NCBI GenBank assembly: GCA_041743505.1
Contig: JBGTMQ010000009.1
Span: 40,012-104,011, forward strand
Length of the DNA stretch: 64,000 nt
Reading direction: 5' to 3'
DNA from: Candidatus Saccharimonadia bacterium
GTDB taxonomy: Bacteria; Patescibacteriota; Saccharimonadia; UBA4664
The notes beneath the pieces are model-generated. The model saw only the letters and a list, made by a program, of their open reading frames with translations. It was not told the DNA's origin and made no database searches. Every line of letters begins with the position of its first letter. The first letter of the stretch is position 1. The translations under genes were made by a program, and so were the position numbers. This document shows positions 1 through 64,000 of this stretch, in pieces.

Positions 1-668
1 CGCTTCTTCTGCTCCGGGTCAAACCGCCACCACGGCCGCTGGTACTTGTACTCGTCAACGTTATCAAGGTGGTAGAAAGGCGTCGCAATGGCCAGAACCG
101 GCCACAGCAATGACAGAGCCGCCTGGCCAAAGATGCCCCAGAAACGCCACACCTGCAGCACGTACCAAAGCGACTGGAACCGGTTGAGCCAAGCCAGCCG
201 GTCTTCAAACCAGACCTTGTCATCCGGCTTCGCCGGCATGTCAAGACCCCAGCTGTAGTAGAAGGCCACGTCGTGCCAGTACTTCGTCTGCAGGGGCTCA
301 CCAGTCTGTCGCTGATGGACCCGCCGGGCCACATACATGCCCCACATCTTACGCAGAGGTGCAGTTATGAAGCACAGGAAGGCGATGACCATATAGGCGA
401 AGACTGTGTTCCACACAATTTGTGCAGCGTAAAGCGCAGCGACCCCCAAAAACAGGGGCACCCCAAGCCACGGCACACTCACGCGACGGCGCTGCGCCTT
501 CTTGAGGTCGATTACAGGAGACTTCGACCTGCAGCGGACCGGATCCCAACGGACGTCACTGGCACGCAGTACAACCACGTAGTACCAGAGCAGATTGAGG
601 AATCCGCCACCAATAAAAATGATGGCCAGCCAGATCATTGGGAGACGTTCAATGAACGATTGCAACAT
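1..668 (-). CDS. integral membrane protein, N-terminal ~222 aa only (gene continues beyond window start); family not recognised
   Basis: Open minus-strand frame from ATG (complement 666-668; AGGAGG 7 nt upstream) to the window edge; translation MLQSFIERLPMIWLAIIFIGGGF... has several hydrophobic spans. Absent from ORF track because no stop lies in the window; the + ORF 273..683 on the opposite strand looks spurious. Confidence 0.5.
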   Translation of the reverse strand, partial: MLQSFIERLPMIWLAIIFIGGGFLNLLWYYVVVLRASDVRWDPVRCRSKSPVIDLKKAQRRRVSVPWLGVPLFLGVAALYAAQIVWNTVFAYMVIAFLCFITAPLRKMWGMYVARRVHQRQTGEPLQTKYWHDVAFYYSWGLDMPAKPDDKVWFEDRLAWLNRFQSLWYVLQVWRFWGIFGQAALSLLWPVLAIATPFYHLDNVDEYKYQRPWWRFDPEQKK

Positions 669-794
669 AACCATCCCTCCTAAGGGGAGTCGGAAATAAT
701 GCTGTATATCATATTAACACATAATGATTAGTTTGTAAAGAAAAAAGCCCCCGGCAAGCTGTCAGAGACGCTCACTAGGGGCAAAACCGCAAAA

Positions 795-1751
795 CTATTT
801 ATCAATCTCTCTTATTTTCCGGTGACTCAACCGCGAAATCTCGGCCATTACGGCGTCGCTAAATTCCTGGCGGTCAGCCGCCGTGGCATTATCAGACTGG
901 TAGGGCGGGTGGATCAGCCGGCCAAAGTGGATCTCGACACGGCACATCAGGCGCAACCACCCCTTCAGCGGCTTCACCTGTTCAGTGCCAATAAGCGCCA
1001 CCGGCAATACCGGTGTGCCAGTACGAAAAGCCATGTGAGCCATGCCATGCTTGGCCGGCAGCAAGTATTCATCCGGTGCGCAGCCACCTTCCGGAAACAC
1101 CCCCACCGCGCCATCTTGCTCCAGTACCAGCTCGCCGGCCTTAGCAGCCTCAACCGCCGCGTTGGATCCACGCGCCACCGGAATATGCCCCATCCAGCGA
1201 AGCAGGCGTCCAAAAACCGGAATCTTAAACAGCTCAGCCGCCGCCAAAAACGCCACGTCACGCCGCAGTGCGCCGAACACAAACAACGGATCACTAATCG
1301 ACTGATGGTTCGGACATATCAGCACCCGCCCGGAAGCCGGTACATTCTCGCGGCCGCTTACCGTTACACGAGTGAAAACCCGCATCCGTGCTCCCAGTGA
1401 AAGCCAAAGCCGGACAAAACCGACTACCAATCGCACACGCCGAAGTAGTGACCTTGCCTTCGGATTCTCCGCCTCCTTTGCAAGATGCTTCATTCGCCAG
1501 CTACGCAGCAGGATTCCAATACCGAGAAAAGCTAGCCAACCAAGCAGCTGGGCATAGACCAAAAGCGTATAAGAAGCTCCGGTCACTTGGTGTAAAAAAT
1601 CAGCCGTGAAATAAGCTGCCAGCATACACATGGCTACACTAAAGAGTAAAAGCAGCAATCGCGAAAATTGGGACTTTGGCAGGTCGCTAAAATGTAGTCC
1701 AAAAAAGACCACCCAAAATCCCACCGCAGCGCACAAGGTAGCTATCAACAT
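795..1751 (-). CDS. plsC: 1-acyl-sn-glycerol-3-phosphate acyltransferase (lysophospholipid acyltransferase) with N-terminal TM segments
   Basis: Acyltransferase HX4D motif (NHQSISD) and FPEGG motif in the 318 aa ORF; N-terminal hydrophobic helices. Confidence 0.8.
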   Translation of the reverse strand: MLIATLCAAVGFWVVFFGLHFSDLPKSQFSRLLLLLFSVAMCMLAAYFTADFLHQVTGASYTLLVYAQLLGWLAFLGIGILLRSWRMKHLAKEAENPKARSLLRRVRLVVGFVRLWLSLGARMRVFTRVTVSGRENVPASGRVLICPNHQSISDPLFVFGALRRDVAFLAAAELFKIPVFGRLLRWMGHIPVARGSNAAVEAAKAGELVLEQDGAVGVFPEGGCAPDEYLLPAKHGMAHMAFRTGTPVLPVALIGTEQVKPLKGWLRLMCRVEIHFGRLIHPPYQSDNATAADRQEFSDAVMAEISRLSHRKIREIDK

Positions 1752-1772
1752 ATCAAGTCCCTAGCGGTCATC

Positions 1773-1791
1773 TCACGAGACGGTCTCGTGA
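1773..1791. promoter_or_regulatory. perfect 9-bp-arm palindrome TCACGAGAC-G-GTCTCGTGA in the divergent plsC/exonuclease intergenic region (operator-like)
   Basis: Read directly: tcacgagacggtctcgtga, a self-complementary site between two divergently transcribed genes. Confidence 0.4.
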
Positions 1792-1844
1792 AGCACTACA
1801 TACTATACTATAAATCGACGCATATGTCTGTACCGAATCAATGC

Positions 1845-1873
1845 TTGCGTTCGCTTATTGTTCGGTTTATAAT
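1845..1873 (+). promoter_or_regulatory. sigma70-like promoter (TTGCGT-N17-TATAAT) ending 7 nt before ATG 1881 (leaderless-type)
   Basis: -35 TTGCGT 1845-1850, -10 TATAAT 1868-1873, ATG at 1881. Confidence 0.45.
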
Positions 1874-1880
1874 CTGCCGT

Positions 1881-3296
1881 ATGCAGGGTGCTACTCAATT
1901 ACCGCTCGTCTTCGTCGACATTGAAACCACCGGCAGTAGTTACATCTACGGCCGGGTACTTGAAGTCGCCGCCATCAGAGTAGAGAACAACCGCGTTGTC
2001 GATGAGTTCTCAACCTTGTTAAATCCCATCGGCTATGTCCCTGAGCCTATTACCCGCCTCACCGGTATCACCAGCCAGGACGTCCAGGGCCAGCCGCAGT
2101 TTGAAGAAATAGCCGGCCGGCTGGCAGCCATCATGAACGGAGCTACTTTTGTAGCCCACAACGTCCGTTTCGATTATTCCTTTATCAAGCGCGAATTTGC
2201 CCGTCTTGAGCAAGACTTTTCGCCAAAGTTGTTGTGCACTGTCCGTTTGTCGCGCAGTCTGTTCCCACAATACCGGCAGCACAATCTTCAGGCGCTCATT
2301 GAGCGTCACCAACTCCAAGTCTCAGCCCGACACCGCGCGTACGAGGACGCTCTAGCTTTATGGCAGTTTTACCAGCTCGTGTTGCACGAATTTGATCTCG
2401 ACACCATTGAAAGCGCACTCAACCTGCAATACAAGCGCCAAACCTTGCCGTCCCACCTGAACGAGTCCGACATCCAGCGCCTACCGGACACACCGGGCGT
2501 GTATATCCTCGAGAGTGACGAGCCTACTCCGCTATACATAGGCAAGAGCGTCAACATTCGCCAACGAGTATTATCACATTTCAATAATGACCTTCAAAAA
2601 ACCAGCGAGCTCCAGATCAGCCAGGCCGTCCGCAACATCACCACCATCAAAACCACCGGCGAATTAGGTGCCTTACTCCTCGAATCACGGCTCATCAAAG
2701 AACAGCAGCCACTGCACAATAAACGTCTTCGGAGCATTTCCGAGCTCACTGCCATAACTGAAACCACCAATGCTACCGGATATTTCAGCGCCTCACTCGA
2801 GCAAGGCGGAAATATAGATACCACACTCGGGCTCTACCGCACCATGGGTGTAGCCAAACGCGCCATCGTTGCTTTAGCCGATGAGTACCGGCTTTGCAAA
2901 AAACTTTTAGGCGTGGAAAAAACCCAAGGAGCCTGTTTTGGCCACCAGCTCCATAAATGCGCCGGCGCCTGCATCGGCCAGGAACCCGTGGGTTTATACA
3001 ACACCCGGTTTAACCAAGCCTTTCAAGCCTCCCGCATCCAGCAGTGGCCCTACGACGGCGCCATCCTAATAACCGAGCGGCATCCATTTGTACCGGGAGC
3101 TACAGCCTACCTCATTAATAATTGGAGCCTTGTCGCCCAGATCGACGAAGACGAAAGCGGGGAAGTAGTCATCCGGGAACTAAACCAAGAGTTTGACCTG
3201 GATGCCTACAAAATCGTTTCCAGCTACCTTCGTTCGCCGGTAGCCCGCCGCACCGTCAAGCAGGTAAACGAAGCCGACGTGCTAGCCTTTGCCTAA
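1881..3296 (+). CDS. DnaQ-like 3'-5' exonuclease (Pol III epsilon family) fused to a GIY-YIG nuclease domain
   Basis: N-terminal VFVDIETTG...HNVRFDYSFI (DEDDh exonuclease motifs) and central GVYILESDEPTPLYIGKSVNIRQRV (GIY-YIG). ORF track extends to 1788, but 1881 sits 7 nt after a TATAAT and clear of the divergent plsC start. Confidence 0.8.
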   Translation: MQGATQLPLVFVDIETTGSSYIYGRVLEVAAIRVENNRVVDEFSTLLNPIGYVPEPITRLTGITSQDVQGQPQFEEIAGRLAAIMNGATFVAHNVRFDYSFIKREFARLEQDFSPKLLCTVRLSRSLFPQYRQHNLQALIERHQLQVSARHRAYEDALALWQFYQLVLHEFDLDTIESALNLQYKRQTLPSHLNESDIQRLPDTPGVYILESDEPTPLYIGKSVNIRQRVLSHFNNDLQKTSELQISQAVRNITTIKTTGELGALLLESRLIKEQQPLHNKRLRSISELTAITETTNATGYFSASLEQGGNIDTTLGLYRTMGVAKRAIVALADEYRLCKKLLGVEKTQGACFGHQLHKCAGACIGQEPVGLYNTRFNQAFQASRIQQWPYDGAILITERHPFVPGATAYLINNWSLVAQIDEDESGEVVIRELNQEFDLDAYKIVSSYLRSPVARRTVKQVNEADVLAFA

Positions 3297-3321
3297 AAAA
3301 AGAGCCCCGCAAGCGGGGCTC
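3295..3321. terminator. rho-independent terminator hairpin (AGCCCCGC-AA-GCGGGGCT) flanked by an A6 run; serves convergent genes, T-run on minus strand
   Basis: 8-bp GC stem 3303-3310/3313-3320 with aaaaaa at 3295-3300 (U-tract for the minus-strand gene 3422..3718). Confidence 0.6.
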
Positions 3322-3421
3322 CATCGAGCACTCTCTTGCGGAGCGGGCTGTATCAGCCAAGGGGAACATGAACGTAGTCGGCCCCGTTATCCCGGCGACA
3401 CAGTCGCCTCATCAACATAGA

Positions 3422-3718
3422 TTACTCCTTGCTCTCAAGCGCAGTCGAATTCCGGCGCTGCTTCCCGGCACGAACAGACCAACAAGCCCAAACAACTCCT
3501 CCAACCACCCAGAGTAGACCGCCGATGAGGAGAGCGTAGGACAAGCCGTCGTAGGAAATACCGGTCACGAGATGGACTCCGTAAGCGGTAAAGCAGGCGG
3601 CAGCGGTATAGGCTAGCACCATGAGCACAGGGTTACCTGCAGAAGTACTCAGATTCCGGAAGCAACAGAAGAAAGCTACCCAAAAGGCAGCCGCAAGAGC
3701 CAACATCACTACCCACAT
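3422..3718 (-). CDS. small membrane protein (98 aa, 3 predicted TM helices), hypothetical
   Basis: Hydrophobic ORF MWVVMLALAAAFWVAFF...; no recognisable family. Confidence 0.45.
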   Translation of the reverse strand: MWVVMLALAAAFWVAFFCCFRNLSTSAGNPVLMVLAYTAAACFTAYGVHLVTGISYDGLSYALLIGGLLWVVGGVVWACWSVRAGKQRRNSTALESKE

Positions 3719-3897
3719 GTTAATCCCCTTGAGGTCACTCCAAAGGACAATCCCATGAAGATACTTATATTATACTATAGATACATGAAATTGTCCAGTA
3801 TGCACTATGCGTCGCTACAATTCGCTCCAAAGAAAAAGGCCCGGAGGCCGGCCAGCGCATAACACGCCAACCGGTCCCCGGGACCAAGTGTCTCGCA

Positions 3898-5514
3898 CTA
3901 CTTGTCCTCAGGACGCTTCGTCCAGATCTCCACGACGTTGCAGTGTCGGCGCGACAGCCTTACCCGAACGCCCCCATACGCTCCCTGAAGATTCTCGGAC
4001 AGGGTCTTGGGTGGGCTATCGGACTGGCCAGACCAGCCACCGCGCCTAATCGAACCGACAGCGGTACCTGGGTAACCGCGCTGCGGCAGCCAAGTGCGCC
4101 AGGCAATGCGCGACACATCTAGACGCATCTGGAGACCAGGCAGCACTTGCTGCCAGTTTTCGCCGAGTTCGAATTCGAGTGGCTGGACTGACCAGCCATC
4201 TTCATCGTACTTGGGCGATTCGGCCATCTGCACCGTCACCTCATTTTCCGTACCCCAACCTAGCCCCAAATTCCGGTCCGCGAAAGACACGCGAACTGCC
4301 GGAGTCAGGTCCTGGGTGGTACCGCTCTGGAAGTAGCCCAGTACGACCCAACCATGATCATCGGTGAATTGCTCCACCACATAGCGGTAGGAATCCTGAT
4401 AGTCATACCGGACCCTGAGCTTATCGCCCAAATAGGTCATGGTATCAGCCATCGCCAGGGTAGTAGGCGGACTCCAGTTGGCCGGCTCCTCAACCGGTTC
4501 GAATGTTCCGGTCTGAATCCAATAAGTCCCTTGCGAAGACATCATGAGGCGCATGGTTGGGGTAATGGAGACCCAATCCTGGATCACCTCGGGGATATCC
4601 CATGTGCTGCCACCAGGAGCCGTAACCCGAAGGCCGTAAATGTCACGGCTAGAACTACGGTACCCATCGCCACGAATGAACCGAAACGAGTACCCCTCTG
4701 ACAGGTTCTTGCGTTCCACCCAGAAGGCATCCTTCATCTCACCCCAGATGGGCTCGCATTCCAGCAGCAGCTGATAACTGGTAGCTTGACGGAATTCGAT
4801 CTTCCGTGGGTAGTCAGCTCCAACCCAAAACCGGGCCTGCAAACCAGGAGCAATTGTCCGCCAAGTACGGGTCGCGCGGAAGTACTTCGAGGTACTCCAC
4901 TCCAACTCTGGGAACAAGCGCGTTGCGCGCTGCACCAGAATGCCACTGTTATGGGGCGATCCCCGGTACCGGACAGCCCCACCCAGATACATCCAGTCGT
5001 CGCCCATCTTATCTTCCTTGCTCCAAGGCTCAGACCAGATGTGCTCCGGCTCGGGAGCATGAAGCGGCTGGCGCTTGGAAACAGTCAGCAGACGGTCACC
5101 TTCTTCAACAGACGTAGCCACCTGAATCCGCAGCTCCCGGGTAACCCGTCGCCACTGATCAGTACCTTCAAACTGCTCCACGGAGGACCACAAGCAGTCG
5201 TCATTGTGAGCATGCGACCGCTCGCAATCACGGCGAGTACGGACCTCAACACCACCGGGAATTACCCGCACCTCCATGTCACAGCCGGCGATACCGTCCA
5301 GAGGACGCCACGCCGGACCGGCGTACAGGCGGAACGGTACACCCCAGGGGGTCAAGTCATCCTGGAGTTGATGCAGCACACCAACCCATTGGGCAGCCAG
5401 GTCAGGATCTAGTCCAACTCTGACGAGATCGTCAGCGGTCAGGCCGGCGGTTGCCATCGTGGTATCAAACTGGTTTCCCTGGCCAATGGTGGCCAAATGC
5501 AGTCGCCTGGTCAT
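3898..5514 (-). CDS. hypothetical protein, 538 aa, Trp/Arg-rich, no recognisable domain (orphan)
   Basis: Long uninterrupted ORF. Composition is unusual (many W, R, G; predicted beta-rich), no catalytic motifs recognised. Lone minus-strand gene with an AT-rich upstream region. Confidence 0.55.
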   Translation of the reverse strand: MTRRLHLATIGQGNQFDTTMATAGLTADDLVRVGLDPDLAAQWVGVLHQLQDDLTPWGVPFRLYAGPAWRPLDGIAGCDMEVRVIPGGVEVRTRRDCERSHAHNDDCLWSSVEQFEGTDQWRRVTRELRIQVATSVEEGDRLLTVSKRQPLHAPEPEHIWSEPWSKEDKMGDDWMYLGGAVRYRGSPHNSGILVQRATRLFPELEWSTSKYFRATRTWRTIAPGLQARFWVGADYPRKIEFRQATSYQLLLECEPIWGEMKDAFWVERKNLSEGYSFRFIRGDGYRSSSRDIYGLRVTAPGGSTWDIPEVIQDWVSITPTMRLMMSSQGTYWIQTGTFEPVEEPANWSPPTTLAMADTMTYLGDKLRVRYDYQDSYRYVVEQFTDDHGWVVLGYFQSGTTQDLTPAVRVSFADRNLGLGWGTENEVTVQMAESPKYDEDGWSVQPLEFELGENWQQVLPGLQMRLDVSRIAWRTWLPQRGYPGTAVGSIRRGGWSGQSDSPPKTLSENLQGAYGGVRVRLSRRHCNVVEIWTKRPEDK

Positions 5515-5563
5515 AGTGACTGGGCTCCCTTCAAACTTCCGTCGACTAGCCGGTTGGCTGGTC

Positions 5564-5617
5564 TTTGAGAACGGCTCGCTAGGACCAAGCTATTAGACCC
5601 AGTAAGCCGTTCTCAAA
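5564..5617. other. long hairpin (13-bp stem TTTGAGAACGGCT / AGCCGTTCTCAAA, 28-nt loop) upstream of the 538-aa orphan gene
   Basis: Exact 13-nt inverted repeat read in sequence; not followed by a U-tract on either strand, so unlikely to be a simple terminator. Confidence 0.4.
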
Positions 5618-5705
5618 ATTAGACAAGTAGTAGATTGTCAAAAGACATGCCCTATATGTTAGCATAAACGCCGCAAAAAGTCAATATTTCACCCGTGATT
5701 AAAAA

Positions 5706-5734
5706 TTGACACGATAGCAAGATAGTAGTATTAT
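5706..5734 (+). promoter_or_regulatory. sigma70-like promoter TTGACA-N17-TATTAT
   Basis: Consensus -35 at 5706-5711, -10 TATTAT 5729-5734, 17-nt spacer; ~55 nt upstream of small ORF 5791. Confidence 0.5.
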
Positions 5735-5790
5735 ATGCAGCGACCAACCCATGATCTAGCCTTCAGTTAGAACCGATCAAAGGATGCGCT

Positions 5791-5967
5791 ATGAGTGATG
5801 ACATTGTGCCGGCCGACAACGAAGGGCCCCCTCCCCACAAACTCACTCGGGGTGAGGCCGCTGCTTTACTAGCAAAACTCTTCATGGAGAATGCCGACGC
5901 CGACAACAACGCCGCCAACAGCGATCTAATTGCGGAACTTCGTAAGCGCCAAAGAGACGAGTCGTAA
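5791..5967 (+). CDS. small hypothetical protein (58 aa, acidic/low-complexity)
   Basis: ATG preceded by AAGGA (7-nt spacer) downstream of the consensus promoter; MSDDIVPADNEGPPPHKLTRGEAAALLAKLF... Below the 60-aa ORF-track cutoff and overlaps a probably spurious minus ORF (5763..6212). Confidence 0.3.
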   Translation: MSDDIVPADNEGPPPHKLTRGEAAALLAKLFMENADADNNAANSDLIAELRKRQRDES

Positions 5968-6113
5968 ACCCCATCAACCTGCCACTCTGGCACCCAACCT
6001 CCGCTCATGACGGCTATCACTAACCGTCGTGGGCGACTTTTTATCAAAACCAAACGACAACCCGCGTGCAGTACAATAGAATCGGCCGCATATCCGCAGA
6101 GATTGGGAGCATC

Positions 6114-6239
6114 ATGACCCAATACGAACTGAGCCGGGACGGCTCCAAAAGCTACCGGCGCCTGACCATCGAGCAGGGTATCGACGATATCCGCCCACTG
6201 ATCGAACTTCAACGCCAGCTACGCAAGATCTGCAAATAG
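6114..6239 (+). CDS. small hypothetical ORF (41 aa), stop overlaps the GTG of the next ORF (TAGTG)
   Basis: GGGAG RBS 5 nt upstream of ATG; MTQYELSRDGSKSYRRLTIEQGIDDIRPLIELQRQLRKICK; possibly the 5' piece of a frameshifted gene continued in 6239..6601. Confidence 0.2.
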   Translation: MTQYELSRDGSKSYRRLTIEQGIDDIRPLIELQRQLRKICK

Positions 6240-6601
6240 TGCTAGCCACCGGAGAAACAGCCATTACCGGCGACGTCACTATTTCGGGAACCCAGCTGGC
6301 GCTCTTTGGCTCAGCAAATCGCCCGGTCATTGTCGTGAAGCTATCTAGAGACATCGACTGGCTAAAACACCGGCAGCCGGTTATGGATGCGCTCACCCAG
6401 TTCCTGCTAACTTGCGGCATCAAACAGCCCCGGAAGTTCATGCGCACCAGCCCAAATCTCCGCTTCGGAACCGAAGAAGCCTATATGCCACACCTAACCC
6501 TCGGCACAGCACCCCGCGATACACCAATCGCAGCCGTCAAGTTTACATCCATCCCGATCATCCTCGGCCCAACCACCATCCGGGGCGCAATCCGGCAATA
6601 A
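6239..6601 (+). CDS. hypothetical protein (120 aa); C-terminal H-L-T-L-G motif, possible remnant of a 2H (LigT-like) phosphoesterase
   Basis: GTG-start ORF. HLTLGTAPRD resembles the second HxT/Sx motif of 2H phosphoesterases but a clean first motif is missing (DVTIS at the expected place). Confidence 0.3.
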   Translation: MLATGETAITGDVTISGTQLALFGSANRPVIVVKLSRDIDWLKHRQPVMDALTQFLLTCGIKQPRKFMRTSPNLRFGTEEAYMPHLTLGTAPRDTPIAAVKFTSIPIILGPTTIRGAIRQ

Positions 6602-6629
6602 CCCAACTCGACACGAACAACCCCATGAG

Positions 6630-6663
6630 CCTCTAGTACGCATTTATTACTGCGTACTAGAGG
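6630..6663 (+). other. perfect 13-bp inverted repeat (CCTCTAGTACGCA-tttattac-TGCGTACTAGAGG) between the LigT-like ORF and the pnkp-like gene; terminator or operator
   Basis: Exact hairpin read in sequence, followed by cttt and then a TACAAT -10 (6672-6677) ahead of ATG 6696. Confidence 0.45.
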
Positions 6664-6695
6664 CTTTAAGCTACAATCCAAATCCAGCGATCTGA

Positions 6696-8930
6696 ATGCC
6701 TCGTGGTAAAATTACCCTCACTATGAGAAAACTCTTACTTCTTCGCGGCCTGCCGGGCAGCGGCAAGAGCACTTTTTTGCGGGAAAGCGGTCTGGAGCCC
6801 TATACTCTTTCGGCCGATGGCTTGCGCATGTTCTACAGCGGCCCGGTCATGGAAGCAAATGGCCGTATGCGCATTGCCGCCGACCAGGACCGCACGGTAT
6901 GGCAACAATTACTGCAACTACTCGAAGACCGGATGCGGCGAGGAGAACTGGTAATAGTTGACGCAACCCACACCCATCCCCGGTCATTCCAGAACTATCA
7001 GCAAATTGCCAACCGGTATCGCTACCGGGTTATATGCGTCGATTTCGCCGACATGTCATTTGAGACTTGCGAAAAACGAAATATAAACCGCGAAGAGCAT
7101 AAGGTCGTACCACCGCACGAAATGAAGCGGCTAAATGATAATTTGCTACGTTCACGCTTGCCAAAGTGGATTACCCGGGTTTTACCAGAGGACCTTTTGC
7201 CAACATTGCAAATGGGACCACAAGATATCTCTCACTATAAAGCGGTTCATCACATTGGAGACATCCAAGGCTGCTATACGCCGCTCATGGACTACTTCAA
7301 GAAATACGGCCTCCAGGACGATGAACTCTATATCTTTGTCGGAGATTACCTGGACCGCGGCCCCCAAAACGCCGAGGTCATGACATGGCTATTGGAGAAT
7401 TACCATCGGCGCAATTTCATCTTTCTGGAAGGTAACCATGAGGCCCACCTCCGCGCCTGGGCTGGAGGCGGTAAGCCTCGTAGCCGTCAATTCACCGAAG
7501 CAACCCAGGTCGAACTTGAAGCTGCCGGCTTTTCAACTAAAAAAGTCCATGGCTTTCTCTACCAATTACGCGAAGCCTACTTCTATAACTTCCATGACCA
7601 CATCGTACTGGTAACTCATGGTGGTCTGGCTACGCTTCCCAAAAATCTGACGCTCGTTAGCTCGGCTCAACTTATTAAAGGTGCAGGTGTTTATGAAGAC
7701 GCTGACGCATGCGATACCACATTTGCCGCTACCGCCCCGGCCAATGCCTATCAAATCCATGGCCACCGTAACCGTTACGCCAGTCCCGCTCGGGTCAACG
7801 CCCACTGCTTCAACCTGGAAGGCAAGGTCGAATTTGGTGGCGAACTCCGCACTGTCACGCTAACCCCACAAGGCTTTAAAGAGCGTAGCGTAAAAAGCCT
7901 AATAGATGCTAGTAAAACAATTCTTGAGCCCATCGGCGATTTCTCCGGTGAAATCGAAAATGTCCAAATGCTCGTAGCCGACTTACGCGCCACCCCCGAA
8001 ATCTTGGAGAAACCCCAAACCGGCACCAACATTAGCTCTTTCAACTTTTCCCGCGACGTCTTTTACAAAAAAGCCTGGGACGAGCTCAATGTGCACGCCC
8101 GCGGCCTGTTTATAAATACCGCCCAAAACATAATCGTAGCCCGGTCGTACGAAAAATTCTTTAACCTTGGTGAGCGGCCCGAAACCCAACCCGACGTCCT
8201 AGGCCGTTCCCTAGCCTTTCCGGCTCACGCCTGGATTAAAGAAAATGGTTACTTGGGACTAGTCGGCTATAACCCCGAAACCAAAGAACTGGTGTTTGCG
8301 AGCAAAAGTTCGCTGACTAGCAATTTTGCTGGATGGCTACACCAGCAGTTTGACCAGCTAGCTCCAGCCGGGTCCAAAAACCGCAAAGAGATAACAGAGT
8401 ATCTAAGCCGCAACGACGGTAAGACATTGGTCTTTGAGGCCATCGAACCTCTCAATGACCCACACATTATCGAACACGATGGTCCTCCCTACCTGGTATT
8501 ACTGGACATTGTCAGCAATACCACCCGCTTTGAAGCCGAAAACGATAAAGAACGCCAGAAGATTGCTAAACTTCTTAACTGCCCGGCCAAACGCCAAGCC
8601 GCAATTCTCAAAAACACGGCCGGACTGGAGACTTGGCTGGAAACTGTGCGCGACATCAGTTACAAGCACAACGATCAATACATCGAGGGCTTTGTTCTCG
8701 AAGACGCACACGGCTTCAAAGTAAAGGTCAAACTGCCTTGGTATGCCTTTTGGAGACAAATGCGCACCCAGCTTGAGCGGCTGCAGTCAGGCAAGAAAAC
8801 ACAGCTGCCCACACCCGCAATCGATAATTCCCTGGCAGAGAAATTTCTGGCCTTTCTGGGAGATAAAACAACCACCGAGTTAAAAGCCACCAACATTATC
8901 GACTTGCGCCGGGAATTCTTTAACCAATAG
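6696..8930 (+). CDS. polynucleotide kinase-phosphatase with C-terminal RNA-ligase-like nucleotidyltransferase domain (bacterial Pnkp-type RNA repair enzyme)
   Basis: Three modules in Pnkp order. P-loop kinase (LLLRGLPGSGKSTF, VIVDATH). Calcineurin-type metallophosphatase (GDIQGC, GDYLDRGP, GNHE, GHRN). Ligase motifs: I K-E-N-G-Y (WIKENGYLG, ~residue 512), IV EGFVLE, V FKVKVK. Confidence 0.8.
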   Translation: MPRGKITLTMRKLLLLRGLPGSGKSTFLRESGLEPYTLSADGLRMFYSGPVMEANGRMRIAADQDRTVWQQLLQLLEDRMRRGELVIVDATHTHPRSFQNYQQIANRYRYRVICVDFADMSFETCEKRNINREEHKVVPPHEMKRLNDNLLRSRLPKWITRVLPEDLLPTLQMGPQDISHYKAVHHIGDIQGCYTPLMDYFKKYGLQDDELYIFVGDYLDRGPQNAEVMTWLLENYHRRNFIFLEGNHEAHLRAWAGGGKPRSRQFTEATQVELEAAGFSTKKVHGFLYQLREAYFYNFHDHIVLVTHGGLATLPKNLTLVSSAQLIKGAGVYEDADACDTTFAATAPANAYQIHGHRNRYASPARVNAHCFNLEGKVEFGGELRTVTLTPQGFKERSVKSLIDASKTILEPIGDFSGEIENVQMLVADLRATPEILEKPQTGTNISSFNFSRDVFYKKAWDELNVHARGLFINTAQNIIVARSYEKFFNLGERPETQPDVLGRSLAFPAHAWIKENGYLGLVGYNPETKELVFASKSSLTSNFAGWLHQQFDQLAPAGSKNRKEITEYLSRNDGKTLVFEAIEPLNDPHIIEHDGPPYLVLLDIVSNTTRFEAENDKERQKIAKLLNCPAKRQAAILKNTAGLETWLETVRDISYKHNDQYIEGFVLEDAHGFKVKVKLPWYAFWRQMRTQLERLQSGKKTQLPTPAIDNSLAEKFLAFLGDKTTTELKATNIIDLRREFFNQ

Positions 8931-9087
8931 AGCCCTGAGTGGCCCGCCGTCCCTACTTAGAGAGACTGTATCTCCACCACTCAAATTTCAGACTTCTGTC
9001 GTCGTGTGTTTGCATTTAGAAACAAATTATGTTAAAATAACATTAAGCAACGGCCGCCTGACTCTCAGATAGAAGGAGCCCGCTACC

Positions 9088-9357
9088 ATGCTAGTACTTG
9101 CCATGCTGTCGGCTATGCCGCTAAACTTCGTTGAATCGCCAGTGCGAACCATTGTCATAAGCTTGATTTGGTTCGCCATCTTTGGCAGCACCGCCGTATA
9201 TCTTGACTACGATATGCGTAGAAAGTACGGCGGTTACAAAACCACAACTGAATCAGTCCTCTGCTGGAGTATTGTCGGCGGGCTTGGGCTAGTCGCTCTT
9301 GCCGGCCTCGTCAACGCCTTTTGGCCCATCATTCTAACCGCCTACACGGCTAGTTGA
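9088..9357 (+). CDS. small membrane protein (89 aa, 2-3 TM), hypothetical
   Basis: AAGGAG RBS upstream; hydrophobic ORF MLVLAMLSAMPLNFVESPVRTIVISLIWFAIFG... Confidence 0.5.
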   Translation: MLVLAMLSAMPLNFVESPVRTIVISLIWFAIFGSTAVYLDYDMRRKYGGYKTTTESVLCWSIVGGLGLVALAGLVNAFWPIILTAYTAS

Positions 9358-9391
9358 CCAAACCCAGCCTCAAACATATGTGAGCACACAA

Positions 9392-9429
9392 GGGCCCAAA
9401 CGCAGGCTGCGTTTGGGCCCTCATTTTTT
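9392..9429 (+). terminator. rho-independent terminator (12-bp stem GGGCCCAAACGC / GCGTTTGGGCCC, loop AGGCT, then TCATTTTTT)
   Basis: Perfect stem read in sequence followed by a T6 run. Confidence 0.75.
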
Positions 9430-9456
9430 ATACCTCTATTCTGGTATTATGCCTTT

Positions 9457-10473
9457 ATGGATGACAAGCACGACCGCTATCAACCCGCCAAAGCTGCCGA
9501 AGGTCTAGGTATCGGGGCTGAGCGTTACGCCCACGAACTAGGCACGGCAGACAACGACATCGCAGACGCAGAAAGCGCCACGCCGGGCTCAAAACCCACC
9601 GAAAGCGCATCCGTGGCTACTGCCCGAGCCGCAGTTGAAGCAGCTACAGGCCCAACCGAGCCCGAAGCTGCACCCAATGATCAAATCCATACCTTCATCG
9701 ATGAATTAAACGCCCGGGCCGAGGACGCCCGAAGCGACGTCCATACCCGTAGTAGCGATTTGCAACTTATTGACGTCATTGAAAATACATTTTCGCCGCT
9801 CAAACGCACCCGTCTACGTAAATACTGGCAAGAGCACCAAACCGCCGACGCCATACACATCAAGCCCCCTGGCGAGTTGGATAACAACCCAGACGCCCTA
9901 GAGGGTTACATCCGGGAGGTAGCCAAAAAAGGTAACCCCTGGGCCGTTCGGCGGGAACAAATGCTCCTGAGAAACAAAATAGAACACCCCAGTGGCAAGC
10001 AGTACCGCGAAAAAATGCTGGCAGAGACACACCAGTTAGGAATACTTGCCGCAGCCGCCGGTGAAGCCGCCGTCGATCACTTCCGGCGCCTCCAATCGGG
10101 CGAGCCTCTCCCCGAAAACCCCGCTGCTCGCCAATTTGTAATTGATCTGCATCTCGAAACAGAGCATTCAGGCGCTAGTACTAATGATGCCAGGGGCAAA
10201 CGAGTGGAGGAGACAGCGGGGAACCGCTACGACGCGCTGTACGGATACCCACCGGCCGTAGAAGAACTGGTACGATACCAACTCATGGACGCCGGACCAG
10301 CCGCAAGCGAGTGGCACAATGCCGCCCGCGAGGCCGACCAATCCAAAGATAAGTTCTTTAAACCCGGTAAATTCGCAGCCTTAAAGCGGCGTATCCACGA
10401 GGCCCGTGAAGCCACCGCCTCGGCCGCCACAAAAAGCATCGGCCGTTTACGCACTCTTCAAATCGCCACTTAA
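9457..10473 (+). CDS. hypothetical protein (338 aa, acidic, no TM, disordered N-terminus)
   Basis: ORF begins 6 nt after a TATTAT -10 (9445-9450), a leaderless arrangement; no recognisable domain. Confidence 0.55.
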   Translation: MDDKHDRYQPAKAAEGLGIGAERYAHELGTADNDIADAESATPGSKPTESASVATARAAVEAATGPTEPEAAPNDQIHTFIDELNARAEDARSDVHTRSSDLQLIDVIENTFSPLKRTRLRKYWQEHQTADAIHIKPPGELDNNPDALEGYIREVAKKGNPWAVRREQMLLRNKIEHPSGKQYREKMLAETHQLGILAAAAGEAAVDHFRRLQSGEPLPENPAARQFVIDLHLETEHSGASTNDARGKRVEETAGNRYDALYGYPPAVEELVRYQLMDAGPAASEWHNAAREADQSKDKFFKPGKFAALKRRIHEAREATASAATKSIGRLRTLQIAT

Positions 10474-10474
10474 G

Positions 10475-10503
10475 TTGACCGATAAGCACAAGAGTGTTAT
10501 AAT
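10475..10503 (+). promoter_or_regulatory. consensus sigma70 promoter TTGACC-N17-(TGT)TATAAT immediately after the stop of the preceding gene
   Basis: -35 10475-10480, -10 10498-10503 with an extended-10 TG; expected TSS ~10510. Confidence 0.55.
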
Positions 10504-10596
10504 CATTGACATGGTTCAGTTATCAAACTACAGCCTCATCAACGAGACAGCGACAGCTACGTTCTAGCCTGTCGGTAGTTTGCGATTTCCAAAAGT

Positions 10597-10619
10597 ACTC
10601 CCGGCAGCGGGAGTTTTTG
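10597..10619 (+). terminator. intrinsic terminator inside the 5' leader of the ThrRS-like gene (ACTCCCG-GCAG-CGGGAGT + TTTTTGTTT); attenuator or 3' end of a ~110-nt sRNA
   Basis: 7-bp GC-rich stem plus U-tract ~90 nt downstream of the predicted TSS and ~70 nt upstream of ATG 10687. An upstream alternative hairpin (CGACAG...CTGTCG, ~10554-10578) is also present. Confidence 0.55.
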
Positions 10620-10686
10620 TTTCTCGACCCAAAACTCCATGTAGAACGGCACTCAGAGGCTAACCTACTAAAATGGAGCTTTTGTA

Positions 10687-12027
10687 ATGAAAGACAGTTA
10701 TTTTGTAATCAAAAAAGACGGCCAAATCGTCGAAGCTGCACCCTATCTTAAGGATGGCGGCGACTCGGATAATTTCAAATTATTCGTCCAACGCGAGGCC
10801 CTAAACCAAAACGTTAACCGCGGTTCCGAGGGCAAGCCCAAGTACCTGGGAGTTGCCAAAAAATTCGGCTTCAATTGGGAGCCAAATGCCGACGTCGGTA
10901 TTCTTCAGTATGACTACAAAGCCAACCTCATGAGCCGGCTCGTGCAGGACTATGCCCGTTCATTGGCGGGCAGGGTAGGGCTGCCGGTATATGAGGTTAA
11001 CGGGTCAAACATATTTAATATGGACCACCCGGTGGTGGAAGCCTACGCCAAACTCTACGGCGACAGATTGTACCAGTTCAAAGCTGGCAACAGCCAAGTC
11101 GTGATGAGCTACGACGCCAGCTACCCTCAGTTCAATCTAGCCGCTAGTCACTCACTAAGCCACAAGAATATACCATTCGCGCATTTCTCTATCTCAGACT
11201 GCTACCGCTATGAACAAAGCGGCGAATGCATGTTGCTCTACCGCCAGCGCCGGTTCTACATGCCTGATATTCATCCTTACTTCAAGGATGTGGCTGAAGC
11301 ATTCGAATGGTACCCCAGGCTGCAAGAGCAGATTCTGGCCGCCTCACAGGAGCTAAAGCGTGACTACGAGATGGTCATCGAGGTCTCGTCCCCTAAGCAT
11401 TGGGAGCAGTTTCAAGCAGAAATAAAAAAAGTCGCCGCCAACTTTGGCCGTGATGTCCTGGTTGGCGTCCACAACGACCAGGCCGACCGCTACTGGATCG
11501 TGAACGTCGATTACAAAATCATCGACGCCCTCGGACAATCCCGGGAGATCGCCTGTATCCAAATCGACGTCGGTAATGCACCTCGCCTCGGCATCAGCTA
11601 CATCAACGAAGCAGGCAACAGCCGGCACCCCGTTATCATCCATTCAGCTATCCCAGGTGGCATTGAACGCTATCTGTATATGGCGCTGGACGGATTCGAT
11701 AACGGCCTTCCGCTCTGGCTTTACCCAGTCCAAATCCGCCTCGTCCCGGTCAGCGACCAACACGTCAGTCTCTGCCAAAAGCTCGTTGCTGACAACGCCC
11801 ACCAACCAGTCCGTATCGAAATCGACGACCGAAATGAAAGTGTCGGCAAAAAAGTCAAACAAGCCCACGAAGACCTGGTCCCATTAGTAGTCGTGATAGG
11901 GGAGAAGGAGCAAGCAAATGGCGCCATAGAGCTGGATAAAGCTATCGCCCAAATCCTAGGCTCCTCGCTCAACCGCCCATTCATCCCGCGCCAGTGGCCA
12001 GAGCTAGTGAGCCGGCAAATACATTGA
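10687..12027 (+). CDS. threonyl-tRNA synthetase-like protein: class II catalytic core + anticodon-binding domain, lacking the N-terminal TGS and editing domains
   Basis: Matches ThrRS, including the zinc ligands: CYRYEQSGE ~ CHRNEPSG; RQRRFYMPDIHPYF ~ RVRGFTQDDAHIF (motif 2); HPVIIHSAIPGGIERY ~ PVMIHRAILGSMERF (motif 3); LPLWLYPVQIRLVPV ~ FPTWLAPVQVVIM (anticodon-binding domain). Only 446 aa against ~640 for canonical ThrRS. Confidence 0.75.
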   Translation: MKDSYFVIKKDGQIVEAAPYLKDGGDSDNFKLFVQREALNQNVNRGSEGKPKYLGVAKKFGFNWEPNADVGILQYDYKANLMSRLVQDYARSLAGRVGLPVYEVNGSNIFNMDHPVVEAYAKLYGDRLYQFKAGNSQVVMSYDASYPQFNLAASHSLSHKNIPFAHFSISDCYRYEQSGECMLLYRQRRFYMPDIHPYFKDVAEAFEWYPRLQEQILAASQELKRDYEMVIEVSSPKHWEQFQAEIKKVAANFGRDVLVGVHNDQADRYWIVNVDYKIIDALGQSREIACIQIDVGNAPRLGISYINEAGNSRHPVIIHSAIPGGIERYLYMALDGFDNGLPLWLYPVQIRLVPVSDQHVSLCQKLVADNAHQPVRIEIDDRNESVGKKVKQAHEDLVPLVVVIGEKEQANGAIELDKAIAQILGSSLNRPFIPRQWPELVSRQIH

Positions 12028-12087
12028 TCCAGCTTATTTGTAGTACAATACCTGCTATCTTTCTTCCGACTACAGAGAGAGGCACCT

Positions 12088-13092
12088 ATGGACACACGCG
12101 AGTTCGTCAAGGCCTATCCCGATAGCCTCAAGCCCGGGCAGATACATAGCGGTCCGCACTCCGCGCTAATTCATGACGCACAGGAGTGGTCGTATCGTTT
12201 TGGACTGCTCTTGCACATGCTGTTATCTAGCCAGGCCAATGACGCACCCAGCATGCCCACTGACGACTTTGACGATTACATGGGCTGGGCTAAGCACAAT
12301 GTTAGTGACCAAGAAATAGACTTGATCACTCAGCCAGACGGGCTGAGAGCTCGTAATGAAATTAATTTTCATACCATGAACCGGTGCATGGTAAACCTAT
12401 GGACGCCGCTCTTCTCGCGACTGTGGTCTTCCGACAAAGAGCGGCTCAGTCAGCTAGCCTACAGCCAACGTACGCTAGCCTTCATGGGTACGGTTTACTA
12501 TGTGAGCCGGCAGGATTACACGAAACACCACGGAGATCACGCACTCTTTGAACCGGCATTCAAAGAGATACTCGGTACCATGAATGGCTTCATGCAGGAA
12601 TACGATGCCGCCATCATCCTGCTCGACATCATCCGGCGTCACCCAAGTCTCACGCTAGTGCCGGCGCCATTGCAATTTGAGCGCACCATCAAGCGCACCA
12701 ATGTCGACTTCATTGTGACCGACGTAGTGTCACAGCAAGCGGTGGGGATCCAGGTTAAGACCAACGTCCGCCAGTCGGACATTAACATAGCCGACAGCGA
12801 CCGCGTCGTGCTTATAGATGGCAATGTCGATTTGCAAAATGTTAAAGCCGTCCGCACCCGACGCAGACAGTCCGACCAGCGGGTCGTGCCCTGGCCCGGC
12901 TTGATCGCCGCTCATTATATCCAGTCACTTCGGGCCAAAGGTAGCGGCCCTGAGCGCATGTCTACGCACGAACTCCAAAGCCAACTCCGCCTTAAGATGC
13001 ACGTCCAGCCACACATCGGCGGCATCAGAGTTGACCGTCGGGAAATCGCCAAGTCCATTGGCGAGCGCATACTGGCAAAACTCTACACCTGA
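12088..13092 (+). CDS. hypothetical protein (334 aa)
   Basis: Good RBS (GAGAGAGG) upstream; no confident domain. A weak D...(Q)VK pattern (VDFIVTDVVSQQAVGIQVK) could hint at a PD-(D/E)xK-like fold but is not established. Confidence 0.55.
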   Translation: MDTREFVKAYPDSLKPGQIHSGPHSALIHDAQEWSYRFGLLLHMLLSSQANDAPSMPTDDFDDYMGWAKHNVSDQEIDLITQPDGLRARNEINFHTMNRCMVNLWTPLFSRLWSSDKERLSQLAYSQRTLAFMGTVYYVSRQDYTKHHGDHALFEPAFKEILGTMNGFMQEYDAAIILLDIIRRHPSLTLVPAPLQFERTIKRTNVDFIVTDVVSQQAVGIQVKTNVRQSDINIADSDRVVLIDGNVDLQNVKAVRTRRRQSDQRVVPWPGLIAAHYIQSLRAKGSGPERMSTHELQSQLRLKMHVQPHIGGIRVDRREIAKSIGERILAKLYT

Positions 13093-13135
13093 CGTCCCGA
13101 CATCCGTTGTCCCGCTAGCCGCTTAATCTCCTCAA

Positions 13136-13172
13136 GCCCCCGGTGAGCATCCAATATGCATCCACCGGGGGC
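13136..13172. terminator. convergent-gene terminator hairpin (10-bp stem GCCCCCGGTG / CACCGGGGGC with 17-nt loop containing ATGCAT)
   Basis: Perfect GC-rich stem between the + gene ending 13092 and the - gene ending 13198; weak U-tracts. Confidence 0.45.
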
Positions 13173-13197
13173 TCCTTATATAGCCAGACACTTACTT

Positions 13198-14058
13198 TTA
13201 CCGGCTATTAACAATATAAGCAAAGTTTGCTTTCAAGTAGGCAATGGCTTTCTCAAATGCCCGGGCCTCCTGAAGCGCTTGGTCCTTGTCCTTATCAAAC
13301 CATGTTATATGCTCTGCCTGTTCGGCTATACGGCGAAACACGCCTCTCCAAGCTAACTGGTCAATATCAGGGATTTCTTCAAAAACTTTTAGGTCTTCGT
13401 GCTGTGCATCTTCCCAAGTTATCGCGTCCACAAGCATAATTCCTTCGGCAAACCCGCTGGGAGCCCAGGCAGGCGAAAAATCAATAACAGCTACTGGTAA
13501 GCCATCTGCAACCAAAAGATTACCAGATAAATCCCCGTGGATTAACTGGCTAGGCGCATCATATGGCTTGAGGTAAGGTGTGATCTGGCTTATTAGTTCG
13601 GCAAACTCTGGGCCATAATCAAACTCACGTTTTTGCCACACTACTAAATCAGCCGCCAACCACGAGCTTGATGCAGAACCAACAAACAATGGCTTAGGCG
13701 CATTACTGAGTAGGCTATGGAATGCCCTGCTAGCCTTCAATTTATCCCCGTACTGACCCTTTATATGATCTCCAGATAAGAACGACCAGGCTACATAGCC
13801 GTCATGTATCCATGAACCTCGAACAGATTTGATCGGTCGCGCAAAACGGACGTCAGCCGACTCGGGTAAGCTGTCAAAAAGCTCAGCGGCCCAAGCACCT
13901 CCGTCATCGCCTTCTGCGGGCTTAAGCACAATTTCGCCGGCACGATACGTAGTACCTTGTCCGCCTGCGAGACGTACCGGCTCAACCGAAGATCCAAAAG
14001 CTTCGGCCGTAGCAATAGTCGGCGGTGTTGCATTAACACCATAAAAATCTAACTTCAT
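13198..14058 (-). CDS. aminoglycoside/macrolide phosphotransferase (APH)-fold kinase family protein
   Basis: Catalytic-loop motif LIHGDLSGNLLV (HGDxxxxN) and VIDFSPA (DFG-equivalent) typical of the APH/choline-kinase fold; substrate unknown. Confidence 0.7.
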   Translation of the reverse strand: MKLDFYGVNATPPTIATAEAFGSSVEPVRLAGGQGTTYRAGEIVLKPAEGDDGGAWAAELFDSLPESADVRFARPIKSVRGSWIHDGYVAWSFLSGDHIKGQYGDKLKASRAFHSLLSNAPKPLFVGSASSSWLAADLVVWQKREFDYGPEFAELISQITPYLKPYDAPSQLIHGDLSGNLLVADGLPVAVIDFSPAWAPSGFAEGIMLVDAITWEDAQHEDLKVFEEIPDIDQLAWRGVFRRIAEQAEHITWFDKDKDQALQEARAFEKAIAYLKANFAYIVNSR

Positions 14059-14071
14059 ACAAATAATACCT

Positions 14072-14146
14072 TGGTAGTCCCAAGGGGATTCGAACCCCTG
14101 TTACCGACGTGAGAGGCCAGCGTCCTAACCGCTAGACGATGGGACC
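14072..14146 (-). tRNA. tRNA-Glu (anticodon CUC), CCA encoded
   Basis: Reverse complement GGTCCCATCGTCTAGCGGTTAGGACGCTGGCCTCTCACGTCGGTAACAGGGGTTCGAATCCCCTTGGGACTACCA folds as a cloverleaf: 7-bp acceptor stem, GG in the D-loop, anticodon loop CTCTCAC (CTC), T-loop TTCGAAT. Confidence 0.85.
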
Positions 14147-14261
14147 ACAACTTTAGTAAGGTACCATATTTGAGGGGAACTGTCCAGACAACCGAGCTGG
14201 CCAGATATCCGGTGGGTTGCGGTCCGGGACGGTTTCCACCATAATCTTAAACGTAAGCATC

Positions 14262-16082
14262 ATGGTGGAACAACAAAGAAATCTCATATTGTTAGCGCGG
14301 GCGCAGGCGGCTATAGGCGGCTTGATCGCCATGACTGTTTTTGCCATCTACGGAGTCCAGCCAAGCCTGCTGGATAACGCCAGTACATGGATTGGGCCGG
14401 CCATTTTGGGCGCCATCGGTGTTATTTACTATTTGACCTTTCATCAGGTGATAGGACGGCGGCGGCCGGCTTTATCGGCCCTGATCCTAACCGTTATTAC
14501 CGTACTAAACTTTATCCTTGTCATCGCTTCGACCGGCGGGCTCGACTCGCCGTATTATGCTCTCTGGCTGCTAGCCATTGTAGCCGCCGGCATTTTTGGT
14601 ACAGTCGAAACTGTCGTGCTACTCAGCGCCACGATTCTGTATTTTGCCTACGAGATTGTACGCGAAGGGATGCACGCCCCGTTTATTCAAGATCACCTGA
14701 TACTGCTGGTTATCACCTTACTAGCAGCCGGACTAGCCGAATGGATTCATACCCGCAACCGCCACGTAGCAGCCCAGAGCAACAAGCTCCAAACCTTGTC
14801 CGGCAAACTAACCGAAGAACAGCTGAAAGCTCAAGCCTTAATGTCGAGCATCGGCGAGGGCGTGCTGGTAGTGGACGAATCCGGTCACATCAAGCTATTC
14901 AACAAGGCCGCCCAGCAATTAACCGGCTGGGATGAAAGCAGTGCCGAGAATATTGATTACAATCTGGTGCTCCAGCTTCACATGGCCGACGACGGGGAAG
15001 TCGATAAAAGCAACGATCCGTTTGAGCAAGTCTGGGCCAAGAAAGCTCCGGTCGTCCGTGACGATCTGGTAGTGCTAACCCGCTCCGGCCGCAAGATTCA
15101 AGTTAATTTGTCAGTTTCACCCATCACCGATAATGACGGCGAGCTGACCGGCGCTATTGGCTTATTCCGCGACATTAGCCGCGAAAAAGCCGTGGAGCGG
15201 CAAAAGGACGAGTTCGTCAGCACAGCCAGCCACGAAATGCGCACACCGGTAGCGGCTATAGAGGGCTACATTTCATTGGCCATGAACGCCAATGTAGCGA
15301 CCATTGATGACCGGGCCAAGAAATATCTCGACAAGGCCCACGAAACCATCCAGCACCTCGGTGAGCTATTCCGTGACTTGTTGAGCGTCGCCAAAGCCGA
15401 GGAAGGCCAATTAAACGCCAAAATCGAATCGGTAAATATGGGCGAGCTGCTCCGCAGCACCGTGGATGACATGCAGTTTGCCGCCCAAAAGAAGGGCCTC
15501 ACGCTCATCTTGCAGACCTCGGAATCAGGCGGCAAGACTATTACGCCCTTGTATTACGTTGCTGCTAGCCCCGAGCGCCTGCGTGAAGTCCTCATGAACC
15601 TCATTGATAATGCCATCAAATACACGGCCCAGGGCGGCATCAAAGTCACCCTCAAAGGCGACGACAAAGAGGTGAGGGTAGCAGTAAACGATACGGGCGT
15701 AGGCATCGCCGCCGAAGACATTCCGCATTTGTTCCAAAAATTCTACCGCATCGATAACTCGGCCACTCGGACCATCGGCGGCACCGGCCTGGGCTTGTAC
15801 CTGTGTCGGCAAATGATTGAGCTGTTCAACGGCCGAATCTGGATCGAGTCCAAATTCAACCAGGGCTCCACCTTTAATGTCAGCCTACCACGACTAAGCG
15901 AAGAGGAGGCCAAGCGATTACAAGCCAATGCCGGCATGCCTACCAGCCAGACAACCACTGCCATTCCGGGCGGCGTAGTCCAGCCAGGAGCCTCCGCCGG
16001 CCCGGCAATTACCCAACCCATCCCTATGCCAGTTCCGGCCGAACAAGAAGACCAAACTTCACATCGGATTCTGATTCGATAA
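14262..16082 (+). CDS. membrane-bound sensor histidine kinase (multi-TM N-terminus, PAS, HisKA, HATPase_c, Pro/Gln-rich C-terminal tail)
   Basis: STASHEMRTPVAAIEGY (H-box), NLIDNAIKYT (N-box), DTGVGI and GTGLGL (G-boxes); 5-6 N-terminal hydrophobic helices. The longer frame begins at TTG 14217; ATG 14262 chosen. Confidence 0.8.
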   Translation: MVEQQRNLILLARAQAAIGGLIAMTVFAIYGVQPSLLDNASTWIGPAILGAIGVIYYLTFHQVIGRRRPALSALILTVITVLNFILVIASTGGLDSPYYALWLLAIVAAGIFGTVETVVLLSATILYFAYEIVREGMHAPFIQDHLILLVITLLAAGLAEWIHTRNRHVAAQSNKLQTLSGKLTEEQLKAQALMSSIGEGVLVVDESGHIKLFNKAAQQLTGWDESSAENIDYNLVLQLHMADDGEVDKSNDPFEQVWAKKAPVVRDDLVVLTRSGRKIQVNLSVSPITDNDGELTGAIGLFRDISREKAVERQKDEFVSTASHEMRTPVAAIEGYISLAMNANVATIDDRAKKYLDKAHETIQHLGELFRDLLSVAKAEEGQLNAKIESVNMGELLRSTVDDMQFAAQKKGLTLILQTSESGGKTITPLYYVAASPERLREVLMNLIDNAIKYTAQGGIKVTLKGDDKEVRVAVNDTGVGIAAEDIPHLFQKFYRIDNSATRTIGGTGLGLYLCRQMIELFNGRIWIESKFNQGSTFNVSLPRLSEEEAKRLQANAGMPTSQTTTAIPGGVVQPGASAGPAITQPIPMPVPAEQEDQTSHRILIR

Positions 16083-16125
16083 TATATTGCTAAGCATAAC
16101 TTAAACGTATACACTAACATTACAT

Positions 16126-16494
16126 ATGGCAAAGATACTCCTCGTTGAAGACGACACCAACCTACGCGAGATATACTCGGCTCGTTTCGCTGCCGAAGAT
16201 TATCAAGTAATTACCGCCAGCGATGGCGAAGAAGCCTTAGCAACAGCTGTACGTGAACGCCCCGACTTAATTGTACTCGACGTCATGATGCCCAAGATCT
16301 CCGGTTTTGATGTACTAGATATCCTGCGCAGCACACCAGAGACCAAAGAGACCAAAGTAATCATGATGACCGCCCTCAGTCAGGACACCGACCGCCAGCG
16401 CGGAGAGAGCCTGGGCGTTAACCAGTATCTCATTAAGTCCCAGGTCACTCTCGAAGACGTCGTCAATGCCGTCAAGCAGCAGCTCGGCTCCTAA
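16126..16494 (+). CDS. response regulator, receiver (REC) domain only (CheY/DivK-like)
   Basis: LLVEDD...DLIVLDVMMPKISGFDVL...LIKSQ; no output domain; directly downstream of the HK. Confidence 0.85.
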   Translation: MAKILLVEDDTNLREIYSARFAAEDYQVITASDGEEALATAVRERPDLIVLDVMMPKISGFDVLDILRSTPETKETKVIMMTALSQDTDRQRGESLGVNQYLIKSQVTLEDVVNAVKQQLGS

Positions 16495-16518
16495 ATTTCG
16501 TTAATCTTGGCAAAATAG

Positions 16519-16550
16519 AGAAACTCTTTGTAAGTTTCTTTTATTTTTAT
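16519..16550 (+). terminator. rho-independent terminator (AGAAACT-ctttgta-AGTTTCT + TTTATTTTTAT)
   Basis: 7-bp stem followed by a long T-rich tract after the RR gene. Confidence 0.55.
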
Positions 16551-16622
16551 GAGTTCCGCCAAAGCAGCCTAAGCTTTAACCCAGGTATCATAACGGTCTA
16601 GCCAATGTGGAGGAGGATAGCC

Positions 16623-16919
16623 ATGGCAGCACGAGACAAAGCACGCAAGCACGACCAAGACAATGCAGCTGACGAGTTCTATGAGGTTATGCCGTATACG
16701 CCAAGCGCACCGTATGCCGACTGGATAGGCAACCAGGCAGCCGAGAATGATGCGCCGGATAAGGACTTTGCCAGCATCGAAGATGAAGGCAGGGCCGTTG
16801 CCATTCAAACACTAGTATTTGTGGCTCTAGCCACTCTGGCCATCTGCGCCCTGCTGATCTGGGGCGTCGAGGCAGCCAGACAAACATTTCCGCCGGCCGG
16901 CACAGCCGCCGGACTATAG
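16623..16919 (+). CDS. small hypothetical protein with C-terminal TM helix
   Basis: ATG 16623 preceded by GGAGGAGG with a 6-nt spacer; the ORF track's longer start (16605) lacks an RBS. Confidence 0.45.
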   Translation: MAARDKARKHDQDNAADEFYEVMPYTPSAPYADWIGNQAAENDAPDKDFASIEDEGRAVAIQTLVFVALATLAICALLIWGVEAARQTFPPAGTAAGL

Positions 16920-16962
16920 ACCAGTGGTAGCTTAAGCAATACCGGCTTGGTACAATAGCACC

Positions 16963-17673
16963 ATGATTGGTGGAGCGCCTAACATGTCTCACACGGTGGC
17001 AACAGCGGAATTTGAAGGACCATTGGCGTTGCTGCTTGAGCTCGTGGAACGTCAAAAGCTGGAGGTAACCGACATTTCAATCGCCGCTATCACCACCGGC
17101 TATTTGCAGCATGTCCGCACCCTCGACAGTCAAAGCCCGGAACAACTGAGCGAATTCTTGCAACTCGGGGCAAGGTTGCTGTACGTGAAAAGTCTAGCTC
17201 TGCTGCCCAAGGAGGCCGGCCAGGAGCAAGCCGAGGAACTGCACCAGCTTAATCTGGAGCTGGAAGAATACCGACGGTACCAACAAGCCGCCCGGGAGTT
17301 AGGCCGGCTATCAAGCCGTTCCAGCTGGCAGCGACAGGCGGTATCGCGGCTAGAGCCTCACGAGCTGCCTCTGCCGGACATTAGTCTGGCTCGTCTCGCC
17401 GAAGCTTTCCAGATAGCCATCCGCCGGGCCGAACCCACCCGGCCACAAGGCATACTACGCGCTCACATCAGCCAAGAATCCATTATGAAATCGCTGCGCC
17501 GCCGCCTCTCACATGGAGCTTTTGAGCTCCATGCTTTGCTCGACGGCGCCAAGGACCGGTTGGAGATCGTGGTGACATTCCTGGCTGTGCTCGAGCTCAT
17601 TAAGCTGGCTGAACTGCGAGTAGTCCAAAGCGGCCAATTTGGAGCCATTACCATGGAGCCGGCCCATGGCTAA
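16963..17673 (+). CDS. scpA: segregation and condensation protein A
   Basis: N-terminal EFEGPLALLLELVERQKLEVTDISIAAITTGYLQHV matches the ScpA signature; ATG lies 6 nt after TACAAT (16951-16956). Confidence 0.8.
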   Translation: MIGGAPNMSHTVATAEFEGPLALLLELVERQKLEVTDISIAAITTGYLQHVRTLDSQSPEQLSEFLQLGARLLYVKSLALLPKEAGQEQAEELHQLNLELEEYRRYQQAARELGRLSSRSSWQRQAVSRLEPHELPLPDISLARLAEAFQIAIRRAEPTRPQGILRAHISQESIMKSLRRRLSHGAFELHALLDGAKDRLEIVVTFLAVLELIKLAELRVVQSGQFGAITMEPAHG

Positions 17674-18175
17674 CTCTTCCACCATAAACGTACTTGAAGC
17701 CTTACTATTCGTAGCCAACGAACCATTGACCGCCGGCCGGCTAGCCCAATTAACCGAACAAGACCTCGCCGAAGTCGAACCAGCCTTAATGCAACTCGAA
17801 GCCAAATTAGCCAACAGCGGCCTTCAGCTAGTCTGCCACAACGGCGAATACCGGCTGGTGACCGCACCCGCTGCCACCGAGGCAGTCCGCCGGTACCTTC
17901 AGGCCGAAACGCGCAGCGATTTGTCAAAACCTGCACTAGAAACTCTGGCGATCATTGCATACCGTGGACCGCTCACCCGGACCAGGCTCGACGACATCCG
18001 GGGCGTGGCCAGCGATACCATGCTTCGCAATTTGCTAGCCCGTGGTCTGATCACCGAGCAAGGCACAGCCACGGAGCCGGGTAAACCAACCCTGTATGCC
18101 GTCAGTCATACATTCTTAAATCACTTCGGCCTCGCCTCACTCAAGGAACTGCCTCCACTCGAGGAGACCGTCTAG
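17666..18175 (+). CDS. scpB: segregation and condensation protein B
   Basis: INVLEALLFVANEPLTAGRLAQL... is a typical ScpB winged-helix N-terminus; overlaps the scpA stop by 8 nt. Confidence 0.8.
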   Translation: MANSSTINVLEALLFVANEPLTAGRLAQLTEQDLAEVEPALMQLEAKLANSGLQLVCHNGEYRLVTAPAATEAVRRYLQAETRSDLSKPALETLAIIAYRGPLTRTRLDDIRGVASDTMLRNLLARGLITEQGTATEPGKPTLYAVSHTFLNHFGLASLKELPPLEETV

Positions 18176-18177
18176 AC

Positions 18178-18849
18178 GTGAGAATCAACCAATACGTCGC
18201 CGCTGCCACCGGATTGTCGCGACGAGCGGCTGACACAGCTGTTACGGCCGGTCGGGTTACTATTGATGGCAAAGTCGCCATACTCGGTCAAATCGTCGGC
18301 CCAAACGCCAAGGTGACACTTGATAAGGCGACCGTCAGTCTGCCCGCTACTCACACCTACATCATGCTCCACAAGCCAGCCGGCTACGTTACCAGCCGCG
18401 CCCGGCAAGGCCGCATACCCACCATTTATGAATTGCTGCCACCACCGTACAGCCGGCTACGGCCGGCCGGCCGGCTCGATCAAGAATCCAGCGGGTTATT
18501 GCTGCTCAGCAATGACGGCCTTTTTATCCAGCATCTGACCCACCCTTCATACGGCAAGACAAAGCGCTACGAGCTCACCCTGGACTGCCCCGTTACCACG
18601 AATCATCAGCAAGAGCTCGAGGAGGGCGTTGACCTAACAGATGGGCCAAGCCGCCTTCACGTAGTCGCATCCCATGGTCGCACTCTTACTGTGGAACTCG
18701 CAGAAGGCCGCAACCGCCAAATCCGGCGCACCATGGGCGCGTTGGGGTACACCATTAGCCGGCTGCATCGAACCGAAGTCGGGCCATTTTGCCTGGACCA
18801 ACTCAAACCAGGGACCTGGACCATCATCACACCGGAGGCCGGGTCATGA
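18178..18849 (+). CDS. rluB: rRNA pseudouridine synthase, RsuA/RluB family (S4 domain + catalytic domain)
   Basis: S4-like N-terminus (MRINQYVAAATGLSRRAADTAV) and catalytic GRLDQESSGLLLLSNDG motif; scpA-scpB-rluB synteny. Confidence 0.8.
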   Translation: MRINQYVAAATGLSRRAADTAVTAGRVTIDGKVAILGQIVGPNAKVTLDKATVSLPATHTYIMLHKPAGYVTSRARQGRIPTIYELLPPPYSRLRPAGRLDQESSGLLLLSNDGLFIQHLTHPSYGKTKRYELTLDCPVTTNHQQELEEGVDLTDGPSRLHVVASHGRTLTVELAEGRNRQIRRTMGALGYTISRLHRTEVGPFCLDQLKPGTWTIITPEAGS

Positions 18850-19772
18850 AAATACTCGCACTAGCTTTAGCCTTCGCCCTGCAAACTACCGGCTTATGGC
18901 CTCATCTAGACGAATCCACGCGAAACAAGATTGCCCATCAAGCCGTAGGCCAGCCGGCATCAAATATCAGCCCCTCCACCACCGATCTGCCACCTGTCAC
19001 TAGCTTGACCTTGCCAATCCGCACCAATCCTGACGCCCCCAAGCTCGAGACTACCACCAGCGTCCTGGCCCTGGACCGCACCTCCGCCACGCCGCTCTAT
19101 GCCCAAAACGACCATCAGCAACGGCCCATCGCCTCCATTACTAAGCTTGTTACCGCCCTGGTGATCCTATCGCGCCACGACCCGGACGACACGGTCACCA
19201 TCCCGCAATTACCTAAATATGGACCGGAAGATTATGTCATCGGCCTCACGCCAGGCGATAAATACCAGCTGAGCGATCTGGTTAAGGCCGCCTTGGTACC
19301 CTCAGCCAATGATGCCGCTGATGCCTTAGCCATCTACGACAGCGGTTCACCCGCAAAATTCGCCAGCCAAATGAACTCCAAAATGGCCGCCTGGGATATT
19401 TCCGGCACCCACTTTACCAACCCGAGCGGATTGCAAGATACCGGCAACTACGCCACAGCCACCGCTCTGGGCAAAATCGCGCTGCTTTCACTGGAAAACC
19501 CGGTCATCCAAGACGCTGTCAAAGAGCCGTTTGTAACCATTCGCTCAACCTCCGGCCGCACCCTCAGTCACACCTCTACCAATATTCTGTTGCCTACGGG
19601 CCAGTTTCATGGTATAAAAACGGGATACACGCTGGCTGCCGGTCAATGTTTCGTGGGACTTACCCGCATCGACGGCCATGACGTTATCACGGTAGTCCTC
19701 GGTTCCAAAGACCGGTTCGGCCAGACTCAGAGTTTAGTAAACTGGATTGGACGTAGTTATCAATGGCTGTAA
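18846..19772 (+). CDS. D-alanyl-D-alanine carboxypeptidase (low-MW PBP, S11 family), secreted
   Basis: Signal peptide MKILALALAFAL; SITK (SxxK), SAND (SxN) and KTG motifs; ATGA overlap with rluB. Confidence 0.8.
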   Translation: MKILALALAFALQTTGLWPHLDESTRNKIAHQAVGQPASNISPSTTDLPPVTSLTLPIRTNPDAPKLETTTSVLALDRTSATPLYAQNDHQQRPIASITKLVTALVILSRHDPDDTVTIPQLPKYGPEDYVIGLTPGDKYQLSDLVKAALVPSANDAADALAIYDSGSPAKFASQMNSKMAAWDISGTHFTNPSGLQDTGNYATATALGKIALLSLENPVIQDAVKEPFVTIRSTSGRTLSHTSTNILLPTGQFHGIKTGYTLAAGQCFVGLTRIDGHDVITVVLGSKDRFGQTQSLVNWIGRSYQWL

Positions 19773-21100
19773 CCCCGCTCGTGGCTATCATCGGCCGGCC
19801 GAATACCGGCAAATCAAGCCTCTTTAATCGTCTGAGCGGCAGCCGCCAGGCCATCACGCACGAGACCGCCGGCACCACCCGCGACGCCAACTACGCCCAC
19901 GTCGGCTGGCGCGGCTTTAACTTTGTGCTAGTCGATACAGCCGGCCTCACCAAGGCGGCGGGGGAGATCGAAGCCGCCGCCCAAGACCAGGTCCGCGGGG
20001 TCGCCACCATCGCCGACGTCCTAGTGGTAGTTGTTGACGCCGGCACCATGCTGACCCTCGAAGACCAAGAAGCCGCCCGCCTAGCCCTCAAAACTGGCAA
20101 ACCGGTCGTGTTGGCGCTCGGCAAATCCGATACCCTGGGCGCCACCGTTCCCGACGAATTCCGCCGCCTCGGCGTGCCCGAAATCATCCCGGTATCAGCC
20201 ATCCATGGCCGCGGCACCGGCGACCTGCTCGACGCCATCACTGCCCACATCGACCGCCGGCCGTCCCCAGAAACCGATCCGCCGCTGCGCCTTAGCATCA
20301 TCGGCCGGCCAAATGTCGGCAAATCCAGCCTGCTCAACGCGCTGCTCGGGAAACAGCAGGCCGTAGTATCAAACGCCCCCGGCACCACCCGCGACGTCAA
20401 TGCCAACCAAATCCGCTACCACAGCCGCACCATCGAACTCGTAGACACCGCCGGCCTGCGCCGTCGCGGCAAAATCGAGCAGGGGATTGAAAAGTACTCT
20501 ACTCTACGCACCATGAGCGCGATCCACGAGGCTGACATTTGCTTCCTCGTGCTCGATGCCACCGACGGCGTTGTGGCCAGCGACCTTAACCTGGCCGGCC
20601 AAATCATCGAAGCCGGTAAGGGTCTGGTGCTAGTCATGAATAAATGGGACGCCGTCGAAAAAGACGACAAAACCCAGGTCCACATGGCCGCCCGCATCCA
20701 AAAAGAATTCCAGTTTGCCTGGTGGGCGCCGCTCGTCTTTACCTCCGCCGTCACCGGCCTGCACGTCACCAAACTCCTCGAACTGGCCACCGCCATTGAT
20801 GAAAGGTGCCAAACCCAATTACCAACCGGCCCACTCAACCGTTTTATCGAGAAGCTTATCCTCAAACAACCCCCAGCCGGGCTCAAAAACCGCCAGCCCA
20901 AGATCAACTACGTTACCCAAACCGGTACCAATCCGCCGGAGCTGACTTTCTTTGCCACCTACCCAGACCTCATTCACTGGGGCTACAAACGCTACATCGA
21001 AAACAATTTGCGCGAAGAACACGATTTTACCGGCACGCCCATCCGCCTTATCTTCCGCCACAAACACGGTGATGCCAAATACACTGAGGGTAAACGATGA
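19763..21100 (+). CDS. der: ribosome-associated GTPase Der/EngA (two tandem GTPase domains + KH-like C-terminus)
   Basis: Two G1 motifs GRPNTGKSSL and GRPNVGKSSL with DTAG G3 motifs. Confidence 0.9.
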   Translation: MAVTPLVAIIGRPNTGKSSLFNRLSGSRQAITHETAGTTRDANYAHVGWRGFNFVLVDTAGLTKAAGEIEAAAQDQVRGVATIADVLVVVVDAGTMLTLEDQEAARLALKTGKPVVLALGKSDTLGATVPDEFRRLGVPEIIPVSAIHGRGTGDLLDAITAHIDRRPSPETDPPLRLSIIGRPNVGKSSLLNALLGKQQAVVSNAPGTTRDVNANQIRYHSRTIELVDTAGLRRRGKIEQGIEKYSTLRTMSAIHEADICFLVLDATDGVVASDLNLAGQIIEAGKGLVLVMNKWDAVEKDDKTQVHMAARIQKEFQFAWWAPLVFTSAVTGLHVTKLLELATAIDERCQTQLPTGPLNRFIEKLILKQPPAGLKNRQPKINYVTQTGTNPPELTFFATYPDLIHWGYKRYIENNLREEHDFTGTPIRLIFRHKHGDAKYTEGKR

Positions 21101-21657
21101 AACTAGTTATCGGACTCGGCAACGTCGGCGAACGGTACGCCCAAACCCGCCACAATATTGGCTTCATGGTCATAGACCAACTCGCCACAGATCTAGCCGC
21201 CAGCTGGCGCACTGAGTCCAAATTCAAGGCCGCCGTCTCCGAAACCAGCCTAGGCGACCAGCGCATCATCCTGGCCAAACCTCAAACCATGATGAATCTC
21301 AGCGGCCAGGCCGTCCAAAAAATAATGCGGTTTTACAAAATTAACCCTGCAAACGTCTGGACTATCTTCGATGACGTCGACGTACCGTTCGGCCGTCTTC
21401 GCCTCCGGCGCGGTGGCACCAGCGGCCAGCAGGGGATTAGATCTACCATTCAGCAGATCGGTCCGGATTTTGTGCGTGTCCGCATGGGTATTAGCCTCAA
21501 CGACCGGTCCATTGAAACCAGCGAGGTATATGTCCTCAAGCCCTTCAACGGCGTAGAACGCCCGCAGCTACCCACAGTTACTGCCCGCGCCGCCGGTATC
21601 ATCGCCTCCGAGCTCGCACAAGACCAGCTAAACGAAAGCACATTCGATCTGCTCTAG
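21097..21657 (+). CDS. pth: peptidyl-tRNA hydrolase
   Basis: GLGNVGERYAQTRHNIGF (N10/H20 region) and FDDVD; the GGHNG loop is replaced by GGTSGQQG. Confidence 0.85.
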   Translation: MKLVIGLGNVGERYAQTRHNIGFMVIDQLATDLAASWRTESKFKAAVSETSLGDQRIILAKPQTMMNLSGQAVQKIMRFYKINPANVWTIFDDVDVPFGRLRLRRGGTSGQQGIRSTIQQIGPDFVRVRMGISLNDRSIETSEVYVLKPFNGVERPQLPTVTARAAGIIASELAQDQLNESTFDLL

Positions 21658-21718
21658 GTAGGCTATACTTAAGGCGCAATAAAGAGGGTCTACTGGCTTA
21701 GACCAAGTAACAAAAAAG

Positions 21719-21753
21719 ATACCCTGCCAACCATAGGTCGGCAGGGTATTTTC
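21719..21753. terminator. bidirectional terminator hairpin (ATACCCTGCC / GGCAGGGTAT, 11-nt loop) between pth and the convergent membrane-protein gene
   Basis: 10-bp stem abutting the TGA of the minus gene, with a T-run on the minus strand (AAAAAAG on plus). Confidence 0.6.
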
Positions 21754-22474
21754 ACAGCTTAAAACCATCTGGCAAAATCTGCGTCAACAGGAATCCCTTC
21801 TCCGTCTGCTCGCCCTCAAAGATCATGGGCGCCCTCGCCTTGTCGCGCATTCTAGCCTTGGCCTGCCTAACCAACGCGGCAAACCGGTATGGGTCCCGAA
21901 CCCAAGGCAGATGGTTTAGCAGCTCATCCCCCTGGACAGCGGTATCAACCGACACATGCCCACAGTTGAACCGCTTCAGCATCCACCATGGCCGTACTAC
22001 CTTGACGGTTGTCTCGATGGTCACCTGAACATCAAACTTATATGACCTCCTCAACGTCCACGCCGGCGCATCCAACTCCAGGCCTACCTCACCACGGCCA
22101 AAACTCAATCGCCGATTTCTCTCGAGCACCAATTCCCTCGCCACGAGATACCCGGCTGCGCCAAGCGCCACCAGACTTATCAGTGCCGCCGCCCAAAACG
22201 AGCTGTAGGCCACAAGAGCAGCGACGACGGTTGCCCAACTGGCAGTCGAGTCGAGCCTGTCGTGCTTTCGTGTGAGATACCCCATCACTCCCGCGACAAT
22301 AGCGACAAACAGCAACCCCTGGGTGCTATTGAAGATCATATAGAAGTACAGAGCCACCACCAGCACGAGCACCACCACCGGCACAAACACACTGGCGATA
22401 ATGAGGAAAATGTGAAAATGCTCGTCATAGTCCTTCTTCTGGAGACCCGGAGGTTCATCAGTCCGTAGAGTCAT
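21752..22474 (-). CDS. membrane protein (240 aa; N-terminal TM helices, C-terminal soluble domain), hypothetical
   Basis: Hydrophobic N-terminal half; no confident family assignment. Confidence 0.5.
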   Translation of the reverse strand: MTLRTDEPPGLQKKDYDEHFHIFLIIASVFVPVVVLVLVVALYFYMIFNSTQGLLFVAIVAGVMGYLTRKHDRLDSTASWATVVAALVAYSSFWAAALISLVALGAAGYLVARELVLERNRRLSFGRGEVGLELDAPAWTLRRSYKFDVQVTIETTVKVVRPWWMLKRFNCGHVSVDTAVQGDELLNHLPWVRDPYRFAALVRQAKARMRDKARAPMIFEGEQTEKGFLLTQILPDGFKL

Positions 22475-22597
22475 ATAACACTCCTTTCCAGGAGTAGGTG
22501 CAATCGCTGTGTCTAGAGCATCTCCAGATCAAACGCTCTTTGGATCAGCTATACTTATACTATAAATACACTGCTAAAGCAATGGCATAACATCACA

Positions 22598-23671
22598 TTA
22601 CGCCCGGTTTACAACAAAAATATCAGCCCGGCGGCCCAATATCTCAACGTTTGTGACGATCTGCTCTATCTGAAACCCAGCCTGACGAGCCAAAATACCC
22701 TTAAAAATATCCCATTCGCTCGTTAACACCACCAAACGACCACCAGGGTGGAGTACCCGGCCAGCCTCAGCCACGAACCCGGCATACAGCTGAGGCAGCA
22801 CCGCCTTCTCTCCAATTTGGCGACCCCACGGCAAATTAGTCACAACCTTACTAACTGATCCGTCCTCAAGCGGCAAATCTGTCGCATCCCACCGCTCAAT
22901 CCGCCGCGGTTGATGGCGTGGGCCAAAATTAGCCAGTGTTGTCTCGACAGCCGCCGCCTCAATATCACCGCCGAGCAGTAGTTGGTAACGGCCGGCTACA
23001 GCCCGCTCCAAAAGCAAGGTGCCGCTGCCGCACATCGGGTCCAAGAACACATCATCATCGGCCGGCCGCGACAACCACACCATCGCCGCTGCCACACTCG
23101 GCCGCAACGCCGCCGCCCGCTCCACCTCGCGGCCACCATGCTGGCGGTCCAAACCCGTAGTCAGCCGTACACTCACTAGCAGTTGCCGCCGGGCTTGCTG
23201 TAGCCAAACCTCCAGCGGCGCCTGATCCCGGTCCAGCCGCCAACTCGAACCTACCCGCAGCAGTGCCCGCTCTGCCGCTAGCATCATGTCCTGCCGCCGG
23301 TATTGCCGCCAGCGTACATCATCAGCCTGCACCACTACCCGAAATGTCTGGCGCTTCGTCAATGACTGGCCAGTGTAGCGTGACCACAAGTTCAGCGCCT
23401 CCCGCAACGGCCCGCTCCAAACCGCCGCCGCCGACAGCGTCTTCATGTCAGCCAGTCCGCCACTCAGCTTCACCCGCCCCAGTGTCACATACGTGTCTTC
23501 CATCAGCCGCATCTTTTGCAATTGCTTCACGTCCCCGGCATAACGAACCAGGACAATGTCATTATTGCGCGTCCTCATCACCTCAGTGACTTTCACCTCA
23601 GACAGCCATTCTGCCAGTTCTTGCTTAAAAACATCAGACAAACCAGGCAGGGTAGTCAATTGATAATTCAT
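22598..23671 (-). CDS. THUMP-domain SAM-dependent RNA (guanine-N2)-methyltransferase (RlmL/Trm14-like)
   Basis: Motif I DPMCGSGTLLLERA and motif IV NLPWGRQIG (N/D-P-P-Y/W type) following an N-terminal THUMP-like region. Confidence 0.7.
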   Translation of the reverse strand: MNYQLTTLPGLSDVFKQELAEWLSEVKVTEVMRTRNNDIVLVRYAGDVKQLQKMRLMEDTYVTLGRVKLSGGLADMKTLSAAAVWSGPLREALNLWSRYTGQSLTKRQTFRVVVQADDVRWRQYRRQDMMLAAERALLRVGSSWRLDRDQAPLEVWLQQARRQLLVSVRLTTGLDRQHGGREVERAAALRPSVAAAMVWLSRPADDDVFLDPMCGSGTLLLERAVAGRYQLLLGGDIEAAAVETTLANFGPRHQPRRIERWDATDLPLEDGSVSKVVTNLPWGRQIGEKAVLPQLYAGFVAEAGRVLHPGGRLVVLTSEWDIFKGILARQAGFQIEQIVTNVEILGRRADIFVVNRA

Positions 23672-23820
23672 AGTAGGCCAAGTATCTCATAAAAATGATT
23701 AAGGTAGCCAAGGCTAATGCCCGAACCACCCATCAATCATCACGGACAGTTTAAACATCTTGCATACTTTCACCTCATACCGTACAATTACCGAACGAAC
23801 GATACGCTCCTTTACATCAT

Positions 23821-23870
23821 AAAAGACCCGGACAACGGAGATGGGTGGTCAAATCCGAGCCGGGTCTTTT
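23821..23870. other. terminator-like hairpin (11-bp stem AAAAGACCCGG / CCGGGTCTTTT, 28-nt structured loop) in the divergent region upstream of dprA
   Basis: Exact inverted repeat with an A-run before and a T-run after; sits in a promoter region rather than at a gene end. Confidence 0.4.
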
Positions 23871-23945
23871 ATGACACCCTTCAATGCCGCGCCGTAAGGC
23901 GTTTTGTGCGAGACTCTAAATCATGAGTAACGGGTATTGAAGGGA

Positions 23946-24010
23946 CTAATCTACCTGCAAGCAAAGTATCTAAAGGAGGGTGCATTTAGATACCGCTACA
24001 GGCAGATTAG
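23946..24010 (+). other. long imperfect hairpin with nested TATCTAAA / TTTAGATA stem and apical loop containing AAGGAGGG, ~70 nt upstream of dprA
   Basis: Outer arms CTAATCTACCTG / CAGGCAGATTAG (1 mismatch) and an inner 8-bp stem read directly; candidate regulatory RNA structure or protein site. Confidence 0.35.
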
Positions 24011-24078
24011 TGGTATGTTTGTTTGGTTCAACCTCTATTTAAGAGGCATGCTCAGTATACTAACACACTAAGTTAATT

Positions 24079-24945
24079 ATGTCAACACATTTTATGCAAA
24101 TTAATCAATTATTTCTCCAAAATCCCGATTATCCCACTCAATTGAAAGAAATTGAGGCTCCACCAAGCCCGTTGTACGTACTGGGCAATTTGCCAATCGA
24201 ACCGATGATTGCCATTGTGGGAACACGGTCGTTGACGAGTTACGGCAAACTTGTGGCCTATGATCTTGCCAGCGATCTGGCCCGGGCGGGATTCCCCATC
24301 GTAAGCGGACTAGCTCTAGGCATCGATAGTGTCGCCCACCGGGCCGCCCTGGATGCAGGCGGCCGAACCGTTGCAGTTATGGCCGGCGGCCTCGACCGCA
24401 TTTACCCATCCAGCCACCGCGACATGGCCGTCGAAATCTTGACCACTGGAGGTGCTATTGTGTCTGGATACCCGGTGGGCACCGAAACCTTTAAAAACCA
24501 TTTTGTCGAACGTAACCAAATTATTTCCGGCCTCTGTATCGGCACCATTGTAGTGGAGTCCGGCGCCACCGGCGGTTCTATGCTCACGGCTAACTTTACC
24601 CTCAGACAAAACCGCACCCTTATGGCAGTCCCGGGAGACATCACCCGCCTGTCTGCCGCCGGGCCCAACAATCTCATTCGCAAAGGCGCAGTGCCCATTA
24701 CCTCCAGTACGGACGTCCTGGAAGCACTCAATCTAAAAACTGCCGCCATTCCGGCCTCTATTATCAAGGCCCAGAACCCGCATGAGGCCAAAATCGTCGA
24801 GTTGCTCAAGCATGGCACCACCAAAACCCAAAGCCTTATCGAAGAGACCGGACTTAAGCCGGCTGAGTTCGCTAGTGTTATCAGTCTCATGGAGATTACC
24901 GGCAAGGTCCGCAACCTCGGCGCCGGCGTTTGGGCCGCCCGTTAA
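24079..24945 (+). CDS. dprA: DNA processing protein DprA (Smf)
   Basis: Rossmann-like core with GLALGIDSVAHRAAL signature and GGTIAVMAGGLD-type motif. Confidence 0.85.
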   Translation: MSTHFMQINQLFLQNPDYPTQLKEIEAPPSPLYVLGNLPIEPMIAIVGTRSLTSYGKLVAYDLASDLARAGFPIVSGLALGIDSVAHRAALDAGGRTVAVMAGGLDRIYPSSHRDMAVEILTTGGAIVSGYPVGTETFKNHFVERNQIISGLCIGTIVVESGATGGSMLTANFTLRQNRTLMAVPGDITRLSAAGPNNLIRKGAVPITSSTDVLEALNLKTAAIPASIIKAQNPHEAKIVELLKHGTTKTQSLIEETGLKPAEFASVISLMEITGKVRNLGAGVWAAR

Positions 24946-24971
24946 GATAGAAGTCATGTTATAATACTAAA

Positions 24972-25934
24972 ATGAACTTTTGGCAACAACTTCCGAGGCC
25001 TTTTTTTGTGTTGGCTCCCATGGACGACGTCACGGACGTCGTATTTCGCCAACTCGTAGCCGAGGTAGACGGCCCAGAAGTCTTGTTTACCGAGTTCGTA
25101 TCCACTGACGGCCTGCAATCGCCCGGCCGCAAGCGCACTATGGAGCGACTGCGCATCGAGCCGGGTCTGAGCCGGCCACTCGTGGCACAGATCTGGGGCT
25201 CGGATCCCGAGAAATACTACGCCACAGCCCGCGACATTGCAGACATTGGCTTCGCCGGCATTGATATCAACCTCGGCTGCCCTGAGCGCGGCATTGTCGC
25301 CCGCGGCTGCTGTGGTGGTCTCATTGGCCGCAACAGCCAAGTCGCCGACATTATTGCCGCCACCAAGGCCGGCGCGCCCGAACTGCCGGTCAGTGTTAAA
25401 ACCCGCCTCGGCCTCAACCAAATTATCACCGAACAGTGGGCTGGGTTCCTGTTAACCCAAAATCTGGCCGCGCTAACCATGCATGGCCGCACAGTCCGTG
25501 AAATGAGCCGGGTCCCTGCCCACTGGGACGAAATCGCCAAAGTTGTCCAGCTGCGCAACTCACAAGCCCCCAGCACCATCATCATTGGCAACGGGGATGT
25601 TATAGACCATGCCCATGGCGAAATACTCGCCGCGCAAACCGATGTTGACGGCATTATGATCGGCCGGGGGATTTTCCACAATCTATTTACCTTTGCCAAG
25701 CAGCCAACTGAACACACTCCCGATGATATGATCCAAATTCTTCTCCGCCACCTTGAGCTATACGAACGATGGGGAAGCACTAAACCGTTTCAAGTCCTTA
25801 AAAAATTCTTCAAGGTCTACATCACAGGCTGGCCGGGAGCAGCTGAACTCCGAGCCCGGCTCATGGATGCAAAATCACCGCAAGAAGTTCGCGAAATATT
25901 GGACAAAGCCACGGCCGTACAAATTCTTCGCTAA
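24972..25934 (+). CDS. tRNA-dihydrouridine synthase
   Basis: LAPMDDVTDVVFRQL and INLGCP motifs of the Dus family; ATG is 6 nt after TATAAT (24960-24965). Confidence 0.85.
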   Translation: MNFWQQLPRPFFVLAPMDDVTDVVFRQLVAEVDGPEVLFTEFVSTDGLQSPGRKRTMERLRIEPGLSRPLVAQIWGSDPEKYYATARDIADIGFAGIDINLGCPERGIVARGCCGGLIGRNSQVADIIAATKAGAPELPVSVKTRLGLNQIITEQWAGFLLTQNLAALTMHGRTVREMSRVPAHWDEIAKVVQLRNSQAPSTIIIGNGDVIDHAHGEILAAQTDVDGIMIGRGIFHNLFTFAKQPTEHTPDDMIQILLRHLELYERWGSTKPFQVLKKFFKVYITGWPGAAELRARLMDAKSPQEVREILDKATAVQILR

Positions 25935-26188
25935 ATCCTTTGGATGTTTAACCAACCGACCTTCGCCTTCAAATCTCTGTCCAATGCGTTATTCACACTC
26001 AACAAATGCCTTTGGCAAAGAAATTCCTGGACACCACCAGATGGTGGCGAATTAGTGCAAACTTCGGGCAAAACAAGCAGAGTAAAACTCCCATGTGTGT
26101 GATATAATCCCGGACAAGTTTGTGGATTATCTCGCCAACACCCAAAACCCCGCCAAAATGGCGGGGTTTTGTCGAAACTAACGGAACT

Positions 26189-26812
26189 TTACCAGCTGTG
26201 GCGAACCGTCCAGTGGCTGTAAGCGTTTGCCCAGGAACCATAACGGCTCTTAGCATACGAATCAGCCCACTTGAGCTGGGTCACCGGGTTGGTCAGATAG
26301 TCAGCACCGAACCGCGCCATTTTACTGGCGGGCAGGGCTTGACCCAGACCATAAGCGCCGGAACCACCGTAGTTTGATTTGGTTACACCCCAGCCGGATT
26401 CCCGGCCGATGATGTAATCCACATAACCGAAATCGCTTTCGGCTATGCCAGCCGCGCGCATCCAGTCGGTGTGGGTACCCGGTACATGTACCAGAGTCAC
26501 CGCCGACTTAGCAGCTTGGCTTTTTGTGGTCTTAGCCTTCGCCGCAGCACGGACAGCCTGAGCGGCAGCCTGCTTGCGGGCCACTTCAGCCGCTTGCGCA
26601 GCGTGAAGTGGAGCTAGGACCTCGGCTTCGTAGTCCGGCTGCTTTTGGCCGATAACTACGACGCCCGAGGCCGTGTTGGTTTGAAGAGTCACCTCATAAC
26701 GTGTCTCAGCCTGGACCGGAGTCTCAGCTAAGGCGGCGGTACCCACCAGTGGGTTATTCGCCTGAGTAGCTAATAGCAGCAAAGCTGCTGTTAGCGGGGT
26801 GATGTTACGCAT
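26189..26812 (-). CDS. secreted lytic transglycosylase-like protein (IsaA/SceD-type transglycosylase domain)
   Basis: Signal peptide MRNITPLTAALLLLATQA; C-terminal IIGRESGWGVTKSNYGGSGAYGLGQALPASKMA resembles the IIxRESGGN...SGAxGLxQ transglycosylase motif. Confidence 0.6.
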   Translation of the reverse strand: MRNITPLTAALLLLATQANNPLVGTAALAETPVQAETRYEVTLQTNTASGVVVIGQKQPDYEAEVLAPLHAAQAAEVARKQAAAQAVRAAAKAKTTKSQAAKSAVTLVHVPGTHTDWMRAAGIAESDFGYVDYIIGRESGWGVTKSNYGGSGAYGLGQALPASKMARFGADYLTNPVTQLKWADSYAKSRYGSWANAYSHWTVRHSW

Positions 26813-26865
26813 AGTGGCCGCAGGGGGTGCGGCACGCTATCCTTTCGTTTACTAACTCGTCCTCA

Positions 26866-26893
26866 CGAAAAAAGACCCATATACAAGGGTCTT
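26866..26893 (-). terminator. intrinsic-terminator-like hairpin with U6 tract in the 5' leader of the transglycosylase gene
   Basis: On the minus strand AAGACCC-ttgtatat-GGGTCTT followed by TTTTTT, located between a minus-strand promoter and ATG 26812. Confidence 0.45.
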
Positions 26894-26909
26894 CTTCAGG
26901 ACGCAAAAC

Positions 26910-26938
26910 AGTATAGCTTATAATGCAACATTTGTCAA
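26910..26938 (-). promoter_or_regulatory. minus-strand promoter TTGACA-N17-TATACT upstream of the transglycosylase leader hairpin
   Basis: Reverse complement of 26910-26938 reads TTGACAaatgttgcattataagcTATACT. Confidence 0.45.
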
Positions 26939-27042
26939 CCCTTTTATGGCTATAATCGCCGCCTGAAACCGGATTCACGCTCATCTTGAGCTCAAATATC
27001 CGATAAGTTAGCCCTATAAGCCGTCAATGGTACAATATCCTT

Positions 27043-27405
27043 ATGCTTGTATTTGGCTTTATCCAGTGGTGGTACGGTCCAGGCTGGCGGGATATGGCTA
27101 ACCGTGTCATTGGCCGCGCCAGGCAAACCTACGCCTACTTCTCCATATCACTCCTACTCAGAACACTATTTCAACCCTGGCGCCGGATCATGTCTCCACC
27201 CGGAGGCTCCCTCCAGCAACGGGTACACGCCCTGGCCGATAATGCCGTATCCAGGGGCGTCGGTTTTAGCATCCGGATTATTGCACTCTTTACGGCCGTA
27301 ATAATGATTACTCTAACCCTGGTACTAGGCGGTCTATTAGTAATACTCTGGCCAATCTTGCCGCTCATTAGCATAGGACTGATGGCCGGAGGACTCGCAC
27401 TATGA
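27043..27405 (+). CDS. membrane protein (120 aa), hypothetical
   Basis: ATG 6 nt after TACAAT (27031-27036); two hydrophobic helices; stop overlaps the next gene start. Confidence 0.5.
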   Translation: MLVFGFIQWWYGPGWRDMANRVIGRARQTYAYFSISLLLRTLFQPWRRIMSPPGGSLQQRVHALADNAVSRGVGFSIRIIALFTAVIMITLTLVLGGLLVILWPILPLISIGLMAGGLAL

Positions 27406-29843
27406 ACGAGCACTCGTTTAATAGTTTCTCTGCCCGCGTTTCTGAGGCCCGCCTCCAAGCGCACTGGGCCAAGCAAATCGCCTCAGGGATATTAGTCCTA
27501 TCCGGACTCCTGGCAGCCACTGCCGCCCTTTTGTGGTTAACCGGCTACCACAAAGCCCTCAGCTTAGCCGGAGCAGCTATCGGACTGATATGTATATGGT
27601 TTTGGCTCAAGCGCGAGGTTCTTACTCTAACCGCCGCTCCCATCGGCAGCACAACCCGGCTCGAGTCATTACTGCCCCCTGAACTCGTTGCTGCCTACCG
27701 CCCGAATCAAACCGCCACCGAGCTCTGGAACATCATATCCGGCACCTGGCAGGCCAAGTTTATGATGACCCGGTTCGGGCTGCATCCGGACGTCATTGCG
27801 GCCAGCCTGGCCGATACCACATTTAGCCACGACCAGCTTTGGAACGAAGCTGCTAGCCGGGCCGGGGCAGCCGGCACAACCAGGCTAAGTCCCGCCACCA
27901 TCATGGCCGGGGTCATCAGCCTGTCACCATCGCTCCAAAACCTCCTCACCGCCGTCAAGCTAACCCCGGCCGATATCGACGAAGGAGTAGCGTGGCTGGC
28001 CCGGCTAGAAGCCTTCCAGCATGCCGAGCGGCCGACCTATGGTGGTATCGCCCGGGATTGGGCAGCCGGCTTTACTCCCACATTGTCGCACTTCGGTCAA
28101 AACATCAGCCGCCAGGTTGAGCTAGGCGGCCAGCAATTTGGTATCCAGGAGCGTACCAATCAACTTGACTCCCTCATTAGCGCGCTAGCCAGCGCCAATG
28201 GCAGCGTGACCGTAATCGGCGAGCCCGGCATCGGTAAAACAGCCCTCCTATATGGCTTGGCAGACCGCCTTCTGCAGGGCAAAAGCAATGCCAACCTCGA
28301 TCATTATCAGATCTTCTCGCTCAACGCTACGCTCATTTTGAGCCAACAAGAGCATGCCGGCGATCTCGAACGCATTGTCATGACATTATTATCCGAAGCT
28401 ATCCATGCCGGCAATATTGTCGTAGCACTCGACGAAGCCCAGCTTTTCTTCGGGCAGGGAACCGGTGCCGTCAATCTGAGCCAGATTTTATTGCCGGTGC
28501 TCCAATCCCGCAACCTCAAGCTCGTACTAGGTTTAACCCCGGGAGACTGGCAGAAACTTAAAGCCACTAATACCGCCATGACCAGCCTGCTGACGCCTTT
28601 GGTTCTCACTGAAGCACCCCAAGCTGAAACTATCCGGCTCTTAGCCGACCGGGCACTCATCCTCGAAGGCGGGCGATTCATTACCACCTACCCGGCCTTG
28701 GTCGAAGCCTACCGCCTATCAGGACGGTATTTTCAGGAAGAAGCTTATCCTGGCCGGGCGCTCAAGCTCCTCGAAGCTGCCCTAAATTATCCCGAAGGAC
28801 CTTTTATTACCCCAGTTAGCGTCCAGCAAGCCGTTGAAAGCCAGATCGGGGTCAAGGTCCAAACCGCCAGCGCCGACGAGTCCGACGTGCTCCTGCACTT
28901 AGAAGACCGCATCCACCAACGCATGATCAACCAGAGCCGCGCCGTTAGCGTAGTTGCCGCAGCGCTGCGCCGTGCCCGGGCCGGTGTATCCAACCCCAAA
29001 CGGCCCATCGGCTCATTCCTGTTCTTAGGCCCGACCGGCGTTGGTAAAACTGAGCTAGCCCGCAGCCTAGCCGCGCTTTACTTTGGCTCCGAAGCCAATA
29101 TGATCCGCCTCGATATGAGCGAGTACCAACAAACCACGGACGTAACGCGCCTGCTCGCTAGTGCCGCCGACAACCCGGCCGGATTGCTGGCCAAGGTTCG
29201 CACATCACCTTTTAGTGTTGTGTTATTCGATGAGATCGAAAAAGCCAACCCGAATATCCTCAATCTTTTCCTCCAGTTACTGGATGAAGGCAATCTGACC
29301 GACTCGTCCAACAAACCAGCCTCATTCAAAGATGCCATCGTCATTGCCACGTCTAACGCCGGCGCCGATGAGATTCGCAAACACATCGAAGCCGGCGAAG
29401 AACTGGAAGCCTTTGAGCAAAAGTTCACCGAAGATCTCATTACCTCCGGGCAATTTAAGCCGGAATTGCTCAACCGCTTTGATGAAATCGTTTTGTTCAG
29501 GCCACTCAAGCCCATCGAGCTGGTCGAAGTCGTCAAGCTAATGGTTGGCGAGGTCAACCACACCCTTGAACCGCAAAAGATCCAAGTCGCCCTGACCGAC
29601 GCCGCCATTGCCCAGCTCGTAGCGGCCGGCTACGACCCACGGCTGGGTGCCCGACCTATGCGCCGCATGGTCCAGCGCCGGGTCGAAGACGCCGTAGCCG
29701 GCCAAATACTGCGTGGCCAAGCCAAAGCTGGCGATACTATCACCCTGGACCTGGCCGATGTCGGCGGAGTAACCGCCAGCCCCAGCCCGCAGCAACCCAA
29801 GGCCGGCGTACTCTACGAACGCCCTAACGATGCCGACCAATAA
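27402..29843 (+). CDS. Clp/Hsp100-family AAA+ ATPase (ClpB/ClpC-like, two AAA modules) with an N-terminal double-TM membrane anchor
   Basis: D1 Walker A VIGEPGIGKTAL, D1 Walker B VVALDEAQ, D2 Walker A FLGPTGVGKTELA, D2 Walker B VVLFDEIEKA, sensor-2 GARPMRRMV; residues ~25-75 form two hydrophobic helices. Confidence 0.8.
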   Translation: MNEHSFNSFSARVSEARLQAHWAKQIASGILVLSGLLAATAALLWLTGYHKALSLAGAAIGLICIWFWLKREVLTLTAAPIGSTTRLESLLPPELVAAYRPNQTATELWNIISGTWQAKFMMTRFGLHPDVIAASLADTTFSHDQLWNEAASRAGAAGTTRLSPATIMAGVISLSPSLQNLLTAVKLTPADIDEGVAWLARLEAFQHAERPTYGGIARDWAAGFTPTLSHFGQNISRQVELGGQQFGIQERTNQLDSLISALASANGSVTVIGEPGIGKTALLYGLADRLLQGKSNANLDHYQIFSLNATLILSQQEHAGDLERIVMTLLSEAIHAGNIVVALDEAQLFFGQGTGAVNLSQILLPVLQSRNLKLVLGLTPGDWQKLKATNTAMTSLLTPLVLTEAPQAETIRLLADRALILEGGRFITTYPALVEAYRLSGRYFQEEAYPGRALKLLEAALNYPEGPFITPVSVQQAVESQIGVKVQTASADESDVLLHLEDRIHQRMINQSRAVSVVAAALRRARAGVSNPKRPIGSFLFLGPTGVGKTELARSLAALYFGSEANMIRLDMSEYQQTTDVTRLLASAADNPAGLLAKVRTSPFSVVLFDEIEKANPNILNLFLQLLDEGNLTDSSNKPASFKDAIVIATSNAGADEIRKHIEAGEELEAFEQKFTEDLITSGQFKPELLNRFDEIVLFRPLKPIELVEVVKLMVGEVNHTLEPQKIQVALTDAAIAQLVAAGYDPRLGARPMRRMVQRRVEDAVAGQILRGQAKAGDTITLDLADVGGVTASPSPQQPKAGVLYERPNDADQ

Positions 29844-29930
29844 GGTTTACTTATACGACCATTCATTCTACAATTACTTCGCTTCATCACGAAGCTACGG
29901 ATATTGCCCACGCGACCATAGGAGTCCCCG

Positions 29931-30242
29931 ATGGGATCACTGGACCCGCAAAGCATCATCAAGGAGACGGCCCGGGGAACTGATGCCGCCCTAGGCTACA
30001 TTCTGATGGTGGGCGCCGAAACAGTTGCCATTCAGAGCCGTACGCTCGGCTCAATCGCCACCATCCGGCAAAAACTCCATGAATACGATGGCCAGCTCGC
30101 CGCAGCAGCCCAGAAGCTAAGCGCCCAAACAGGCGCGCAATGTACTACCCCGGATTGGCGCGAGTTTCTCCTTCTTGAGGCGCTGGAGATATACAGTCAA
30201 GCAGACCAACCGTCACTTCTCACCCGCCTGAAGGCTTCATGA
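29931..30242 (+). CDS. hypothetical protein (103 aa)
   Basis: AGGAG RBS 5 nt upstream; no recognised domain. Confidence 0.45.
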   Translation: MGSLDPQSIIKETARGTDAALGYILMVGAETVAIQSRTLGSIATIRQKLHEYDGQLAAAAQKLSAQTGAQCTTPDWREFLLLEALEIYSQADQPSLLTRLKAS

Positions 30243-30399
30243 CAGCCTAACCGCCGACCCAACCTCAGCCGCCAATACTCATCCGGGTATTGGCGGCTTA
30301 ACATTTCTCCAAAGCATATCCATACTATTGTAACTTAGCCCAATGCAACGCCTGCCGGCAAAGAGCATTATCATCCTAAGTAACCGTGAGGTATTTGCC

Positions 30400-30846
30400 A
30401 TGGCACGTCTTGATTCGCCCAAGCGGCGCGAACAACGCGATCGCAGCAGCAGCGATAACAACGAGTTTTACGGAGACCACGATAAATTCTACGAAAGCAT
30501 CGCGGCGCCTGCCCGACAATCATATTATGAACCGGGCACAGCCGGTGACTACACACCAGTGGAGCAAGTCGTACAAATTGTGGCTGGCATCTTAAACCTG
30601 CTGCTGGCACTGCGATTTGTGATGGCCCTTTTTACATCAGACACTTCAAATGCCTTCGTGGCAGTACTATTTGCAGCAACTGATTGGCTCGTGGCACCGT
30701 TTCAAAGCCTATTCGCCAGTCCGCCACCCACAAACGGCATCGGCTTCTTCGACTTACCAGCCCTAGCAGCTATCGTAGCCGTCTGGGTACTGGCCTGGAT
30801 AATCAGCATGATTGCCCGCGGTTCCAAGCCTGACTCAACATCGTAA
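30400..30846 (+). CDS. YggT-family-like membrane protein with disordered N-terminus
   Basis: C-terminal LRFVMALFTSD...DWLVAPFQSLF...GIGFFDLPALAAIVAVWVLAWII resembles the YggT/Ycf19 repeat (..TEPLL.P.R...G.DFSP..); ATG 30400 preceded by GTGAGGT. ORF track start 30343 also possible. Confidence 0.45.
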   Translation: MARLDSPKRREQRDRSSSDNNEFYGDHDKFYESIAAPARQSYYEPGTAGDYTPVEQVVQIVAGILNLLLALRFVMALFTSDTSNAFVAVLFAATDWLVAPFQSLFASPPPTNGIGFFDLPALAAIVAVWVLAWIISMIARGSKPDSTS

Positions 30847-30950
30847 TAACCAGTTTTCACTCAAACAACAAAGACTTTTAAGATTGCGACTTAAGAGTCT
30901 TTGTTGCATAATAGACCCCGTCTGGTGTCCTTCGTCCCCCGGAGGTAGTC

Positions 30951-31586
30951 TTGAAAACCACCTGGCGCACGTTCATCGAGTCCAAACGCCGCCCGGTATC
31001 GCGTGCTCTGATCATGCTCGTCACTTCGTTCATGACCATAACAGCAGGGGTCGCCTGGTGGTTTCTCCATTCCGACAACCTGCCTTTCGCGGTTCTTACG
31101 GCCGCATTTGCGCTGTATGAAGCCTTCATCGCCGGGAACATGCTGATCGGATATTGGGCAGTGCGTCCGACTCGCATCGCAACTTACAAGCTCAAAGACC
31201 AGCTGGACACCTTTTTGCTCGGGCATCAAATGGCAGCCGTACAGTCAAGCAGCGGTATCTACACGATCCTTCAGCTAAAACACTCTCTGCACGTTTTTCA
31301 CATCCACGACGAGGACCTTATACGGGTAGCTGAAAGCGACGACCAGCAGCCCGAAGTTGTCTTAAAAGTCTGGACTATCATCCCGACAATCAGTCAGACT
31401 TGGCAAGCCGTTAAAATTATCAAAACAACGGTCGAAGAAACCCGGCTGCTTGAATCCGCAAGCCTCATCAGGATGTCATTCGCCCTCAACGAACCAATCA
31501 CCGATAGCTTGCCAGCCGAGCCCCAAGAGATTGTCGACTTCACATCTGAGCTTGCCGACGGACAGATCATCGAGCGACAGGCCTAG
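30951..31586 (+). CDS. membrane-anchored hypothetical protein, paralog A of a tandem pair (TTG start)
   Basis: GGAGG + 5 nt + TTG; two N-terminal TM helices then a soluble domain. Shares (A/G)NQ/MLIGY, (L/I)HVxxEDxxRxxE...PEVVLK and TIxTT blocks with the next gene. Confidence 0.55.
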   Translation: MKTTWRTFIESKRRPVSRALIMLVTSFMTITAGVAWWFLHSDNLPFAVLTAAFALYEAFIAGNMLIGYWAVRPTRIATYKLKDQLDTFLLGHQMAAVQSSSGIYTILQLKHSLHVFHIHDEDLIRVAESDDQQPEVVLKVWTIIPTISQTWQAVKIIKTTVEETRLLESASLIRMSFALNEPITDSLPAEPQEIVDFTSELADGQIIERQA

Positions 31587-31688
31587 CCCAGGCAACAAAA
31601 CAGCAGGTCTCCCGACCGACTATTGGCCGGGGGACTTCTTTATGATATAAATACTATTCGCCAATCGTTCACAACCTAGGGAGCAGCC

Positions 31689-32336
31689 TTGAAAGGCATC
31701 TGGGGTAAACTCATTGGTAGCCTACGCGACAACCCAACTCTGCGTTTCATAGCTTTGCCCCTGGTTATGTTAGTGGTTCTAATTGAGGCTGCCATCTTCC
31801 GCTTCCAAACTACCACCCTGCCAGCTATGACTTTGTACCTGCTACTAGCCGCCCTGTGCATCTTTTTGGCCGCCAACCAGATCATCGGATATCGAGCGGA
31901 TACCGTCCACCGGTCTGCAACTCTCACGTTCATAGCTTACGTGAGAACAATTCTTGCCGAAAACAAGCAGGTTGCACTCATATCCGGCTCGGGATACCAC
32001 CACCTTATTCAAATGAACAATGGCGTTGTCATTCTCCACGTCGATAGCGAAGATGTCAGCCGGGCGCGGGAAACCCCCAATGATCCACCGGAGGTGGTCC
32101 TAAAAATCTGCGTAGCCTCTAGCACCATCAACAAAACCGTCCAGACTATCAGAACCACCAGGCTCGTAGTCAAAGATGAGTTTATCGGGCTTCCTGGCAC
32201 CGTCATCGACCTCATGCTATCGCTTCGTCCAAAGGATGCTCTTACGGGCAAGGGTGCTATTCCGGCAGAGTTAAAGGAAATCATCGAGCTAATAGCTCAA
32301 CTGGAACAAGGACGCATTTTTTTCCGCTTCCAGTAA
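31689..32336 (+). CDS. membrane-anchored hypothetical protein, paralog B of the tandem pair (TTG start)
   Basis: GGGAG + 5 nt + TTG, same translation-initiation architecture as paralog A; conserved blocks as above. Confidence 0.55.
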   Translation: MKGIWGKLIGSLRDNPTLRFIALPLVMLVVLIEAAIFRFQTTTLPAMTLYLLLAALCIFLAANQIIGYRADTVHRSATLTFIAYVRTILAENKQVALISGSGYHHLIQMNNGVVILHVDSEDVSRARETPNDPPEVVLKICVASSTINKTVQTIRTTRLVVKDEFIGLPGTVIDLMLSLRPKDALTGKGAIPAELKEIIELIAQLEQGRIFFRFQ

Positions 32337-32400
32337 GTAAGCGTCACACACAAGCCCCAGCCAGATTATGGCTGGGGCTACTATTTTATTAGTCTAAAAG

Positions 32401-33615
32401 CTACCGAGTAATCGGAGCGCGGCCGTTCACAAACGTCAGCGCATGCCCACGAGCCCCTGCCCGGCCAGTCCGGCCTATACGGTGCACGTAGTCATCGTAC
32501 TGCTTTGGTGCATCATAATTGATAACGTGCGATACGTTCGGGATATCAAGACCACGTGCAGCCACATCGGTCGCAATCAAAGCCTGCACCCGTTCGCTCT
32601 TAAAGTCATTCAGAGCCTTCTGGCGTTGTGGCTGGCTCTTATTGCCATGAATTGCCGTCACCTTAAAACCTTGTTTGTTCAGGCGGTCGCTGAGCTTCTG
32701 AACACCCCACTTGGTCTCACCAAAGATGAGGACTTTCTTAAACGACGGGTCTCCCAGCAGCTCAACCAATTTGAGCTCCTTGGCTTCTTTGCCACCATCC
32801 ACGTACACTACATCCTGCTCGACATGGTCACTCGTTTCACCCTTGCGAACACTAACCGTGACCGGGTCTTTAAGAATAGTCGTAATGAGCTGTTCAATAT
32901 CAGGCGTAATAGTTGCGCTCAAAAACAACGTTTGGCGCTGCTCAGGCACGTGGCTCATAATGGCGCGGATATCACGGATAAAGCCCATGTCCAACATGCG
33001 ATCAGCCTCATCTAGCACCAGAACGTCGAAACCGTCCAGCTTAATGCCGTAGTTTTCCAACAAATCCTTAATGCGGCCGGGCGTACCAATAATAAACTGC
33101 GGCCGGCGGCGCAATTGCGACAACTGTTTATTGATCGAAGCGCCACCTACCACCAACGCGGCATAGACATTAAGACCGGCGGCAAACATCCGGAACTCTT
33201 CCTCAATCTGCACCGCCAGCTCACGGGTCGGCACCATAATGAGTGCCCGGTGGGCTTTGCGTTCCATCATTCGCTGAAGCGTCGGCAGCAGAAACGCCGC
33301 CGTCTTACCCGTACCAGTGTTGGCCAAGCCAATCAGGTCGCGGCCTTCCAGCACATGCGTAATAGCCCCGTCCTGAATCGGTGTCGGGTGCTCATAGCCA
33401 TGTGACTCCACATTGGACTGCAAGCGCTTGTCAAAGCCAAAATCAACAAACGTGTTGGTTGGCTCAAACACCACTTCTTCACGCACAGCTATAGCTTTAT
33501 TAATAAATTTATTCGGATCGATCGTCTTTTCGCGCACAGGGCGGCGATTTTTCGACGAATACATTGGGCGCGCACCACGACGGCCACGTCCAGACAGTGA
33601 ACTCTGTGGATACAA
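32401..33615 (-). CDS. DEAD-box ATP-dependent RNA helicase with an N-terminal Arg/Gly-rich extension
   Basis: Q-motif region (FDKRLQSNVESHGYEHPTPIQ), motif I ANTGTGKT, motif II VLDEADRM, SAT, and HRIGRTGRAG. Confidence 0.85.
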   Translation of the reverse strand: MYPQSSLSGRGRRGARPMYSSKNRRPVREKTIDPNKFINKAIAVREEVVFEPTNTFVDFGFDKRLQSNVESHGYEHPTPIQDGAITHVLEGRDLIGLANTGTGKTAAFLLPTLQRMMERKAHRALIMVPTRELAVQIEEEFRMFAAGLNVYAALVVGGASINKQLSQLRRRPQFIIGTPGRIKDLLENYGIKLDGFDVLVLDEADRMLDMGFIRDIRAIMSHVPEQRQTLFLSATITPDIEQLITTILKDPVTVSVRKGETSDHVEQDVVYVDGGKEAKELKLVELLGDPSFKKVLIFGETKWGVQKLSDRLNKQGFKVTAIHGNKSQPQRQKALNDFKSERVQALIATDVAARGLDIPNVSHVINYDAPKQYDDYVHRIGRTGRAGARGHALTFVNGRAPITR

Positions 33616-33818
33616 AGGGATTCCTTTATTTACTTAAAACTGCCTCCATGAACATCAGCAGCTTTGAGTAGAGGAACCGCGGATTCACGAATACAATTGC
33701 CATTACTGTAGCACAAAGATTTAGTTTTGTCCATTGATTAACAAAAAATTGATGGTATTATACATTTGTCCAGAGGAAGTACCTAATTTGGCCGGCCGAA
33801 ACTTGAGAGGTAACTACA

Positions 33819-34376
33819 TTGAGAAGATTCAACTGCACGGCACATGTAGACGGACCTAAAACTCACGTCTTGGAGCTAGCCTCGGATTCAACAACAACTC
33901 TGGGGAGCGCCTGCTATGGTTACGTCATAAGTAATGGCATGTTTGGGCTAGCATCTTTTCCGCATCCCCCTCCGGCAATCGGGGTAGAGCCCGCCGCGGT
34001 CGCCGAGCTGCAGGCTATCGGATACGCCATGAAGCGCATCCCACATGTGTCGCCAGTTACGGTCTACACAAGATCGCAAGTCGCTATCGGATACCTCTAC
34101 AAATGGCAACGTGGCATATTCTGTTACCCTGAAGGATATAGCCTTCAACGTAACACCGACCGTATTCCAACCCTTGTAGCACTCGCCACGAAGCTACATG
34201 AACGGCCCGGCTCATTCGACACCCAGTGGGTTGAGAGCCTGAACGGGCACCCGCTCAATGAATTAGCCCGCTCGTTAACTGGCTTAGCCCGGAAAGCCGC
34301 CCACGAACATCTCACAAAAGAGGAAGCCAAGGCACAAGCTAAGAACTGTGTTTCCCGATGTCTCACAAGAATGTAA
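33819..34376 (+). CDS. RNase H-like domain protein (RNase HI fold; two catalytic positions substituted)
   Basis: Aligns to RNase HI: [17 protein letters not shown] ~ [28 protein letters not shown] ~ [26 protein letters not shown] ~ [52 protein letters not shown] ~ [26 protein letters not shown]. D70 becomes R and D134 becomes N. TTG start. Confidence 0.5.
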   Translation: [185 protein letters not shown]

Positions 34377-34415
34377 CCTCGCACTAAAGTAACAATCAAC
34401 ATCCACCAACCATCC

Positions 34416-34452
34416 GGCCCGTTACCTACCACAAGTAACGGGCCGCTTCTTA
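34416..34452 (+). repeat. terminator-like hairpin repeat R1 (GGCCCGTTAC-ctaccacaa-GTAACGGGCC + gcttcttaaat)
   Basis: 10-bp stem; ~85-90% identical over ~45 nt to R3 (34910..34947), same loop tNccacaa and same trailing (c/a)ttctta. Confidence 0.55.
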
Positions 34453-34511
34453 AATGGCATACCGTTTATCGGCACATCGCACCAAACTAGTCGATCTGCA
34501 CGCACCAAAAC

Positions 34512-34541
34512 CCCGTCACCACACCGGTGACGGGTTCTTAA
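34512..34541 (+). repeat. hairpin R2 (CCCGTCACC-acacc-GGTGACGGG + ttcttaag)
   Basis: 9-bp stem followed by the same ttctta tail as R1 and R3. Confidence 0.45.
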
Positions 34542-34652
34542 GTCCTCCGTCACACCAATTTTTCGGAAAAACTGAATTAAGATATAATAGAACCGGATCT
34601 TCCCCTAGCCACCCCGCTCATACCGAGTGAGCTCAGTACCCAAGGAGTGAGC

Positions 34653-34886
34653 ATGACCACGCCCGCGCCGGCACGTAACGTGTATTTTGCAAATATAACC
34701 AGGTGCTATGGCCAAATACCACTAAGTAATCTTCTGGACCAGCTCGCCGTTGGCGGCGGAGTCGTCTATGTCGGCCGCGAAGGAGAGATAGTTGCAAAGC
34801 TTGAACTCCTTGACAACAATATCCGGGAAACAGCTCTTCAAGAGTTAGCTGAGCTCGGCATTTTTCCCCAGAACACCGCTCATTAG
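34653..34886 (+). CDS. Phd/YefM-like antitoxin-fold protein (orphan; no adjacent toxin gene)
   Basis: ANITRCYGQIPLSNLLDQLAVGGGVVYVGREGEIVAKLELLD follows the Phd/YefM pattern (..ar.nls.ll..v..g.pv.itr.g.pvavl.s.e); AAGGAG 5 nt before ATG 34653. Confidence 0.4.
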   Translation: MTTPAPARNVYFANITRCYGQIPLSNLLDQLAVGGGVVYVGREGEIVAKLELLDNNIRETALQELAELGIFPQNTAH

Positions 34887-34909
34887 GGCCCCGAATACGG
34901 CCTAACCTC

Positions 34910-34947
34910 GCCCGTTGCCTTCCACAAGGTAACGGGCCGATTCTTAT
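34910..34947 (+). repeat. terminator-like hairpin repeat R3 (GCCCGTTGCC-ttccacaa-GGTAACGGGC + cgattcttatag)
   Basis: Near-copy of R1 immediately after the Phd/YefM-like gene and just upstream of topA. Confidence 0.55.
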
Positions 34948-34983
34948 AGACAGACCGTTGACAACCACGATATGCTAGGCGTC

Positions 34984-37311
34984 ATGAGCAAACACCTCGT
35001 CATCGTTGAAAGCCCGGCTAAAGCCAAGACCATTAGCCAGTATTTAGGCCCCAGTTATATAGTCGAAGCCTCGTTTGGCCACGTCCGCGATTTGCCCAAA
35101 AGCGGCATGGGCGTGGACATTGAGCACGGCTTTAAGCCAGCTTACGAGGTCAGCCCGGACAAGAAGAAGCGCATCGCCGAACTCAAGAAACTGGCCAAAA
35201 CTGTCGAATCCGTCTGGCTGGCCTCCGATGAAGACCGCGAAGGAGAGGCCATTGCCTGGCACTTGTGCCTAGCCCTTGGATTAGATCCCAAAAAAACTAA
35301 ACGGATTGTATTCCACGAAATCACCGAGCGGGCTATCAAGCGGGCTATCGAAAGCCCGCGGTTTGTCGATCAAAACCTGGTAGACGCCCAGCAAGCCCGG
35401 CGCGTCCTCGACCGCCTGGTCGGGTACGAACTCTCACCCGTATTGTGGAAAAAAATCCAAACCGGCCTCAGCGCCGGCCGGGTCCAGAGTGTAGCCGTCC
35501 GCGTCATCGTCGAGCGCGAGCGGGAAATCGAAGGCTTCACCGCTAAATCCGGCTACAAAATCACTGCCGAATTCACCCTGGATGGGGGAGCTGTCCTCAA
35601 AGCCGAACTGCCAACCAAATTCAAAACCGCCAAGGAAGCCGAAAAATTCTTGCAAGATTGCCTTGGCGCCGATTTCAGCGTTGCCAGCCTGGAAACCAAG
35701 CCCGGCAAGCGCACACCGGCCGCACCGTTTACCACCTCCACACTCCAGCAAGAGGCCAGCCGCAAACTCAGCTTTAGCGTCCGCCAAACTATGGTCGTCG
35801 CTCAGAAATTATACGAAGCCGGTAAAATCACCTACATGCGTACCGACTCGGTCCACCTCAGCGACCTCGCCCTCGACGCCGCAGCCGCCACCATCAAAAA
35901 GGACTTCGGTGACAAATACTACGCCCGGCGGCAATTCACCACCAAATCAGCCGGGGCTCAGGAGGCCCACGAGGCCATTCGCCCCACCCATTTCAACCAC
36001 GCCACTACCGCCGGCGACCGCAACGAGCAGCGCTTATACGAACTCATCTGGAAACGCACCGTCGCCTCACAAATGGCCGATGCTCAACTTGAGCGCACTA
36101 CCGCCGCTGTAGCCATTTCCACCCGGCCCGAACAGCTCCAGGCCAAAGGCGAGGTAGTCGTATTTGATGGCTTCCTTAAGCTTTATTTAGCCCACGAAAG
36201 CGACGAAGAGACCGAGGAAGAGGGGATTTTGCCACCGCTCGAAGTCGGCCAAAGCGTACCACTCGATGCCATGCTAGCTACCCAGGTTTACGACCGCCCC
36301 AAAGCCCGCTATACCGAGGCTTCACTCGTTAAGCGGCTCGAAGAAATGGGCATCGGCCGCCCGAGTACATACGCACCAACCATCTCAACCATCCAAGACC
36401 GCGAATATGTCGTTAAGGGCGACCTGGAAGGCAAAGAGCGCCCAGTCCAAAAATTCGAACTCAAAGACAGCAAAATCCAGGAAGACAACACCGTCGAAAT
36501 ATACGGCGCCGACCGCGGCAAACTTTTCCCGACCTCCGTGGGCATGCTAGTCAACGACTTTTTGGTCCAGCATTTCCCGGCAGTTGTGGACTTTAACTTC
36601 ACCGCCAAGGTCGAGGACGAGTTCGACGACATCGCCGATGGCAAGCAAACCTGGAACCGGATGATCGCCGAATTCTACGGCCCATTCCACACCACTGTCG
36701 AGGCTGCCGCAGACATTTCGCGTATGGAAGCCGCCGGCGCCCGCGAACTGGGCACGGATCCCAAAACCGGCAAGCCGGTCATCGCCAGACTCGGCCGCTA
36801 CGGCCCCATGCTGCAACTCGGCGAAGCCACCGATAAAGACAAAGACGGCAATGATGATAAACCCAAATTTGCGCCGCTCCCCACCGGCCGCCGCCTCGAC
36901 GATGTCACGCTCGAAGAAGCACTAGAACTGTTCAAACTGCCACGCATAATCGGTCAAACCACTGACGGGGAAGACATCAAAGCCAACTTTGGCCGGTTCG
37001 GACCCTATATCCAGTGGGGCAAACTATACGCCTCCATTAAGCCGGATGACCCACTCACCGTTACCCACAACCGGGCGCTCGAGCTTATCGCCGAAAAAGT
37101 AGCTGATGAAAAAGCCAAAAATATTCAGATATTCGACAGCGGGATCAAGGTCCTCAATGGCCGGTTCGGACCCTATATTACTGACGGCAAAAAGAATGCC
37201 AAGATTCCCAAAGATATGGAACCAGCCAAGCTAACTGAGAAACAATGCCAAGAGCTTTTAGCTACCGCACCAGCCCGCGCCAAACGCCGGCGGATTGTCA
37301 AACCGTCTTAA
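34984..37311 (+). CDS. topA: DNA topoisomerase I (Toprim + Topo IA core, C-terminal basic repeats instead of Zn fingers)
   Basis: N-terminal KHLVIVESPAKAKTI...ASDEDREGEAIAWH (Toprim). C-terminal repeated FGRFGPYIQWG / NGRFGPYITDG motifs. Second in-frame ATG (34984) chosen; ORF track starts at 34972. Confidence 0.9.
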   Translation: MSKHLVIVESPAKAKTISQYLGPSYIVEASFGHVRDLPKSGMGVDIEHGFKPAYEVSPDKKKRIAELKKLAKTVESVWLASDEDREGEAIAWHLCLALGLDPKKTKRIVFHEITERAIKRAIESPRFVDQNLVDAQQARRVLDRLVGYELSPVLWKKIQTGLSAGRVQSVAVRVIVEREREIEGFTAKSGYKITAEFTLDGGAVLKAELPTKFKTAKEAEKFLQDCLGADFSVASLETKPGKRTPAAPFTTSTLQQEASRKLSFSVRQTMVVAQKLYEAGKITYMRTDSVHLSDLALDAAAATIKKDFGDKYYARRQFTTKSAGAQEAHEAIRPTHFNHATTAGDRNEQRLYELIWKRTVASQMADAQLERTTAAVAISTRPEQLQAKGEVVVFDGFLKLYLAHESDEETEEEGILPPLEVGQSVPLDAMLATQVYDRPKARYTEASLVKRLEEMGIGRPSTYAPTISTIQDREYVVKGDLEGKERPVQKFELKDSKIQEDNTVEIYGADRGKLFPTSVGMLVNDFLVQHFPAVVDFNFTAKVEDEFDDIADGKQTWNRMIAEFYGPFHTTVEAAADISRMEAAGARELGTDPKTGKPVIARLGRYGPMLQLGEATDKDKDGNDDKPKFAPLPTGRRLDDVTLEEALELFKLPRIIGQTTDGEDIKANFGRFGPYIQWGKLYASIKPDDPLTVTHNRALELIAEKVADEKAKNIQIFDSGIKVLNGRFGPYITDGKKNAKIPKDMEPAKLTEKQCQELLATAPARAKRRRIVKPS

Positions 37312-37438
37312 AACTTTCTAACTAGCGACTTTGCTATTGTAAAAACCACCTACTTGCAGGTACGATTCTTATAGAAACGTACGACTTTTGTCGTAAACTC
37401 TTAGAATTATCAACAAAATCAAGCTAAGGCAGCTTATC

Positions 37439-39940
37439 ATGGCCCATTCTAAACACCGTAAGCGCAAGAAACAGCGCAGAAATTCTCAGTCTGGTTTTTT
37501 CGAAACTTTGTCGGCAACCTACCCGGCCCAAACCACAGCCAGTCAAACCACCCGGCCCAACATTGAACAGCTCGCCGGCACATTTTTGAGATATTGCTTG
37601 GATATGGCCGTCAGAAATCATCGTCTAGCAAAGAACTTCATTAGCCACAGCCGTGATATCTGGTTTTATCTAAAGAATCTCTGGGTACTATCACTGCCAC
37701 GCCGCATGCATTTGCGATCTGCCTGCACCAACCTTGGAACCACCGGCCTTGCCTACGGACAAGCCATCGGCCATGATTTACAAAGTTTAGCTCGGCAGTT
37801 GCGGCGCGGCCTCTGGGGCCGGCGAATGCGCTCACTTTACCTGGCCATCATTACCGCCATCGCCCTGGCCGGCGTTGCAACCGGTACTCTCGTTATGGCC
37901 TCAACCATGGCTCTCCACGCCAAAGATTTGTCTAGTCCGGCAGCACTTATGAGCGTTAAACGCACTGGCACCACCATACTAGACCGCAACGGCCAAGTAT
38001 TATTTCAGGGCTATGGTGCCCAGAATATTCAGCCGGTAACACTCAACGACATGCCAAAAAGCCTCAAAGACGCCACCCTCGCGGCTGAAGACCCGGACTT
38101 TTACGAGCATCGTGGCTATTCATTGCGGGCAATGGCACGCGCTGCCTGGGTAGATATCACCAAACGCGGCAAGATCGAAGGCGGATCCACACTAACCCAA
38201 CAGCTGGTTAAAAACTCGCTCCTGACCTCCGACAAAACCTTTGAACGCAAATACCAAGAAGTGATCTTGTCGATGGAACTTGAGAACCGTTACAGCAAAG
38301 ACCAGATTCTTAATATGTATCTCAATCAAACCTACTTCGGCCAAGGCGCCTATGGCGTAGAAACAGCAGCTCAAACGTATTTTCGCAAACCCGTCAAAGA
38401 CCTGTCCCTGGGGGAGTCGGCACTGCTCGCCGGCCTGCCGCTAGGCCCCAGCCGTTTTGACCCGAACGCCGACCCCGCTGCCGCCACTGAACGACGCAAC
38501 TACGTCCTGGATCGAATGGCCCAGCTCGGGCAAATCACTACCGTCGTCGCGGATGAGGCCAAGACCCAGCCGCTTATAGCCTACCCCAAGGCCGTAACCA
38601 TCAACGCCCCACATTTTGTATTCTATGTTTTAGCCCAACTGCGCTCACAATACGGAGAAAATATGCTTGAACATGGCGGGCTGACGGTCAAAACAACCCT
38701 AGATTTAGCCAAGCAAAACGCCGCCCAACAGATCGTACGGGACCAAATAGCTAGTTTAGCCCATAACAATGTCACCAACGGCGGGCTTGTCTCCATCACC
38801 CCCAAAACCGGTGACATCGTTAGTATGGTCGGCAGCGTCGACTACAGCGCCCCAGGCTTCGGAGCAGTCAACGTCATAACATCAGAACTTCAACCTGGTT
38901 CAAGCTTTAAGCCGTTCGCCTATGTCGCAGCCTTCGAAAAAGGCTGGAACGGCTCAACCCAAGTGGACGATGTGCCACTTCAGCTCCAAAACGGCGATGG
39001 CAGCCCGTATACCCCCCAAAACTACGACGGCAAGTGGCATGGCAAAGTAACACTTCGGCGGGCCCTGGCCAACTCATTCAACATCCCGGCCATCAAAGTA
39101 ATCCAGTTTGCCGGCCTGTCCGAAACCATTAAGACCGCCCAAAACTTGGGCATCACCACACTCCAAGACAGGGGACAGTACGGCGTAAGCATGGTCCTGG
39201 GCGCCGGCAACGTTAAGCCCATTGATATGGCCACAGCCTACGCAACCTTTGCCAATAATGGTGTCAAGATCCAACCTCGCGCCATCCTGAACGTGTCCGA
39301 CCGGTCAGGAAAAGACATCACAAAACGCAACCAGTCATCACCTCAAAAAGTACTCGATCCGCGCTACGCCTATATGATTACTAGTATTTTGTCTGATAAC
39401 CGGGCGAGAACAGAGAAGTTTGGCCCCAGCTCCCCGTTGCTTCTTAGCCATCCAAGTGCCGCCAAGACGGGAACCACCAATGACTTCCGCGATAACTGGA
39501 CAGTCGGCTACACTCCAGATCTGGCTACCGCCGTTTGGGTCGGCAACAACGACCACTCCGCCATGAGCGGCGTCGACGGCATTACAGGCGCCGCGCCTAT
39601 TTGGCACAATTACATGGAGATGGCCTTGGCTAACGCTCCGGCTACCAACTTCGAGAGCCCGCCGGGCCTAGCTACCGCGCGGGTCTGCGCATCCGATGGC
39701 GGCTTAGCCAATCCCTGGGACACCGATGCCTATGACGAGATATTCATGCCCGGCCAACAACCCACCCGGCACTGCAACAGTATTTTCAACCTCCTGCCGT
39801 TCCTGCAGCCTCCTCAGCCTGATAATCAACCGCCTGCACCTTCACCACCCGTTGACCAACCATCTATAGCACCCCTTGACGATGAGGAGTTTGAGCCGGA
39901 ACCAACACCCCGTCCGCCCCGTGGCCGTCGAATATTCTGA
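37439..39940 (+). CDS. class A penicillin-binding protein (bifunctional transglycosylase/transpeptidase, PBP1A-type) with long basic N-terminal cytoplasmic extension and Pro-rich C-terminus
   Basis: GT51 motifs EDPDFYEHRGYS and GGSTLTQQL; TPase motifs SSFKPF (SxxK), SFN (SxN), KTGT. TM helix at ~residues 130-155. Confidence 0.85.
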   Translation: MAHSKHRKRKKQRRNSQSGFFETLSATYPAQTTASQTTRPNIEQLAGTFLRYCLDMAVRNHRLAKNFISHSRDIWFYLKNLWVLSLPRRMHLRSACTNLGTTGLAYGQAIGHDLQSLARQLRRGLWGRRMRSLYLAIITAIALAGVATGTLVMASTMALHAKDLSSPAALMSVKRTGTTILDRNGQVLFQGYGAQNIQPVTLNDMPKSLKDATLAAEDPDFYEHRGYSLRAMARAAWVDITKRGKIEGGSTLTQQLVKNSLLTSDKTFERKYQEVILSMELENRYSKDQILNMYLNQTYFGQGAYGVETAAQTYFRKPVKDLSLGESALLAGLPLGPSRFDPNADPAAATERRNYVLDRMAQLGQITTVVADEAKTQPLIAYPKAVTINAPHFVFYVLAQLRSQYGENMLEHGGLTVKTTLDLAKQNAAQQIVRDQIASLAHNNVTNGGLVSITPKTGDIVSMVGSVDYSAPGFGAVNVITSELQPGSSFKPFAYVAAFEKGWNGSTQVDDVPLQLQNGDGSPYTPQNYDGKWHGKVTLRRALANSFNIPAIKVIQFAGLSETIKTAQNLGITTLQDRGQYGVSMVLGAGNVKPIDMATAYATFANNGVKIQPRAILNVSDRSGKDITKRNQSSPQKVLDPRYAYMITSILSDNRARTEKFGPSSPLLLSHPSAAKTGTTNDFRDNWTVGYTPDLATAVWVGNNDHSAMSGVDGITGAAPIWHNYMEMALANAPATNFESPPGLATARVCASDGGLANPWDTDAYDEIFMPGQQPTRHCNSIFNLLPFLQPPQPDNQPPAPSPPVDQPSIAPLDDEEFEPEPTPRPPRGRRIF

Positions 39941-40049
39941 CCACACAAAATAGTATTGACAAATTGTTAGTTGTTATGTATAATACTCGATTCGCTTAAT
40001 TAGCGGCATTAATTAGCGCCTATGTCAGGCCTATAGGAGTATTATCCTC

Positions 40050-40547
40050 ATGAACGCCCTATCTAACACGATTCGCATTACTACCCTAAGTGTAACCGCA
40101 ATTGCCTTAACCGTTTTTTCGGCCGACACCGCTTTAGCCAGTGGACACGAATCTATCAAGATTCACACCCCTTCAGCCAAGGTTGAGATCAACAAAAGCG
40201 GCCATAACAAAAAAATCTACATTGCCACCACGCATTCCCACAAACCAAAAGAAGTCAAAAAGGACGATTGCGACCATAAACCCGTCGTGAAACCTTCGCC
40301 AACACCTAAACCAATTGTAAACCCAACCCCCGCTCCTACACCTACCCCTACACCCGTAGCGGGCAAGGGCAGCGGTCAAGTTCTTAGCAACACAACTGCA
40401 GTAGCAGCCCCAGCCCCTGTACCGGTTCAGGCTCAGCCTGCCGCCTTGCCGCAAACTGGTGCCGGCGACATGCTCGGCCTCTTAGCTGGCCTCGGCGGCC
40501 TTACCACCGCCTCAGTTGCCTACATCCGCAGCCGCAAGCGCAAGTAA
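40050..40547 (+). CDS. LPXTG-anchored surface protein (sortase substrate) with Pro/Thr-rich linker
   Basis: Signal peptide; C-terminal LPQTGAG + hydrophobic stretch + RSRKRK tail. Confidence 0.7.
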   Translation: MNALSNTIRITTLSVTAIALTVFSADTALASGHESIKIHTPSAKVEINKSGHNKKIYIATTHSHKPKEVKKDDCDHKPVVKPSPTPKPIVNPTPAPTPTPTPVAGKGSGQVLSNTTAVAAPAPVPVQAQPAALPQTGAGDMLGLLAGLGGLTTASVAYIRSRKRK

Positions 40548-40564
40548 TCTCGCGCACCTGCCAA

Positions 40565-40590
40565 AAAGACCCCTTCACCGGGGTCTTTTT
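40565..40590 (+). terminator. rho-independent terminator (AAAGACCCC-ttcacc-GGGGTCTTT + TTTT)
   Basis: 9-bp stem and T-run immediately after the LPXTG gene. Confidence 0.75.
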
Positions 40591-40633
40591 GGCGCCCGAA
40601 AACCAAAATTCGAATTCAGGTATAATAAGCCTT

Positions 40634-41743
40634 GTGCAAGAACTCGAGAAACAATTAGAGAGCCTCCTCAGGCATGTCCAAATCGCCATCAAGCAGCTCA
40701 AGCTAACAGATGACGAGCAGGAAGTTAAGCTACTCGAGACTGCTACTCAGGCCCCTGACTTCTGGCAAGACTCTACAGTAGCTGCAACCACATCTAAACG
40801 CCTGGCCGCCCTCCAAAAGCACACCGGGAGCTGGCGCCAACTTGAAACCGGTGTCAGTGATGAGCTTGAGGGTCTAAAGACATTCGGCGCCGAGTACCTG
40901 GAGACCGCCCGCTCGTCCTGTGAGCGTCTTACAGGCGAATACCAAAAGCGCGAATTCGAGCTCAAATTATCTGGCCCACATGACCGGTCCAGCGCCATTT
41001 TGGAAATCCATGCTGGTACGGGCGGCACCGACGCTCAAGACTGGGCCCAGATGCTCCAGCGCATGTATCTGCGCTGGGCAGAGCGCCAAGGCTACAACGC
41101 CGACATCCTGTCACTGAGCCCCGGCGAGGAAGCCGGCCTCAAGAGTGTCACCATCGAAGTCAACGGCCCCTACGCCTATGGCAAACTCAAAGGGGAAGCG
41201 GGCGTCCACCGGCTGGTGCGGCTTAGCCCATTTAACTCAGATAACCTCCGCCAAACCTCGTTTGCGCTCGTAGAAATCCTGCCGCAAATAGAACAAGCCA
41301 CCGAACTGGCTATCGACCCGAAGGACCTGCGCATCGACGTCTACCGATCAGGTGGCCACGGCGGACAATCCGTTAACACCACCGACTCAGCCGTGCGCAT
41401 CACCCATATACCCACTGGCATCGTCGTGGCCATCCAGAACGAGCGCTCACAGCTTCAAAACCGCGAAAAAGCCATGGCCATACTGCGCTCTCGTCTGGCC
41501 GCCCTGCTAGACGAGCAACAAAAAGCCGAGCTGACCGACTTGCGCCGCAGCGACACCTCGGCCGCCTGGGGCCAGCAAATTCGCAACTACGTACTCCATC
41601 CCTACACCAAAGTCAAAGATGTCCGGACCGGCACCGAAACAGCCGATGCCCAAAGTGTTCTGAACGGCAACCTAGATCTTTTTACCGACGCGTACTTGAA
41701 CCAACAGATTGGCCCAAGCCACGAGTCGGCCTCATCCCAATGA
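40634..41743 (+). CDS. prfB: peptide chain release factor 2, encoded in a single frame (no programmed +1 frameshift site)
   Basis: RF2-specific SPF motif (RLSPFNSDN) and GGQ (SGGHGGQSVN). GTG 40634 lies 7 nt after TATAAT (40621-40626); the track's TTG 40589 start sits inside the upstream terminator. The N-terminal region reads KQLKLTDDEQE, without CUU-UGA-C or an internal SD. Confidence 0.8.
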   Translation: MQELEKQLESLLRHVQIAIKQLKLTDDEQEVKLLETATQAPDFWQDSTVAATTSKRLAALQKHTGSWRQLETGVSDELEGLKTFGAEYLETARSSCERLTGEYQKREFELKLSGPHDRSSAILEIHAGTGGTDAQDWAQMLQRMYLRWAERQGYNADILSLSPGEEAGLKSVTIEVNGPYAYGKLKGEAGVHRLVRLSPFNSDNLRQTSFALVEILPQIEQATELAIDPKDLRIDVYRSGGHGGQSVNTTDSAVRITHIPTGIVVAIQNERSQLQNREKAMAILRSRLAALLDEQQKAELTDLRRSDTSAAWGQQIRNYVLHPYTKVKDVRTGTETADAQSVLNGNLDLFTDAYLNQQIGPSHESASSQ

Positions 41744-42324
41744 ATCCATCACAGCCCGCCATTTGTATCCTATATGGCTTTGCCGAGGGGCCGGCCATTA
41801 GCAAGCAGCTTTGTGCAAAATTACAAGCCGCCGGGTATGCATTGACAAATCAGGCCGAGCAAGCTGACATCATCATTGCCCACTCTGGAGGTCTGCTCGC
41901 CCTACCACCTAATCTGGCCAACAAGCTCGTGCTACTCATTGCTCCATCCCATAATCGCCGTTACCGATCACTCTTTATTACCGAGCTGGACAAGGTTTTC
42001 CGAGATCTAACACATCACCTACGTACACATCAAATTAGGATATGGACGCACCGGTTTATTTGGAGCATTGTGTATTTGCTCAGCCATCCCATCCAAGGGT
42101 TCAGGATGTGGCTATCCCATCGCCAAAGAGATCAACCTTTGCCATCGTTAAATGCCCGCAAAGTTATCATTGTTTCTTACCGAAATGATCCCTGGTCAAG
42201 CCGCCTACGCCCGGAAGACACATACATACACCCCAACTACCGCTACATTACCTTAGATAGCATTCATGATGATCTGTGGCTCAACCCAAATACATATATC
42301 CAGATTATCCGGTCGGATATATAG
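41740..42324 (+). CDS. hypothetical protein, possible alpha/beta-hydrolase-like (AHSGG nucleophile-elbow-like motif)
   Basis: ATGA overlap with prfB; IIIAHSGGLLAL resembles GxSxG; otherwise unassigned. Confidence 0.4.
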   Translation: MNPSQPAICILYGFAEGPAISKQLCAKLQAAGYALTNQAEQADIIIAHSGGLLALPPNLANKLVLLIAPSHNRRYRSLFITELDKVFRDLTHHLRTHQIRIWTHRFIWSIVYLLSHPIQGFRMWLSHRQRDQPLPSLNARKVIIVSYRNDPWSSRLRPEDTYIHPNYRYITLDSIHDDLWLNPNTYIQIIRSDI

Positions 42325-42544
42325 AAAAACAACCGGACGTCACGCTCCTCGTAAAAGCTTTTCCTATATTGCCCGCCAATAGGGTATAAAGAGTTCTTTA
42401 TACCGCTCCCGCAGAAGACATATGGCTTCCTGTCAACTCCGACCTTCCTCACGAGCAAAAAACTAGACAAGACACATTAAATATGATATAATGTATATAT
42501 CACTGCATTCGTGGTGATTTGACATCCAAGACCCTGGAGCGATC

Positions 42545-43042
42545 GTGACTCTGGTTTTACGCGACACTCAGTACATTGGCCCTCCCAACACCACGACGGT
42601 TGGCATCGTGGCAATCTCAGTGCAAACAGCTATTGCCACTCTGCTTGTGGAGGCTCCAAAAGCCACCGCATGCAGTGTCCGCCATGCTATAGGACCCATT
42701 CTTGCCATTTGCGGTGACGACGACAAACTGCAAGTCATCCAGTACCAGTGCGAAGGCACCGTGGGCCGAAAACTCAACGACCTGTGCACCTACTTGCGAC
42801 TCGACGTTGGGGGCCTGACTCAACAGTCTCTCAACCTCTTGCCCAGTGATGCAGCCGCACACCTGCTCAAGCAAAACCAGGCACGCGGAGCCCTGATCCT
42901 GGCAGCCGACCTCCTGCATTACCTTGATTCAGAGGATGAAGTACGGCTCATGGACATGAGCGAAGATGACTTCGTGTCACTCATCAGCCAGGCAATCGAA
43001 GGCTCCAATGCTTTCGAGCTCCTTCAGCGCCTTCCGCGCTAA
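42545..43042 (+). CDS. hypothetical protein (165 aa), GTG start
   Basis: GGAG 6 nt upstream of GTG; no recognised domain. Confidence 0.45.
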   Translation: MTLVLRDTQYIGPPNTTTVGIVAISVQTAIATLLVEAPKATACSVRHAIGPILAICGDDDKLQVIQYQCEGTVGRKLNDLCTYLRLDVGGLTQQSLNLLPSDAAAHLLKQNQARGALILAADLLHYLDSEDEVRLMDMSEDDFVSLISQAIEGSNAFELLQRLPR

Positions 43043-43208
43043 CAAGTCAGGTCTTGGATAAAGCCGCTACCTCACCAGAGGTAGCGGCTTTTCCTTTGAA
43101 CAATCATCTAGTCCAATACCTCAAACCGTGCTGTAATATTGCAGACCCCCTTACGAGTGGCGCCTTAACATCCAAGCCTCGTTCCAGCCGGTCAATTAAG
43201 GAGCCCTT

Positions 43209-43622
43209 ATGGCTGATTCACTTACACCGTTTCCCATTTTTAGGGAGATATGGCTCCAACAGTCCAGCAGGGACAACGACCATTGGGAGCCATACTTTCG
43301 GAACCGGCCATCTTACCGGGGAGTGTGCTCAAGCATGATCTCAATGAAAATGGCCAAAGAGGAGCTAACTGCCAGAATCCCAACTGCCGTCTGCCTCAGT
43401 ATCTCGGGCCATAGAATTGAGTTAACCACACAGCCAAACGGTAATTTTCAGCTCACCATCAAGTATTGGTGGCTAAACAGCCTTGCCGATGAGCTGGAAG
43501 ATTTTGCAATCTGCTTGCGGTTCGGCGTTCACATCCCTATGCCTAGTACTCCCAAGCCTTCACCCAACGGAGTAAAGCCAACCCCGCTCGAAATCCTAGA
43601 ACCGCTTCTCCAATCGGCTTGA
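43209..43622 (+). CDS. hypothetical protein (137 aa)
   Basis: AAGGAG RBS; no recognised domain. Confidence 0.5.
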   Translation: MADSLTPFPIFREIWLQQSSRDNDHWEPYFRNRPSYRGVCSSMISMKMAKEELTARIPTAVCLSISGHRIELTTQPNGNFQLTIKYWWLNSLADELEDFAICLRFGVHIPMPSTPKPSPNGVKPTPLEILEPLLQSA

Positions 43623-43751
43623 ACCGAGGCCTGAGCCGTGGCTGTGGTCTTCTCTAGACCACAGCCTATATTATTGGGCCATTTACCGCTATCTTAACCC
43701 TATCCGGTGCCAGCCTTAGTCGAACTAGACTTGTGCTACACTAAGAGGCAA

Positions 43752-44474
43752 ATGATCCTGTTTGATCGCGTAACCAAAGTCTACCCGAACCAGTCAATTG
43801 CTTTGAGTGGGTTGAACCTCCACATTCAACCCAAAGAGTTCGTCACCATCGTGGGATCGAGCGGGGCAGGGAAGTCAACTCTCATTAAGCTCCTCACTAG
43901 GGAAGAAGCCCACACCTCGGGCAAGATTATCGTCGGTGGGCTCGATTATGACACCATCACACCCCGCGACGTGCCGCTAGTCCGGCGGCGTATCGGAGTT
44001 GTATTCCAAGACTTCAAGCTATTGCCAAACCGCCGGGTTGGGGAAAACGTCGCCTTCGCCCTGGAGGTCTCAGGCGCCCGGAGCCGCGAGATCAAGCGAG
44101 CCGTACCCAAAATGCTCACACTCGTGGGCCTGGCCGCCAAAGAGGGCGCTATGCCCGACGAATTGTCCGGCGGCGAACGCCAGCGCGTCGCCATAGCCCG
44201 GGCGCTCGTCCGCCAACCCAAGATCCTCATCGCCGACGAGCCAACCGGCAACCTCGACCCCAAAAACGCCTGGGAAATCATCGAGTTACTGCTCAAGATC
44301 AACCGTTTTGGCACCACCGTATTGCTCACAACCCATAACAAAGAAATCGTCAACGCCCTCAAACGCCGCGTTATCACCATCAACCGCGGACGGATTATCC
44401 GCGACGACGAGCAAGGCCGCTACACGCTGGAAACACCAACCACACTCAAAGAGCCCAAAGGAGGATCCAGGTAA
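43752..44474 (+). CDS. ftsE: cell-division ABC transporter ATP-binding protein FtsE
   Basis: N-terminus MILFDRVTKVY matches FtsE (MIRFEHVSKAY); Walker A GSSGAGKST, signature LSGGERQRVAIARAL, Walker B ILIADEPTGNLD. Confidence 0.85.
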   Translation: MILFDRVTKVYPNQSIALSGLNLHIQPKEFVTIVGSSGAGKSTLIKLLTREEAHTSGKIIVGGLDYDTITPRDVPLVRRRIGVVFQDFKLLPNRRVGENVAFALEVSGARSREIKRAVPKMLTLVGLAAKEGAMPDELSGGERQRVAIARALVRQPKILIADEPTGNLDPKNAWEIIELLLKINRFGTTVLLTTHNKEIVNALKRRVITINRGRIIRDDEQGRYTLETPTTLKEPKGGSR

Positions 44475-45392
44475 ATGATGCTCCAACTCCTGCGGGTTTT
44501 CCGAACCGGCTCACAAAACTTCATTCGCAACATGTGGCTGTCCACCGCCGCTACTGCCGTCATGACTGTCACCCTGACGATTGTCATCATTTCGTTTATC
44601 TCTAACCAGGCTCTCACCTCTACCATCAAAGGCGTCACTGACAAAATCGACGTGTCGATTTATTTGGCCGACTCTACCACTCCGGATCAAATGAATGCCT
44701 TTAGGGCCCGCCTCGGGCAAGATGAAAACGTTCAATCGGTCACATACAAGTCCAAAGCCGACGCGCTGGCCGATTATCGCAAGCAACACGCTAGCGATCC
44801 CAAATTACTCCAGGCAATCAGCGAAACCGACAATCCACTGCCAGCCTCGTTGCAAGTCAAAACCAAAGACCCCAAAAAGCTCAACTCCATTACCGCCGTC
44901 GTCAACCAACCCCAAAATAAGGTCCTGCTTGATCCTACCTCAGCGCCCAGTTACTCAGGTACTCGCAAAGACACCATCGACCGGATTGTCAGGTTCTCAA
45001 ACTTTTTCCGTACCACCGGCCTCATCATGAGCATTGTGTTCATAATCATCTCCACCCTTATCATCTTCAACACCATTCGCATGGCTATTTTTACCCGACG
45101 CGACGAAATCGAAATCATGAAACTCGTCGGCGCCACCAAATGGTTTATCCGCGGTCCCTTCCTGGTTGAGGCCGCCCTTTACGGCATTATCGCCGCCTTT
45201 ATTGCAGCTGCGTTGGCTTACACACTGTTGCTCGGCGGCGCCCCAAAATTGGCTGCCTACATCGACGTCAAAAGCACCATCGATTTCTTCCGCTCATACC
45301 CAATCCTGGTCGTGTTAGGCGAGATGGTAATTGGCGTCTTCATTGGAGTCTTCTCCAGCCTGCTAGCCATGACCCGCTATTTGAAGCTCTGA
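44475..45392 (+). CDS. ftsX: cell-division permease FtsX (4 TM + periplasmic loop)
   Basis: Immediately follows ftsE (1-nt gap); FtsX-like topology with a large extracytoplasmic loop and C-terminal TM helices. Confidence 0.85.
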   Translation: MMLQLLRVFRTGSQNFIRNMWLSTAATAVMTVTLTIVIISFISNQALTSTIKGVTDKIDVSIYLADSTTPDQMNAFRARLGQDENVQSVTYKSKADALADYRKQHASDPKLLQAISETDNPLPASLQVKTKDPKKLNSITAVVNQPQNKVLLDPTSAPSYSGTRKDTIDRIVRFSNFFRTTGLIMSIVFIIISTLIIFNTIRMAIFTRRDEIEIMKLVGATKWFIRGPFLVEAALYGIIAAFIAAALAYTLLLGGAPKLAAYIDVKSTIDFFRSYPILVVLGEMVIGVFIGVFSSLLAMTRYLKL

Positions 45393-45465
45393 TACTTCTC
45401 CCGTCCCGGTAACCATAAAATAATCCATTGCATCACGCTAACGCTTATAGTAGAGTGCCTGGGTT

Positions 45466-45648
45466 ATGAAACAAAACATCCTACTCGCCCTTCTGTGTGC
45501 CGGAATTGGTATCATCATTATTGCCAGTGCAGCCTTTGCCGTTCGTCCCCGGCATAAAATACTGTGGTTCATCTTTGCCAGCATAGGTTTCTCGCTCTTA
45601 GCCCTAGGCTATCTCCAATTTCTATACTCCGTAAACGGTCCGGTTTAG
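45466..45648 (+). CDS. small membrane protein (60 aa), hypothetical
   Basis: Two hydrophobic helices; weak evidence beyond ORF. Confidence 0.35.
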   Translation: MKQNILLALLCAGIGIIIIASAAFAVRPRHKILWFIFASIGFSLLALGYLQFLYSVNGPV

Positions 45649-45708
45649 TTTGTCAATATACACAACTGGTTTGACAGATAAGCACGACAGACATACTATG
45701 GAACTACC

Positions 45709-46836
45709 TTGGAGGGGCAAGCCATACGTAACGTTAACCACAACGCAATCATCAGCAAGGCCATCACTAGTTTAGCCGTCGTGACGGTCTTATTTTCGGC
45801 TAGCGGCGTAGCCAACGCCGACACACTTGACGATCAGATTAAAGCAGCACAGGCAGAAGCAGCAGCGCAGTCAGCCAACGCCAGCAACTTGCACGCCCAA
45901 GCCAATAACTATCAAGAGCAAGTCAATCAGTACCGGTCGCAGATTGCCGTGGTCCAATCGCAAATCAGACTCAACCAGAGCAAATCTGCCAAGCTCAATG
46001 CCCAAATTGAAGACGCCAAGGTCAAAATGGCCGAGCAAAAAGCCTTTCTAGCCGCCAACATCAAGAGCATGTACCTAAGCAGTAACGTTTCACCCTTAGA
46101 GATGCTTGTTTCAAGCGGAGACATCTCCAGCTTCTTCAACCAGCAACAATACCAGGATAAGGTCAAAGATAAGATCCAATCGGCTATGGCCGAGATCGTC
46201 AAGCTTAAAGCCGACCTCGACAAGCAACAAGCTGATCTCGCCAAGCTCTTAGCAGACCAAGAGAATCAGCACCAACAGCTCACTGCCACCAAAGCCAACC
46301 TCGATCAGCTCTTGGCCGTTGCCGCCCAAAATGCTGCCGTCGCCGACAATCAAGTTAAAGAGAAGAATGCCCGGGTAGCCACTCTCAAAGCCGAGCAAGC
46401 CGCCGCCCTGGCCGCCCGCTTTAGAAATAGCAATGGCTTTGCCTCCGGTGGAGCATGTGGTGGTGGCTATCCAGCCATCTACTGCAACGCCGAGCAAGAC
46501 AGCTTGGTAGATCGGTGGGGCATGTACAACCGTGAATGCGTCTCCTACACTGCCTTCAAAGTCTGGCAGTCCGGCCGCAACATGCCCTACTGGGGCGGTG
46601 TCGGCAACGCCAAACAATGGCCCGGCAACGCCCAATCCAGGGGCATACCGGTCGACGGCAATCCAAAACCTGGTGACGTCGCCATCTCCATGGCTGGCCC
46701 TTACGGTCATTCCATGTATGTCGAGAGCGTCTCTGGCGGCAATGTCCACGTCAGTCAGTATAATTTCAGCAACAACGGCCAATATAGTGAAATGACCATC
46801 CCCGCATCTGGTCTCTATTTCATCCATTTCCGCTAA
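45709..46836 (+). CDS. secreted coiled-coil + CHAP-domain peptidoglycan hydrolase (PcsB-like, FtsEX-associated)
   Basis: Signal peptide, ~200 aa Q/A/K-rich coiled coil. C-terminal CHAP: CGGGYPAIYC...NRECVSYTAF...GNAKQW...PKPGDVAI...YGHSMYVESV (Cys/His catalytic pair). TTG start. Confidence 0.8.
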   Translation: MEGQAIRNVNHNAIISKAITSLAVVTVLFSASGVANADTLDDQIKAAQAEAAAQSANASNLHAQANNYQEQVNQYRSQIAVVQSQIRLNQSKSAKLNAQIEDAKVKMAEQKAFLAANIKSMYLSSNVSPLEMLVSSGDISSFFNQQQYQDKVKDKIQSAMAEIVKLKADLDKQQADLAKLLADQENQHQQLTATKANLDQLLAVAAQNAAVADNQVKEKNARVATLKAEQAAALAARFRNSNGFASGGACGGGYPAIYCNAEQDSLVDRWGMYNRECVSYTAFKVWQSGRNMPYWGGVGNAKQWPGNAQSRGIPVDGNPKPGDVAISMAGPYGHSMYVESVSGGNVHVSQYNFSNNGQYSEMTIPASGLYFIHFR

Positions 46837-46854
46837 TTTAATCAAGGAACCCGC

Positions 46855-48024
46855 TTGAAAAACGTCCAGCTTAATCCGATCGTGCTTGGTGGTGCAGCCA
46901 TCATCCTGGCAGTTGGTTCATTCCTAGCCGGCGATACCTATCACAGCACCGTACCAAATCCATTTGCCGCCCGTACTACTCAGCTCGATTTCTCACAATT
47001 AAATGACATTTACGGCCTCATGCAGCGCCATTTTGACGGCAAAATCGACCCTCAGGCTGCCATCAACGGCGCCAAAGCGGGGTTGGTCTCGGCCGGCGGC
47101 GACCCATATACCGTTTACATGACCTCAGATCAAGCCAAAGAGCTCAATAACGACCTCAATGGCAAGCTTTCGGGTATCGGCGCTCAAATCGGCATCAAGA
47201 ATAGTATATTAACCGTTATTGCGCCGATAGCCGGCACCCCCGCCGAAAAAGCTGGTTTACGGGCCGGCGACCTCATCGCCAAAATCAACGGCGAAGATAC
47301 CTCCGGCATGAGTGTTGATACCGCTGTCAACAAGATTCGCGGCAAGGCCGGCACCCAGGTCAAGCTCCGTATCGTCCGGCCAAACACCGATCCCAAAGAG
47401 ATAACCATTACCCGGGCGGATATCAGTGTGCCCAGCGTCACCTGGAACATGAAAACCGACCGCATAGGCTACATCCAGATCAGTACCTTCGGCTCAGACA
47501 CCACCAGACTCATCGATAAAGCCGCCCAGGAACTCAAGGACCAAGGTGCTCAGAAACTTGTCCTGGACCTGCGCAACAACGGCGGCGGTTATCTAGACGC
47601 TGGGGTAGCCGTAGCTAGCGAGTTCCTACCCCGGGGCAAGCTCGTCGTGGAGGAGCGCACCGATGGCAAACCGCGCGACAAGCTCAACTCCACCGGCGGC
47701 GGCCAGCTGGTTGGCCTGCCCATGGTAGTGCTTGTAAACGGAGGTTCTGCCTCAGCCTCAGAGATCGTGGCCGGCGCCCTCCGCGACAACAATGCCGCCA
47801 AGCTCCTCGGTGAAAAGACCTTTGGCAAAGGTAGTGTGCAGGAAATTCGCCAATTACCTAGCGGCTCCCAGCTCAAAGTTACCGTAGCCCACTGGTATAC
47901 GCCAGATGGCGTCAATATCAACAAAGAAGGCATTAAACCCGACACCGAGGTCAAGCTTACCACCGAAGACTACAATGCCAGCCGTGACCCACAGCTCGAC
48001 CAAGCCTTAGCCCAACTCAAGTAG
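46855..48024 (+). CDS. ctpA: C-terminal processing peptidase (S41, PDZ-containing)
   Basis: PDZ (GLRAGDLIAKINGE), catalytic GGSASASEI (Ser) and KTFGKGSVQ (Lys); TTG start after AAGGAA. Confidence 0.85.
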   Translation: MKNVQLNPIVLGGAAIILAVGSFLAGDTYHSTVPNPFAARTTQLDFSQLNDIYGLMQRHFDGKIDPQAAINGAKAGLVSAGGDPYTVYMTSDQAKELNNDLNGKLSGIGAQIGIKNSILTVIAPIAGTPAEKAGLRAGDLIAKINGEDTSGMSVDTAVNKIRGKAGTQVKLRIVRPNTDPKEITITRADISVPSVTWNMKTDRIGYIQISTFGSDTTRLIDKAAQELKDQGAQKLVLDLRNNGGGYLDAGVAVASEFLPRGKLVVEERTDGKPRDKLNSTGGGQLVGLPMVVLVNGGSASASEIVAGALRDNNAAKLLGEKTFGKGSVQEIRQLPSGSQLKVTVAHWYTPDGVNINKEGIKPDTEVKLTTEDYNASRDPQLDQALAQLK

Positions 48025-48051
48025 CAGTATAGTAGACAAAGCGTCTATGAT

Positions 48052-48732
48052 ATGTCAATATATGCTCTAATGAATACACCTACCACATTGGTCGTAATCG
48101 ATCTCGACCGGACACTCTTCGACACTGCCCGAAACTTCAACGACTTCATGGATATGCTCAAAGCCGTCTATGGTAATGAACTCATCAACAAAATGAAGGA
48201 AGTAGAAGCCACAACTCAGCACTTTGACCGGTTTGCGTACTTACAAGCCCACCACGGGCTCCGGTATGGGCAACTAGTAGCGGACTTCAGATCCTTCGTT
48301 AGCCGGACATACGGCGAGAATCACAGCTATCTCTTTCCAGGAGCAACCAAGCTCATCGCGTTCCTTCAACAAGAACCCCATACCCACCTGCTCATTATCA
48401 CCACCGGCTCCGGGCAATCCCAGAGGTTCAAGCTGGGTCTCTGCCCCGAGCTGGCCGGACTTCCTCACAAAATCATTGGCCATAACAAAGGTGCCGCCCT
48501 GCAAGCAGAATTTGACGCAGCTAGCGCAGTATCCCATGACGGCCGTCACTTCAACGACTTCGTCTTCATCGACGATAAAGCAGATGCTATCGCACCCATT
48601 CAGCCAGCCCCAAACCGTTTGCTCATTCATCTGCTCCGCGAAGGAGCTAAGTACCCAGAGCTTACTGAACGCAACGATGTGCATATCGTTCACTCACTAG
48701 AGGACGTTTATGTACTCTTACAAAAGCACTAA
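48052..48732 (+). CDS. HAD-superfamily hydrolase
   Basis: Motif I VVIDLDRTLFDT (DxDxT) and later HAD motifs (IITTGSG, FIDDKAD). Confidence 0.65.
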   Translation: MSIYALMNTPTTLVVIDLDRTLFDTARNFNDFMDMLKAVYGNELINKMKEVEATTQHFDRFAYLQAHHGLRYGQLVADFRSFVSRTYGENHSYLFPGATKLIAFLQQEPHTHLLIITTGSGQSQRFKLGLCPELAGLPHKIIGHNKGAALQAEFDAASAVSHDGRHFNDFVFIDDKADAIAPIQPAPNRLLIHLLREGAKYPELTERNDVHIVHSLEDVYVLLQKH

Positions 48733-48870
48733 TGCCAAAAAATAACCCATTCTAAATCCACTTAACGCTTGCTATACCGCATTACGAGGTCTAAACTGTG
48801 TAGCATAAGTGGTGTGACCACCAGCTCCCGTAGCAGGGAAGGCTGGTTTAGTTGTGTGGAAAGGAGTCTC

Positions 48871-50496
48871 GTGGCAAAAAAACATCAAACAAAATACATC
48901 TTTGTAACCGGAGGTGTGCTTTCTGGACTCGGTAAAGGCATCACCGCGGCGGCTTTAGGGACAACCCTGAAATCCCGCGGTTTTTCGGTTAACATTCAAA
49001 AATGTGACCCGTATCTAAATACCGATGCAGGCACGCTAAACCCAGCCGAGCACGGCGAAGTTTTTGTAACCCGCGACGGCGCCGAAACTGACTTGGATCT
49101 CGGCCACTACGAGCGCTTTCTGGACGAAGAGCTGGGCCGCTCCAGCTCATTAATGAATGGACGGGTTTATGCCAAAGTCATCGCCGATGAGCGGGCAGGG
49201 AAGTACCTGGGCAAAACAGTCCAGATCATCCCTCACGTCACGGCCGAAGTCCAAAATCAGATTTTAGCTGCCGGTGACAGCTTTGACTTTCACATTGTAG
49301 AAATCGGTGGCACTGTCGGCGACATCGAATCCCTGGCGTTTCTGGAAGCCATCCGCCAATTCCGGCGCAAGGTCGGTCACGAGAATACGCTCTACATCCA
49401 TTTAGTTTATCTACCATACCTGGAGGCCTCCCACGAAATCAAGACCAAGCCGGCTCAAAACGCCGCCCGCGATCTACGTGAGGCCGGGATCCACCCCGAG
49501 GTAATCGTAGCCCGGGCTGAGCGGCCGATCACCCAAGCAACTCTGCGTAAACTCAGTCTTTTCTGCGACGTGGATGAGGCCGGCATTATACCTATGCCAA
49601 CAGCCAAGACGGTATACGAGGTTCCGCTATTGCTCGAAAAAGCCGGCTTGGCTGATTATATCTGCAACCACCTGGGGATTAAGACGCGCAAAGCCAAGCT
49701 GGATGATTGGAGCAAACTCGTCCAGCTCATCGAGCATCCCGACCACCGTAACCTCAAAATAGGCGTTGTGGCCAAGTATATGGACAACGTAGATACTTAC
49801 ATGAGTGTCTTCGAGGCTATCAAAGCCGCCGGTTGGTCTAACCGGGTCCGGCCCGAGATCTCCTGGGTTGATGCCGAGCAACTCGAATCCGCCAACCCAG
49901 CCGATATGCTCAGCCACTACGACGGCCTGGTTGTACCGGGCGGCTTCGGCAACCGTGGTGTCGAAGGCAAGATCATCGCGGCCGATTACGCCATTGCTCA
50001 CCACGTCCCATACCTTGGTCTTTGCCTCGGTATGCAAACCGCCGTCGTCGCTTTGGCCCGACGCTCCGGGCTCGACAACGCCAATAGCACTGAGATGAAC
50101 GAGCTCACGCCACACCCCGTCATCGACATCATGGAGCACCAAAAAGCCGTCACCGATAAAGGCGGCACCATGCGCCTCGGCGACTATCCCTGCCAACTCG
50201 ATCCCACATCCCAAGCCGCCAAGGCCTACGGCGCCAAAAAAATCGTCGAACGCCACCGGCACCGCTACGAGTTCAACAACAACTATCGCCAGCAGCTGGA
50301 AACGGCCGGGCTCAAGCTGGCCGGATTATCACCCGATGGGCTATTAGTTGAAATTATTGAGATCGAGAACCACCCATTCTTTATGGCCAGCCAATTCCAC
50401 CCTGAATTTAAATCACGGCCCAACCGCCCTCACCCAATGTTTAATGCGTTCATCAAAGCCGCCGCCCACTCACGCATCGCAGAAAATGTAGTATAG
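48871..50496 (+). CDS. pyrG: CTP synthase
   Basis: N-terminus KYIFVTGGVLSGLGKGITAAALG and C-terminal glutamine amidotransferase (GLCLGMQ, HPEF); GTG 48871 after AAGGAG. ORF track's 48769 start adds a non-homologous extension. Confidence 0.9.
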   Translation: MAKKHQTKYIFVTGGVLSGLGKGITAAALGTTLKSRGFSVNIQKCDPYLNTDAGTLNPAEHGEVFVTRDGAETDLDLGHYERFLDEELGRSSSLMNGRVYAKVIADERAGKYLGKTVQIIPHVTAEVQNQILAAGDSFDFHIVEIGGTVGDIESLAFLEAIRQFRRKVGHENTLYIHLVYLPYLEASHEIKTKPAQNAARDLREAGIHPEVIVARAERPITQATLRKLSLFCDVDEAGIIPMPTAKTVYEVPLLLEKAGLADYICNHLGIKTRKAKLDDWSKLVQLIEHPDHRNLKIGVVAKYMDNVDTYMSVFEAIKAAGWSNRVRPEISWVDAEQLESANPADMLSHYDGLVVPGGFGNRGVEGKIIAADYAIAHHVPYLGLCLGMQTAVVALARRSGLDNANSTEMNELTPHPVIDIMEHQKAVTDKGGTMRLGDYPCQLDPTSQAAKAYGAKKIVERHRHRYEFNNNYRQQLETAGLKLAGLSPDGLLVEIIEIENHPFFMASQFHPEFKSRPNRPHPMFNAFIKAAAHSRIAENVV

Positions 50497-50503
50497 TAGA
50501 CCT

Positions 50504-50902
50504 ATGAAAGCTCAAGCAGTAAAAGCTCGCATTCTCCTGGTGGAAGACGATTTAGCTTTAGCCACAGCCTACAAAGTACGCATGGAAGCCGAAGGTTTCG
50601 ATGTCCGGCACTGTCCAAACGGGGAAGACGCGCTCCAAGAGGCTTTGGATTATCATCCCGATCTCGTCTTACTCGATATCATGATGCCCAAAATCTCCGG
50701 CTATGATGTGCTCGACATCCTCCGCCACACACCGGCCACAGCCCACACGAAAATCGTCATCCTAACCGCTTTGTCTCAGCCAGCCGACCAAAAACGAGCC
50801 AAGGATCTCGGCGCCGATGAATTTCTGGTCAAATCCCAAGCCGTCATCTCAGATGTTATGAAGCGTATCAGATTCCATCTAGGCATTAAAGAGCCTGCCT
50901 AA
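50504..50902 (+). CDS. response regulator, receiver domain only (paralog of 16126 and 59553)
   Basis: ILLVEDD...DLVLLDIMMPKISGYDVLDILRHTP...LTALSQ...LVKSQ; ~50% identical to the RR at 16126. Confidence 0.8.
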   Translation: MKAQAVKARILLVEDDLALATAYKVRMEAEGFDVRHCPNGEDALQEALDYHPDLVLLDIMMPKISGYDVLDILRHTPATAHTKIVILTALSQPADQKRAKDLGADEFLVKSQAVISDVMKRIRFHLGIKEPA

Positions 50903-50905
50903 TCG

Positions 50906-51484
50906 CTAGCCACCGAGTAATCGCGACAACTTAGCCGTGAACCGGTGCATTTCAGGATCGATAGTGTTTATTGGCAATGCGCCAACTTCATCAAAAGTTA
51001 ACCACTGGTAACCGCTGAAATCACGCGGTTCATATATCACTTCACGACGGCCTGATAGAGCCACTACATACCATAGGCTCACATCGGTATGCCGGCCATA
51101 GCCACGCGTCTGGGTAACAGTGATAAAGCAAGGACGATCGCCGATGGGGGTAGAGAAATCTGGTTGGGTAAATAACTCCTCCTGCATTTCTCGCCGGACT
51201 GCTGCCAACGGATCTTCATTTAGCTCAACATGACCACCAGGCGGTAGCCATAAGCCAGAAGTCTTGTGGTCGACCAGCAAAAGGGTACTACTCTCTAAAT
51301 CGACCGGCACAAAGTAAGATACCAGGTGTTTTGGTGGATTATCCGGCTTTTCAATCCGAAAGATCGGCTGGCCACTCCTAATCCAGCCTAATGCGTCAGC
51401 CTGATCCGACCGTTCGCGCCCATCACCAGGTGATATCCCGGCCACAATCCGATAAATTGCATCCCTCGCCACTTTCGCTCCCAC
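50906..51484 (-). CDS. NUDIX hydrolase
   Basis: Nudix box GGHVELNEDPLAAVRREMQEELF; GTG start with AAGGAGG upstream. Confidence 0.8.
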   Translation of the reverse strand: MGAKVARDAIYRIVAGISPGDGRERSDQADALGWIRSGQPIFRIEKPDNPPKHLVSYFVPVDLESSTLLLVDHKTSGLWLPPGGHVELNEDPLAAVRREMQEELFTQPDFSTPIGDRPCFITVTQTRGYGRHTDVSLWYVVALSGRREVIYEPRDFSGYQWLTFDEVGALPINTIDPEMHRFTAKLSRLLGG

Positions 51485-51526
51485 ATTCCCTCCTTGCGTT
51501 CGCCTTTTGTTCGCTTATCTAGCATA

Positions 51527-51560
51527 ACAAAAAAGAGACTGCGTGCAAGTCTCTTTTTTG
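51527..51560. terminator. bidirectional rho-independent terminator (AAGAGACT-gcgtgca-AGTCTCTT flanked by A7/T6)
   Basis: Downstream of rpmA (minus strand), with U-tracts on both strands. Confidence 0.7.
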
Positions 51561-51575
51561 ATCTAACTGGAGCGC

Positions 51576-51857
51576 TTATTTAGGCGGCTGAACCGACACA
51601 ATAGTTCGGCGAACCCGGGTACCAGTAAACTTCTGGATCTGACGGGTCGAGAAGGCCACAATGCCGTCGTGCATAGCGAACAGGGTATGGTCGACACCAA
51701 CGCCAACACCTGGACCGGCTTCCATGCGAGTACCACGTTGGCGCACAATCACGCCTCCAGCGCGCACAATCTCGCCGCCAAAGAGCTTAACACCTAGCCG
51801 TTGACCGGCCGAATCGCGAAGGTTTTTAGATGAGCCACCGGCTTTTGTATGCGACAT
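51576..51857 (-). CDS. rpmA: 50S ribosomal protein L27
   Basis: [29 protein letters not shown]...VRQRGT...DHTLFA matches L27 throughout. Confidence 0.9.
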
Positions 51858-53006
51858 TTACTTCTTCCTTAGTAACAATAATTGCCGTCCAACGACTTGA
51901 TCGGGCCGCGCATATAAGAGCGGCGTCTGGACGTGCTTGAAAACCTTGCTAGTGTAGCCTAATCGAGACAGATCGTCAACCAGGCCCAGATATTGCCACC
52001 CGCGTGCCGTCCGCCAAGCCGGGACACACAAGGCCAACTCAGCCCCAGGGTCCAGTTGCATAGCCCAGTTCTGAAGCGTTTCCCGGTACAAAAGCCCAAG
52101 CTCAGCCCGGATTGCCTCTAACCGGTCGGGGGCAGGGGAGGCGGTCAAATTCGGCCCCAGGTAGCCCTCACTCACAATCGCACACTCGGCATCAGGTAAC
52201 CGGACCTGGCTCGCATCAGCCGGCTCAACCTGCCACGGCAACAACCCGGCGGTACCCGAGCGACTTTCACCGGCCAGCCACTCCAGGTTCTCACGACTTG
52301 CCGCCACCATTTCCGACGCCAGGTCCGAGCCTACGGCCGTCCGTCCCAACAGCAACGCCTCCTGCAACACCACGCCGGTCCCGCAAAACGGGTCCACTAC
52401 CAACGGCGCCTGGGTTGTGTTTATCAACACTTGCGCCAACTTAGGCGGCAGCATCCCGACCTTGGCGCTGCGGGCCGGGCGCTCGTAGTCACGCCGGCTA
52501 TACCAGTCGATATCCTGAATACCAACCGTCTGCGCAATAATCATCCGCTGCTTTGCCACCACTACCAATAGCTCGAATCCGCGCTCAAGCACCTTATTGT
52601 GTTTCAGTTGGGCCGCCGAAGTAACCGTTTTTTCACCAGGCGCCACAAACCGCATCGAGCCATGGTCTTTTAGAGCTTTCTTTAGTTCAATTCCAGCCGC
52701 CACAACAAATGCAGCGGTAGCTTTAAGCCCATAGGTACTTATAGCAAACGGCGTCTTGCCGTCAGGCAGTACAGGCAGCTCAGCGCGATCTATCGGCATC
52801 GGTCGTATGCCCACCGCCGGACCGTCATATAGTATCCGGCCAAGCTTCTGAACCCCACCCAAGCTGTTAATGTCTATTTCGCCACTCAATAAAGCCGTCT
52901 GATTACCATACGGTTCAACCACCTCAGCGCCCAGCCGAGATTCGAGCTCCACCAGACCAAGCTCTGGCTGCCGCCCAAGTATTGCGATGTGAGAAAAAGA
53001 TTTCAC
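51858..53006 (-). CDS. Trm11/Trm-G10-like SAM-dependent methyltransferase (putative tRNA guanine-N2 MTase)
   Basis: MLPPKLAQVLINTT...VVDPFCGTGVVLQEA...GSDL is the Trm11-type motif X/I region; a canonical DPPY motif IV was not found. Abuts rpmA (same strand, no gap). Confidence 0.55.
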   Translation of the reverse strand: MKSFSHIAILGRQPELGLVELESRLGAEVVEPYGNQTALLSGEIDINSLGGVQKLGRILYDGPAVGIRPMPIDRAELPVLPDGKTPFAISTYGLKATAAFVVAAGIELKKALKDHGSMRFVAPGEKTVTSAAQLKHNKVLERGFELLVVVAKQRMIIAQTVGIQDIDWYSRRDYERPARSAKVGMLPPKLAQVLINTTQAPLVVDPFCGTGVVLQEALLLGRTAVGSDLASEMVAASRENLEWLAGESRSGTAGLLPWQVEPADASQVRLPDAECAIVSEGYLGPNLTASPAPDRLEAIRAELGLLYRETLQNWAMQLDPGAELALCVPAWRTARGWQYLGLVDDLSRLGYTSKVFKHVQTPLLYARPDQVVGRQLLLLRKK

Positions 53007-53258
53007 TTATGATCCATTGTATACGAACCTGAAGCGTCAAGGCATTTGCATACTCGTACAGGGAAGGTACTAGAAAAAGTCTAATCATTGACTTATCATC
53101 AAAATTGCGTGCAATTTACATCTTCACAAAGCCAAAAAATGCATTATTACCCACCCCTAGATACCCGACTAGAAAAATTCCAGTACCTACCCAAACACCT
53201 TTAATACAACCCGCACATATTTCAATACAACCCACACCGCTCTTGATATACTAACTTT

Positions 53259-54500
53259 ATGCCACCACAAATTATTAGCGTTACTGAATTTCTCAATATC
53301 ATCAACGAAACCCTGGCTTTCGCCTACCCGCAAGTCGTAGTTGAAGGCGAAGTCTCCAGCTTTAAAGTTAATCAGGGCAAGTTTGTCTTTTTCGACCTCA
53401 AAGACGACAAAAATGTCTTGAGCTGTTTCATGATGGTCCACCAGCTCAAACTGCCACTCGAAGACGGCATGAAAGTCCGTGTCACCGGCTCACCCAAAAT
53501 CACCAAATTCAGCAAATTCTCGCTCACCGTCAAAGAAGTGGAGCTAGCCGGGGAAGGGGAGTTACGCCGGGCCATGGAACTGCTCAAGCGGAAGCTCCAA
53601 GCCGAAGGCCTGTTCGACCCGGCCCGCAAACGCACCTTGCCGGCGTTCCCAAAAACCATTGGTCTTATCACCTCCGGCGCCTCAGCCGCCTACAGCGACT
53701 TCATCAAAATCCTTGATGCCCGGTGGAGCGGGGTAGAGGTACACCTGGCCGACGTCAGCGTCCAGGGTGTCAGCGCCCCCGACCAAATCGTCAATGCACT
53801 CGAATATTTCAACACCACCGGCGAACCAGTTGACGTCGTGGCACTCATCCGCGGCGGCGGCTCGCTCGAAGACCTATCCGCCTTCAGTACCGAGCCGGTC
53901 GCCCGGGCCGTGGCCGCCAGCCGCACCCCCATCATCGTTGGCGTCGGCCATGAAATCGATGTGTCACTAGCCGATTATGCCGCCGACGTCCGCGCGGCCA
54001 CACCCACCGACGTAGCCCGGCTTATCGTCCCGGACCGGGCCGAGGTCGCGGCCCGCGTCACCCACCTTACGCACCGCACCGATACCGCCTTCCACAAAGC
54101 CTTAATCCTGCGCCTAACCGCCGTCGACCAGCAAGTCGGACGGCTGGAGCGCTACCTCCGGTTACCACGCGAACGCATTACCGAGCTAACCAGCCGGCTC
54201 TGGCACAGCCTCGACCGGCTCGACATCACCCGCGAGCACCGCTTGGACTGGACCGAATCGCTAGCCCGAAGGCTCAGCACCGCCAGCACCCGTGCCTTGA
54301 CCGAATGTCAAGCCCAACTGACAAACCTGGAGCGAGTCTTGCGCGGTTTTGATCCGCAAGCCACCCTCAGCCGCGGCTATGCCATAGTGCGGTCCGGCAA
54401 ACAAATTCTCCGCGACCCGGCCGCCGTCCAAACCAACGACCTCGTCATGATACAATTGGCCAAAGGTAACCTGAACGCAAAGGTAGCAAAAGACGCATGA
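53259..54500 (+). CDS. xseA: exodeoxyribonuclease VII large subunit
   Basis: N-terminal OB-fold region SVTEFLNIINETL...VVEGEVS and central IGLITSGASAAYSDFIKIL, IRGGGS motifs. Confidence 0.85.
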   Translation: MPPQIISVTEFLNIINETLAFAYPQVVVEGEVSSFKVNQGKFVFFDLKDDKNVLSCFMMVHQLKLPLEDGMKVRVTGSPKITKFSKFSLTVKEVELAGEGELRRAMELLKRKLQAEGLFDPARKRTLPAFPKTIGLITSGASAAYSDFIKILDARWSGVEVHLADVSVQGVSAPDQIVNALEYFNTTGEPVDVVALIRGGGSLEDLSAFSTEPVARAVAASRTPIIVGVGHEIDVSLADYAADVRAATPTDVARLIVPDRAEVAARVTHLTHRTDTAFHKALILRLTAVDQQVGRLERYLRLPRERITELTSRLWHSLDRLDITREHRLDWTESLARRLSTASTRALTECQAQLTNLERVLRGFDPQATLSRGYAIVRSGKQILRDPAAVQTNDLVMIQLAKGNLNAKVAKDA

Positions 54501-54805
54501 CCGCCCATGAATTCGAATTCGAAAAAGCCCTAAAAGAGCTCGAGGAAATCACCGCCTGGTTCGAGTCATCCGACGTCGACCTAGACCAAGGCCTGGCCAA
54601 ATTCGAGCGCGGTATGGAACTGTCAACCAAGCTCAAGGAGCACCTGCAAGCCGTCGAGAACCGGGTCGAAAAAATCAAAGCCCGTTTCAACGAGCCGAGT
54701 GCCCCCAAAGCCACCACCCAGCAACAACCCGAACCAGACTTCAATCAAAACATCGACGAAACAATCGACCCCGGCAGCCGCGACGACCAAGCCGGCTTGT
54801 TCTAA
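54497..54805 (+). CDS. xseB: exodeoxyribonuclease VII small subunit
   Basis: FEKALKELEEITAWFESSDVDLDQGLAKFERGMEL; ATGA overlap with xseA. Confidence 0.8.
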   Translation: MTAHEFEFEKALKELEEITAWFESSDVDLDQGLAKFERGMELSTKLKEHLQAVENRVEKIKARFNEPSAPKATTQQQPEPDFNQNIDETIDPGSRDDQAGLF

Positions 54806-55315
54806 GTGACACTCCTGGTTATCCTCCTGGTCGTGCTGCCATTCGGTATCGCGGCCTGGCTGGGAGCGCCATATTTACCAAGCTTGCGCCGCGACTACGA
54901 GCCGGCTTTAGCATTGGCCGGCCTCAAACCCGGCCAGACCCTCATCGACCTCGGTTCCGGCGACGGTCGGCTATTGCGAGCTGCAGCCAAGCATGGCGTT
55001 CGCGGTATCGGCTACGAGATTAACCCGTTCGTCTACGCAATATCGCTCATCGTCACCTGGCGCTACCGAAAGCTAGTCACTATTTATCTGGCCGACTTCT
55101 GGCACGTCCCTCTACCACCTGCCAATGCCATCTACGTCTTCTTAATTGACCGGTTTATGATCAAACTCGATGCGAAGCTAACGCGTGAAATCAAGCAACC
55201 CACACCCGTCATATCATTCGTATTCCAAATCCCGGGCCACACCCCTCGCCTCCAAACCCGTAACGCCTGGTTGTATGATTATCCAAAAACGATACCGATA
55301 ATACCGTCCAGTTGA
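54806..55315 (+). CDS. small class I SAM-dependent methyltransferase with N-terminal TM helix
   Basis: Motif I LIDLGSGDGRLL and acidic motif II GYEIN; GTG start directly after the xseB stop. Confidence 0.55.
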   Translation: MTLLVILLVVLPFGIAAWLGAPYLPSLRRDYEPALALAGLKPGQTLIDLGSGDGRLLRAAAKHGVRGIGYEINPFVYAISLIVTWRYRKLVTIYLADFWHVPLPPANAIYVFLIDRFMIKLDAKLTREIKQPTPVISFVFQIPGHTPRLQTRNAWLYDYPKTIPIIPSS

Positions 55316-55369
55316 TAATAGTCCGGCGTCTTGCACCAGCTCACCGATTGTTTTACCATAAGCAGTAAC

Positions 55370-56071
55370 ATGGATCCACAACAACCAAGCAGCCTACCTA
55401 GTTCGTCACCCAATTTCTCTTCCGTAGCCGGTCCGCCATCTTCAGGCGGCAAAAGCACGCTGCTATGGGTACTCATCGGTGTACTAGGTCTGGGTGCCGT
55501 CTCATTTGCCATCCTAAGTGTAGTGGCTTTTGGCCAAGCCAAGGTCGCTACCACCACACTCAACCAGCAAAAACAAGCCGCTGCTGAGGCCGCCCGTGAA
55601 GATCAGAAAAAACTTGATGCCCAAGCCACCATAACCGCCGCCGAAAATCCATTCCGGTCCTATATTGCGCCCATTGAGTATGGTTCCTTTGAGATCAAAT
55701 TCCCGCGCAGCTGGAGTGCTTCGGTCGAACAAGCCCGCTCAAATCAAACCCAAGTCACACTCATCGTTCACCCCGACTTCATTAAACGCGACAATAATGC
55801 CAACGAGCTTGCTGCGGCCAAAATCCTGCTCGTCCAACGCACTCTCAATGAATACGTCAAAGTCTTTCAGTCCCAAAAAGAAGTTAAACGCTCTGACACA
55901 ACCGTTTCCGGCGTCAAAGGCGTCCAGCTCACCGGCAAATTCGCCGATAAACGCACCGTCCGCATGGTTGTTATCCCAATCCGCGACAAAAGTCTGGTCT
56001 TCTTTAACGAAGATAGCAACTTCGCACCCCAATTTGATCAAATTCTCGCTCAATCAAAAGTATTACCCTAG
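55370..56071 (+). CDS. membrane-anchored hypothetical protein (Ser/Pro-rich N-terminus, one TM, extracytoplasmic domain)
   Basis: ATG 55370 (MDPQQPSS...) chosen over the longer track frame (55331). Confidence 0.5.
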   Translation: MDPQQPSSLPSSSPNFSSVAGPPSSGGKSTLLWVLIGVLGLGAVSFAILSVVAFGQAKVATTTLNQQKQAAAEAAREDQKKLDAQATITAAENPFRSYIAPIEYGSFEIKFPRSWSASVEQARSNQTQVTLIVHPDFIKRDNNANELAAAKILLVQRTLNEYVKVFQSQKEVKRSDTTVSGVKGVQLTGKFADKRTVRMVVIPIRDKSLVFFNEDSNFAPQFDQILAQSKVLP

Positions 56072-56163
56072 CATTTTGAGCTAGTCGTCTGTATTGTCGT
56101 TCTTACGCTTGAGCTGTTCTCGGCTCTGATGCTACTCTGATTACTATAATGTGGGCGGACTCT

Positions 56164-59100
56164 ATGGCCGAAAAAGTGATAACGTCTGACCAGCCTTCGT
56201 CAATTACGGTGCTCGAGCTCGATGAAGCCCTACAAGCTTTACGAACCGCCTCGACACCTGGTCGGACCAGCCGTTTATTAACAACCTACATCCGCAAACT
56301 CGCCGGAGCCCAGGCCGCCGCCGGCTTCACCTTTGACCTCGGCCGTACGCGCGAAGTGGTTGATGACAGCCAATTGCCACCCAGACTGCGTCACAACTTT
56401 CCTTACCCCGACTACCCCGAAACATCAAACACCGAGTCTCAAAACCAGCCAGACCACGAAACCTGGAGCCGGCGAGCTGACGTACGAGCTGTCGCATCCA
56501 CCATGGGCGTCAACTCCACCTCATTGGAATGGATCAAGTCCGGCAAAGACATACTGGGTGGGGTGGTCATCTTTTGGCGGCTGCCACCGACCGAACATAG
56601 CTGCGCCACCGTCCGCATGCTTGTACGTGAAGCCACTGGCGCCATGGCCAACCGCCAGCTCACTCAAGCGGTCAAAAGTAGCCTGGCTCAAACACTGGCA
56701 TTCCAAAAGATAACCCAGGCTATCACCCGTACCCTGGACTTCGATAAAGCCGTTTCTATTCTTCTAACTCACACTCAGAAACTCTTCCAAGTCGATGCCG
56801 TCTCGTTATTTTTAATCCAACAAGGTAGCAGCGAGCTATACATTCACAAAGCCATCGGCTTATCGGACGAATACACTAGCGCCATCCGGATTGACCTTGA
56901 CTCAAAAGCGGCCAGAGAGTTCGTTAGAGGCCAAGCCCCCAGCCAAATCTACGATGCCACCGCCGGCGCCGTCTCCGGCCAAACCAAGCTTATCAACGCG
57001 GAGGGCATCAAGAGTATGCTTATTGCCCCAATCTACACCGGCCGCGATCACGTTGGAGCCCTCGTCTGCTACTCCAAGACCCACCGGCATTTCCTCTACT
57101 CCGAATTGCGGTTTAGCCAGAGTCTGGCCGAGCAAACCAGCATCGCGCTCGCCAACGCCAAGCTGCACGCCAACCTGGTGAAGGTTTCCAACGAAATCGA
57201 ACAAACCCGTAACCTCATGAAAGACGGGCTGATTGTGCTCGACCTGGAAGGCACCCTGCGCTACTTCAACGCCACCGCAGGCAAGCTGCTTGGATTCACG
57301 CCAAACTTAATCGACCAGCCGTTTACGACCACGCTTCATCAAAGCGCCAACATTACCCTGAAACCAACCGAGCTGTCGAACGCCGTCAATCGGGCAGTCA
57401 CAGAGGGGATTGGCAAGGCCAATTTCTCCACCATTGGCGATGAAGTCAACTACTTCGAAGCCATTTGCTCGCCCTACCGCGATGCAGCCGGACGTACTGT
57501 CGGAATCCTCATTAACATCCACGACATCACCTCGCTGTATCTGGAGAAAGAAAAGCTCCGCACGATCCAAACCAATATGCAGGACGGCCTCATCATGATC
57601 GATACAGAGGGCAAAGTCCTGGAATGCAACCGGGAATGGGAAAACCTTTTTGGCGTCGACAGGCATATCGGCCAGAAGTTTTTCCAAGACAGCGAGAAGC
57701 GCGACAACATCCAAATCGACCAGGATATCCATGTGCTCGTGGACGAAGTACTCCGAGGCAAGCGGCTAATGTGCTATGCCCATCTAACCGATATCAATCG
57801 TCACATCCAGATCTCGCTCGGCCCCATCATCACAGCCGGCCGCGTCACCGGCGCCGTAGCCACCGCCCGCGACATCACTCCGCTCATCGAGAAAACCATT
57901 GAGGCCAACGATATGGCCGCCAAGGCCCAGCGCCATCTACGGGAACTATCCCAGCTAGCCGAACTTTCATCAATCGTGGGCTTCAATGTCACCGGTATCT
58001 ACCAAAAATACCTCTCCAAGATAGCCACTCTTCTAGAATCAACCTCTGCCAGTATCTACCTCTATAACCCCGGCCAGCAGCGGCTCGTCCGGCAGCAAAC
58101 CCTCAATCCCAGCGAACTTGATACCGAAACCGTCACCCTGGGCTCAAAACATGTGGTGGCCCAGGCCTTTGCCAGCCGCCACGATATGGCGACAAGTAAG
58201 CCCAAGAGCCAGTTCCATCATCTCGCCACCCCCATCATGCATCACTCAAAAACGCTTGGCGTATTGCTTATGGGCCGCCACGCCACCCCCTTTGGTGAAC
58301 ATGACGCCCGGCTCATCCAGTTGGTTGCCACCCGCCTGGCCGTTCTCGTCGAGAACGCCGGCCTCTATCATGACGTAAACGCCCGCCGTGAGCGCTGGGA
58401 AGCTGTTTTCCGCTTCGTCGACGAAGGCATCATCATCTTCAACCGTCAGGGCTTGATCGTAGGCTTTAACCCCGCCGCCACCGAGATTACCCAATGGGAT
58501 GCCGCCGAAGCTATTGGCTCACCATTCGAGAAAATCGTTAGAACTATCTCCATCGAAGGCCAATCCGGTTCAACCACCGGATCGCCCTTAAGTCGTGTCC
58601 TCGGCGACGGCATCACTCTTGCCAAAAGCGAACAGCTCATCGAAACCCGCGGCGCCGGCCGCCTCTGGACCGAAGTCAGTTACTCACCAATTTTCGACGA
58701 CGCCGGCCGCGTCACCTCAGGCATCGCCATCATCCGCAACGCCCAAAAAGACCGTGAGGTCGAGGAAATTAAAAGTGACTTCATCTCCATCGTCTCGCAC
58801 GAGTTACGCACGCCGCTCACCGCCATCAAAGGCTTCCTGTCGATGGTACTCAAACAAGACTTTGGCGCCCTCAGCGACAAGCAGTTCCACTATTTGTCCC
58901 GCGTCTATCAATCCAATCAACGCATGATCGACCTGGTAGAGGACTTGCTCGACGTGTCCTACATTGAATCCGGCAAAATCAACCTGTCTATCAACCCCGT
59001 AGCCATCGAAAACGTCTTAAACGAGGTGGTGCTGGAACTAGCCGGCAAAGGCGCCGCCAACCAAATCATGATCCGGGTCAAACGATCCAAGCGACTGCCG

Positions 59101-59469
59101 CTCGTATTAGCCGATGAAACCCGCCTCCACCAAATCCTGCTCAACCTGGTCGACAATGCCATCAAATACTCGGTGCCTGGCACCCAGGTTGAAATAGATT
59201 TCCGCATCCACGGCGACGAGCTAATAACCACCGTAGCCGACCACGGAGTTGGTATCACCAAGAGTCAGCTCGACCGCCTGTTCACCAAATTTGGCCGCAT
59301 CTACAACCCCATGAGCGTTCAGGCCGGCGGTACCGGACTCGGCCTCTACATCGTCAAAAACCTGGTGGAGTCCCACGGCGGCCGCATTTGGGTCACCAGT
59401 CAGGAGGGCAAGGGTAGTAAATTCCGCTTCGCCCTGCCTACCGCCAAACAGTTGCCGCTGATAGGTTAA
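56164..59469 (+). CDS. large cytoplasmic multi-sensor histidine kinase (GAF/PAS x several, HisKA, HATPase_c)
   Basis: H-box ISIVSHELRTPLTAIKGFLSM, N-box LLNLVDNAIKYS, G-boxes DHGVGI / GTGLGLYIV; no TM segments. ATG 56164 is 13 nt after TATAAT (56145-56150). Confidence 0.8.
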   Translation: MAEKVITSDQPSSITVLELDEALQALRTASTPGRTSRLLTTYIRKLAGAQAAAGFTFDLGRTREVVDDSQLPPRLRHNFPYPDYPETSNTESQNQPDHETWSRRADVRAVASTMGVNSTSLEWIKSGKDILGGVVIFWRLPPTEHSCATVRMLVREATGAMANRQLTQAVKSSLAQTLAFQKITQAITRTLDFDKAVSILLTHTQKLFQVDAVSLFLIQQGSSELYIHKAIGLSDEYTSAIRIDLDSKAAREFVRGQAPSQIYDATAGAVSGQTKLINAEGIKSMLIAPIYTGRDHVGALVCYSKTHRHFLYSELRFSQSLAEQTSIALANAKLHANLVKVSNEIEQTRNLMKDGLIVLDLEGTLRYFNATAGKLLGFTPNLIDQPFTTTLHQSANITLKPTELSNAVNRAVTEGIGKANFSTIGDEVNYFEAICSPYRDAAGRTVGILINIHDITSLYLEKEKLRTIQTNMQDGLIMIDTEGKVLECNREWENLFGVDRHIGQKFFQDSEKRDNIQIDQDIHVLVDEVLRGKRLMCYAHLTDINRHIQISLGPIITAGRVTGAVATARDITPLIEKTIEANDMAAKAQRHLRELSQLAELSSIVGFNVTGIYQKYLSKIATLLESTSASIYLYNPGQQRLVRQQTLNPSELDTETVTLGSKHVVAQAFASRHDMATSKPKSQFHHLATPIMHHSKTLGVLLMGRHATPFGEHDARLIQLVATRLAVLVENAGLYHDVNARRERWEAVFRFVDEGIIIFNRQGLIVGFNPAATEITQWDAAEAIGSPFEKIVRTISIEGQSGSTTGSPLSRVLGDGITLAKSEQLIETRGAGRLWTEVSYSPIFDDAGRVTSGIAIIRNAQKDREVEEIKSDFISIVSHELRTPLTAIKGFLSMVLKQDFGALSDKQFHYLSRVYQSNQRMIDLVEDLLDVSYIESGKINLSINPVAIENVLNEVVLELAGKGAANQIMIRVKRSKRLPLVLADETRLHQILLNLVDNAIKYSVPGTQVEIDFRIHGDELITTVADHGVGITKSQLDRLFTKFGRIYNPMSVQAGGTGLGLYIVKNLVESHGGRIWVTSQEGKGSKFRFALPTAKQLPLIG

Positions 59470-59552
59470 AACAGCGTCCGAAGCCTACGGGCTTGGGTCA
59501 GCGCAAACTGTCTGCTACACTAATAATTAAGTAGTCTTAATGGAGACAAATT

Positions 59553-59957
59553 ATGGCAAAAATCATGCTCGTCGAAGACGATGCCATACTGGTAGAAATG
59601 TATCAAGCTAAGTTCGAGCTTGAGGGTCATGAAGTACGGATCGCTACGAACGGAGAGGAGTGCCTGGCACTCCTGCGTGATTTTCAGCCCGAACTCATCC
59701 TGCTTGATATTCTCATGCCTAAGCTCAACGGCTTCCATGTATTGAAAGAGATCAAAAAACAACCCGGCCTACGCCAAATCCCGGTTATCCTGCTCACCAA
59801 TCTTGGCCAAGCCGAAGTCGATATGAATCAGGAGCTGGCTAAAGCCCTCGGCGTCAGCGACTACCTCATCAAGAGCCACCATACCCCCGACGAAGTGGTC
59901 CAAAAGGCCGTCAAAGTCCTCAAAAATCACCCCGGTTCCACGCCCGCCGAGGCCTAA
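59553..59957 (+). CDS. response regulator, receiver domain only (third paralog)
   Basis: IMLVEDD...ELILLDILMPKLNGFHVL...LTNLGQ...LIKSH. Confidence 0.85.
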   Translation: MAKIMLVEDDAILVEMYQAKFELEGHEVRIATNGEECLALLRDFQPELILLDILMPKLNGFHVLKEIKKQPGLRQIPVILLTNLGQAEVDMNQELAKALGVSDYLIKSHHTPDEVVQKAVKVLKNHPGSTPAEA

Positions 59958-60683
59958 GTGCCCACCTACCAAACCACCGGCATCGTCATTGGCCGCACCA
60001 ATTTCGGTGAAGCCGACCGGGTAATCCGGTTCCTCACGCCAGACCATGGCAAGCTCAGTGCAGTGGCCCGGGGCATCCGCAAGATCAAAAGCCGGTCTGC
60101 CGGTCATTTGGAATTATTTGGTGAAGTCAGCCTCATGCTCGCTACAGGCCGCAATCTTGACGTAGTAACCTCAGCCCGGCTGGCCTGGTACCCGCACAAC
60201 ATCGCCTCCGACTACAGTCGGTTGGGACTAGCCTACGCCTTTGCCGGCATGACCGACAAGCTAGCCCAGGAGCGCCACGCCCAGCCCGAACTGTACTCCC
60301 ATCTCCACGAGGCCCTCCAGGCCGTCAACGAAGGCGCCGGCGGGCCGCTCATCGAACTCTGGTATAAATTGCGGCTTTTGCAACTAGCCGGCTTCCGCCC
60401 CGAGTTAACGCACTGCGTCATCTGCGGCCAGGCCAATGGGGAAGTGGTCTACCAGTTCGATGCTGCTCACGGCGGCATCGTCTGCGATACCTGCGCCTTA
60501 CCCGGTGCCCGGCCAGTGTCGACCACCAGCATCAAGCTCTGGCGGCTCCTGTCCGACTATCCCTACGTCACAATTAGCCAAATCGCCGGCGGCCCCAGCC
60601 TAGCCTCCGCCAGCCTGCCGGCCTGTGACGAATTTTACGAACACCACATTGGCCGCGCTTTCCGGCCTGACATTGCAATATAG
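59958..60683 (+). CDS. recO: DNA repair protein RecO
   Basis: N-terminal OB fold (TTGIVIGRTNFGEADRVIRFLT...GKLSAVARG) and C-terminal Cys4 zinc motif (CVICG...CDTC). GTG start, so translationally coupled to the RR. Confidence 0.8.
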   Translation: MPTYQTTGIVIGRTNFGEADRVIRFLTPDHGKLSAVARGIRKIKSRSAGHLELFGEVSLMLATGRNLDVVTSARLAWYPHNIASDYSRLGLAYAFAGMTDKLAQERHAQPELYSHLHEALQAVNEGAGGPLIELWYKLRLLQLAGFRPELTHCVICGQANGEVVYQFDAAHGGIVCDTCALPGARPVSTTSIKLWRLLSDYPYVTISQIAGGPSLASASLPACDEFYEHHIGRAFRPDIAI

Positions 60684-60704
60684 CGCATAAATGTAACAAT
60701 ATAC

Positions 60705-60733
60705 TTGCATTTATAATATATTTATGCTATAAT
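60705..60733 (+). promoter_or_regulatory. sigma70 promoter TTGCAT-N17-(TGC)TATAAT with extended -10
   Basis: Shares the TATGCTATAAT core with the promoter at 61333-61361. Confidence 0.5.
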
Positions 60734-60810
60734 GAATAATCGTGCAACGTATAAACGTGCGCGAACCTTAAACCGGCCATCGGTCATCCATCTCATGAGA
60801 GAAGATCAAC

Positions 60811-61179
60811 ATGACTACTCAGTCAACGTCGCTCCTCACCCGGACCGTGCATGTCCCGCTGTGGCTGCAAGCTTTTGTGGCCGTGAACTTTGTGTTAATT
60901 CTCATCGAAGCAATCGCCAGCTTCACGTGGTGGGACTTGCTCTACGTCGCTGGCGGTATCGCTGTCTGGTCACTGGTCCTGTGGGCAATTCGGCGGCGCA
61001 ACCCGTCATTCGCACTGGTTTCAAGCCCCGAAGAACCATCCGCCATGGGTAGCCCGTCCAGACGGGAAGCCATCGCCGAAGGCCTCCGCCGGGCGAAGTT
61101 TTCGGCCTGGTACGTAGCCATTCTGGTGGTCGTCTCGGTCATGCAGACCCTTGAGGTAATCGGGTGGATCCTCTTCTAG
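60811..61179 (+). CDS. small membrane protein (122 aa, 3 TM), hypothetical
   Basis: Hydrophobic ORF downstream of a near-consensus promoter. Confidence 0.5.
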   Translation: MTTQSTSLLTRTVHVPLWLQAFVAVNFVLILIEAIASFTWWDLLYVAGGIAVWSLVLWAIRRRNPSFALVSSPEEPSAMGSPSRREAIAEGLRRAKFSAWYVAILVVVSVMQTLEVIGWILF

Positions 61180-61332
61180 AGGCCCAACAAACCCAATCGG
61201 TGGAGCGGCAGCACTCGCTGCCGCTCCACCGGTCCCATCCTGAATAATCAACTTCCGATTGATTACTGAGCATGGGACTCACCTTTAACCGCCAATGCCG
61301 ACCGGGACGCAATGCCTCGTCGGCACTATTTA

Positions 61333-61361
61333 TTGACACTGTGATAATACTATGCTATAAT
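61333..61361 (+). promoter_or_regulatory. perfect-consensus sigma70 promoter TTGACA-N17-(TGC)TATAAT
   Basis: -35 61333-61338, 17-nt spacer, extended -10 TGCTATAAT ending at 61361. Confidence 0.6.
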
Positions 61362-61415
61362 AATATATATGGCTCAAGAGCCATGCTCACACAATCAGAG
61401 AGAAGGCGATCTAGC

Positions 61416-61811
61416 ATGGCAGCAGTAAGCACTTTTGGCCCCAAGGTAGCTGGCTTGATTCGCCAAGACTGGCGTAGGTTCAGCCTGCGGGTCCCGTTGC
61501 CGGCACAGTTCAAGATCTTTGTCTGGATCAGTGTTGCATACTTGATCCTCAGAAACATCATCGTCAACGGCTTCGCGGCAGCCATATTAGGCCTCGTCAT
61601 CGCTACGGCACTGGCCTTCGGCGTTATTTGGCTCTTGAACTGGAGACGTTCCAAGAGGCCCGCCACAATCACCACCTCCGCCGCCGAGGACCCACTGCGC
61701 ACCAGCATCAGTAGCAAGTGGACATACTCCTGGCCACTGGGTCTGCTCATCTTCTACTTCACAGTGCTCGGGTATGCTGTCGTCAGCGACATTGTTTGGC
61801 TTCTCTCCTGA
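61416..61811 (+). CDS. small membrane protein (3 TM), hypothetical
   Basis: ATG 61416 is preceded by GAGAAGG. In-frame ATG 61383 (15 nt after the predicted TSS) is an alternative start; the track's 61272 start lies upstream of the promoter. Confidence 0.45.
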   Translation: MAAVSTFGPKVAGLIRQDWRRFSLRVPLPAQFKIFVWISVAYLILRNIIVNGFAAAILGLVIATALAFGVIWLLNWRRSKRPATITTSAAEDPLRTSISSKWTYSWPLGLLIFYFTVLGYAVVSDIVWLLS

Positions 61812-61953
61812 CCATCCTCCGCCTATCAGCGCCGGCTGGGACTTCACGTCCCGGCTGGCGCTTACCATTTATAAGTCAACGAGGTCGTTATTATGATACT
61901 GTGACAATGTTACTCATCTTCAAAAGTGGCTACACCTACAGGGAGAAAACGCT

Positions 61954-62607
61954 ATGACTAACGCAGCAGAAGTAATTACTAATACAGAGAGTTACGTCCG
62001 CAAGGAACTTGCTAGTGATACTTCTGGCCATGATTGGTGGCATATTGTCCGCGTCCGTAACATTGCTCTTACCATCGCCAAAGAAGAAAACGCTAATGAG
62101 TTTGTCGTTGAGTTAGCCTCACTACTCCACGACATTCTGGATTATAAGTTCAGTGGCTCTGAGGAAGCCGGCCCCCAGGCAGCGCACGAGTGGCTTACCC
62201 AGCAAGGTGTGGACACTAATACCATAGCCGCAGTTGTGGAAATCATCCGCCGGATGTCCTATAAAGGCGCCTCTACTGCTGAGGCCGAACTGAGCCTGGA
62301 AGGTAACTGCGTACGCGATGCTGACAGGCTGGATGCTATGGGTGCCGTCGGGATCGCGCGCGTCTTCGCCTACGGCGGTCATGTCGGCCGACCGATTCAC
62401 AATCCCGACACACCTCCACAACAAAACCAATCACCCGAGGTGTATAAAACCAATCTTGGCACAAGCATAAATCACTTTGACGAGAAGTTACTTCTGCTGC
62501 GCGACCGAATGATTACACCAACCGCACAGCGTATCGCCAACCATCGGCATCGGGTAATGGAGACCTTCCTTAAAGAGTTCTTCGCCGAATGGAGCGGTCA
62601 GAGCTAG
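61954..62607 (+). CDS. HD-domain phosphohydrolase
   Basis: H...HD...D motifs: GHDWWHIVRV, LLHDILD, RDADRLDAMG. Confidence 0.8.
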   Translation: MTNAAEVITNTESYVRKELASDTSGHDWWHIVRVRNIALTIAKEENANEFVVELASLLHDILDYKFSGSEEAGPQAAHEWLTQQGVDTNTIAAVVEIIRRMSYKGASTAEAELSLEGNCVRDADRLDAMGAVGIARVFAYGGHVGRPIHNPDTPPQQNQSPEVYKTNLGTSINHFDEKLLLLRDRMITPTAQRIANHRHRVMETFLKEFFAEWSGQS

Positions 62608-62625
62608 GCTACCCAAGCCCAACCA

Positions 62626-62660
62626 ATACCCCCGCCAGCCACTTTGGCAGGGGTATTTAA
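62626..62660 (+). terminator. rho-independent terminator (12-bp stem ATACCCCCGCCA / TGGCAGGGGTAT, 1 mismatch, + TTTAATTT)
   Basis: Read directly after the HD gene stop. Confidence 0.6.
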
Positions 62661-62700
62661 TTTGACCGCCAAACATTAAGTCAAAGTGTACAGCCAGCAT

Positions 62701-62777
62701 GTGCATTGAGTGCACTGTCACCAGATAGGCCCACTGCACTCAATGCACTAGGTAGTTAAACAGAATACACTGCACTC
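62701..62777. promoter_or_regulatory. operator-like element: 17-bp inverted repeat GTGCATTGAGTGCACTG ... CACTGCACTCAATGCAC (14-nt spacer) plus a third direct half-site CACTGCACTC
   Basis: Arms pair with a single mismatch; a third copy sits at 62768-62777, immediately upstream of the -35 of the next promoter. Confidence 0.5.
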
Positions 62778-62788
62778 GAACGCAAAGG

Positions 62789-62816
62789 TTGACATTTGAA
62801 CTTAATATACTAGAAT
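62789..62816 (+). promoter_or_regulatory. promoter TTGACA-N16-TAGAAT ending 6 nt before ATG 62823 (leaderless-type)
   Basis: Consensus -35 62789-62794; -10 TAGAAT 62811-62816. Confidence 0.45.
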
Positions 62817-62822
62817 AACATC

Positions 62823-63122
62823 ATGATCGAATCCGAATTAGCTTGGAAACTAGCCGATTACGAGGCTGCGAACATTGAACCGCCGGCCCGCTGCACATCT
62901 AACCCCGAGCTTACAGAAGGGGAGATGATGTCGGCAGAGGAGGTCGAGGATTACATCAAAGACTCCTTAGCTACCCTGCGCATCCTGGCCGACAAGAACT
63001 CGGCCCGATTGCCGGCCGTCCTCCAGACCTACCGCGCCGACTTAACCTACCTGGTCCAGGTTGGTTCCCTGGGCGAAGACGATTATAATGACCTCACGCA
63101 AGAGTCAAACTTGCGGTTTTAA
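62823..63122 (+). CDS. hypothetical acidic protein (99 aa)
   Basis: ORF immediately downstream of the promoter/operator region; no recognised domain. Confidence 0.5.
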   Translation: MIESELAWKLADYEAANIEPPARCTSNPELTEGEMMSAEEVEDYIKDSLATLRILADKNSARLPAVLQTYRADLTYLVQVGSLGEDDYNDLTQESNLRF

Positions 63123-63141
63123 ACCGGTAACAGGAACTATT

Positions 63142-64000
63142 ATGCCCCAATCCACACCGCCATCACTCGAAACGCTCGTATCACTCGCCAAAAGGCGGGG
63201 ATTTGTCTTCCAGGGGTCTGAGATTTATGGCGGCCTGGCCGGCACCTGGGATTACGGCCCTTACGGCACACTACTCAAGAACAACATCAAAGCCCTTTGG
63301 TGGAAACATTTCGTCACCGAGCAAGACAACATCTATGGCATCGACACGGCCATCTTAATGAACCCCCGCATTTGGGAGGCCAGTGGCCACACCAGCGCCG
63401 GGTTTGCTGACCCCCTCGTTGAAGATCTCAAAACGAATAAACGCTACCGCGCCGACCATCTCCTCGAAGACGCCGGCATCGAAAACGTCGCCGAGCTAAC
63501 CACAGAACAGATGGACGCCAAAATTAAGGAAATGAACCTTAAAAGTCCAGACGGCAATGAGCTGACTGACGTCCGCATGTTCAATATGATGTTCTCTACT
63601 CAAGCGGGGCCCATCGAAGACACGTCGGCCAAAGTCTACCTTCGCCCGGAGACCGCCCAAGGCATGTTCGTCAACTTCAAGAACGTCGTCGACTCATTGC
63701 ACCCCCGACTACCATTTGGCTTGGCCCAGATTGGTAAAAACTTCCGCAATGAAATCACTCCGCGCGATTTCATATTCCGTCTGCGCGAACTCGAAATCAT
63801 GGAGTTTGAATACTTCATTGAGCCCGAACAATGGGAAACTACCTTTGCCCAGCTCCGCCAGCGCTACCTTGATTGGTTCGAGCGCATCGGCCTCGATATG
63901 AAAGATATCCACGAACTCGATGTCCCGGCCGCGGACCGCGCTCACTATTCCAAGAAAAGTATCGACTTTGAATACAAATTCCCAATCGGTACGAAAGAGC
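63142..64000 (+). CDS. glyS: glycyl-tRNA synthetase, dimeric (alpha2) type, 5' part only (continues beyond window end)
   Basis: N-terminus LAKRRGFVFQGSEIYGGLAGTWDYGPYG and FADPLVEDLKTNKRYRADHL are hallmark alpha2-GlyRS sequences; the frame stays open to position 64000. Confidence 0.85.
   Translation, partial: MPQSTPPSLETLVSLAKRRGFVFQGSEIYGGLAGTWDYGPYGTLLKNNIKALWWKHFVTEQDNIYGIDTAILMNPRIWEASGHTSAGFADPLVEDLKTNKRYRADHLLEDAGIENVAELTTEQMDAKIKEMNLKSPDGNELTDVRMFNMMFSTQAGPIEDTSAKVYLRPETAQGMFVNFKNVVDSLHPRLPFGLAQIGKNFRNEITPRDFIFRLRELEIMEFEYFIEPEQWETTFAQLRQRYLDWFERIGLDMKDIHELDVPAADRAHYSKKSIDFEYKFPIGTKE

Follow-up and report, generated by a model that had tools for sequence, protein, structure and literature searches.

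Genes without a recognizable family that gather beside the 3' end of a tRNA gene raise the question of whether they arrived together, by integration at that tRNA. Such a locus occupies positions 3297-14146 of a 64,000-nucleotide stretch of a Saccharibacteria (Saccharimonadia-like, CPR) genome, the whole of which is referred to here as the window, and a sequence-only reading had proposed that this block is a single accessory island at tRNA-Glu(CUC). That proposal was mostly contradicted by composition, by a search for repeats of the tRNA 3' end and by gene order in relatives: the composition is normal and the repeat is absent, and the relatives give a divided answer, with the ThrRS gene (thrS) syntenic but a slot of about 2 kb beside it variable. 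We consider it likely that ordinary chromosomal DNA makes up the block as a mosaic, and that no single element was integrated at tRNA-Glu. Its variability is of an ordinary kind, with a small hotspot at the tRNA flank.

Content, boundaries and composition of the block

Every gene listed in the sequence-only reading was found within the block (Table 1), as were the two proposed borders. The left one, expected at about 3300, is a G+C-rich hairpin followed by a T-run, and is an ordinary bidirectional terminator. The right one, tRNA-Glu(CUC), indeed adjoins the block, the nearest gene start lying 13 nt from the tRNA 3' end. That start is the ATG (14058) of the APH-fold gene, which had been described as convergent on the tRNA; in fact both are on the minus strand and the gene begins downstream of the tRNA 3' end; it is probably transcribed by read-through from the tRNA. 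Intergenic gaps in the block do not exceed 276 bp.

Table 1. Positions of the features discussed, counted from the first nucleotide of the window
Feature	Position	Strand	Remarks
Cho-like gene	1788-3296	+	left flank; convergent on 98-aa gene
Terminator hairpin	3301-3322		between convergent Cho-like and 98-aa genes
mem98, 98-aa membrane protein	3422-3718	-	hydrophobic; no family match
538-aa protein	3898-5514	-	W 4.6%, R 9.1%; no family match
Divergent promoter region and small ORFs	5515-6601	+	leads into plus-strand gene string
58-aa ORF	5791-5967	+	no family
41-aa ORF	6114-6239	+	no family
120-aa ORF	6239-6601	+	no family
744-aa trifunctional protein	6696-8930	+	Pfam AAA_33, Metallophos, RNA_lig_T4_1
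89-aa membrane protein	9088-9357	+	hydrophobic; followed by perfect hairpin terminator, 9391-9421
orf338, 338 aa	9457-10473	+	charged; no family match
thrS, 446-aa ThrRS	10687-12027	+	PF00587 and PF03129; class II catalytic core and anticodon-binding domain
Variable slot	12028-14071		orf334 and APH-fold gene; 2044 nt
orf334, 334 aa	12088-13092	+	no family match; starts 60 nt past thrS
APH-fold gene, 286 aa	13198-14058	-	Pfam APH; TIGR02569-like
tRNA-Glu(CUC)	14072-14146	-	CCA encoded; 3' end (14072) faces slot and block
Right backbone	14217-21657	+	PAS histidine kinase, response regulator, 104-aa ORF, ScpA, ScpB, RluB-like, D-Ala-D-Ala carboxypeptidase, Der, Pth

The supposed enrichment in orphans proved weak, as 3 of the 6 ORFs of at least 150 aa in the block have no Pfam family vs. 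11 of the 41 elsewhere (Fisher p = 0.34), and the remainder of the window, although rich in housekeeping genes as claimed, does not consist of them exclusively. Since about a quarter of the larger ORFs across the window are without Pfam and gene order decays fast in this clade, finding family-less genes clustered beside a tRNA does little to indicate an island in CPR genomes.

A foreign signature in base composition or codon usage, another suggested mark of the island, was not seen. The GC of the block (0.50-0.58) is like that of the remainder of the window, its tetranucleotide distance stays within ±1.4 SD, and neither GC3 (Mann-Whitney p = 0.51) nor codon-usage z-scores (Mann-Whitney p = 0.12) differ between block genes and the rest. 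The genes for the 538-aa and APH-fold proteins were considered as codon-usage outliers and rejected. While plus-strand block genes have z-scores of -2.0 to +0.8, those of all minus-strand genes in the window, the block ones alike, run from -1.3 to -8.2; because every minus-strand gene scores negative, this reflects strand asymmetry and not foreign origin. The APH-fold gene does have the lowest GC3 in the window (0.42), a mild outlier that we count against a native mosaic.

Searches of the block ORFs against Pfam, PHROGs, NCBIfam and PADLOC gave no integrase, recombinase, transposase or other mobility family, nor any PADLOC defence or phage structural family, and no flanking repeats were found around the block. 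All block proteins are singletons at 90% identity in the collections searched, and the literature yielded nothing specific to this lineage.

thrS and the tRNA in a conserved gene order

ThrRS scans of genome_contigs and metagenome_contigs returned nothing above 59% identity, and thrS was the sole gene common to those loci. Closer relatives were found through protein search and contig look-ups, by which the closest genomes in the collections searched reach only about 75-82% ThrRS identity. Two of the relatives are syntenic (L015 and L018; ThrRS 71-75% identical to that of the window). As in the window, both keep the order thrS - tRNA-Glu(CUC) - histidine kinase - response regulator - ScpA - ScpB - RluB - Dac - Der; in L018, where 109 nt separate thrS from the tRNA, it continues through Pth to DprA, and L015 follows L018 to its contig end, into Der, with a gene added between thrS and the tRNA. 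Backbone proteins to the right of the tRNA are 53-93% identical to those of L015 and L018, a range into which the ThrRS value falls. Considering that this order is kept in two relatives, thrS belongs to the backbone, and the tRNA is not the border between core and island that it had been taken for: synteny runs from thrS across the tRNA and on through all that follows on the right. Together, thrS, tRNA-Glu(CUC) and the genes from the histidine kinase to Pth form an inherited backbone, with the tRNA inside it and not at its edge.

Upstream of thrS, the contigs of L015 and L018 run for 2.4-2.8 kb and then stop, which hides the region beyond and is compatible with a strain-variable region there. 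In all other relatives available, the surroundings of thrS and of the Cho-like gene alike are different. The Cho-like gene was dropped as an anchor for the left flank, its nearest homologues (61-65% identity) having unrelated neighbours. Small indels occur outside the block as well, as the window has two genes between Pth and DprA (21752-23671) that L018 lacks.

The sequence-only reading rightly recognized a ThrRS-like protein in the block and regarded it as a truncated paralog. The short form is, however, the standard of the lineage: among the best 120 of more than 1,400 homologues scored, which come mainly from Saccharibacteria and other Patescibacteria, the length is 443-470 aa with the exception of one 365-aa fragment. 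By sequence, thrS thus appears to be the standard ThrRS of Saccharibacteria, of about 445 aa, and a conserved member of the backbone; since these homologues almost all share the short form, this argues that the protein would be the housekeeping enzyme rather than a second copy, with 64 kb of the genome in view. Its best NCBIfam matches are ThrRS models, led by the archaeal-type PRK03991 (positions 153-568 of the model), and fall below cutoff (378 vs. 484 bits) because the N-terminal domains are absent. The top PDB matches are likewise ThrRS; the protein aligns with the catalytic core of their solved structures and retains the Cys/His/His zinc-ligand positions in the PDB alignments shown. The split catalytic ThrRS of Crenarchaeota is a minimal enzyme that lacks the editing domain. 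Another ThrRS without an editing domain is that of yeast mitochondria (PMC4267643). Like such minimal enzymes, the thrS product consists of the catalytic core and the anticodon-binding domain only, in some 446 aa; unlike them, its short form is found throughout a bacterial lineage.

Turnover beside the tRNA and repeats of its 3' end

Presence and absence between conserved flanks is shown for 12028-14071 only. This interval between thrS and the tRNA is empty in L018 and measures 3449 nt in L015, where it carries a type IIG restriction-modification gene (871 aa, N6_Mtase/Eco57I). ORF fragments between that gene and the tRNA in L015, which by eye suggested a serine-recombinase remnant, had no Pfam match at E ≤ 1 and were discarded. 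In the window, the slot holds two genes. The 334-aa product of orf334, probably co-transcribed with thrS, is an orphan as claimed: it has no family match, no tblastn match in phage or plasmid collections and no hit in the viral-contig scan, and its single-sequence structure model is unusable (pLDDT 34). The APH fold of the 286-aa protein was also borne out (Pfam APH, 26.4 bits vs. a cutoff of 23.2). This protein scores 89 bits with TIGR02569 (cutoff 136.75), its homologues annotated with that family are 34-38% identical and lie on actinobacterial and Deinococcus replicons, and the viral-contig scan with it returned nothing.

Classical tRNA-integrated islands arise when an integrase inserts DNA at the 3' end of a tRNA gene, and a partial direct repeat of that tRNA bounds them. 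The predicted repeat at the distal boundary is absent here: no match of 13 nt or longer to tRNA-Glu exists anywhere else in the 64-kb window, and searches with its 16- and 25-nt 3' termini, with up to 3 mismatches allowed, found none elsewhere in it. A lone 12-nt match, to the 5' end of the tRNA, lies inside the gene of the 744-aa protein and is at chance level. Such repeats do occur elsewhere. In L018 and L019, 19 nt of the tRNA-Glu 3' end recur 2.8 kb away as an exact direct repeat, which encloses a Gp49/HTH toxin-antitoxin pair and thrS; in L003, a 61-nt direct repeat (60 of 61 positions identical) comprises the tRNA-Glu(CUC) 3' end and terminator, its copies starting 211 nt apart. When viral contigs were searched with the 19-nt att-like core, the sole match, a tRNA-Glu(UUC) that a phage encodes on a T4-like contig, had no bearing on the question.

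The locus therefore resembles tRNA-integrated islands in that variable material abuts the tRNA 3' end, cargo differs among relatives and two relatives carry direct repeats of the tRNA-Glu(CUC) 3' end. It departs from them in that the window shows neither a direct repeat nor an integrase nor a deviant composition, variation is demonstrable over about 2 kb and not 11 kb, and the block includes a backbone gene. Cumulatively, the variable slot and the repeats in L018 and L003 mean that the idea of the tRNA flank as an insertion site holds on a much smaller scale, for the slot but not for the 11-kb block. One or two accessory genes may come and go in the slot; the variation is observed, and the turnover could stem either from site-specific integration long ago, with subsequent decay, or from illegitimate recombination beside the tRNA, as no recombinase or att scar is left in the window.

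The same repeats bear on a different history, in which the whole block, thrS included, would be an old island of composite make-up, assembled through successive integrations at the tRNA-Glu(CUC) 3' end, with the newest layer nearest the tRNA, the integrase and att repeats since lost and host composition acquired. The 19-nt repeat, which sits beyond thrS and which the mosaic leaves unaccounted for, speaks for this; so do the 61-nt repeat, the insertions of both L015 and the window between tRNA and thrS, as tandem accretion predicts, and the finding that, in 4 of 5 independent contexts, thrS is followed by a convergent tRNA whose identity varies (Glu-CUC, Glu-UUC, His or Ala). Nevertheless, we hold this history to be quite improbable: besides the missing repeat, recombinase and compositional deviation in the window, the short thrS occurs all through Saccharibacteria, its divergence keeping pace with that of its backbone neighbours, no integrase family was detected in the thrS-tRNA intervals of relatives, and a 19-nt repeat seen in one relative is not direct evidence on this genome. 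Given the changing tRNA behind thrS and the position of thrS between tRNA-Glu and the 19-nt repeat in one relative, one might go further and regard tRNA 3' flanks as serial insertion sites across the Saccharimonadia clade with thrS travelling along, the block then being the decayed, host-adapted remains of an island carrying the cell's only ThrRS; this we judge very doubtful. Under the mosaic, slot variation is ordinary genome flux, and a modest lead remains: in several Saccharibacteria the 3' flanks of tRNA-Glu(CUC) have att-like repeats along with variable cargo, which could aid the search for the still poorly known integrative elements of this group.

The upstream 7 kb and its RNA-repair enzyme

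As far as their contigs run, the syntenic relatives lack region 3422-10473. Its largest product had been read as a Pnkp-like cassette, and the kinase, metallophosphatase and RNA-ligase domains are indeed present, but the protein is not a canonical bacterial Pnkp. Like Pnkp of the Pnkp-Hen1 system (Clostridium thermocellum type, TIGR04075), it combines in a single polypeptide a P-loop polynucleotide kinase at the N-terminus, a calcineurin-type phosphoesterase in the middle and an ATP-dependent ligase at the C-terminus. Unlike it, the 744-aa protein matches TIGR04075 over the kinase-phosphatase half only (residues 6-313; 67.1 bits vs. a 750-bit cutoff), its ligase is of T4 Rnl1 type (PF09511), and no Hen1 methyltransferase partner adjoins it, the neighbouring ORFs (120, 89 and 338 aa) having no family match of any kind. 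The best full-length family is phrog_8238 (E = 1.2e-196; residues 10-741 aligned to positions 1-729 of the 737-position profile, with the three domains in the same order). The protein thus belongs to a phage-type family of RNA end-healing and sealing enzymes with P-loop kinase, metallophosphatase and Rnl1-type RNA ligase. With ThrRS as the normal enzyme of its lineage and the tRNA no longer a border, this reassignment corrects the annotation of the locus, and there is little consequence beyond that.

Full-length phage homologues of the enzyme, from SPbeta-like, Staphylococcus and Alicyclobacillus phages, are 34-40% identical, and 112 phage records cover at least 80% of it. Keeping this in mind, 3422-10473 or thereabouts could have been acquired separately, as a segment of phage origin or as a cassette for defence or counter-defence, without relation to the tRNA and with the kinase-phosphatase-RNA ligase and the 538-aa protein at its centre; the rarity of the latter, the family-less neighbours and the absence from visible parts of relatives would agree. 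We nonetheless find such an acquisition unlikely, as composition and codon usage are native and phage structural, integrase and PADLOC defence matches are lacking. Viral-contig scans with the enzyme gave nothing close. Its closest homologues (58-70% identity, one labelled Saccharimonadales) are solitary and stand in varied chromosomal contexts of housekeeping character, e.g. PK/PGK/TIM or Mur ligase, with no homologues of other block genes near them. The 538-aa protein, like that of orf334, has no tblastn match in the phage collection, and none was found in viral contigs. We favour the mosaic for this region too, in which 3422-10473 would represent lineage-specific gene content of native composition in a clade with fast gene-order decay.

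Among the other products of this region, the 538-aa protein is W/R-rich and without a family, as described, but is a near-orphan rather than an orphan: 12 homologues (29-40% identity) exist among 1.84 billion representatives, which makes it a member of a very rare family. Its AF2 model (pLDDT 76.7) predicts a helical N-terminus followed by an all-beta part, and a fold search with this model gave no meaningful match (TM about 0.1). The status of the 338-aa protein as an orphan was upheld, since relatives were undetected in any library searched and the viral-contig scan was empty, and PDB sequence searches with four unassigned block proteins returned nothing significant. The small ORFs, taken from gene calls on identical Logan contigs, follow a predicted promoter (TTGACA-17-TATTAT at 5706-5734, from a promoter scan). 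Both small membrane proteins of the sequence-only reading are hydrophobic as expected, and one of them, mem98, is 36% identical over its full length (E = 7e-9) to a PlsC-like acyltransferase encoded just outside the block (795-1751, minus strand). It is a paralogue of the N-terminal membrane domain of that acyltransferase, a flanking native gene, which also speaks against a separately acquired segment.

Gene order around thrS and tRNA-Glu(CUC)

The 11-kb block at window 3297-14146, which the sequence-only reading had proposed as an accessory island at tRNA-Glu, does not form a discrete accessory island with that tRNA as its border, although its genes are real and their list agrees with the inventory obtained here. 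The block consists of a conserved thrS-tRNA-histidine kinase backbone, a 2-kb variable slot at the 3' flank of the tRNA and lineage-specific genes upstream of thrS, a make-up that is ordinary for a CPR genome.

Features of the block, of its surroundings and of the related loci (window coordinates unless a locus handle is given)
Feature	Position	Strand	Remark
PlsC-like acyltransferase	795-1751	-	just beyond the block
Hairpin terminator	3301-3322		proposed left edge of the block
98-aa membrane protein	3422-3718	-	
538-aa W/R-rich protein	3898-5514	-	
Three small ORFs	5791-6601	+	
120-aa ORF	6239-6601	+	last of the three small ORFs; H-L-T-L-G motif
Palindromic hairpin	6628-6665		15-nt arms
744-aa kinase/metallophosphatase/RNA-ligase fusion	6696-8930	+	
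89-aa membrane protein	9088-9357	+	
Palindromic hairpin	9391-9421		15-nt arms
338-aa protein (orf338)	9457-10473	+	
446-aa ThrRS	10687-12027	+	
334-aa protein (orf334)	12088-13092	+	
286-aa APH-fold protein	13198-14058	-	
tRNA-Glu(CUC)	14072-14146	-	sole tRNA gene in the window; 3' end towards lower coordinates
Two genes between Pth and DprA	21752-23671	-	
382-aa methylase-like protein	51858-53006	-	
871-aa N6_Mtase/Eco57I protein	L015 4426-7041		type IIG R-M-like
Broken ORF fragments	L015 7042-7617		~575 bp
19-nt repeat copies	L018 968-986 and 3810-3828		
19-nt repeat copies	L019 857-875 and 3699-3717		
61-nt repeat copies	L003 17806-17866 and 18017-18077		

Two loci from related genomes, L018 (GCA_038245115.1) and L015 (GCA_028288925.1), whose ThrRS are 71% and 75% identical to that of the window, carry thrS in the same setting. 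The order in L018 is thrS, 109 nt, tRNA-Glu(CUC) on the minus strand, histidine kinase, response regulator, ScpA, ScpB, RluB, Dac, Der, Pth and DprA, and in L015 it is thrS, an N6_Mtase/Eco57I gene, the same minus-strand tRNA and the same series from the histidine kinase to Der, where the locus stops. Since this order is shared and ThrRS lies inside the 53-93% identity range of the backbone proteins of both loci to those of the window, thrS and the genes on the right side of the tRNA belong to one inherited backbone. Set against these relatives, the idea of an accessory block bounded by tRNA-Glu holds for the slot, which varies, but not for thrS, which is syntenic in both. Variation has been shown for the slot and for no other part of the block: the distance from the thrS stop to the tRNA 3' end is 2044 nt in the window, where orf334 and the APH-fold gene occupy it, 109 nt in L018 and, with the R-M-like gene, 3449 nt in L015. 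The ORF fragments that follow the latter gene touch the tRNA 3' end and gave no family match.

The 446-aa protein had been described as a truncated ThrRS-like paralog, but its relatives contradict the truncation. More than 1,400 ThrRS homologues scored at E ≤ 1e-30, and among the 120 listed almost all are 443-470 aa long, many of them on contigs of 0.5-1.2 Mb, so that this is the usual length and not an odd truncation. ThrRS models are the best matches of the protein, and the archaeal-type model PRK03991 is covered at positions 153-568, which means that the N-terminal domain alone is missing; the protein aligns to the catalytic core of solved ThrRS structures, and the zinc-ligand positions Cys, His and His are kept in the alignments shown. 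It is probably the sole ThrRS of the organism. Its relatives come from MAGs of Candidatus Saccharibacteria/Saccharimonadia and other Patescibacteria. At 90% identity, each of the block proteins stands as a singleton among 15 billion collected proteins, and identical block sequences occur in two Logan assemblies only, with the same gene order.

The APH-fold protein resembles TIGR02569, an uncharacterised family. Its gene had been read as convergent on the tRNA; both are on the minus strand, and the start codon lies 13 nt past the tRNA 3' end (window 14058-14072), which makes the two co-directional and leaves no space for a promoter of the gene's own. The putative Shine-Dalgarno sequence, AAGG, overlaps the terminal CCA of the tRNA.

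Repeats, mobility genes and composition

The sequence-only reading also raised a partial direct repeat of the tRNA-Glu 3' end at the distal boundary and deviant codon usage or GC3 of the block genes, and neither was found. On neither strand of the 64 kb does a tRNA segment of at least 13 nt have a second copy. The one 12-mer match, from the tRNA 5' end, is no more than chance would give, and with 3 mismatches allowed the 16- and 25-nt 3' termini match only the tRNA itself within the window. No other repeat pairs bracketing the block were found, and no block ORF matched integrase, recombinase, transposase or defence families (Pfam, PHROGs, NCBIfam, PADLOC); intergenic gaps in the block are at most 276 bp.

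In relatives, the flanks of tRNA-Glu(CUC) do bear integration scars. In L018 and, independently, in the related locus L019, a stretch of the tRNA 3' end, TGGTAGTCCCAAGGGGATT, recurs 2.8 kb away as an exact 19-nt direct repeat; in L018 the distant copy is on the far side of thrS. The copies enclose a Gp49/HTH toxin-antitoxin pair together with thrS, with no integrase between them. In a third related locus, L003, the last 19 nt of tRNA-Glu(CUC) and the downstream terminator hairpin together form a 61-nt direct repeat with 60/61 positions identical; its two copies begin 211 nt apart and have a 15-nt inverted partial copy between them. The arrangement resembles an integration scar or a miniature element. 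Further, a convergent tRNA gene follows thrS in four of five independent contexts of the clade (L013, L016, L020, L021 and L015/L018/window 12027-14146), L021 alone being without one: His at 83 nt, Glu-UUC at 778 nt, Ala at 814 nt and Glu-CUC at 109-3449 nt. Assuming about one tRNA per 20 kb, the chance of this pattern is ~2e-6 to 3e-4, and we estimate the association to be non-random. The repeats, the enclosure of thrS in L018 and the recurring convergent tRNA would all favour the block being an old, decayed accretion at the tRNA, but they come from relatives and none from the window itself, and we give this explanation a low probability beside that of a conserved backbone with a variable slot.

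GC is 0.50-0.58 in the block, with GC and GC skew smooth across it, and tetranucleotide distances of block windows range from -1.2 to +1.4 SD, the maximum of the window lying at 18-22 kb, in the "core". GC3 of block genes is 0.56-0.66 (window median 0.62), with the exception of the APH-fold gene at 0.42. In a leave-one-out test of codon likelihood, plus-strand block genes have z values of -2.0 to +0.8 and minus-strand block genes -2.9, -4.5 and -8.7; since minus-strand genes outside the block score similarly low (-1.3 to -8.2), the block values reflect the strong strand asymmetry of the window and not foreign origin. Block and rest do not separate (p = 0.12 for codon z, p = 0.51 for GC3). All minus-strand genes of the window (z -1.3 to -8.7) have synonymous codons strongly deviant from the plus-strand majority, examples being the acyltransferase gene, the pair between Pth and DprA, 32401-33615 and the 382-aa methylase-like gene; along with this, GC skew on the plus strand is negative throughout and AT skew positive. 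Strand asymmetry of this kind can look like a foreign codon-usage signal.

The stretch upstream of thrS and its RNA-repair enzyme

The L015 and L018 contigs stop 2.4-2.8 kb upstream of thrS, and the genes visible there have no relation to those of the window: L018 has toxin-antitoxin pairs, and L015 has RibD_C, HD and hydrolase genes. In L013, L016, L020 and L021 (ThrRS 70-77% identical) thrS sits in entirely different neighbourhoods, and the nearest homologues of the Cho-like gene on the left flank (61-65% identity) have neighbours unrelated to the window's. Because the surroundings of both genes are so unlike, gene order is too scrambled at these distances for a presence/absence comparison.

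Indirect evidence leans toward a native origin of the left 7 kb (3422-10473), on the basis of composition, the paralogy of the 98-aa protein and the contexts of RNA-repair homologues. Both codon usage and tetranucleotides of this lineage-specific stretch are native. Over its full length, the 98-aa membrane protein is 36% identical (E = 7e-9) to residues 1-99 of the PlsC-like acyltransferase encoded 1.7 kb away. These residues are the N-terminal membrane domain of the enzyme, and the small protein seems to be a copy of this anchor that became detached or was duplicated. For the 538-aa protein, 1.84 billion representatives yielded 12 homologues, all of them distant, and its model is all-beta (pLDDT 76.7) with no meaningful structural match. 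Searches with orf334, orf338 and the small ORFs gave no assignment.

The 744-aa enzyme aligns over its whole length with the phage family phrog_8238 (E = 1e-196), and SPbeta-like, Staphylococcus and Alicyclobacillus phages encode full-length homologues that are 34-40% identical to it. It differs from bacterial Pnkp in falling below the equivalog cutoff (67 vs. 750 bits) and in having no Hen1-like gene beside it (NCBIfam). Its closest homologues, 58-70% identical, are about 22 cluster representatives, of which one bears the label Saccharimonadales; the next ones reach 51% at most. These closest homologues stand alone beside PK/PGK/TIM, Mur ligase and other genes, with no homologues of other block genes nearby. 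Judging from its domain families, the enzyme should phosphorylate 5'-OH ends, remove 2',3'-cyclic or 3'-phosphates and seal RNA.

Just 5' of its gene, the 120-aa ORF carries a single H-L-T-L-G motif that recalls the HxT motif of 2H phosphoesterases, and has no family match. Two hairpins in this region are perfect palindromes: one lies 30 nt 5' of the RNA-repair gene start, and the other, after the gene for the 89-aa membrane protein and followed by a T-run, is probably a terminator dividing the plus-strand gene string.

Orphan and housekeeping genes across the window

The proposed enrichment of the block in orphans is weak: of the ORFs of at least 150 aa, 3/6 in the block have no Pfam family, vs. 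11/41 elsewhere in the window (Fisher p = 0.34). Housekeeping genes are indeed numerous beyond the block (ScpAB, Der, Pth, DprA, Dus, a Clp-type AAA+ ATPase, TopA, PBP1, a release factor, FtsEX, CTP synthase, XseA, RecO), but many family-less ORFs and a DNA methylase are found there as well. Two minus-strand genes, for a family-less 240-aa protein and a UPF0020/RMKL-like methyltransferase, lie between Pth and DprA, which are adjacent in L018; they form another small lineage-specific insertion, this one within the "core" of the window, and thus small indels are not peculiar to the thrS-tRNA site. The 382-aa protein, with weak N6_N4 DNA-methylase and UPF0020 matches in housekeeping surroundings, is another non-housekeeping gene product beyond the proposed island.

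Follow-up and report, generated by a model that had tools for sequence, protein, structure and literature searches.

The intact 744-aa open reading frame at 6696–8930 (forward strand) of the window, by which we mean the whole 64-kb stretch of DNA that was analysed, most probably encodes a heal-and-seal RNA repair enzyme that would act independently of Hen1. Judged by its sequence and predicted structure the protein is a hybrid, in which healing modules like those of bacterial Pnkp are joined to a ligase of the Trl1-LIG (Rnl6) type known from fungi. The order kinase, metallophosphatase, ligase within one protein, proposed earlier in a sequence-only reading, was borne out by Pfam (AAA_33, residues 13-141, 7e-20; Metallophos, 184-287, 5.4e-12; RNA_lig_T4_1, 468-683, 8.7e-35), by profiles of PDB entries, and by Foldseek searches with an AF2 model (mean pLDDT 90.4). 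The label “Pnkp-type” did not hold for the protein as a whole: the Pnkp equivalog TIGR04075 (851 profile positions, vs 744 aa here) scored 67 bits where 750 is the cutoff, its match was limited to residues 6-313, and the ligase was Trl1-LIG-like. The phrog_8238 “RNA ligase” profile matched end to end (residues 10-741 vs profile positions 1-729 of 737, E 1.2e-196). The conserved start of the protein is probably M10 (ATG 6723), because homologues begin with MRKLLLLRG and residues 1-6 of the window protein have pLDDT <50 in the AF2 model.

Table 1. Features of the repair locus, in window coordinates.
Feature	Position	Strand	Basis or description
Sigma-70-like promoter match, TTGACA-17-TATTAT (suggestive only)	5706..5734	+	11/12; ahead of 58-aa ORF
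58-aa ORF	5791..5967	+	Called as gene in independent assembly
2H (LigT-like) N-terminal fragment, 41 codons	6114..6239	+	MTQYELSRDGSKSYRRLTIEQ... aligns to intact N-termini, e.g. P0122, MTQYEFCQDSQGRYHRLSIEQ...
2H C-terminal fragment, 120 codons, different frame	6239..6601	+	Only second HxT motif (PHLTLG) kept
Perfect hairpin between 2H remnant and repair gene	6627..6666	+	15-16 bp stem, 8-nt loop, no T-run
Predicted trifunctional kinase / metallophosphoesterase / RNA ligase gene	6696..8930	+	ORF, Pfam domains, PHROG match, AF2 model
Polynucleotide 5'-kinase domain (aa ~10-160)	6723..7175	+	P-loop GLPGSGKST; D41, R44, D89, R132 invariant
Binuclear metallophosphoesterase domain (aa ~180-400)	7233..7895	+	GD189-I-Q191-G, GD217xxDR221, GN247H248E, H308, GH357
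ATP-dependent RNA ligase domain, Trl1-LIG (Rnl6) type (aa ~430-744)	7983..8927	+	RNA_lig_T4_1 8.7e-35, PDB profiles, Foldseek
89-aa predicted membrane ORF	9088..9357	+	Downstream of repair gene
Strong intrinsic-terminator-like hairpin with T-run	9391..9421	+	14 pairs, 9 G-C, tail CATTTTTTAT

The ligase matched fungal Trl1-LIG over its full length, by profile as well as by predicted fold. [quoted passage not shown] Foldseek gave E ~1e-15 and TM(target) 0.66-0.72 for Trl1-LIG, in alignments of 353-373 columns to targets of 372-395 residues, vs 0.53-0.57 for T4 Rnl1, and there was no Pnkp ligase among the top 50 matches for the window protein. The KENG, EGFVLE and FKVKVK motifs picked out by the sequence-only reading are present as K515-E-N-G518 (motif I), E664GFVLE (IV) and K677/K679 (V), together with K537 (Ia) and E581 (III), and the helical C-domain carries R687/R690. 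E664, K677 and K679 were kept in 81 of 82 distant sequences and R690 in 80 of these, the remainder being gaps. An Rnl4-type identity was rejected by Pfam, profile and Foldseek alike, all pointing to a PF09511/Trl1-LIG-like domain with its own C-domain.

The Rnl4-type adenylyltransferase of Pnkp requires the N-domain of Hen1. Since the ligase here is not Rnl4, the lack of Hen1 is expected and no anomaly; none would be needed, because the ligase carries its own RNA-end-binding C-domain. As reported earlier, no methyltransferase adjoined the repair gene in the window, and no Hen1- or Tpt1-type domain was found in any window ORF of at least 150 aa. Synteny gave the same result: Hen1 was absent from nine independent homologue contexts in other genomes, where the single adjacent methyltransferase (locus L001) was generic and not Hen1-like, and across 38 non-redundant loci there was neither Hen1 nor a conserved partner of any kind (the biggest neighbour cluster occurred in 7/38). 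Ligase class, as judged from sequence and model, and nearby Hen1 absence thus both favour a Hen1-independent enzyme and, there being no Hen1 partner, 2'-O-methylation of the junction is not predicted.

The kinase domain was closest to that of Clostridium thermocellum Pnkp (CthPnkp; profile 4gp7, 5e-12; Foldseek 4gp6/4gp7, TM(target) 0.73-0.75). The phosphatase domain matched the CthPnkp phosphatase (4j6o, 1.5e-11 to 4.5e-11) and also lambda phosphatase (1g5b), these two being nearest in Foldseek (TM(target) 0.64 and 0.72). Residues K24, D41, R44, D189, D217, R221, N247, H248, H308, H357, K515, K537, E581 and H590 showed no variation among the 29 close sequences or the 82 more distant ones. All catalytic motifs of the protein are intact, the adenylylation lysine K515 included, but for one substitution: Q191 replaces the His of GDxHG (phosphatase motif I reads GDIQG, and in PP1, which has GDIHG, the residue aligned to Q191 is that His). 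Since this is a metal-binding position, the phosphatase step could be weaker or altered.

Directly upstream, the guess of a decayed 2H phosphoesterase proved right. For the 120-aa ORF at 6239-6601, an HMMER search of 1.84 billion representatives returned 45 matches (P0122, 1e-25). One was the query and another a repeat protein of 1,840 aa; the rest were proteins of 164-236 aa in which the match fell on the C-terminal half. Its homologues match LigT_PEase / 2_5_RNA_ligase2, intact LigT-like forms having 190-235 aa; by alignment about 44-46 residues are absent from the window copy, the first HxT motif among them. The small ORF that precedes it (start 6066 or 6114, end 6239) was called as a 41-aa gene, from 6114, in an independent assembly. 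From these alignments the two ORFs are read as halves of one LigT-like gene, from which an internal deletion took the first HxT. 2H enzymes are a class that generates 2'-PO4 ends.

Ends bearing 5'-OH and 2',3'-cyclic phosphate are the products of metal-independent ribotoxins, such as anticodon nucleases. In the pathway that we infer, the N-terminal P-loop kinase would act on the 5'-OH end by phosphorylating it, the 2',3'-cyclic phosphate would be opened or removed by the binuclear phosphoesterase (Mn/Ni-type) in the middle of the protein, and the C-terminal ATP-dependent ligase, adenylylated on K515, would then seal the healed ends. The most plausible target would be tRNA or rRNA cut in inter-microbial or phage-host conflict. 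The neighbours in the window, housekeeping genes or ORFs without assigned function, offer no inducible or toxin-linked context that would point to a natural substrate. The upstream 2H gene, now a pseudogene, may formerly have given a second cyclic-phosphate-opening activity.

A simple Pnkp-like pathway, leading to 2'-OH/3'-OH ends, does not explain a conserved Trl1-like 2'-phosphate pocket in the ligase. It is possible, though on balance doubtful, that the chemistry is that of Trl1: the phosphoesterase (or, in the past, the 2H enzyme next to it) would leave 3'-OH/2'-PO4 ends, the Rnl6-type ligase would prefer or require the 2'-phosphate, and the junction 2'-PO4 would be removed by a Tpt1/KptA-type enzyme or kept as a mark that blocks re-cleavage. 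This is a refinement of the Hen1-independent reading and not an exclusion of it. N517, H590, R687 and R690 align to N150, H227, R334 and R337 of CthTrl1-LIG, all four of which bind a sulfate taken as a 2'-PO4 mimic (PMC6379707), and the four positions are kept across the family (N 28/29, H 29/29, R/K 29/29, R 29/29; likewise in 82 further sequences). The His-Arg-Arg triad sets the 2'-PO4 preference of the fungal enzyme (PMC11404444; PMC12440814); T4 Rnl1 fails to seal 2'-P ends (PMC12440814), and its residues at the pocket positions are D, no His, H and K. At the position of Q191, the H189D change made CthPnkp a pure 2',3'-cyclic phosphodiesterase with 2'-NMP as its only product (PMC2190708), and an enzyme of the 2H class was once encoded next door. 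Against this, the fungal preference is reported to be strong but not absolute (PMC12440814), position 687 is mostly Lys among family members, and another RNA phosphate could occupy the pocket. The canonical His stands at 191 in 72 of the 82 distant, mostly phage sequences, and the monoesterase-type R221 and H248 are invariant, which makes full dephosphorylation to the diol plausible. No Tpt1/KptA domain was seen in the window, nor in the fetched loci, the latter by a weak test made with an approximate E. coli KptA query.

Repair mainly of DNA ends, that is, of 5'-OH/3'-phosphate nicks in the style of PNKP plus a ligase, is unlikely. CthPnkp-type kinases phosphorylate both DNA and RNA 5'-OH ends (PDB 4mde, kinase with DNA), and DNA-repair functions, such as a Cho-like nuclease, are among the window neighbours. 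The ligase, however, belongs with Rnl1 and Rnl6, clades of RNA ligases in which the members characterised so far use RNA 3'-OH ends (PMC6379707), and the window protein has no OB-fold or DNA-ligase-type domain. The sporadic neighbours elsewhere point to tRNA and RNA repair: RlaP and the CCA-adding enzyme adjoin a 62%-identical homologue (L012), and phage loci have RlaP, CCA-adding enzyme, Rnl5-type ligase, Macro, PTH2 and SLOG domains.

Somewhat less likely still is decay or partial loss of activity in the window copy, with a phosphatase crippled by Q191. A canonical metal ligand is replaced, the neighbouring 2H gene is broken, and the locus is rearranged relative to a close relative (L020); but all 744 codons are intact with every other catalytic residue conserved, and GDIQG is shared by 22 of 29 close homologues (Saccharimonadales, Verrucomicrobiae, Actinomycetaceae) at 41-70% identity, therefore indicating purifying selection and not decay. 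Least probable is that the protein is an ordinary bacterial Pnkp and that a Hen1 needed for sealing and junction methylation is encoded elsewhere: among solved structures the kinase and phosphatase are closest to the CthPnkp modules, the weak TIGR04075 match falls on that region and the window covers 64 kb only, but the ligase class already contradicts it, as do the TIGR04075 score, the homologue loci and the many phage members that are solitary genes.

The Hen1-independent enzyme may be set beside known systems. CthPnkp (Pnkp-Hen1, TIGR04075) has the same order of 5'-kinase, binuclear metallophosphoesterase and adenylyltransferase/ligase; its ligase is Rnl4 completed by the Hen1 N-domain, in contrast to the self-contained one here. 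The ligase is homologous to that of fungal Trl1 over its full length (N-subdomain, motifs I/Ia/III/IV/V and helical C-domain, with the Asn/His/Arg/Arg pocket), and both proteins are trifunctional heal-and-seal enzymes. The domain order in Trl1 is, however, reversed (LIG-KIN-CPD vs KIN-phosphoesterase-LIG), 3'-end healing there is by a 2H cyclic phosphodiesterase and not a metallophosphoesterase, its kinase is GTP-specific and not Pnkp-like, and the hosts of the window family are bacteria or phages, with no tRNA-splicing role. T4 Pnkp and Rnl1 do the job that is predicted here (kinase, phosphatase and PF09511-family ligase against anticodon-nuclease damage), the NTase core is homologous to that of Rnl1, and the family is common in phages; T4 uses two polypeptides instead of one, its phosphatase is a DxDxT acylphosphatase, and the ligase C-domains are unlike. 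Capnocytophaga gingivalis Pnkp1-Rnl-Hen1 likewise joins kinase-phosphatase healing to a ligase of a separate clade against ribotoxin damage, but is a heterohexamer requiring Hen1 (PMC4411300), whereas the activities here are fused and have no conserved partner. From phrog_8238 and the NCBI “RNA ligase” family, to which the protein belongs, there is no structural difference.

The gene is no rarity. More than 1,900 bacterial homologues share the architecture, and there were 112 full-length matches in deposited phage genomes and 376 IMG/VR viral contigs. Located on the chromosome in a Saccharimonadales-like genome, it is an ordinary representative of a family common to many bacteria and large phages, which is already catalogued by name only (phrog_8238; NCBI-named “RNA ligase” proteins, AAA_33-Metallophos-RNA_lig_T4_1); no functional study or measured activity for any member was found in the searchable literature.

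The neighbours, namely small upstream ORFs, the 120-aa ORF with PHLTLG, and the 89-aa ORF, are as first described. The claim that the unit has its own consensus promoter is weak. The match at 5706-5734 is there but suggestive only, because the 4.1-kb region has 8 promoter-like sites vs 3.5 +/- 2.1 in shuffles, and it falls within about 2.8 kb of DNA missing from L020. The 58-aa ORF that follows had no family match in Pfam or PHROG, and nothing links it to the repair gene. The palindrome first given as 13 bp (6630-6663) is perfect but longer, with 15-nt arms at 6628-6642 and 6651-6665; the corresponding RNA fold has a free energy of -29.2 kcal/mol (z = -6.6). It occurs once in the window and is not kept in relatives, L012 having an unrelated terminator-like hairpin in the same relative place. 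A second -10 ahead of the repair gene, TACAAT, is visible at 6672-6677, but the promoter scan found no -35 partner for it. Homologue contexts differ downstream, and the 89-aa ORF is not conserved beside homologues. The hairpin at 9391 probably ends a transcript that takes in both the repair gene and this 89-aa ORF.

We examined the domain layout of the 744-aa product of the repair gene, in which Pfam assigned AAA_33 to residues 13-141 (7e-20), Metallophos to residues 184-287 (5.4e-12) and RNA_lig_T4_1 (PF09511) to residues 468-683 (8.7e-35), the same kinase, metallophosphatase and ligase order that had been proposed from a sequence-only reading. The AlphaFold (AF2) model had a mean pLDDT of 90.4, with values <50 confined to residues 1-6; because of this, and because the homologues open with MRKLLLLRG, the conserved start is probably M10.

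Features of the window around the repair gene and elsewhere
Feature	Position	Strand	Description
DEDD/GIY-YIG fusion	1788-3296		502 aa
Extra DNA relative to L020 contig	3311-6104		about 2.8 kb
538-aa ORF	3898-5514	-	within extra DNA
Membrane ORF			98 aa, within extra DNA
Small ORF			58 aa, within extra DNA
Inverted repeat	5564-5617		25 nt, imperfect
"Consensus promoter"	5706-5734		promoter-like site within extra DNA
2H remnant, first piece	6114-6239		41-aa ORF
2H remnant, second piece	6239-6601		120-aa ORF
Stable hairpin	6627-6666		no T-run
Repair gene	6696-8930	+	744-aa ORF
Probable conserved start (M10)	6723	+	ATG
Terminator-like hairpin	9391-9421		15-nt perfect arms and T-run, predicted canonical terminator; after 89-aa ORF, just before 338-aa ORF
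338-aa ORF	9457-10473		upstream flank of ThrRS-like ORF
ThrRS-like ORF	10687-12027		446 aa
334-aa ORF	12088-13092		downstream flank of ThrRS-like ORF
169-aa ORF	54806-55315		46 kb from repair gene

The ligase domain resembled the sealing domain of fungal tRNA ligase (Trl1-LIG). When a 29-sequence family profile was searched against PDB sequences, fungal LIG domains were matched at 4e-31 (9qw7) and 8.5e-26 (6n0v) over profile positions 431/451-730, and T4 Rnl1 at only 4e-10, in the nucleotidyltransferase core. The ligase alignment begins about 60-85 residues ahead of motif I (an Rnl1-like N-subdomain) and, for both fungal structures, extends across the C-domain to the C-terminal IIxLRxxF. The T4 Rnl1 query, which has 100% identity to rnlA of phage T4, could be aligned to the family profile only as far as just past motif V, its specific C-terminal tRNA-binding domain is not matched in the window ligase, and the T4 RnlA equivalog TIGR02308 scored 23.7 bits against a cutoff of 242. 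Foldseek against PDB placed Trl1-LIG first (E ~1e-15, TM(target) 0.66-0.72, 353-373 columns for targets of 372-395 residues), then T4 Rnl1 (TM 0.53-0.57), followed by the CthPnkp kinase, Pnkp phosphatase and lambda phosphatase; no Pnkp ligase structure was among the top 50 matches. The modelled C-domain contains helices at 681-697, 711-722, 726-730 and 734-743, and the distinctive helical C-domain of this fungal type is what defines the Rnl6 clade (PMC6379707). Ligase residues K515 (motif I), K537 (Ia), E581 (III), E664-G-F-V (IV) and K677/K679 (V) were invariant in 29/29 close homologues and in 82/82 further locus sequences, except that single alignment gaps left E664, K677 and K679 at 81/82.

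The two healing modules matched those of bacterial Pnkp. The kinase domain matched the CthPnkp kinase (4gp7) by profile at 5e-12 and by Foldseek with TM(target) 0.73-0.75; the phosphoesterase matched the CthPnkp phosphatase (4j6o) at 1.5e-11 over 200 profile positions, with TM(target) 0.64, and the model also matched lambda phosphatase (TM 0.72). Kinase residues K24/S25 (P-loop), D41 and R44, and phosphoesterase residues D189, D217, R221, N247, H248, H308 and H357, were invariant both in the 29 close homologues (41-70% identity) and in the 82 mostly viral sequences. The phosphoesterase motifs are complete save at position 191, where motif I reads GDIQG and Gln occupies the place of the metal-binding His of PP1, lambda-Pase and Pnkp. 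Decay of the phosphoesterase was rejected, since Gln is common to 22/29 close homologues drawn from three phyla; with His in 72/82 of the mostly viral sequences, Q191 reads as a conserved variant.

The protein thus shares with Pnkp (TIGR04075) a P-loop 5'-kinase and a central binuclear metallophosphoesterase, but differs from it in the ligase, which in Pnkp is a C-terminal Rnl4-type adenylyltransferase with no C-domain of its own that is completed by the Hen1 N-domain. The Pnkp equivalog reached only 67.1 bits, below its cutoff of 750, with the match restricted to residues 6-313. Since the ligase matches Trl1-LIG by profile and fold, and the kinase and phosphatase match CthPnkp, the protein is a hybrid in which Pnkp-type healing modules are joined to a sealing module of the Trl1-LIG (Rnl6) clade; the description of its ligase as Pnkp-type did not survive. 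The order of parts also differs from full-length fungal and plant Trl1, which is arranged LIG-KIN-CPD with a fused 2H cyclic phosphodiesterase; the window protein is arranged KIN-metallophosphoesterase-LIG, and the sole 2H element here is a separate, broken upstream gene.

A further possibility concerns the junction that such a hybrid would leave. A sulfate bound in Chaetomium Trl1-LIG, and interpreted as a mimic of the 2'-PO4, is held by N150, H227, R334 and R337 (PMC6379707), and a His-Arg-Arg triad enforces the 2'-phosphate preference of the fungal enzyme (PMC11404444, PMC12440814). These four residues align with N517, H590, R687 and R690 of the window ligase. Among the 29 close homologues H590 and R690 were invariant and N517 was present in 28/29; position 687 is Arg in the subclade to which the window protein belongs and mostly Lys in the rest of the family. 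The counterparts in T4 Rnl1 are, in order, D, no His, H and K. By alignment, the Rnl6 clade, earlier treated as a fungal/eukaryal hallmark, appears to extend to bacteria and phages together with a putative 2'-phosphate pocket. On the healing side, H189D is reported to convert CthPnkp to a pure 2',3'-cyclic phosphodiesterase whose only product is 2'-NMP (PMC2190708). Taken with the conserved pocket, this would permit a Trl1-like pathway, in which the bacterial or phage Rnl6 ligase, fused to its Pnkp-type healing domains, would seal 3'-OH/2'-PO4 ends and leave a 2'-phosphate at the junction. We consider this outcome rather improbable, however, because most phage members retain H191, R221 and H248, which are typical of monoesterases, do not vary, and no Tpt1/KptA was seen among the window ORFs; a search of the fetched loci and the window with an unverified E. 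coli sequence, a weak test, also gave no Tpt1/KptA match. If true, bacterial and phage Tpt1/KptA enzymes would gain a natural substrate or, alternatively, the junction 2'-phosphate could shield against re-cleavage, as Hen1 methylation does, and prokaryotes or phages would be indicated as the place where the tRNA-splicing ligase of eukaryotes arose. An Rnl6 ligase and candidate pocket not confined to fungi bear in any case on the source of the eukaryotic tRNA ligase, and the family may supply RNA junctions with a 2'-phosphate that would give the bacterial Tpt1/KptA enzymes, long a puzzle, something to act on.

Turning to the hybrid and its relation to Hen1, the Pnkp ligase is inactive until complemented by the Hen1 N-domain (PMC4411300). 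A ligase with its own C-domain can dispense with such complementation, and this is sufficient reason for independence from Hen1. On its TIGR04075 score and the clade of its ligase the protein was rejected as a canonical Pnkp, and an orphan Pnkp that lost Hen1 is likewise rejected, the family having Pnkp-type healing and a Trl1-type ligase in a single polypeptide. The sequence-only reading was right that no Hen1 stands beside the gene: none was found in the 64-kb window, nor in nine homologue contexts, and its suggestion of autonomous, Hen1-less healing and sealing stands as a prediction. A methyltransferase beside a 65%-identical homologue (locus L001) was tried as Hen1 and rejected, its best PDB relatives being generic small-molecule methyltransferases. 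The 169-aa window ORF gave a sub-threshold match to Methyltransf_23 (22 bits, cutoff 27), and nothing suggests a relation to Hen1.

No other partner gene was conserved. The nine independent homologue contexts shared no neighbour, and grouping the 332 ORFs that adjoin the gene in 38 non-redundant loci gave 269 clusters, the largest present in 7 loci. Some neighbours fit RNA repair: in phage loci RlaP, CCA-adding enzyme, an Rnl5-type ligase and Macro, PTH2 and SLOG domains were found, and in a related Saccharimonadales MAG (L012) a 62%-identical homologue has as neighbours the nucleotidyltransferase RlaP (PF10127, 1.9e-60) and a CCA-adding enzyme, an arrangement suggestive of a small tRNA-repair cluster. 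Upstream in that locus is a 698-aa protein, one segment of which weakly resembles TerD (these neighbours lie at L012 1417-3513 and 5991-7845). In Flintibacter muris (GCA_943192995.1) a prophage-like block holds the homologue together with DNA methyltransferase genes of several types (Dam, MethyltransfD12, N6_N4_Mtase, DNA_methylase) and a gene resembling PAPS reductase, a set that looks like anti-restriction cargo.

The gene had also been treated as unusual, and this was not borne out. At least 1,936 homologous proteins were matched, the best 120 all with the same three-domain architecture; hosts among the matches listed were Saccharimonadales, Verrucomicrobiae, Actinomycetaceae and Firmicutes, the closest being Saccharimonadales-type (CPR) MAGs. 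A scan of genome contigs for relatives returned two, and plasmid carriage was rare. Deposited phage genomes gave 297 matches, 112 of them over full length, including SPbeta-like Bacillus phages and Staphylococcus, Streptomyces, Lactobacillus and Alicyclobacillus phages; the gene was present on 376 IMG/VR contigs; and PHROG phrog_8238 ("RNA ligase") matched end-to-end (E 1.2e-196, residues 10-741 against profile 1-729 of 737). NCBI names the homologues plainly "RNA ligase", phage copies are annotated "RNA ligase", "polynucleotide kinase" or "hypothetical", and no PADLOC model was matched by the window protein or its neighbours. The window gene is unremarkable within a bacterial and phage family that is large and already catalogued, and whose activities are predicted. 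In the searchable literature we found no characterization of this architecture and no Rnl6 outside eukaryotes; a prior computational description is possible. The point that seems new, and worth testing, is that the family carries a fungal-type Rnl6 ligase with a putative 2'-phosphate pocket. A single-chain enzyme that heals and seals could also serve as a reagent for RNA work. One 253-kb viral IMG/VR contig (3300028591_000074) has two copies of the family gene (L060 and L099), with an RlaP-like gene directly after the L060 copy.

The most locus-specific feature of the setting is a decayed 2H gene upstream. Exhaustive HMMER with the 120-aa ORF gave 45 homologues (P0122 at 1e-25), members of the LigT-like 2H phosphoesterases that carry two HxT motifs; they are 164-236 aa long and matched in their C-terminal half, except for the query itself and a 1,840-aa repeat protein, and no close relatives sharing 5-mers were found. 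One homologue, P0125, exceeded the thresholds of LigT_PEase (34 bits, cutoff 23.3) and 2_5_RNA_ligase2 (30.1, cutoff 27); the window ORF was below the Pfam threshold alone (15.5) or with the two fragments joined (16.6 bits). The 41-aa ORF aligns to the N-terminus of the homologues, and between the pieces, whose frames differ, about 44-46 residues are absent, including the first HxT motif (DLHVTxLHLG segment), leaving the second (PHLTLG) as the only one. An identical broken arrangement occurs in an independently assembled contig. These out-of-frame halves with a missing middle confirm the earlier guess of a decayed 2H gene. The sole close intact copy (189 aa) belongs to a near relative, where it lies 87 bp downstream of a Cho-like gene (84% protein identity) on L020, a contig of 1.5 kb with just 7 bp left after the 2H stop codon. 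By tblastn with 43 2H homologues, no 2H gene stood beside the repair gene in the other fetched loci; a distant homologue in L021 was unlinked to it, and two metagenome scans with P0137 and P0122 gave no match. The 1,840-aa protein (P0140) has nine separate stretches like the 2H C-terminal half, an unusual tandem multiplication.

Relative to L020, the window contains extra DNA ahead of the 2H remnant, in which divergent promoter-like sites and the imperfect inverted repeat were seen. The 538-aa ORF within it had no match in Pfam, NCBIfam, PHROGs or PADLOC. The proposed promoter-like site is present as a sequence match, but since it lies in DNA that L020 lacks, a coherent promoter-to-ligase unit is doubtful. 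The hairpin between the 2H remnant and the repair gene is very stable, occurs once in the window and is not a repeated element there, and is not conserved in relatives; it may end or stabilize the upstream transcript.

The window appears to be chromosomal DNA of a Saccharimonadales-type (CPR) bacterium, and its remaining genes have housekeeping roles (ScpA/B, Der, Pth, topoisomerase I, PBP1, RF, FtsEX, CTP synthase, RecO and others). The 338-aa and 334-aa ORFs matched nothing in four profile libraries. The ThrRS-like ORF between them matched archaeal-type PRK03991 from profile position 153 only (378 bits, below the 484 cutoff) and appears to be without the N-terminal editing region. In the 502-aa ORF a DEDD (DnaQ-like) exonuclease is joined to an excinuclease of GIY-YIG/Cho type.
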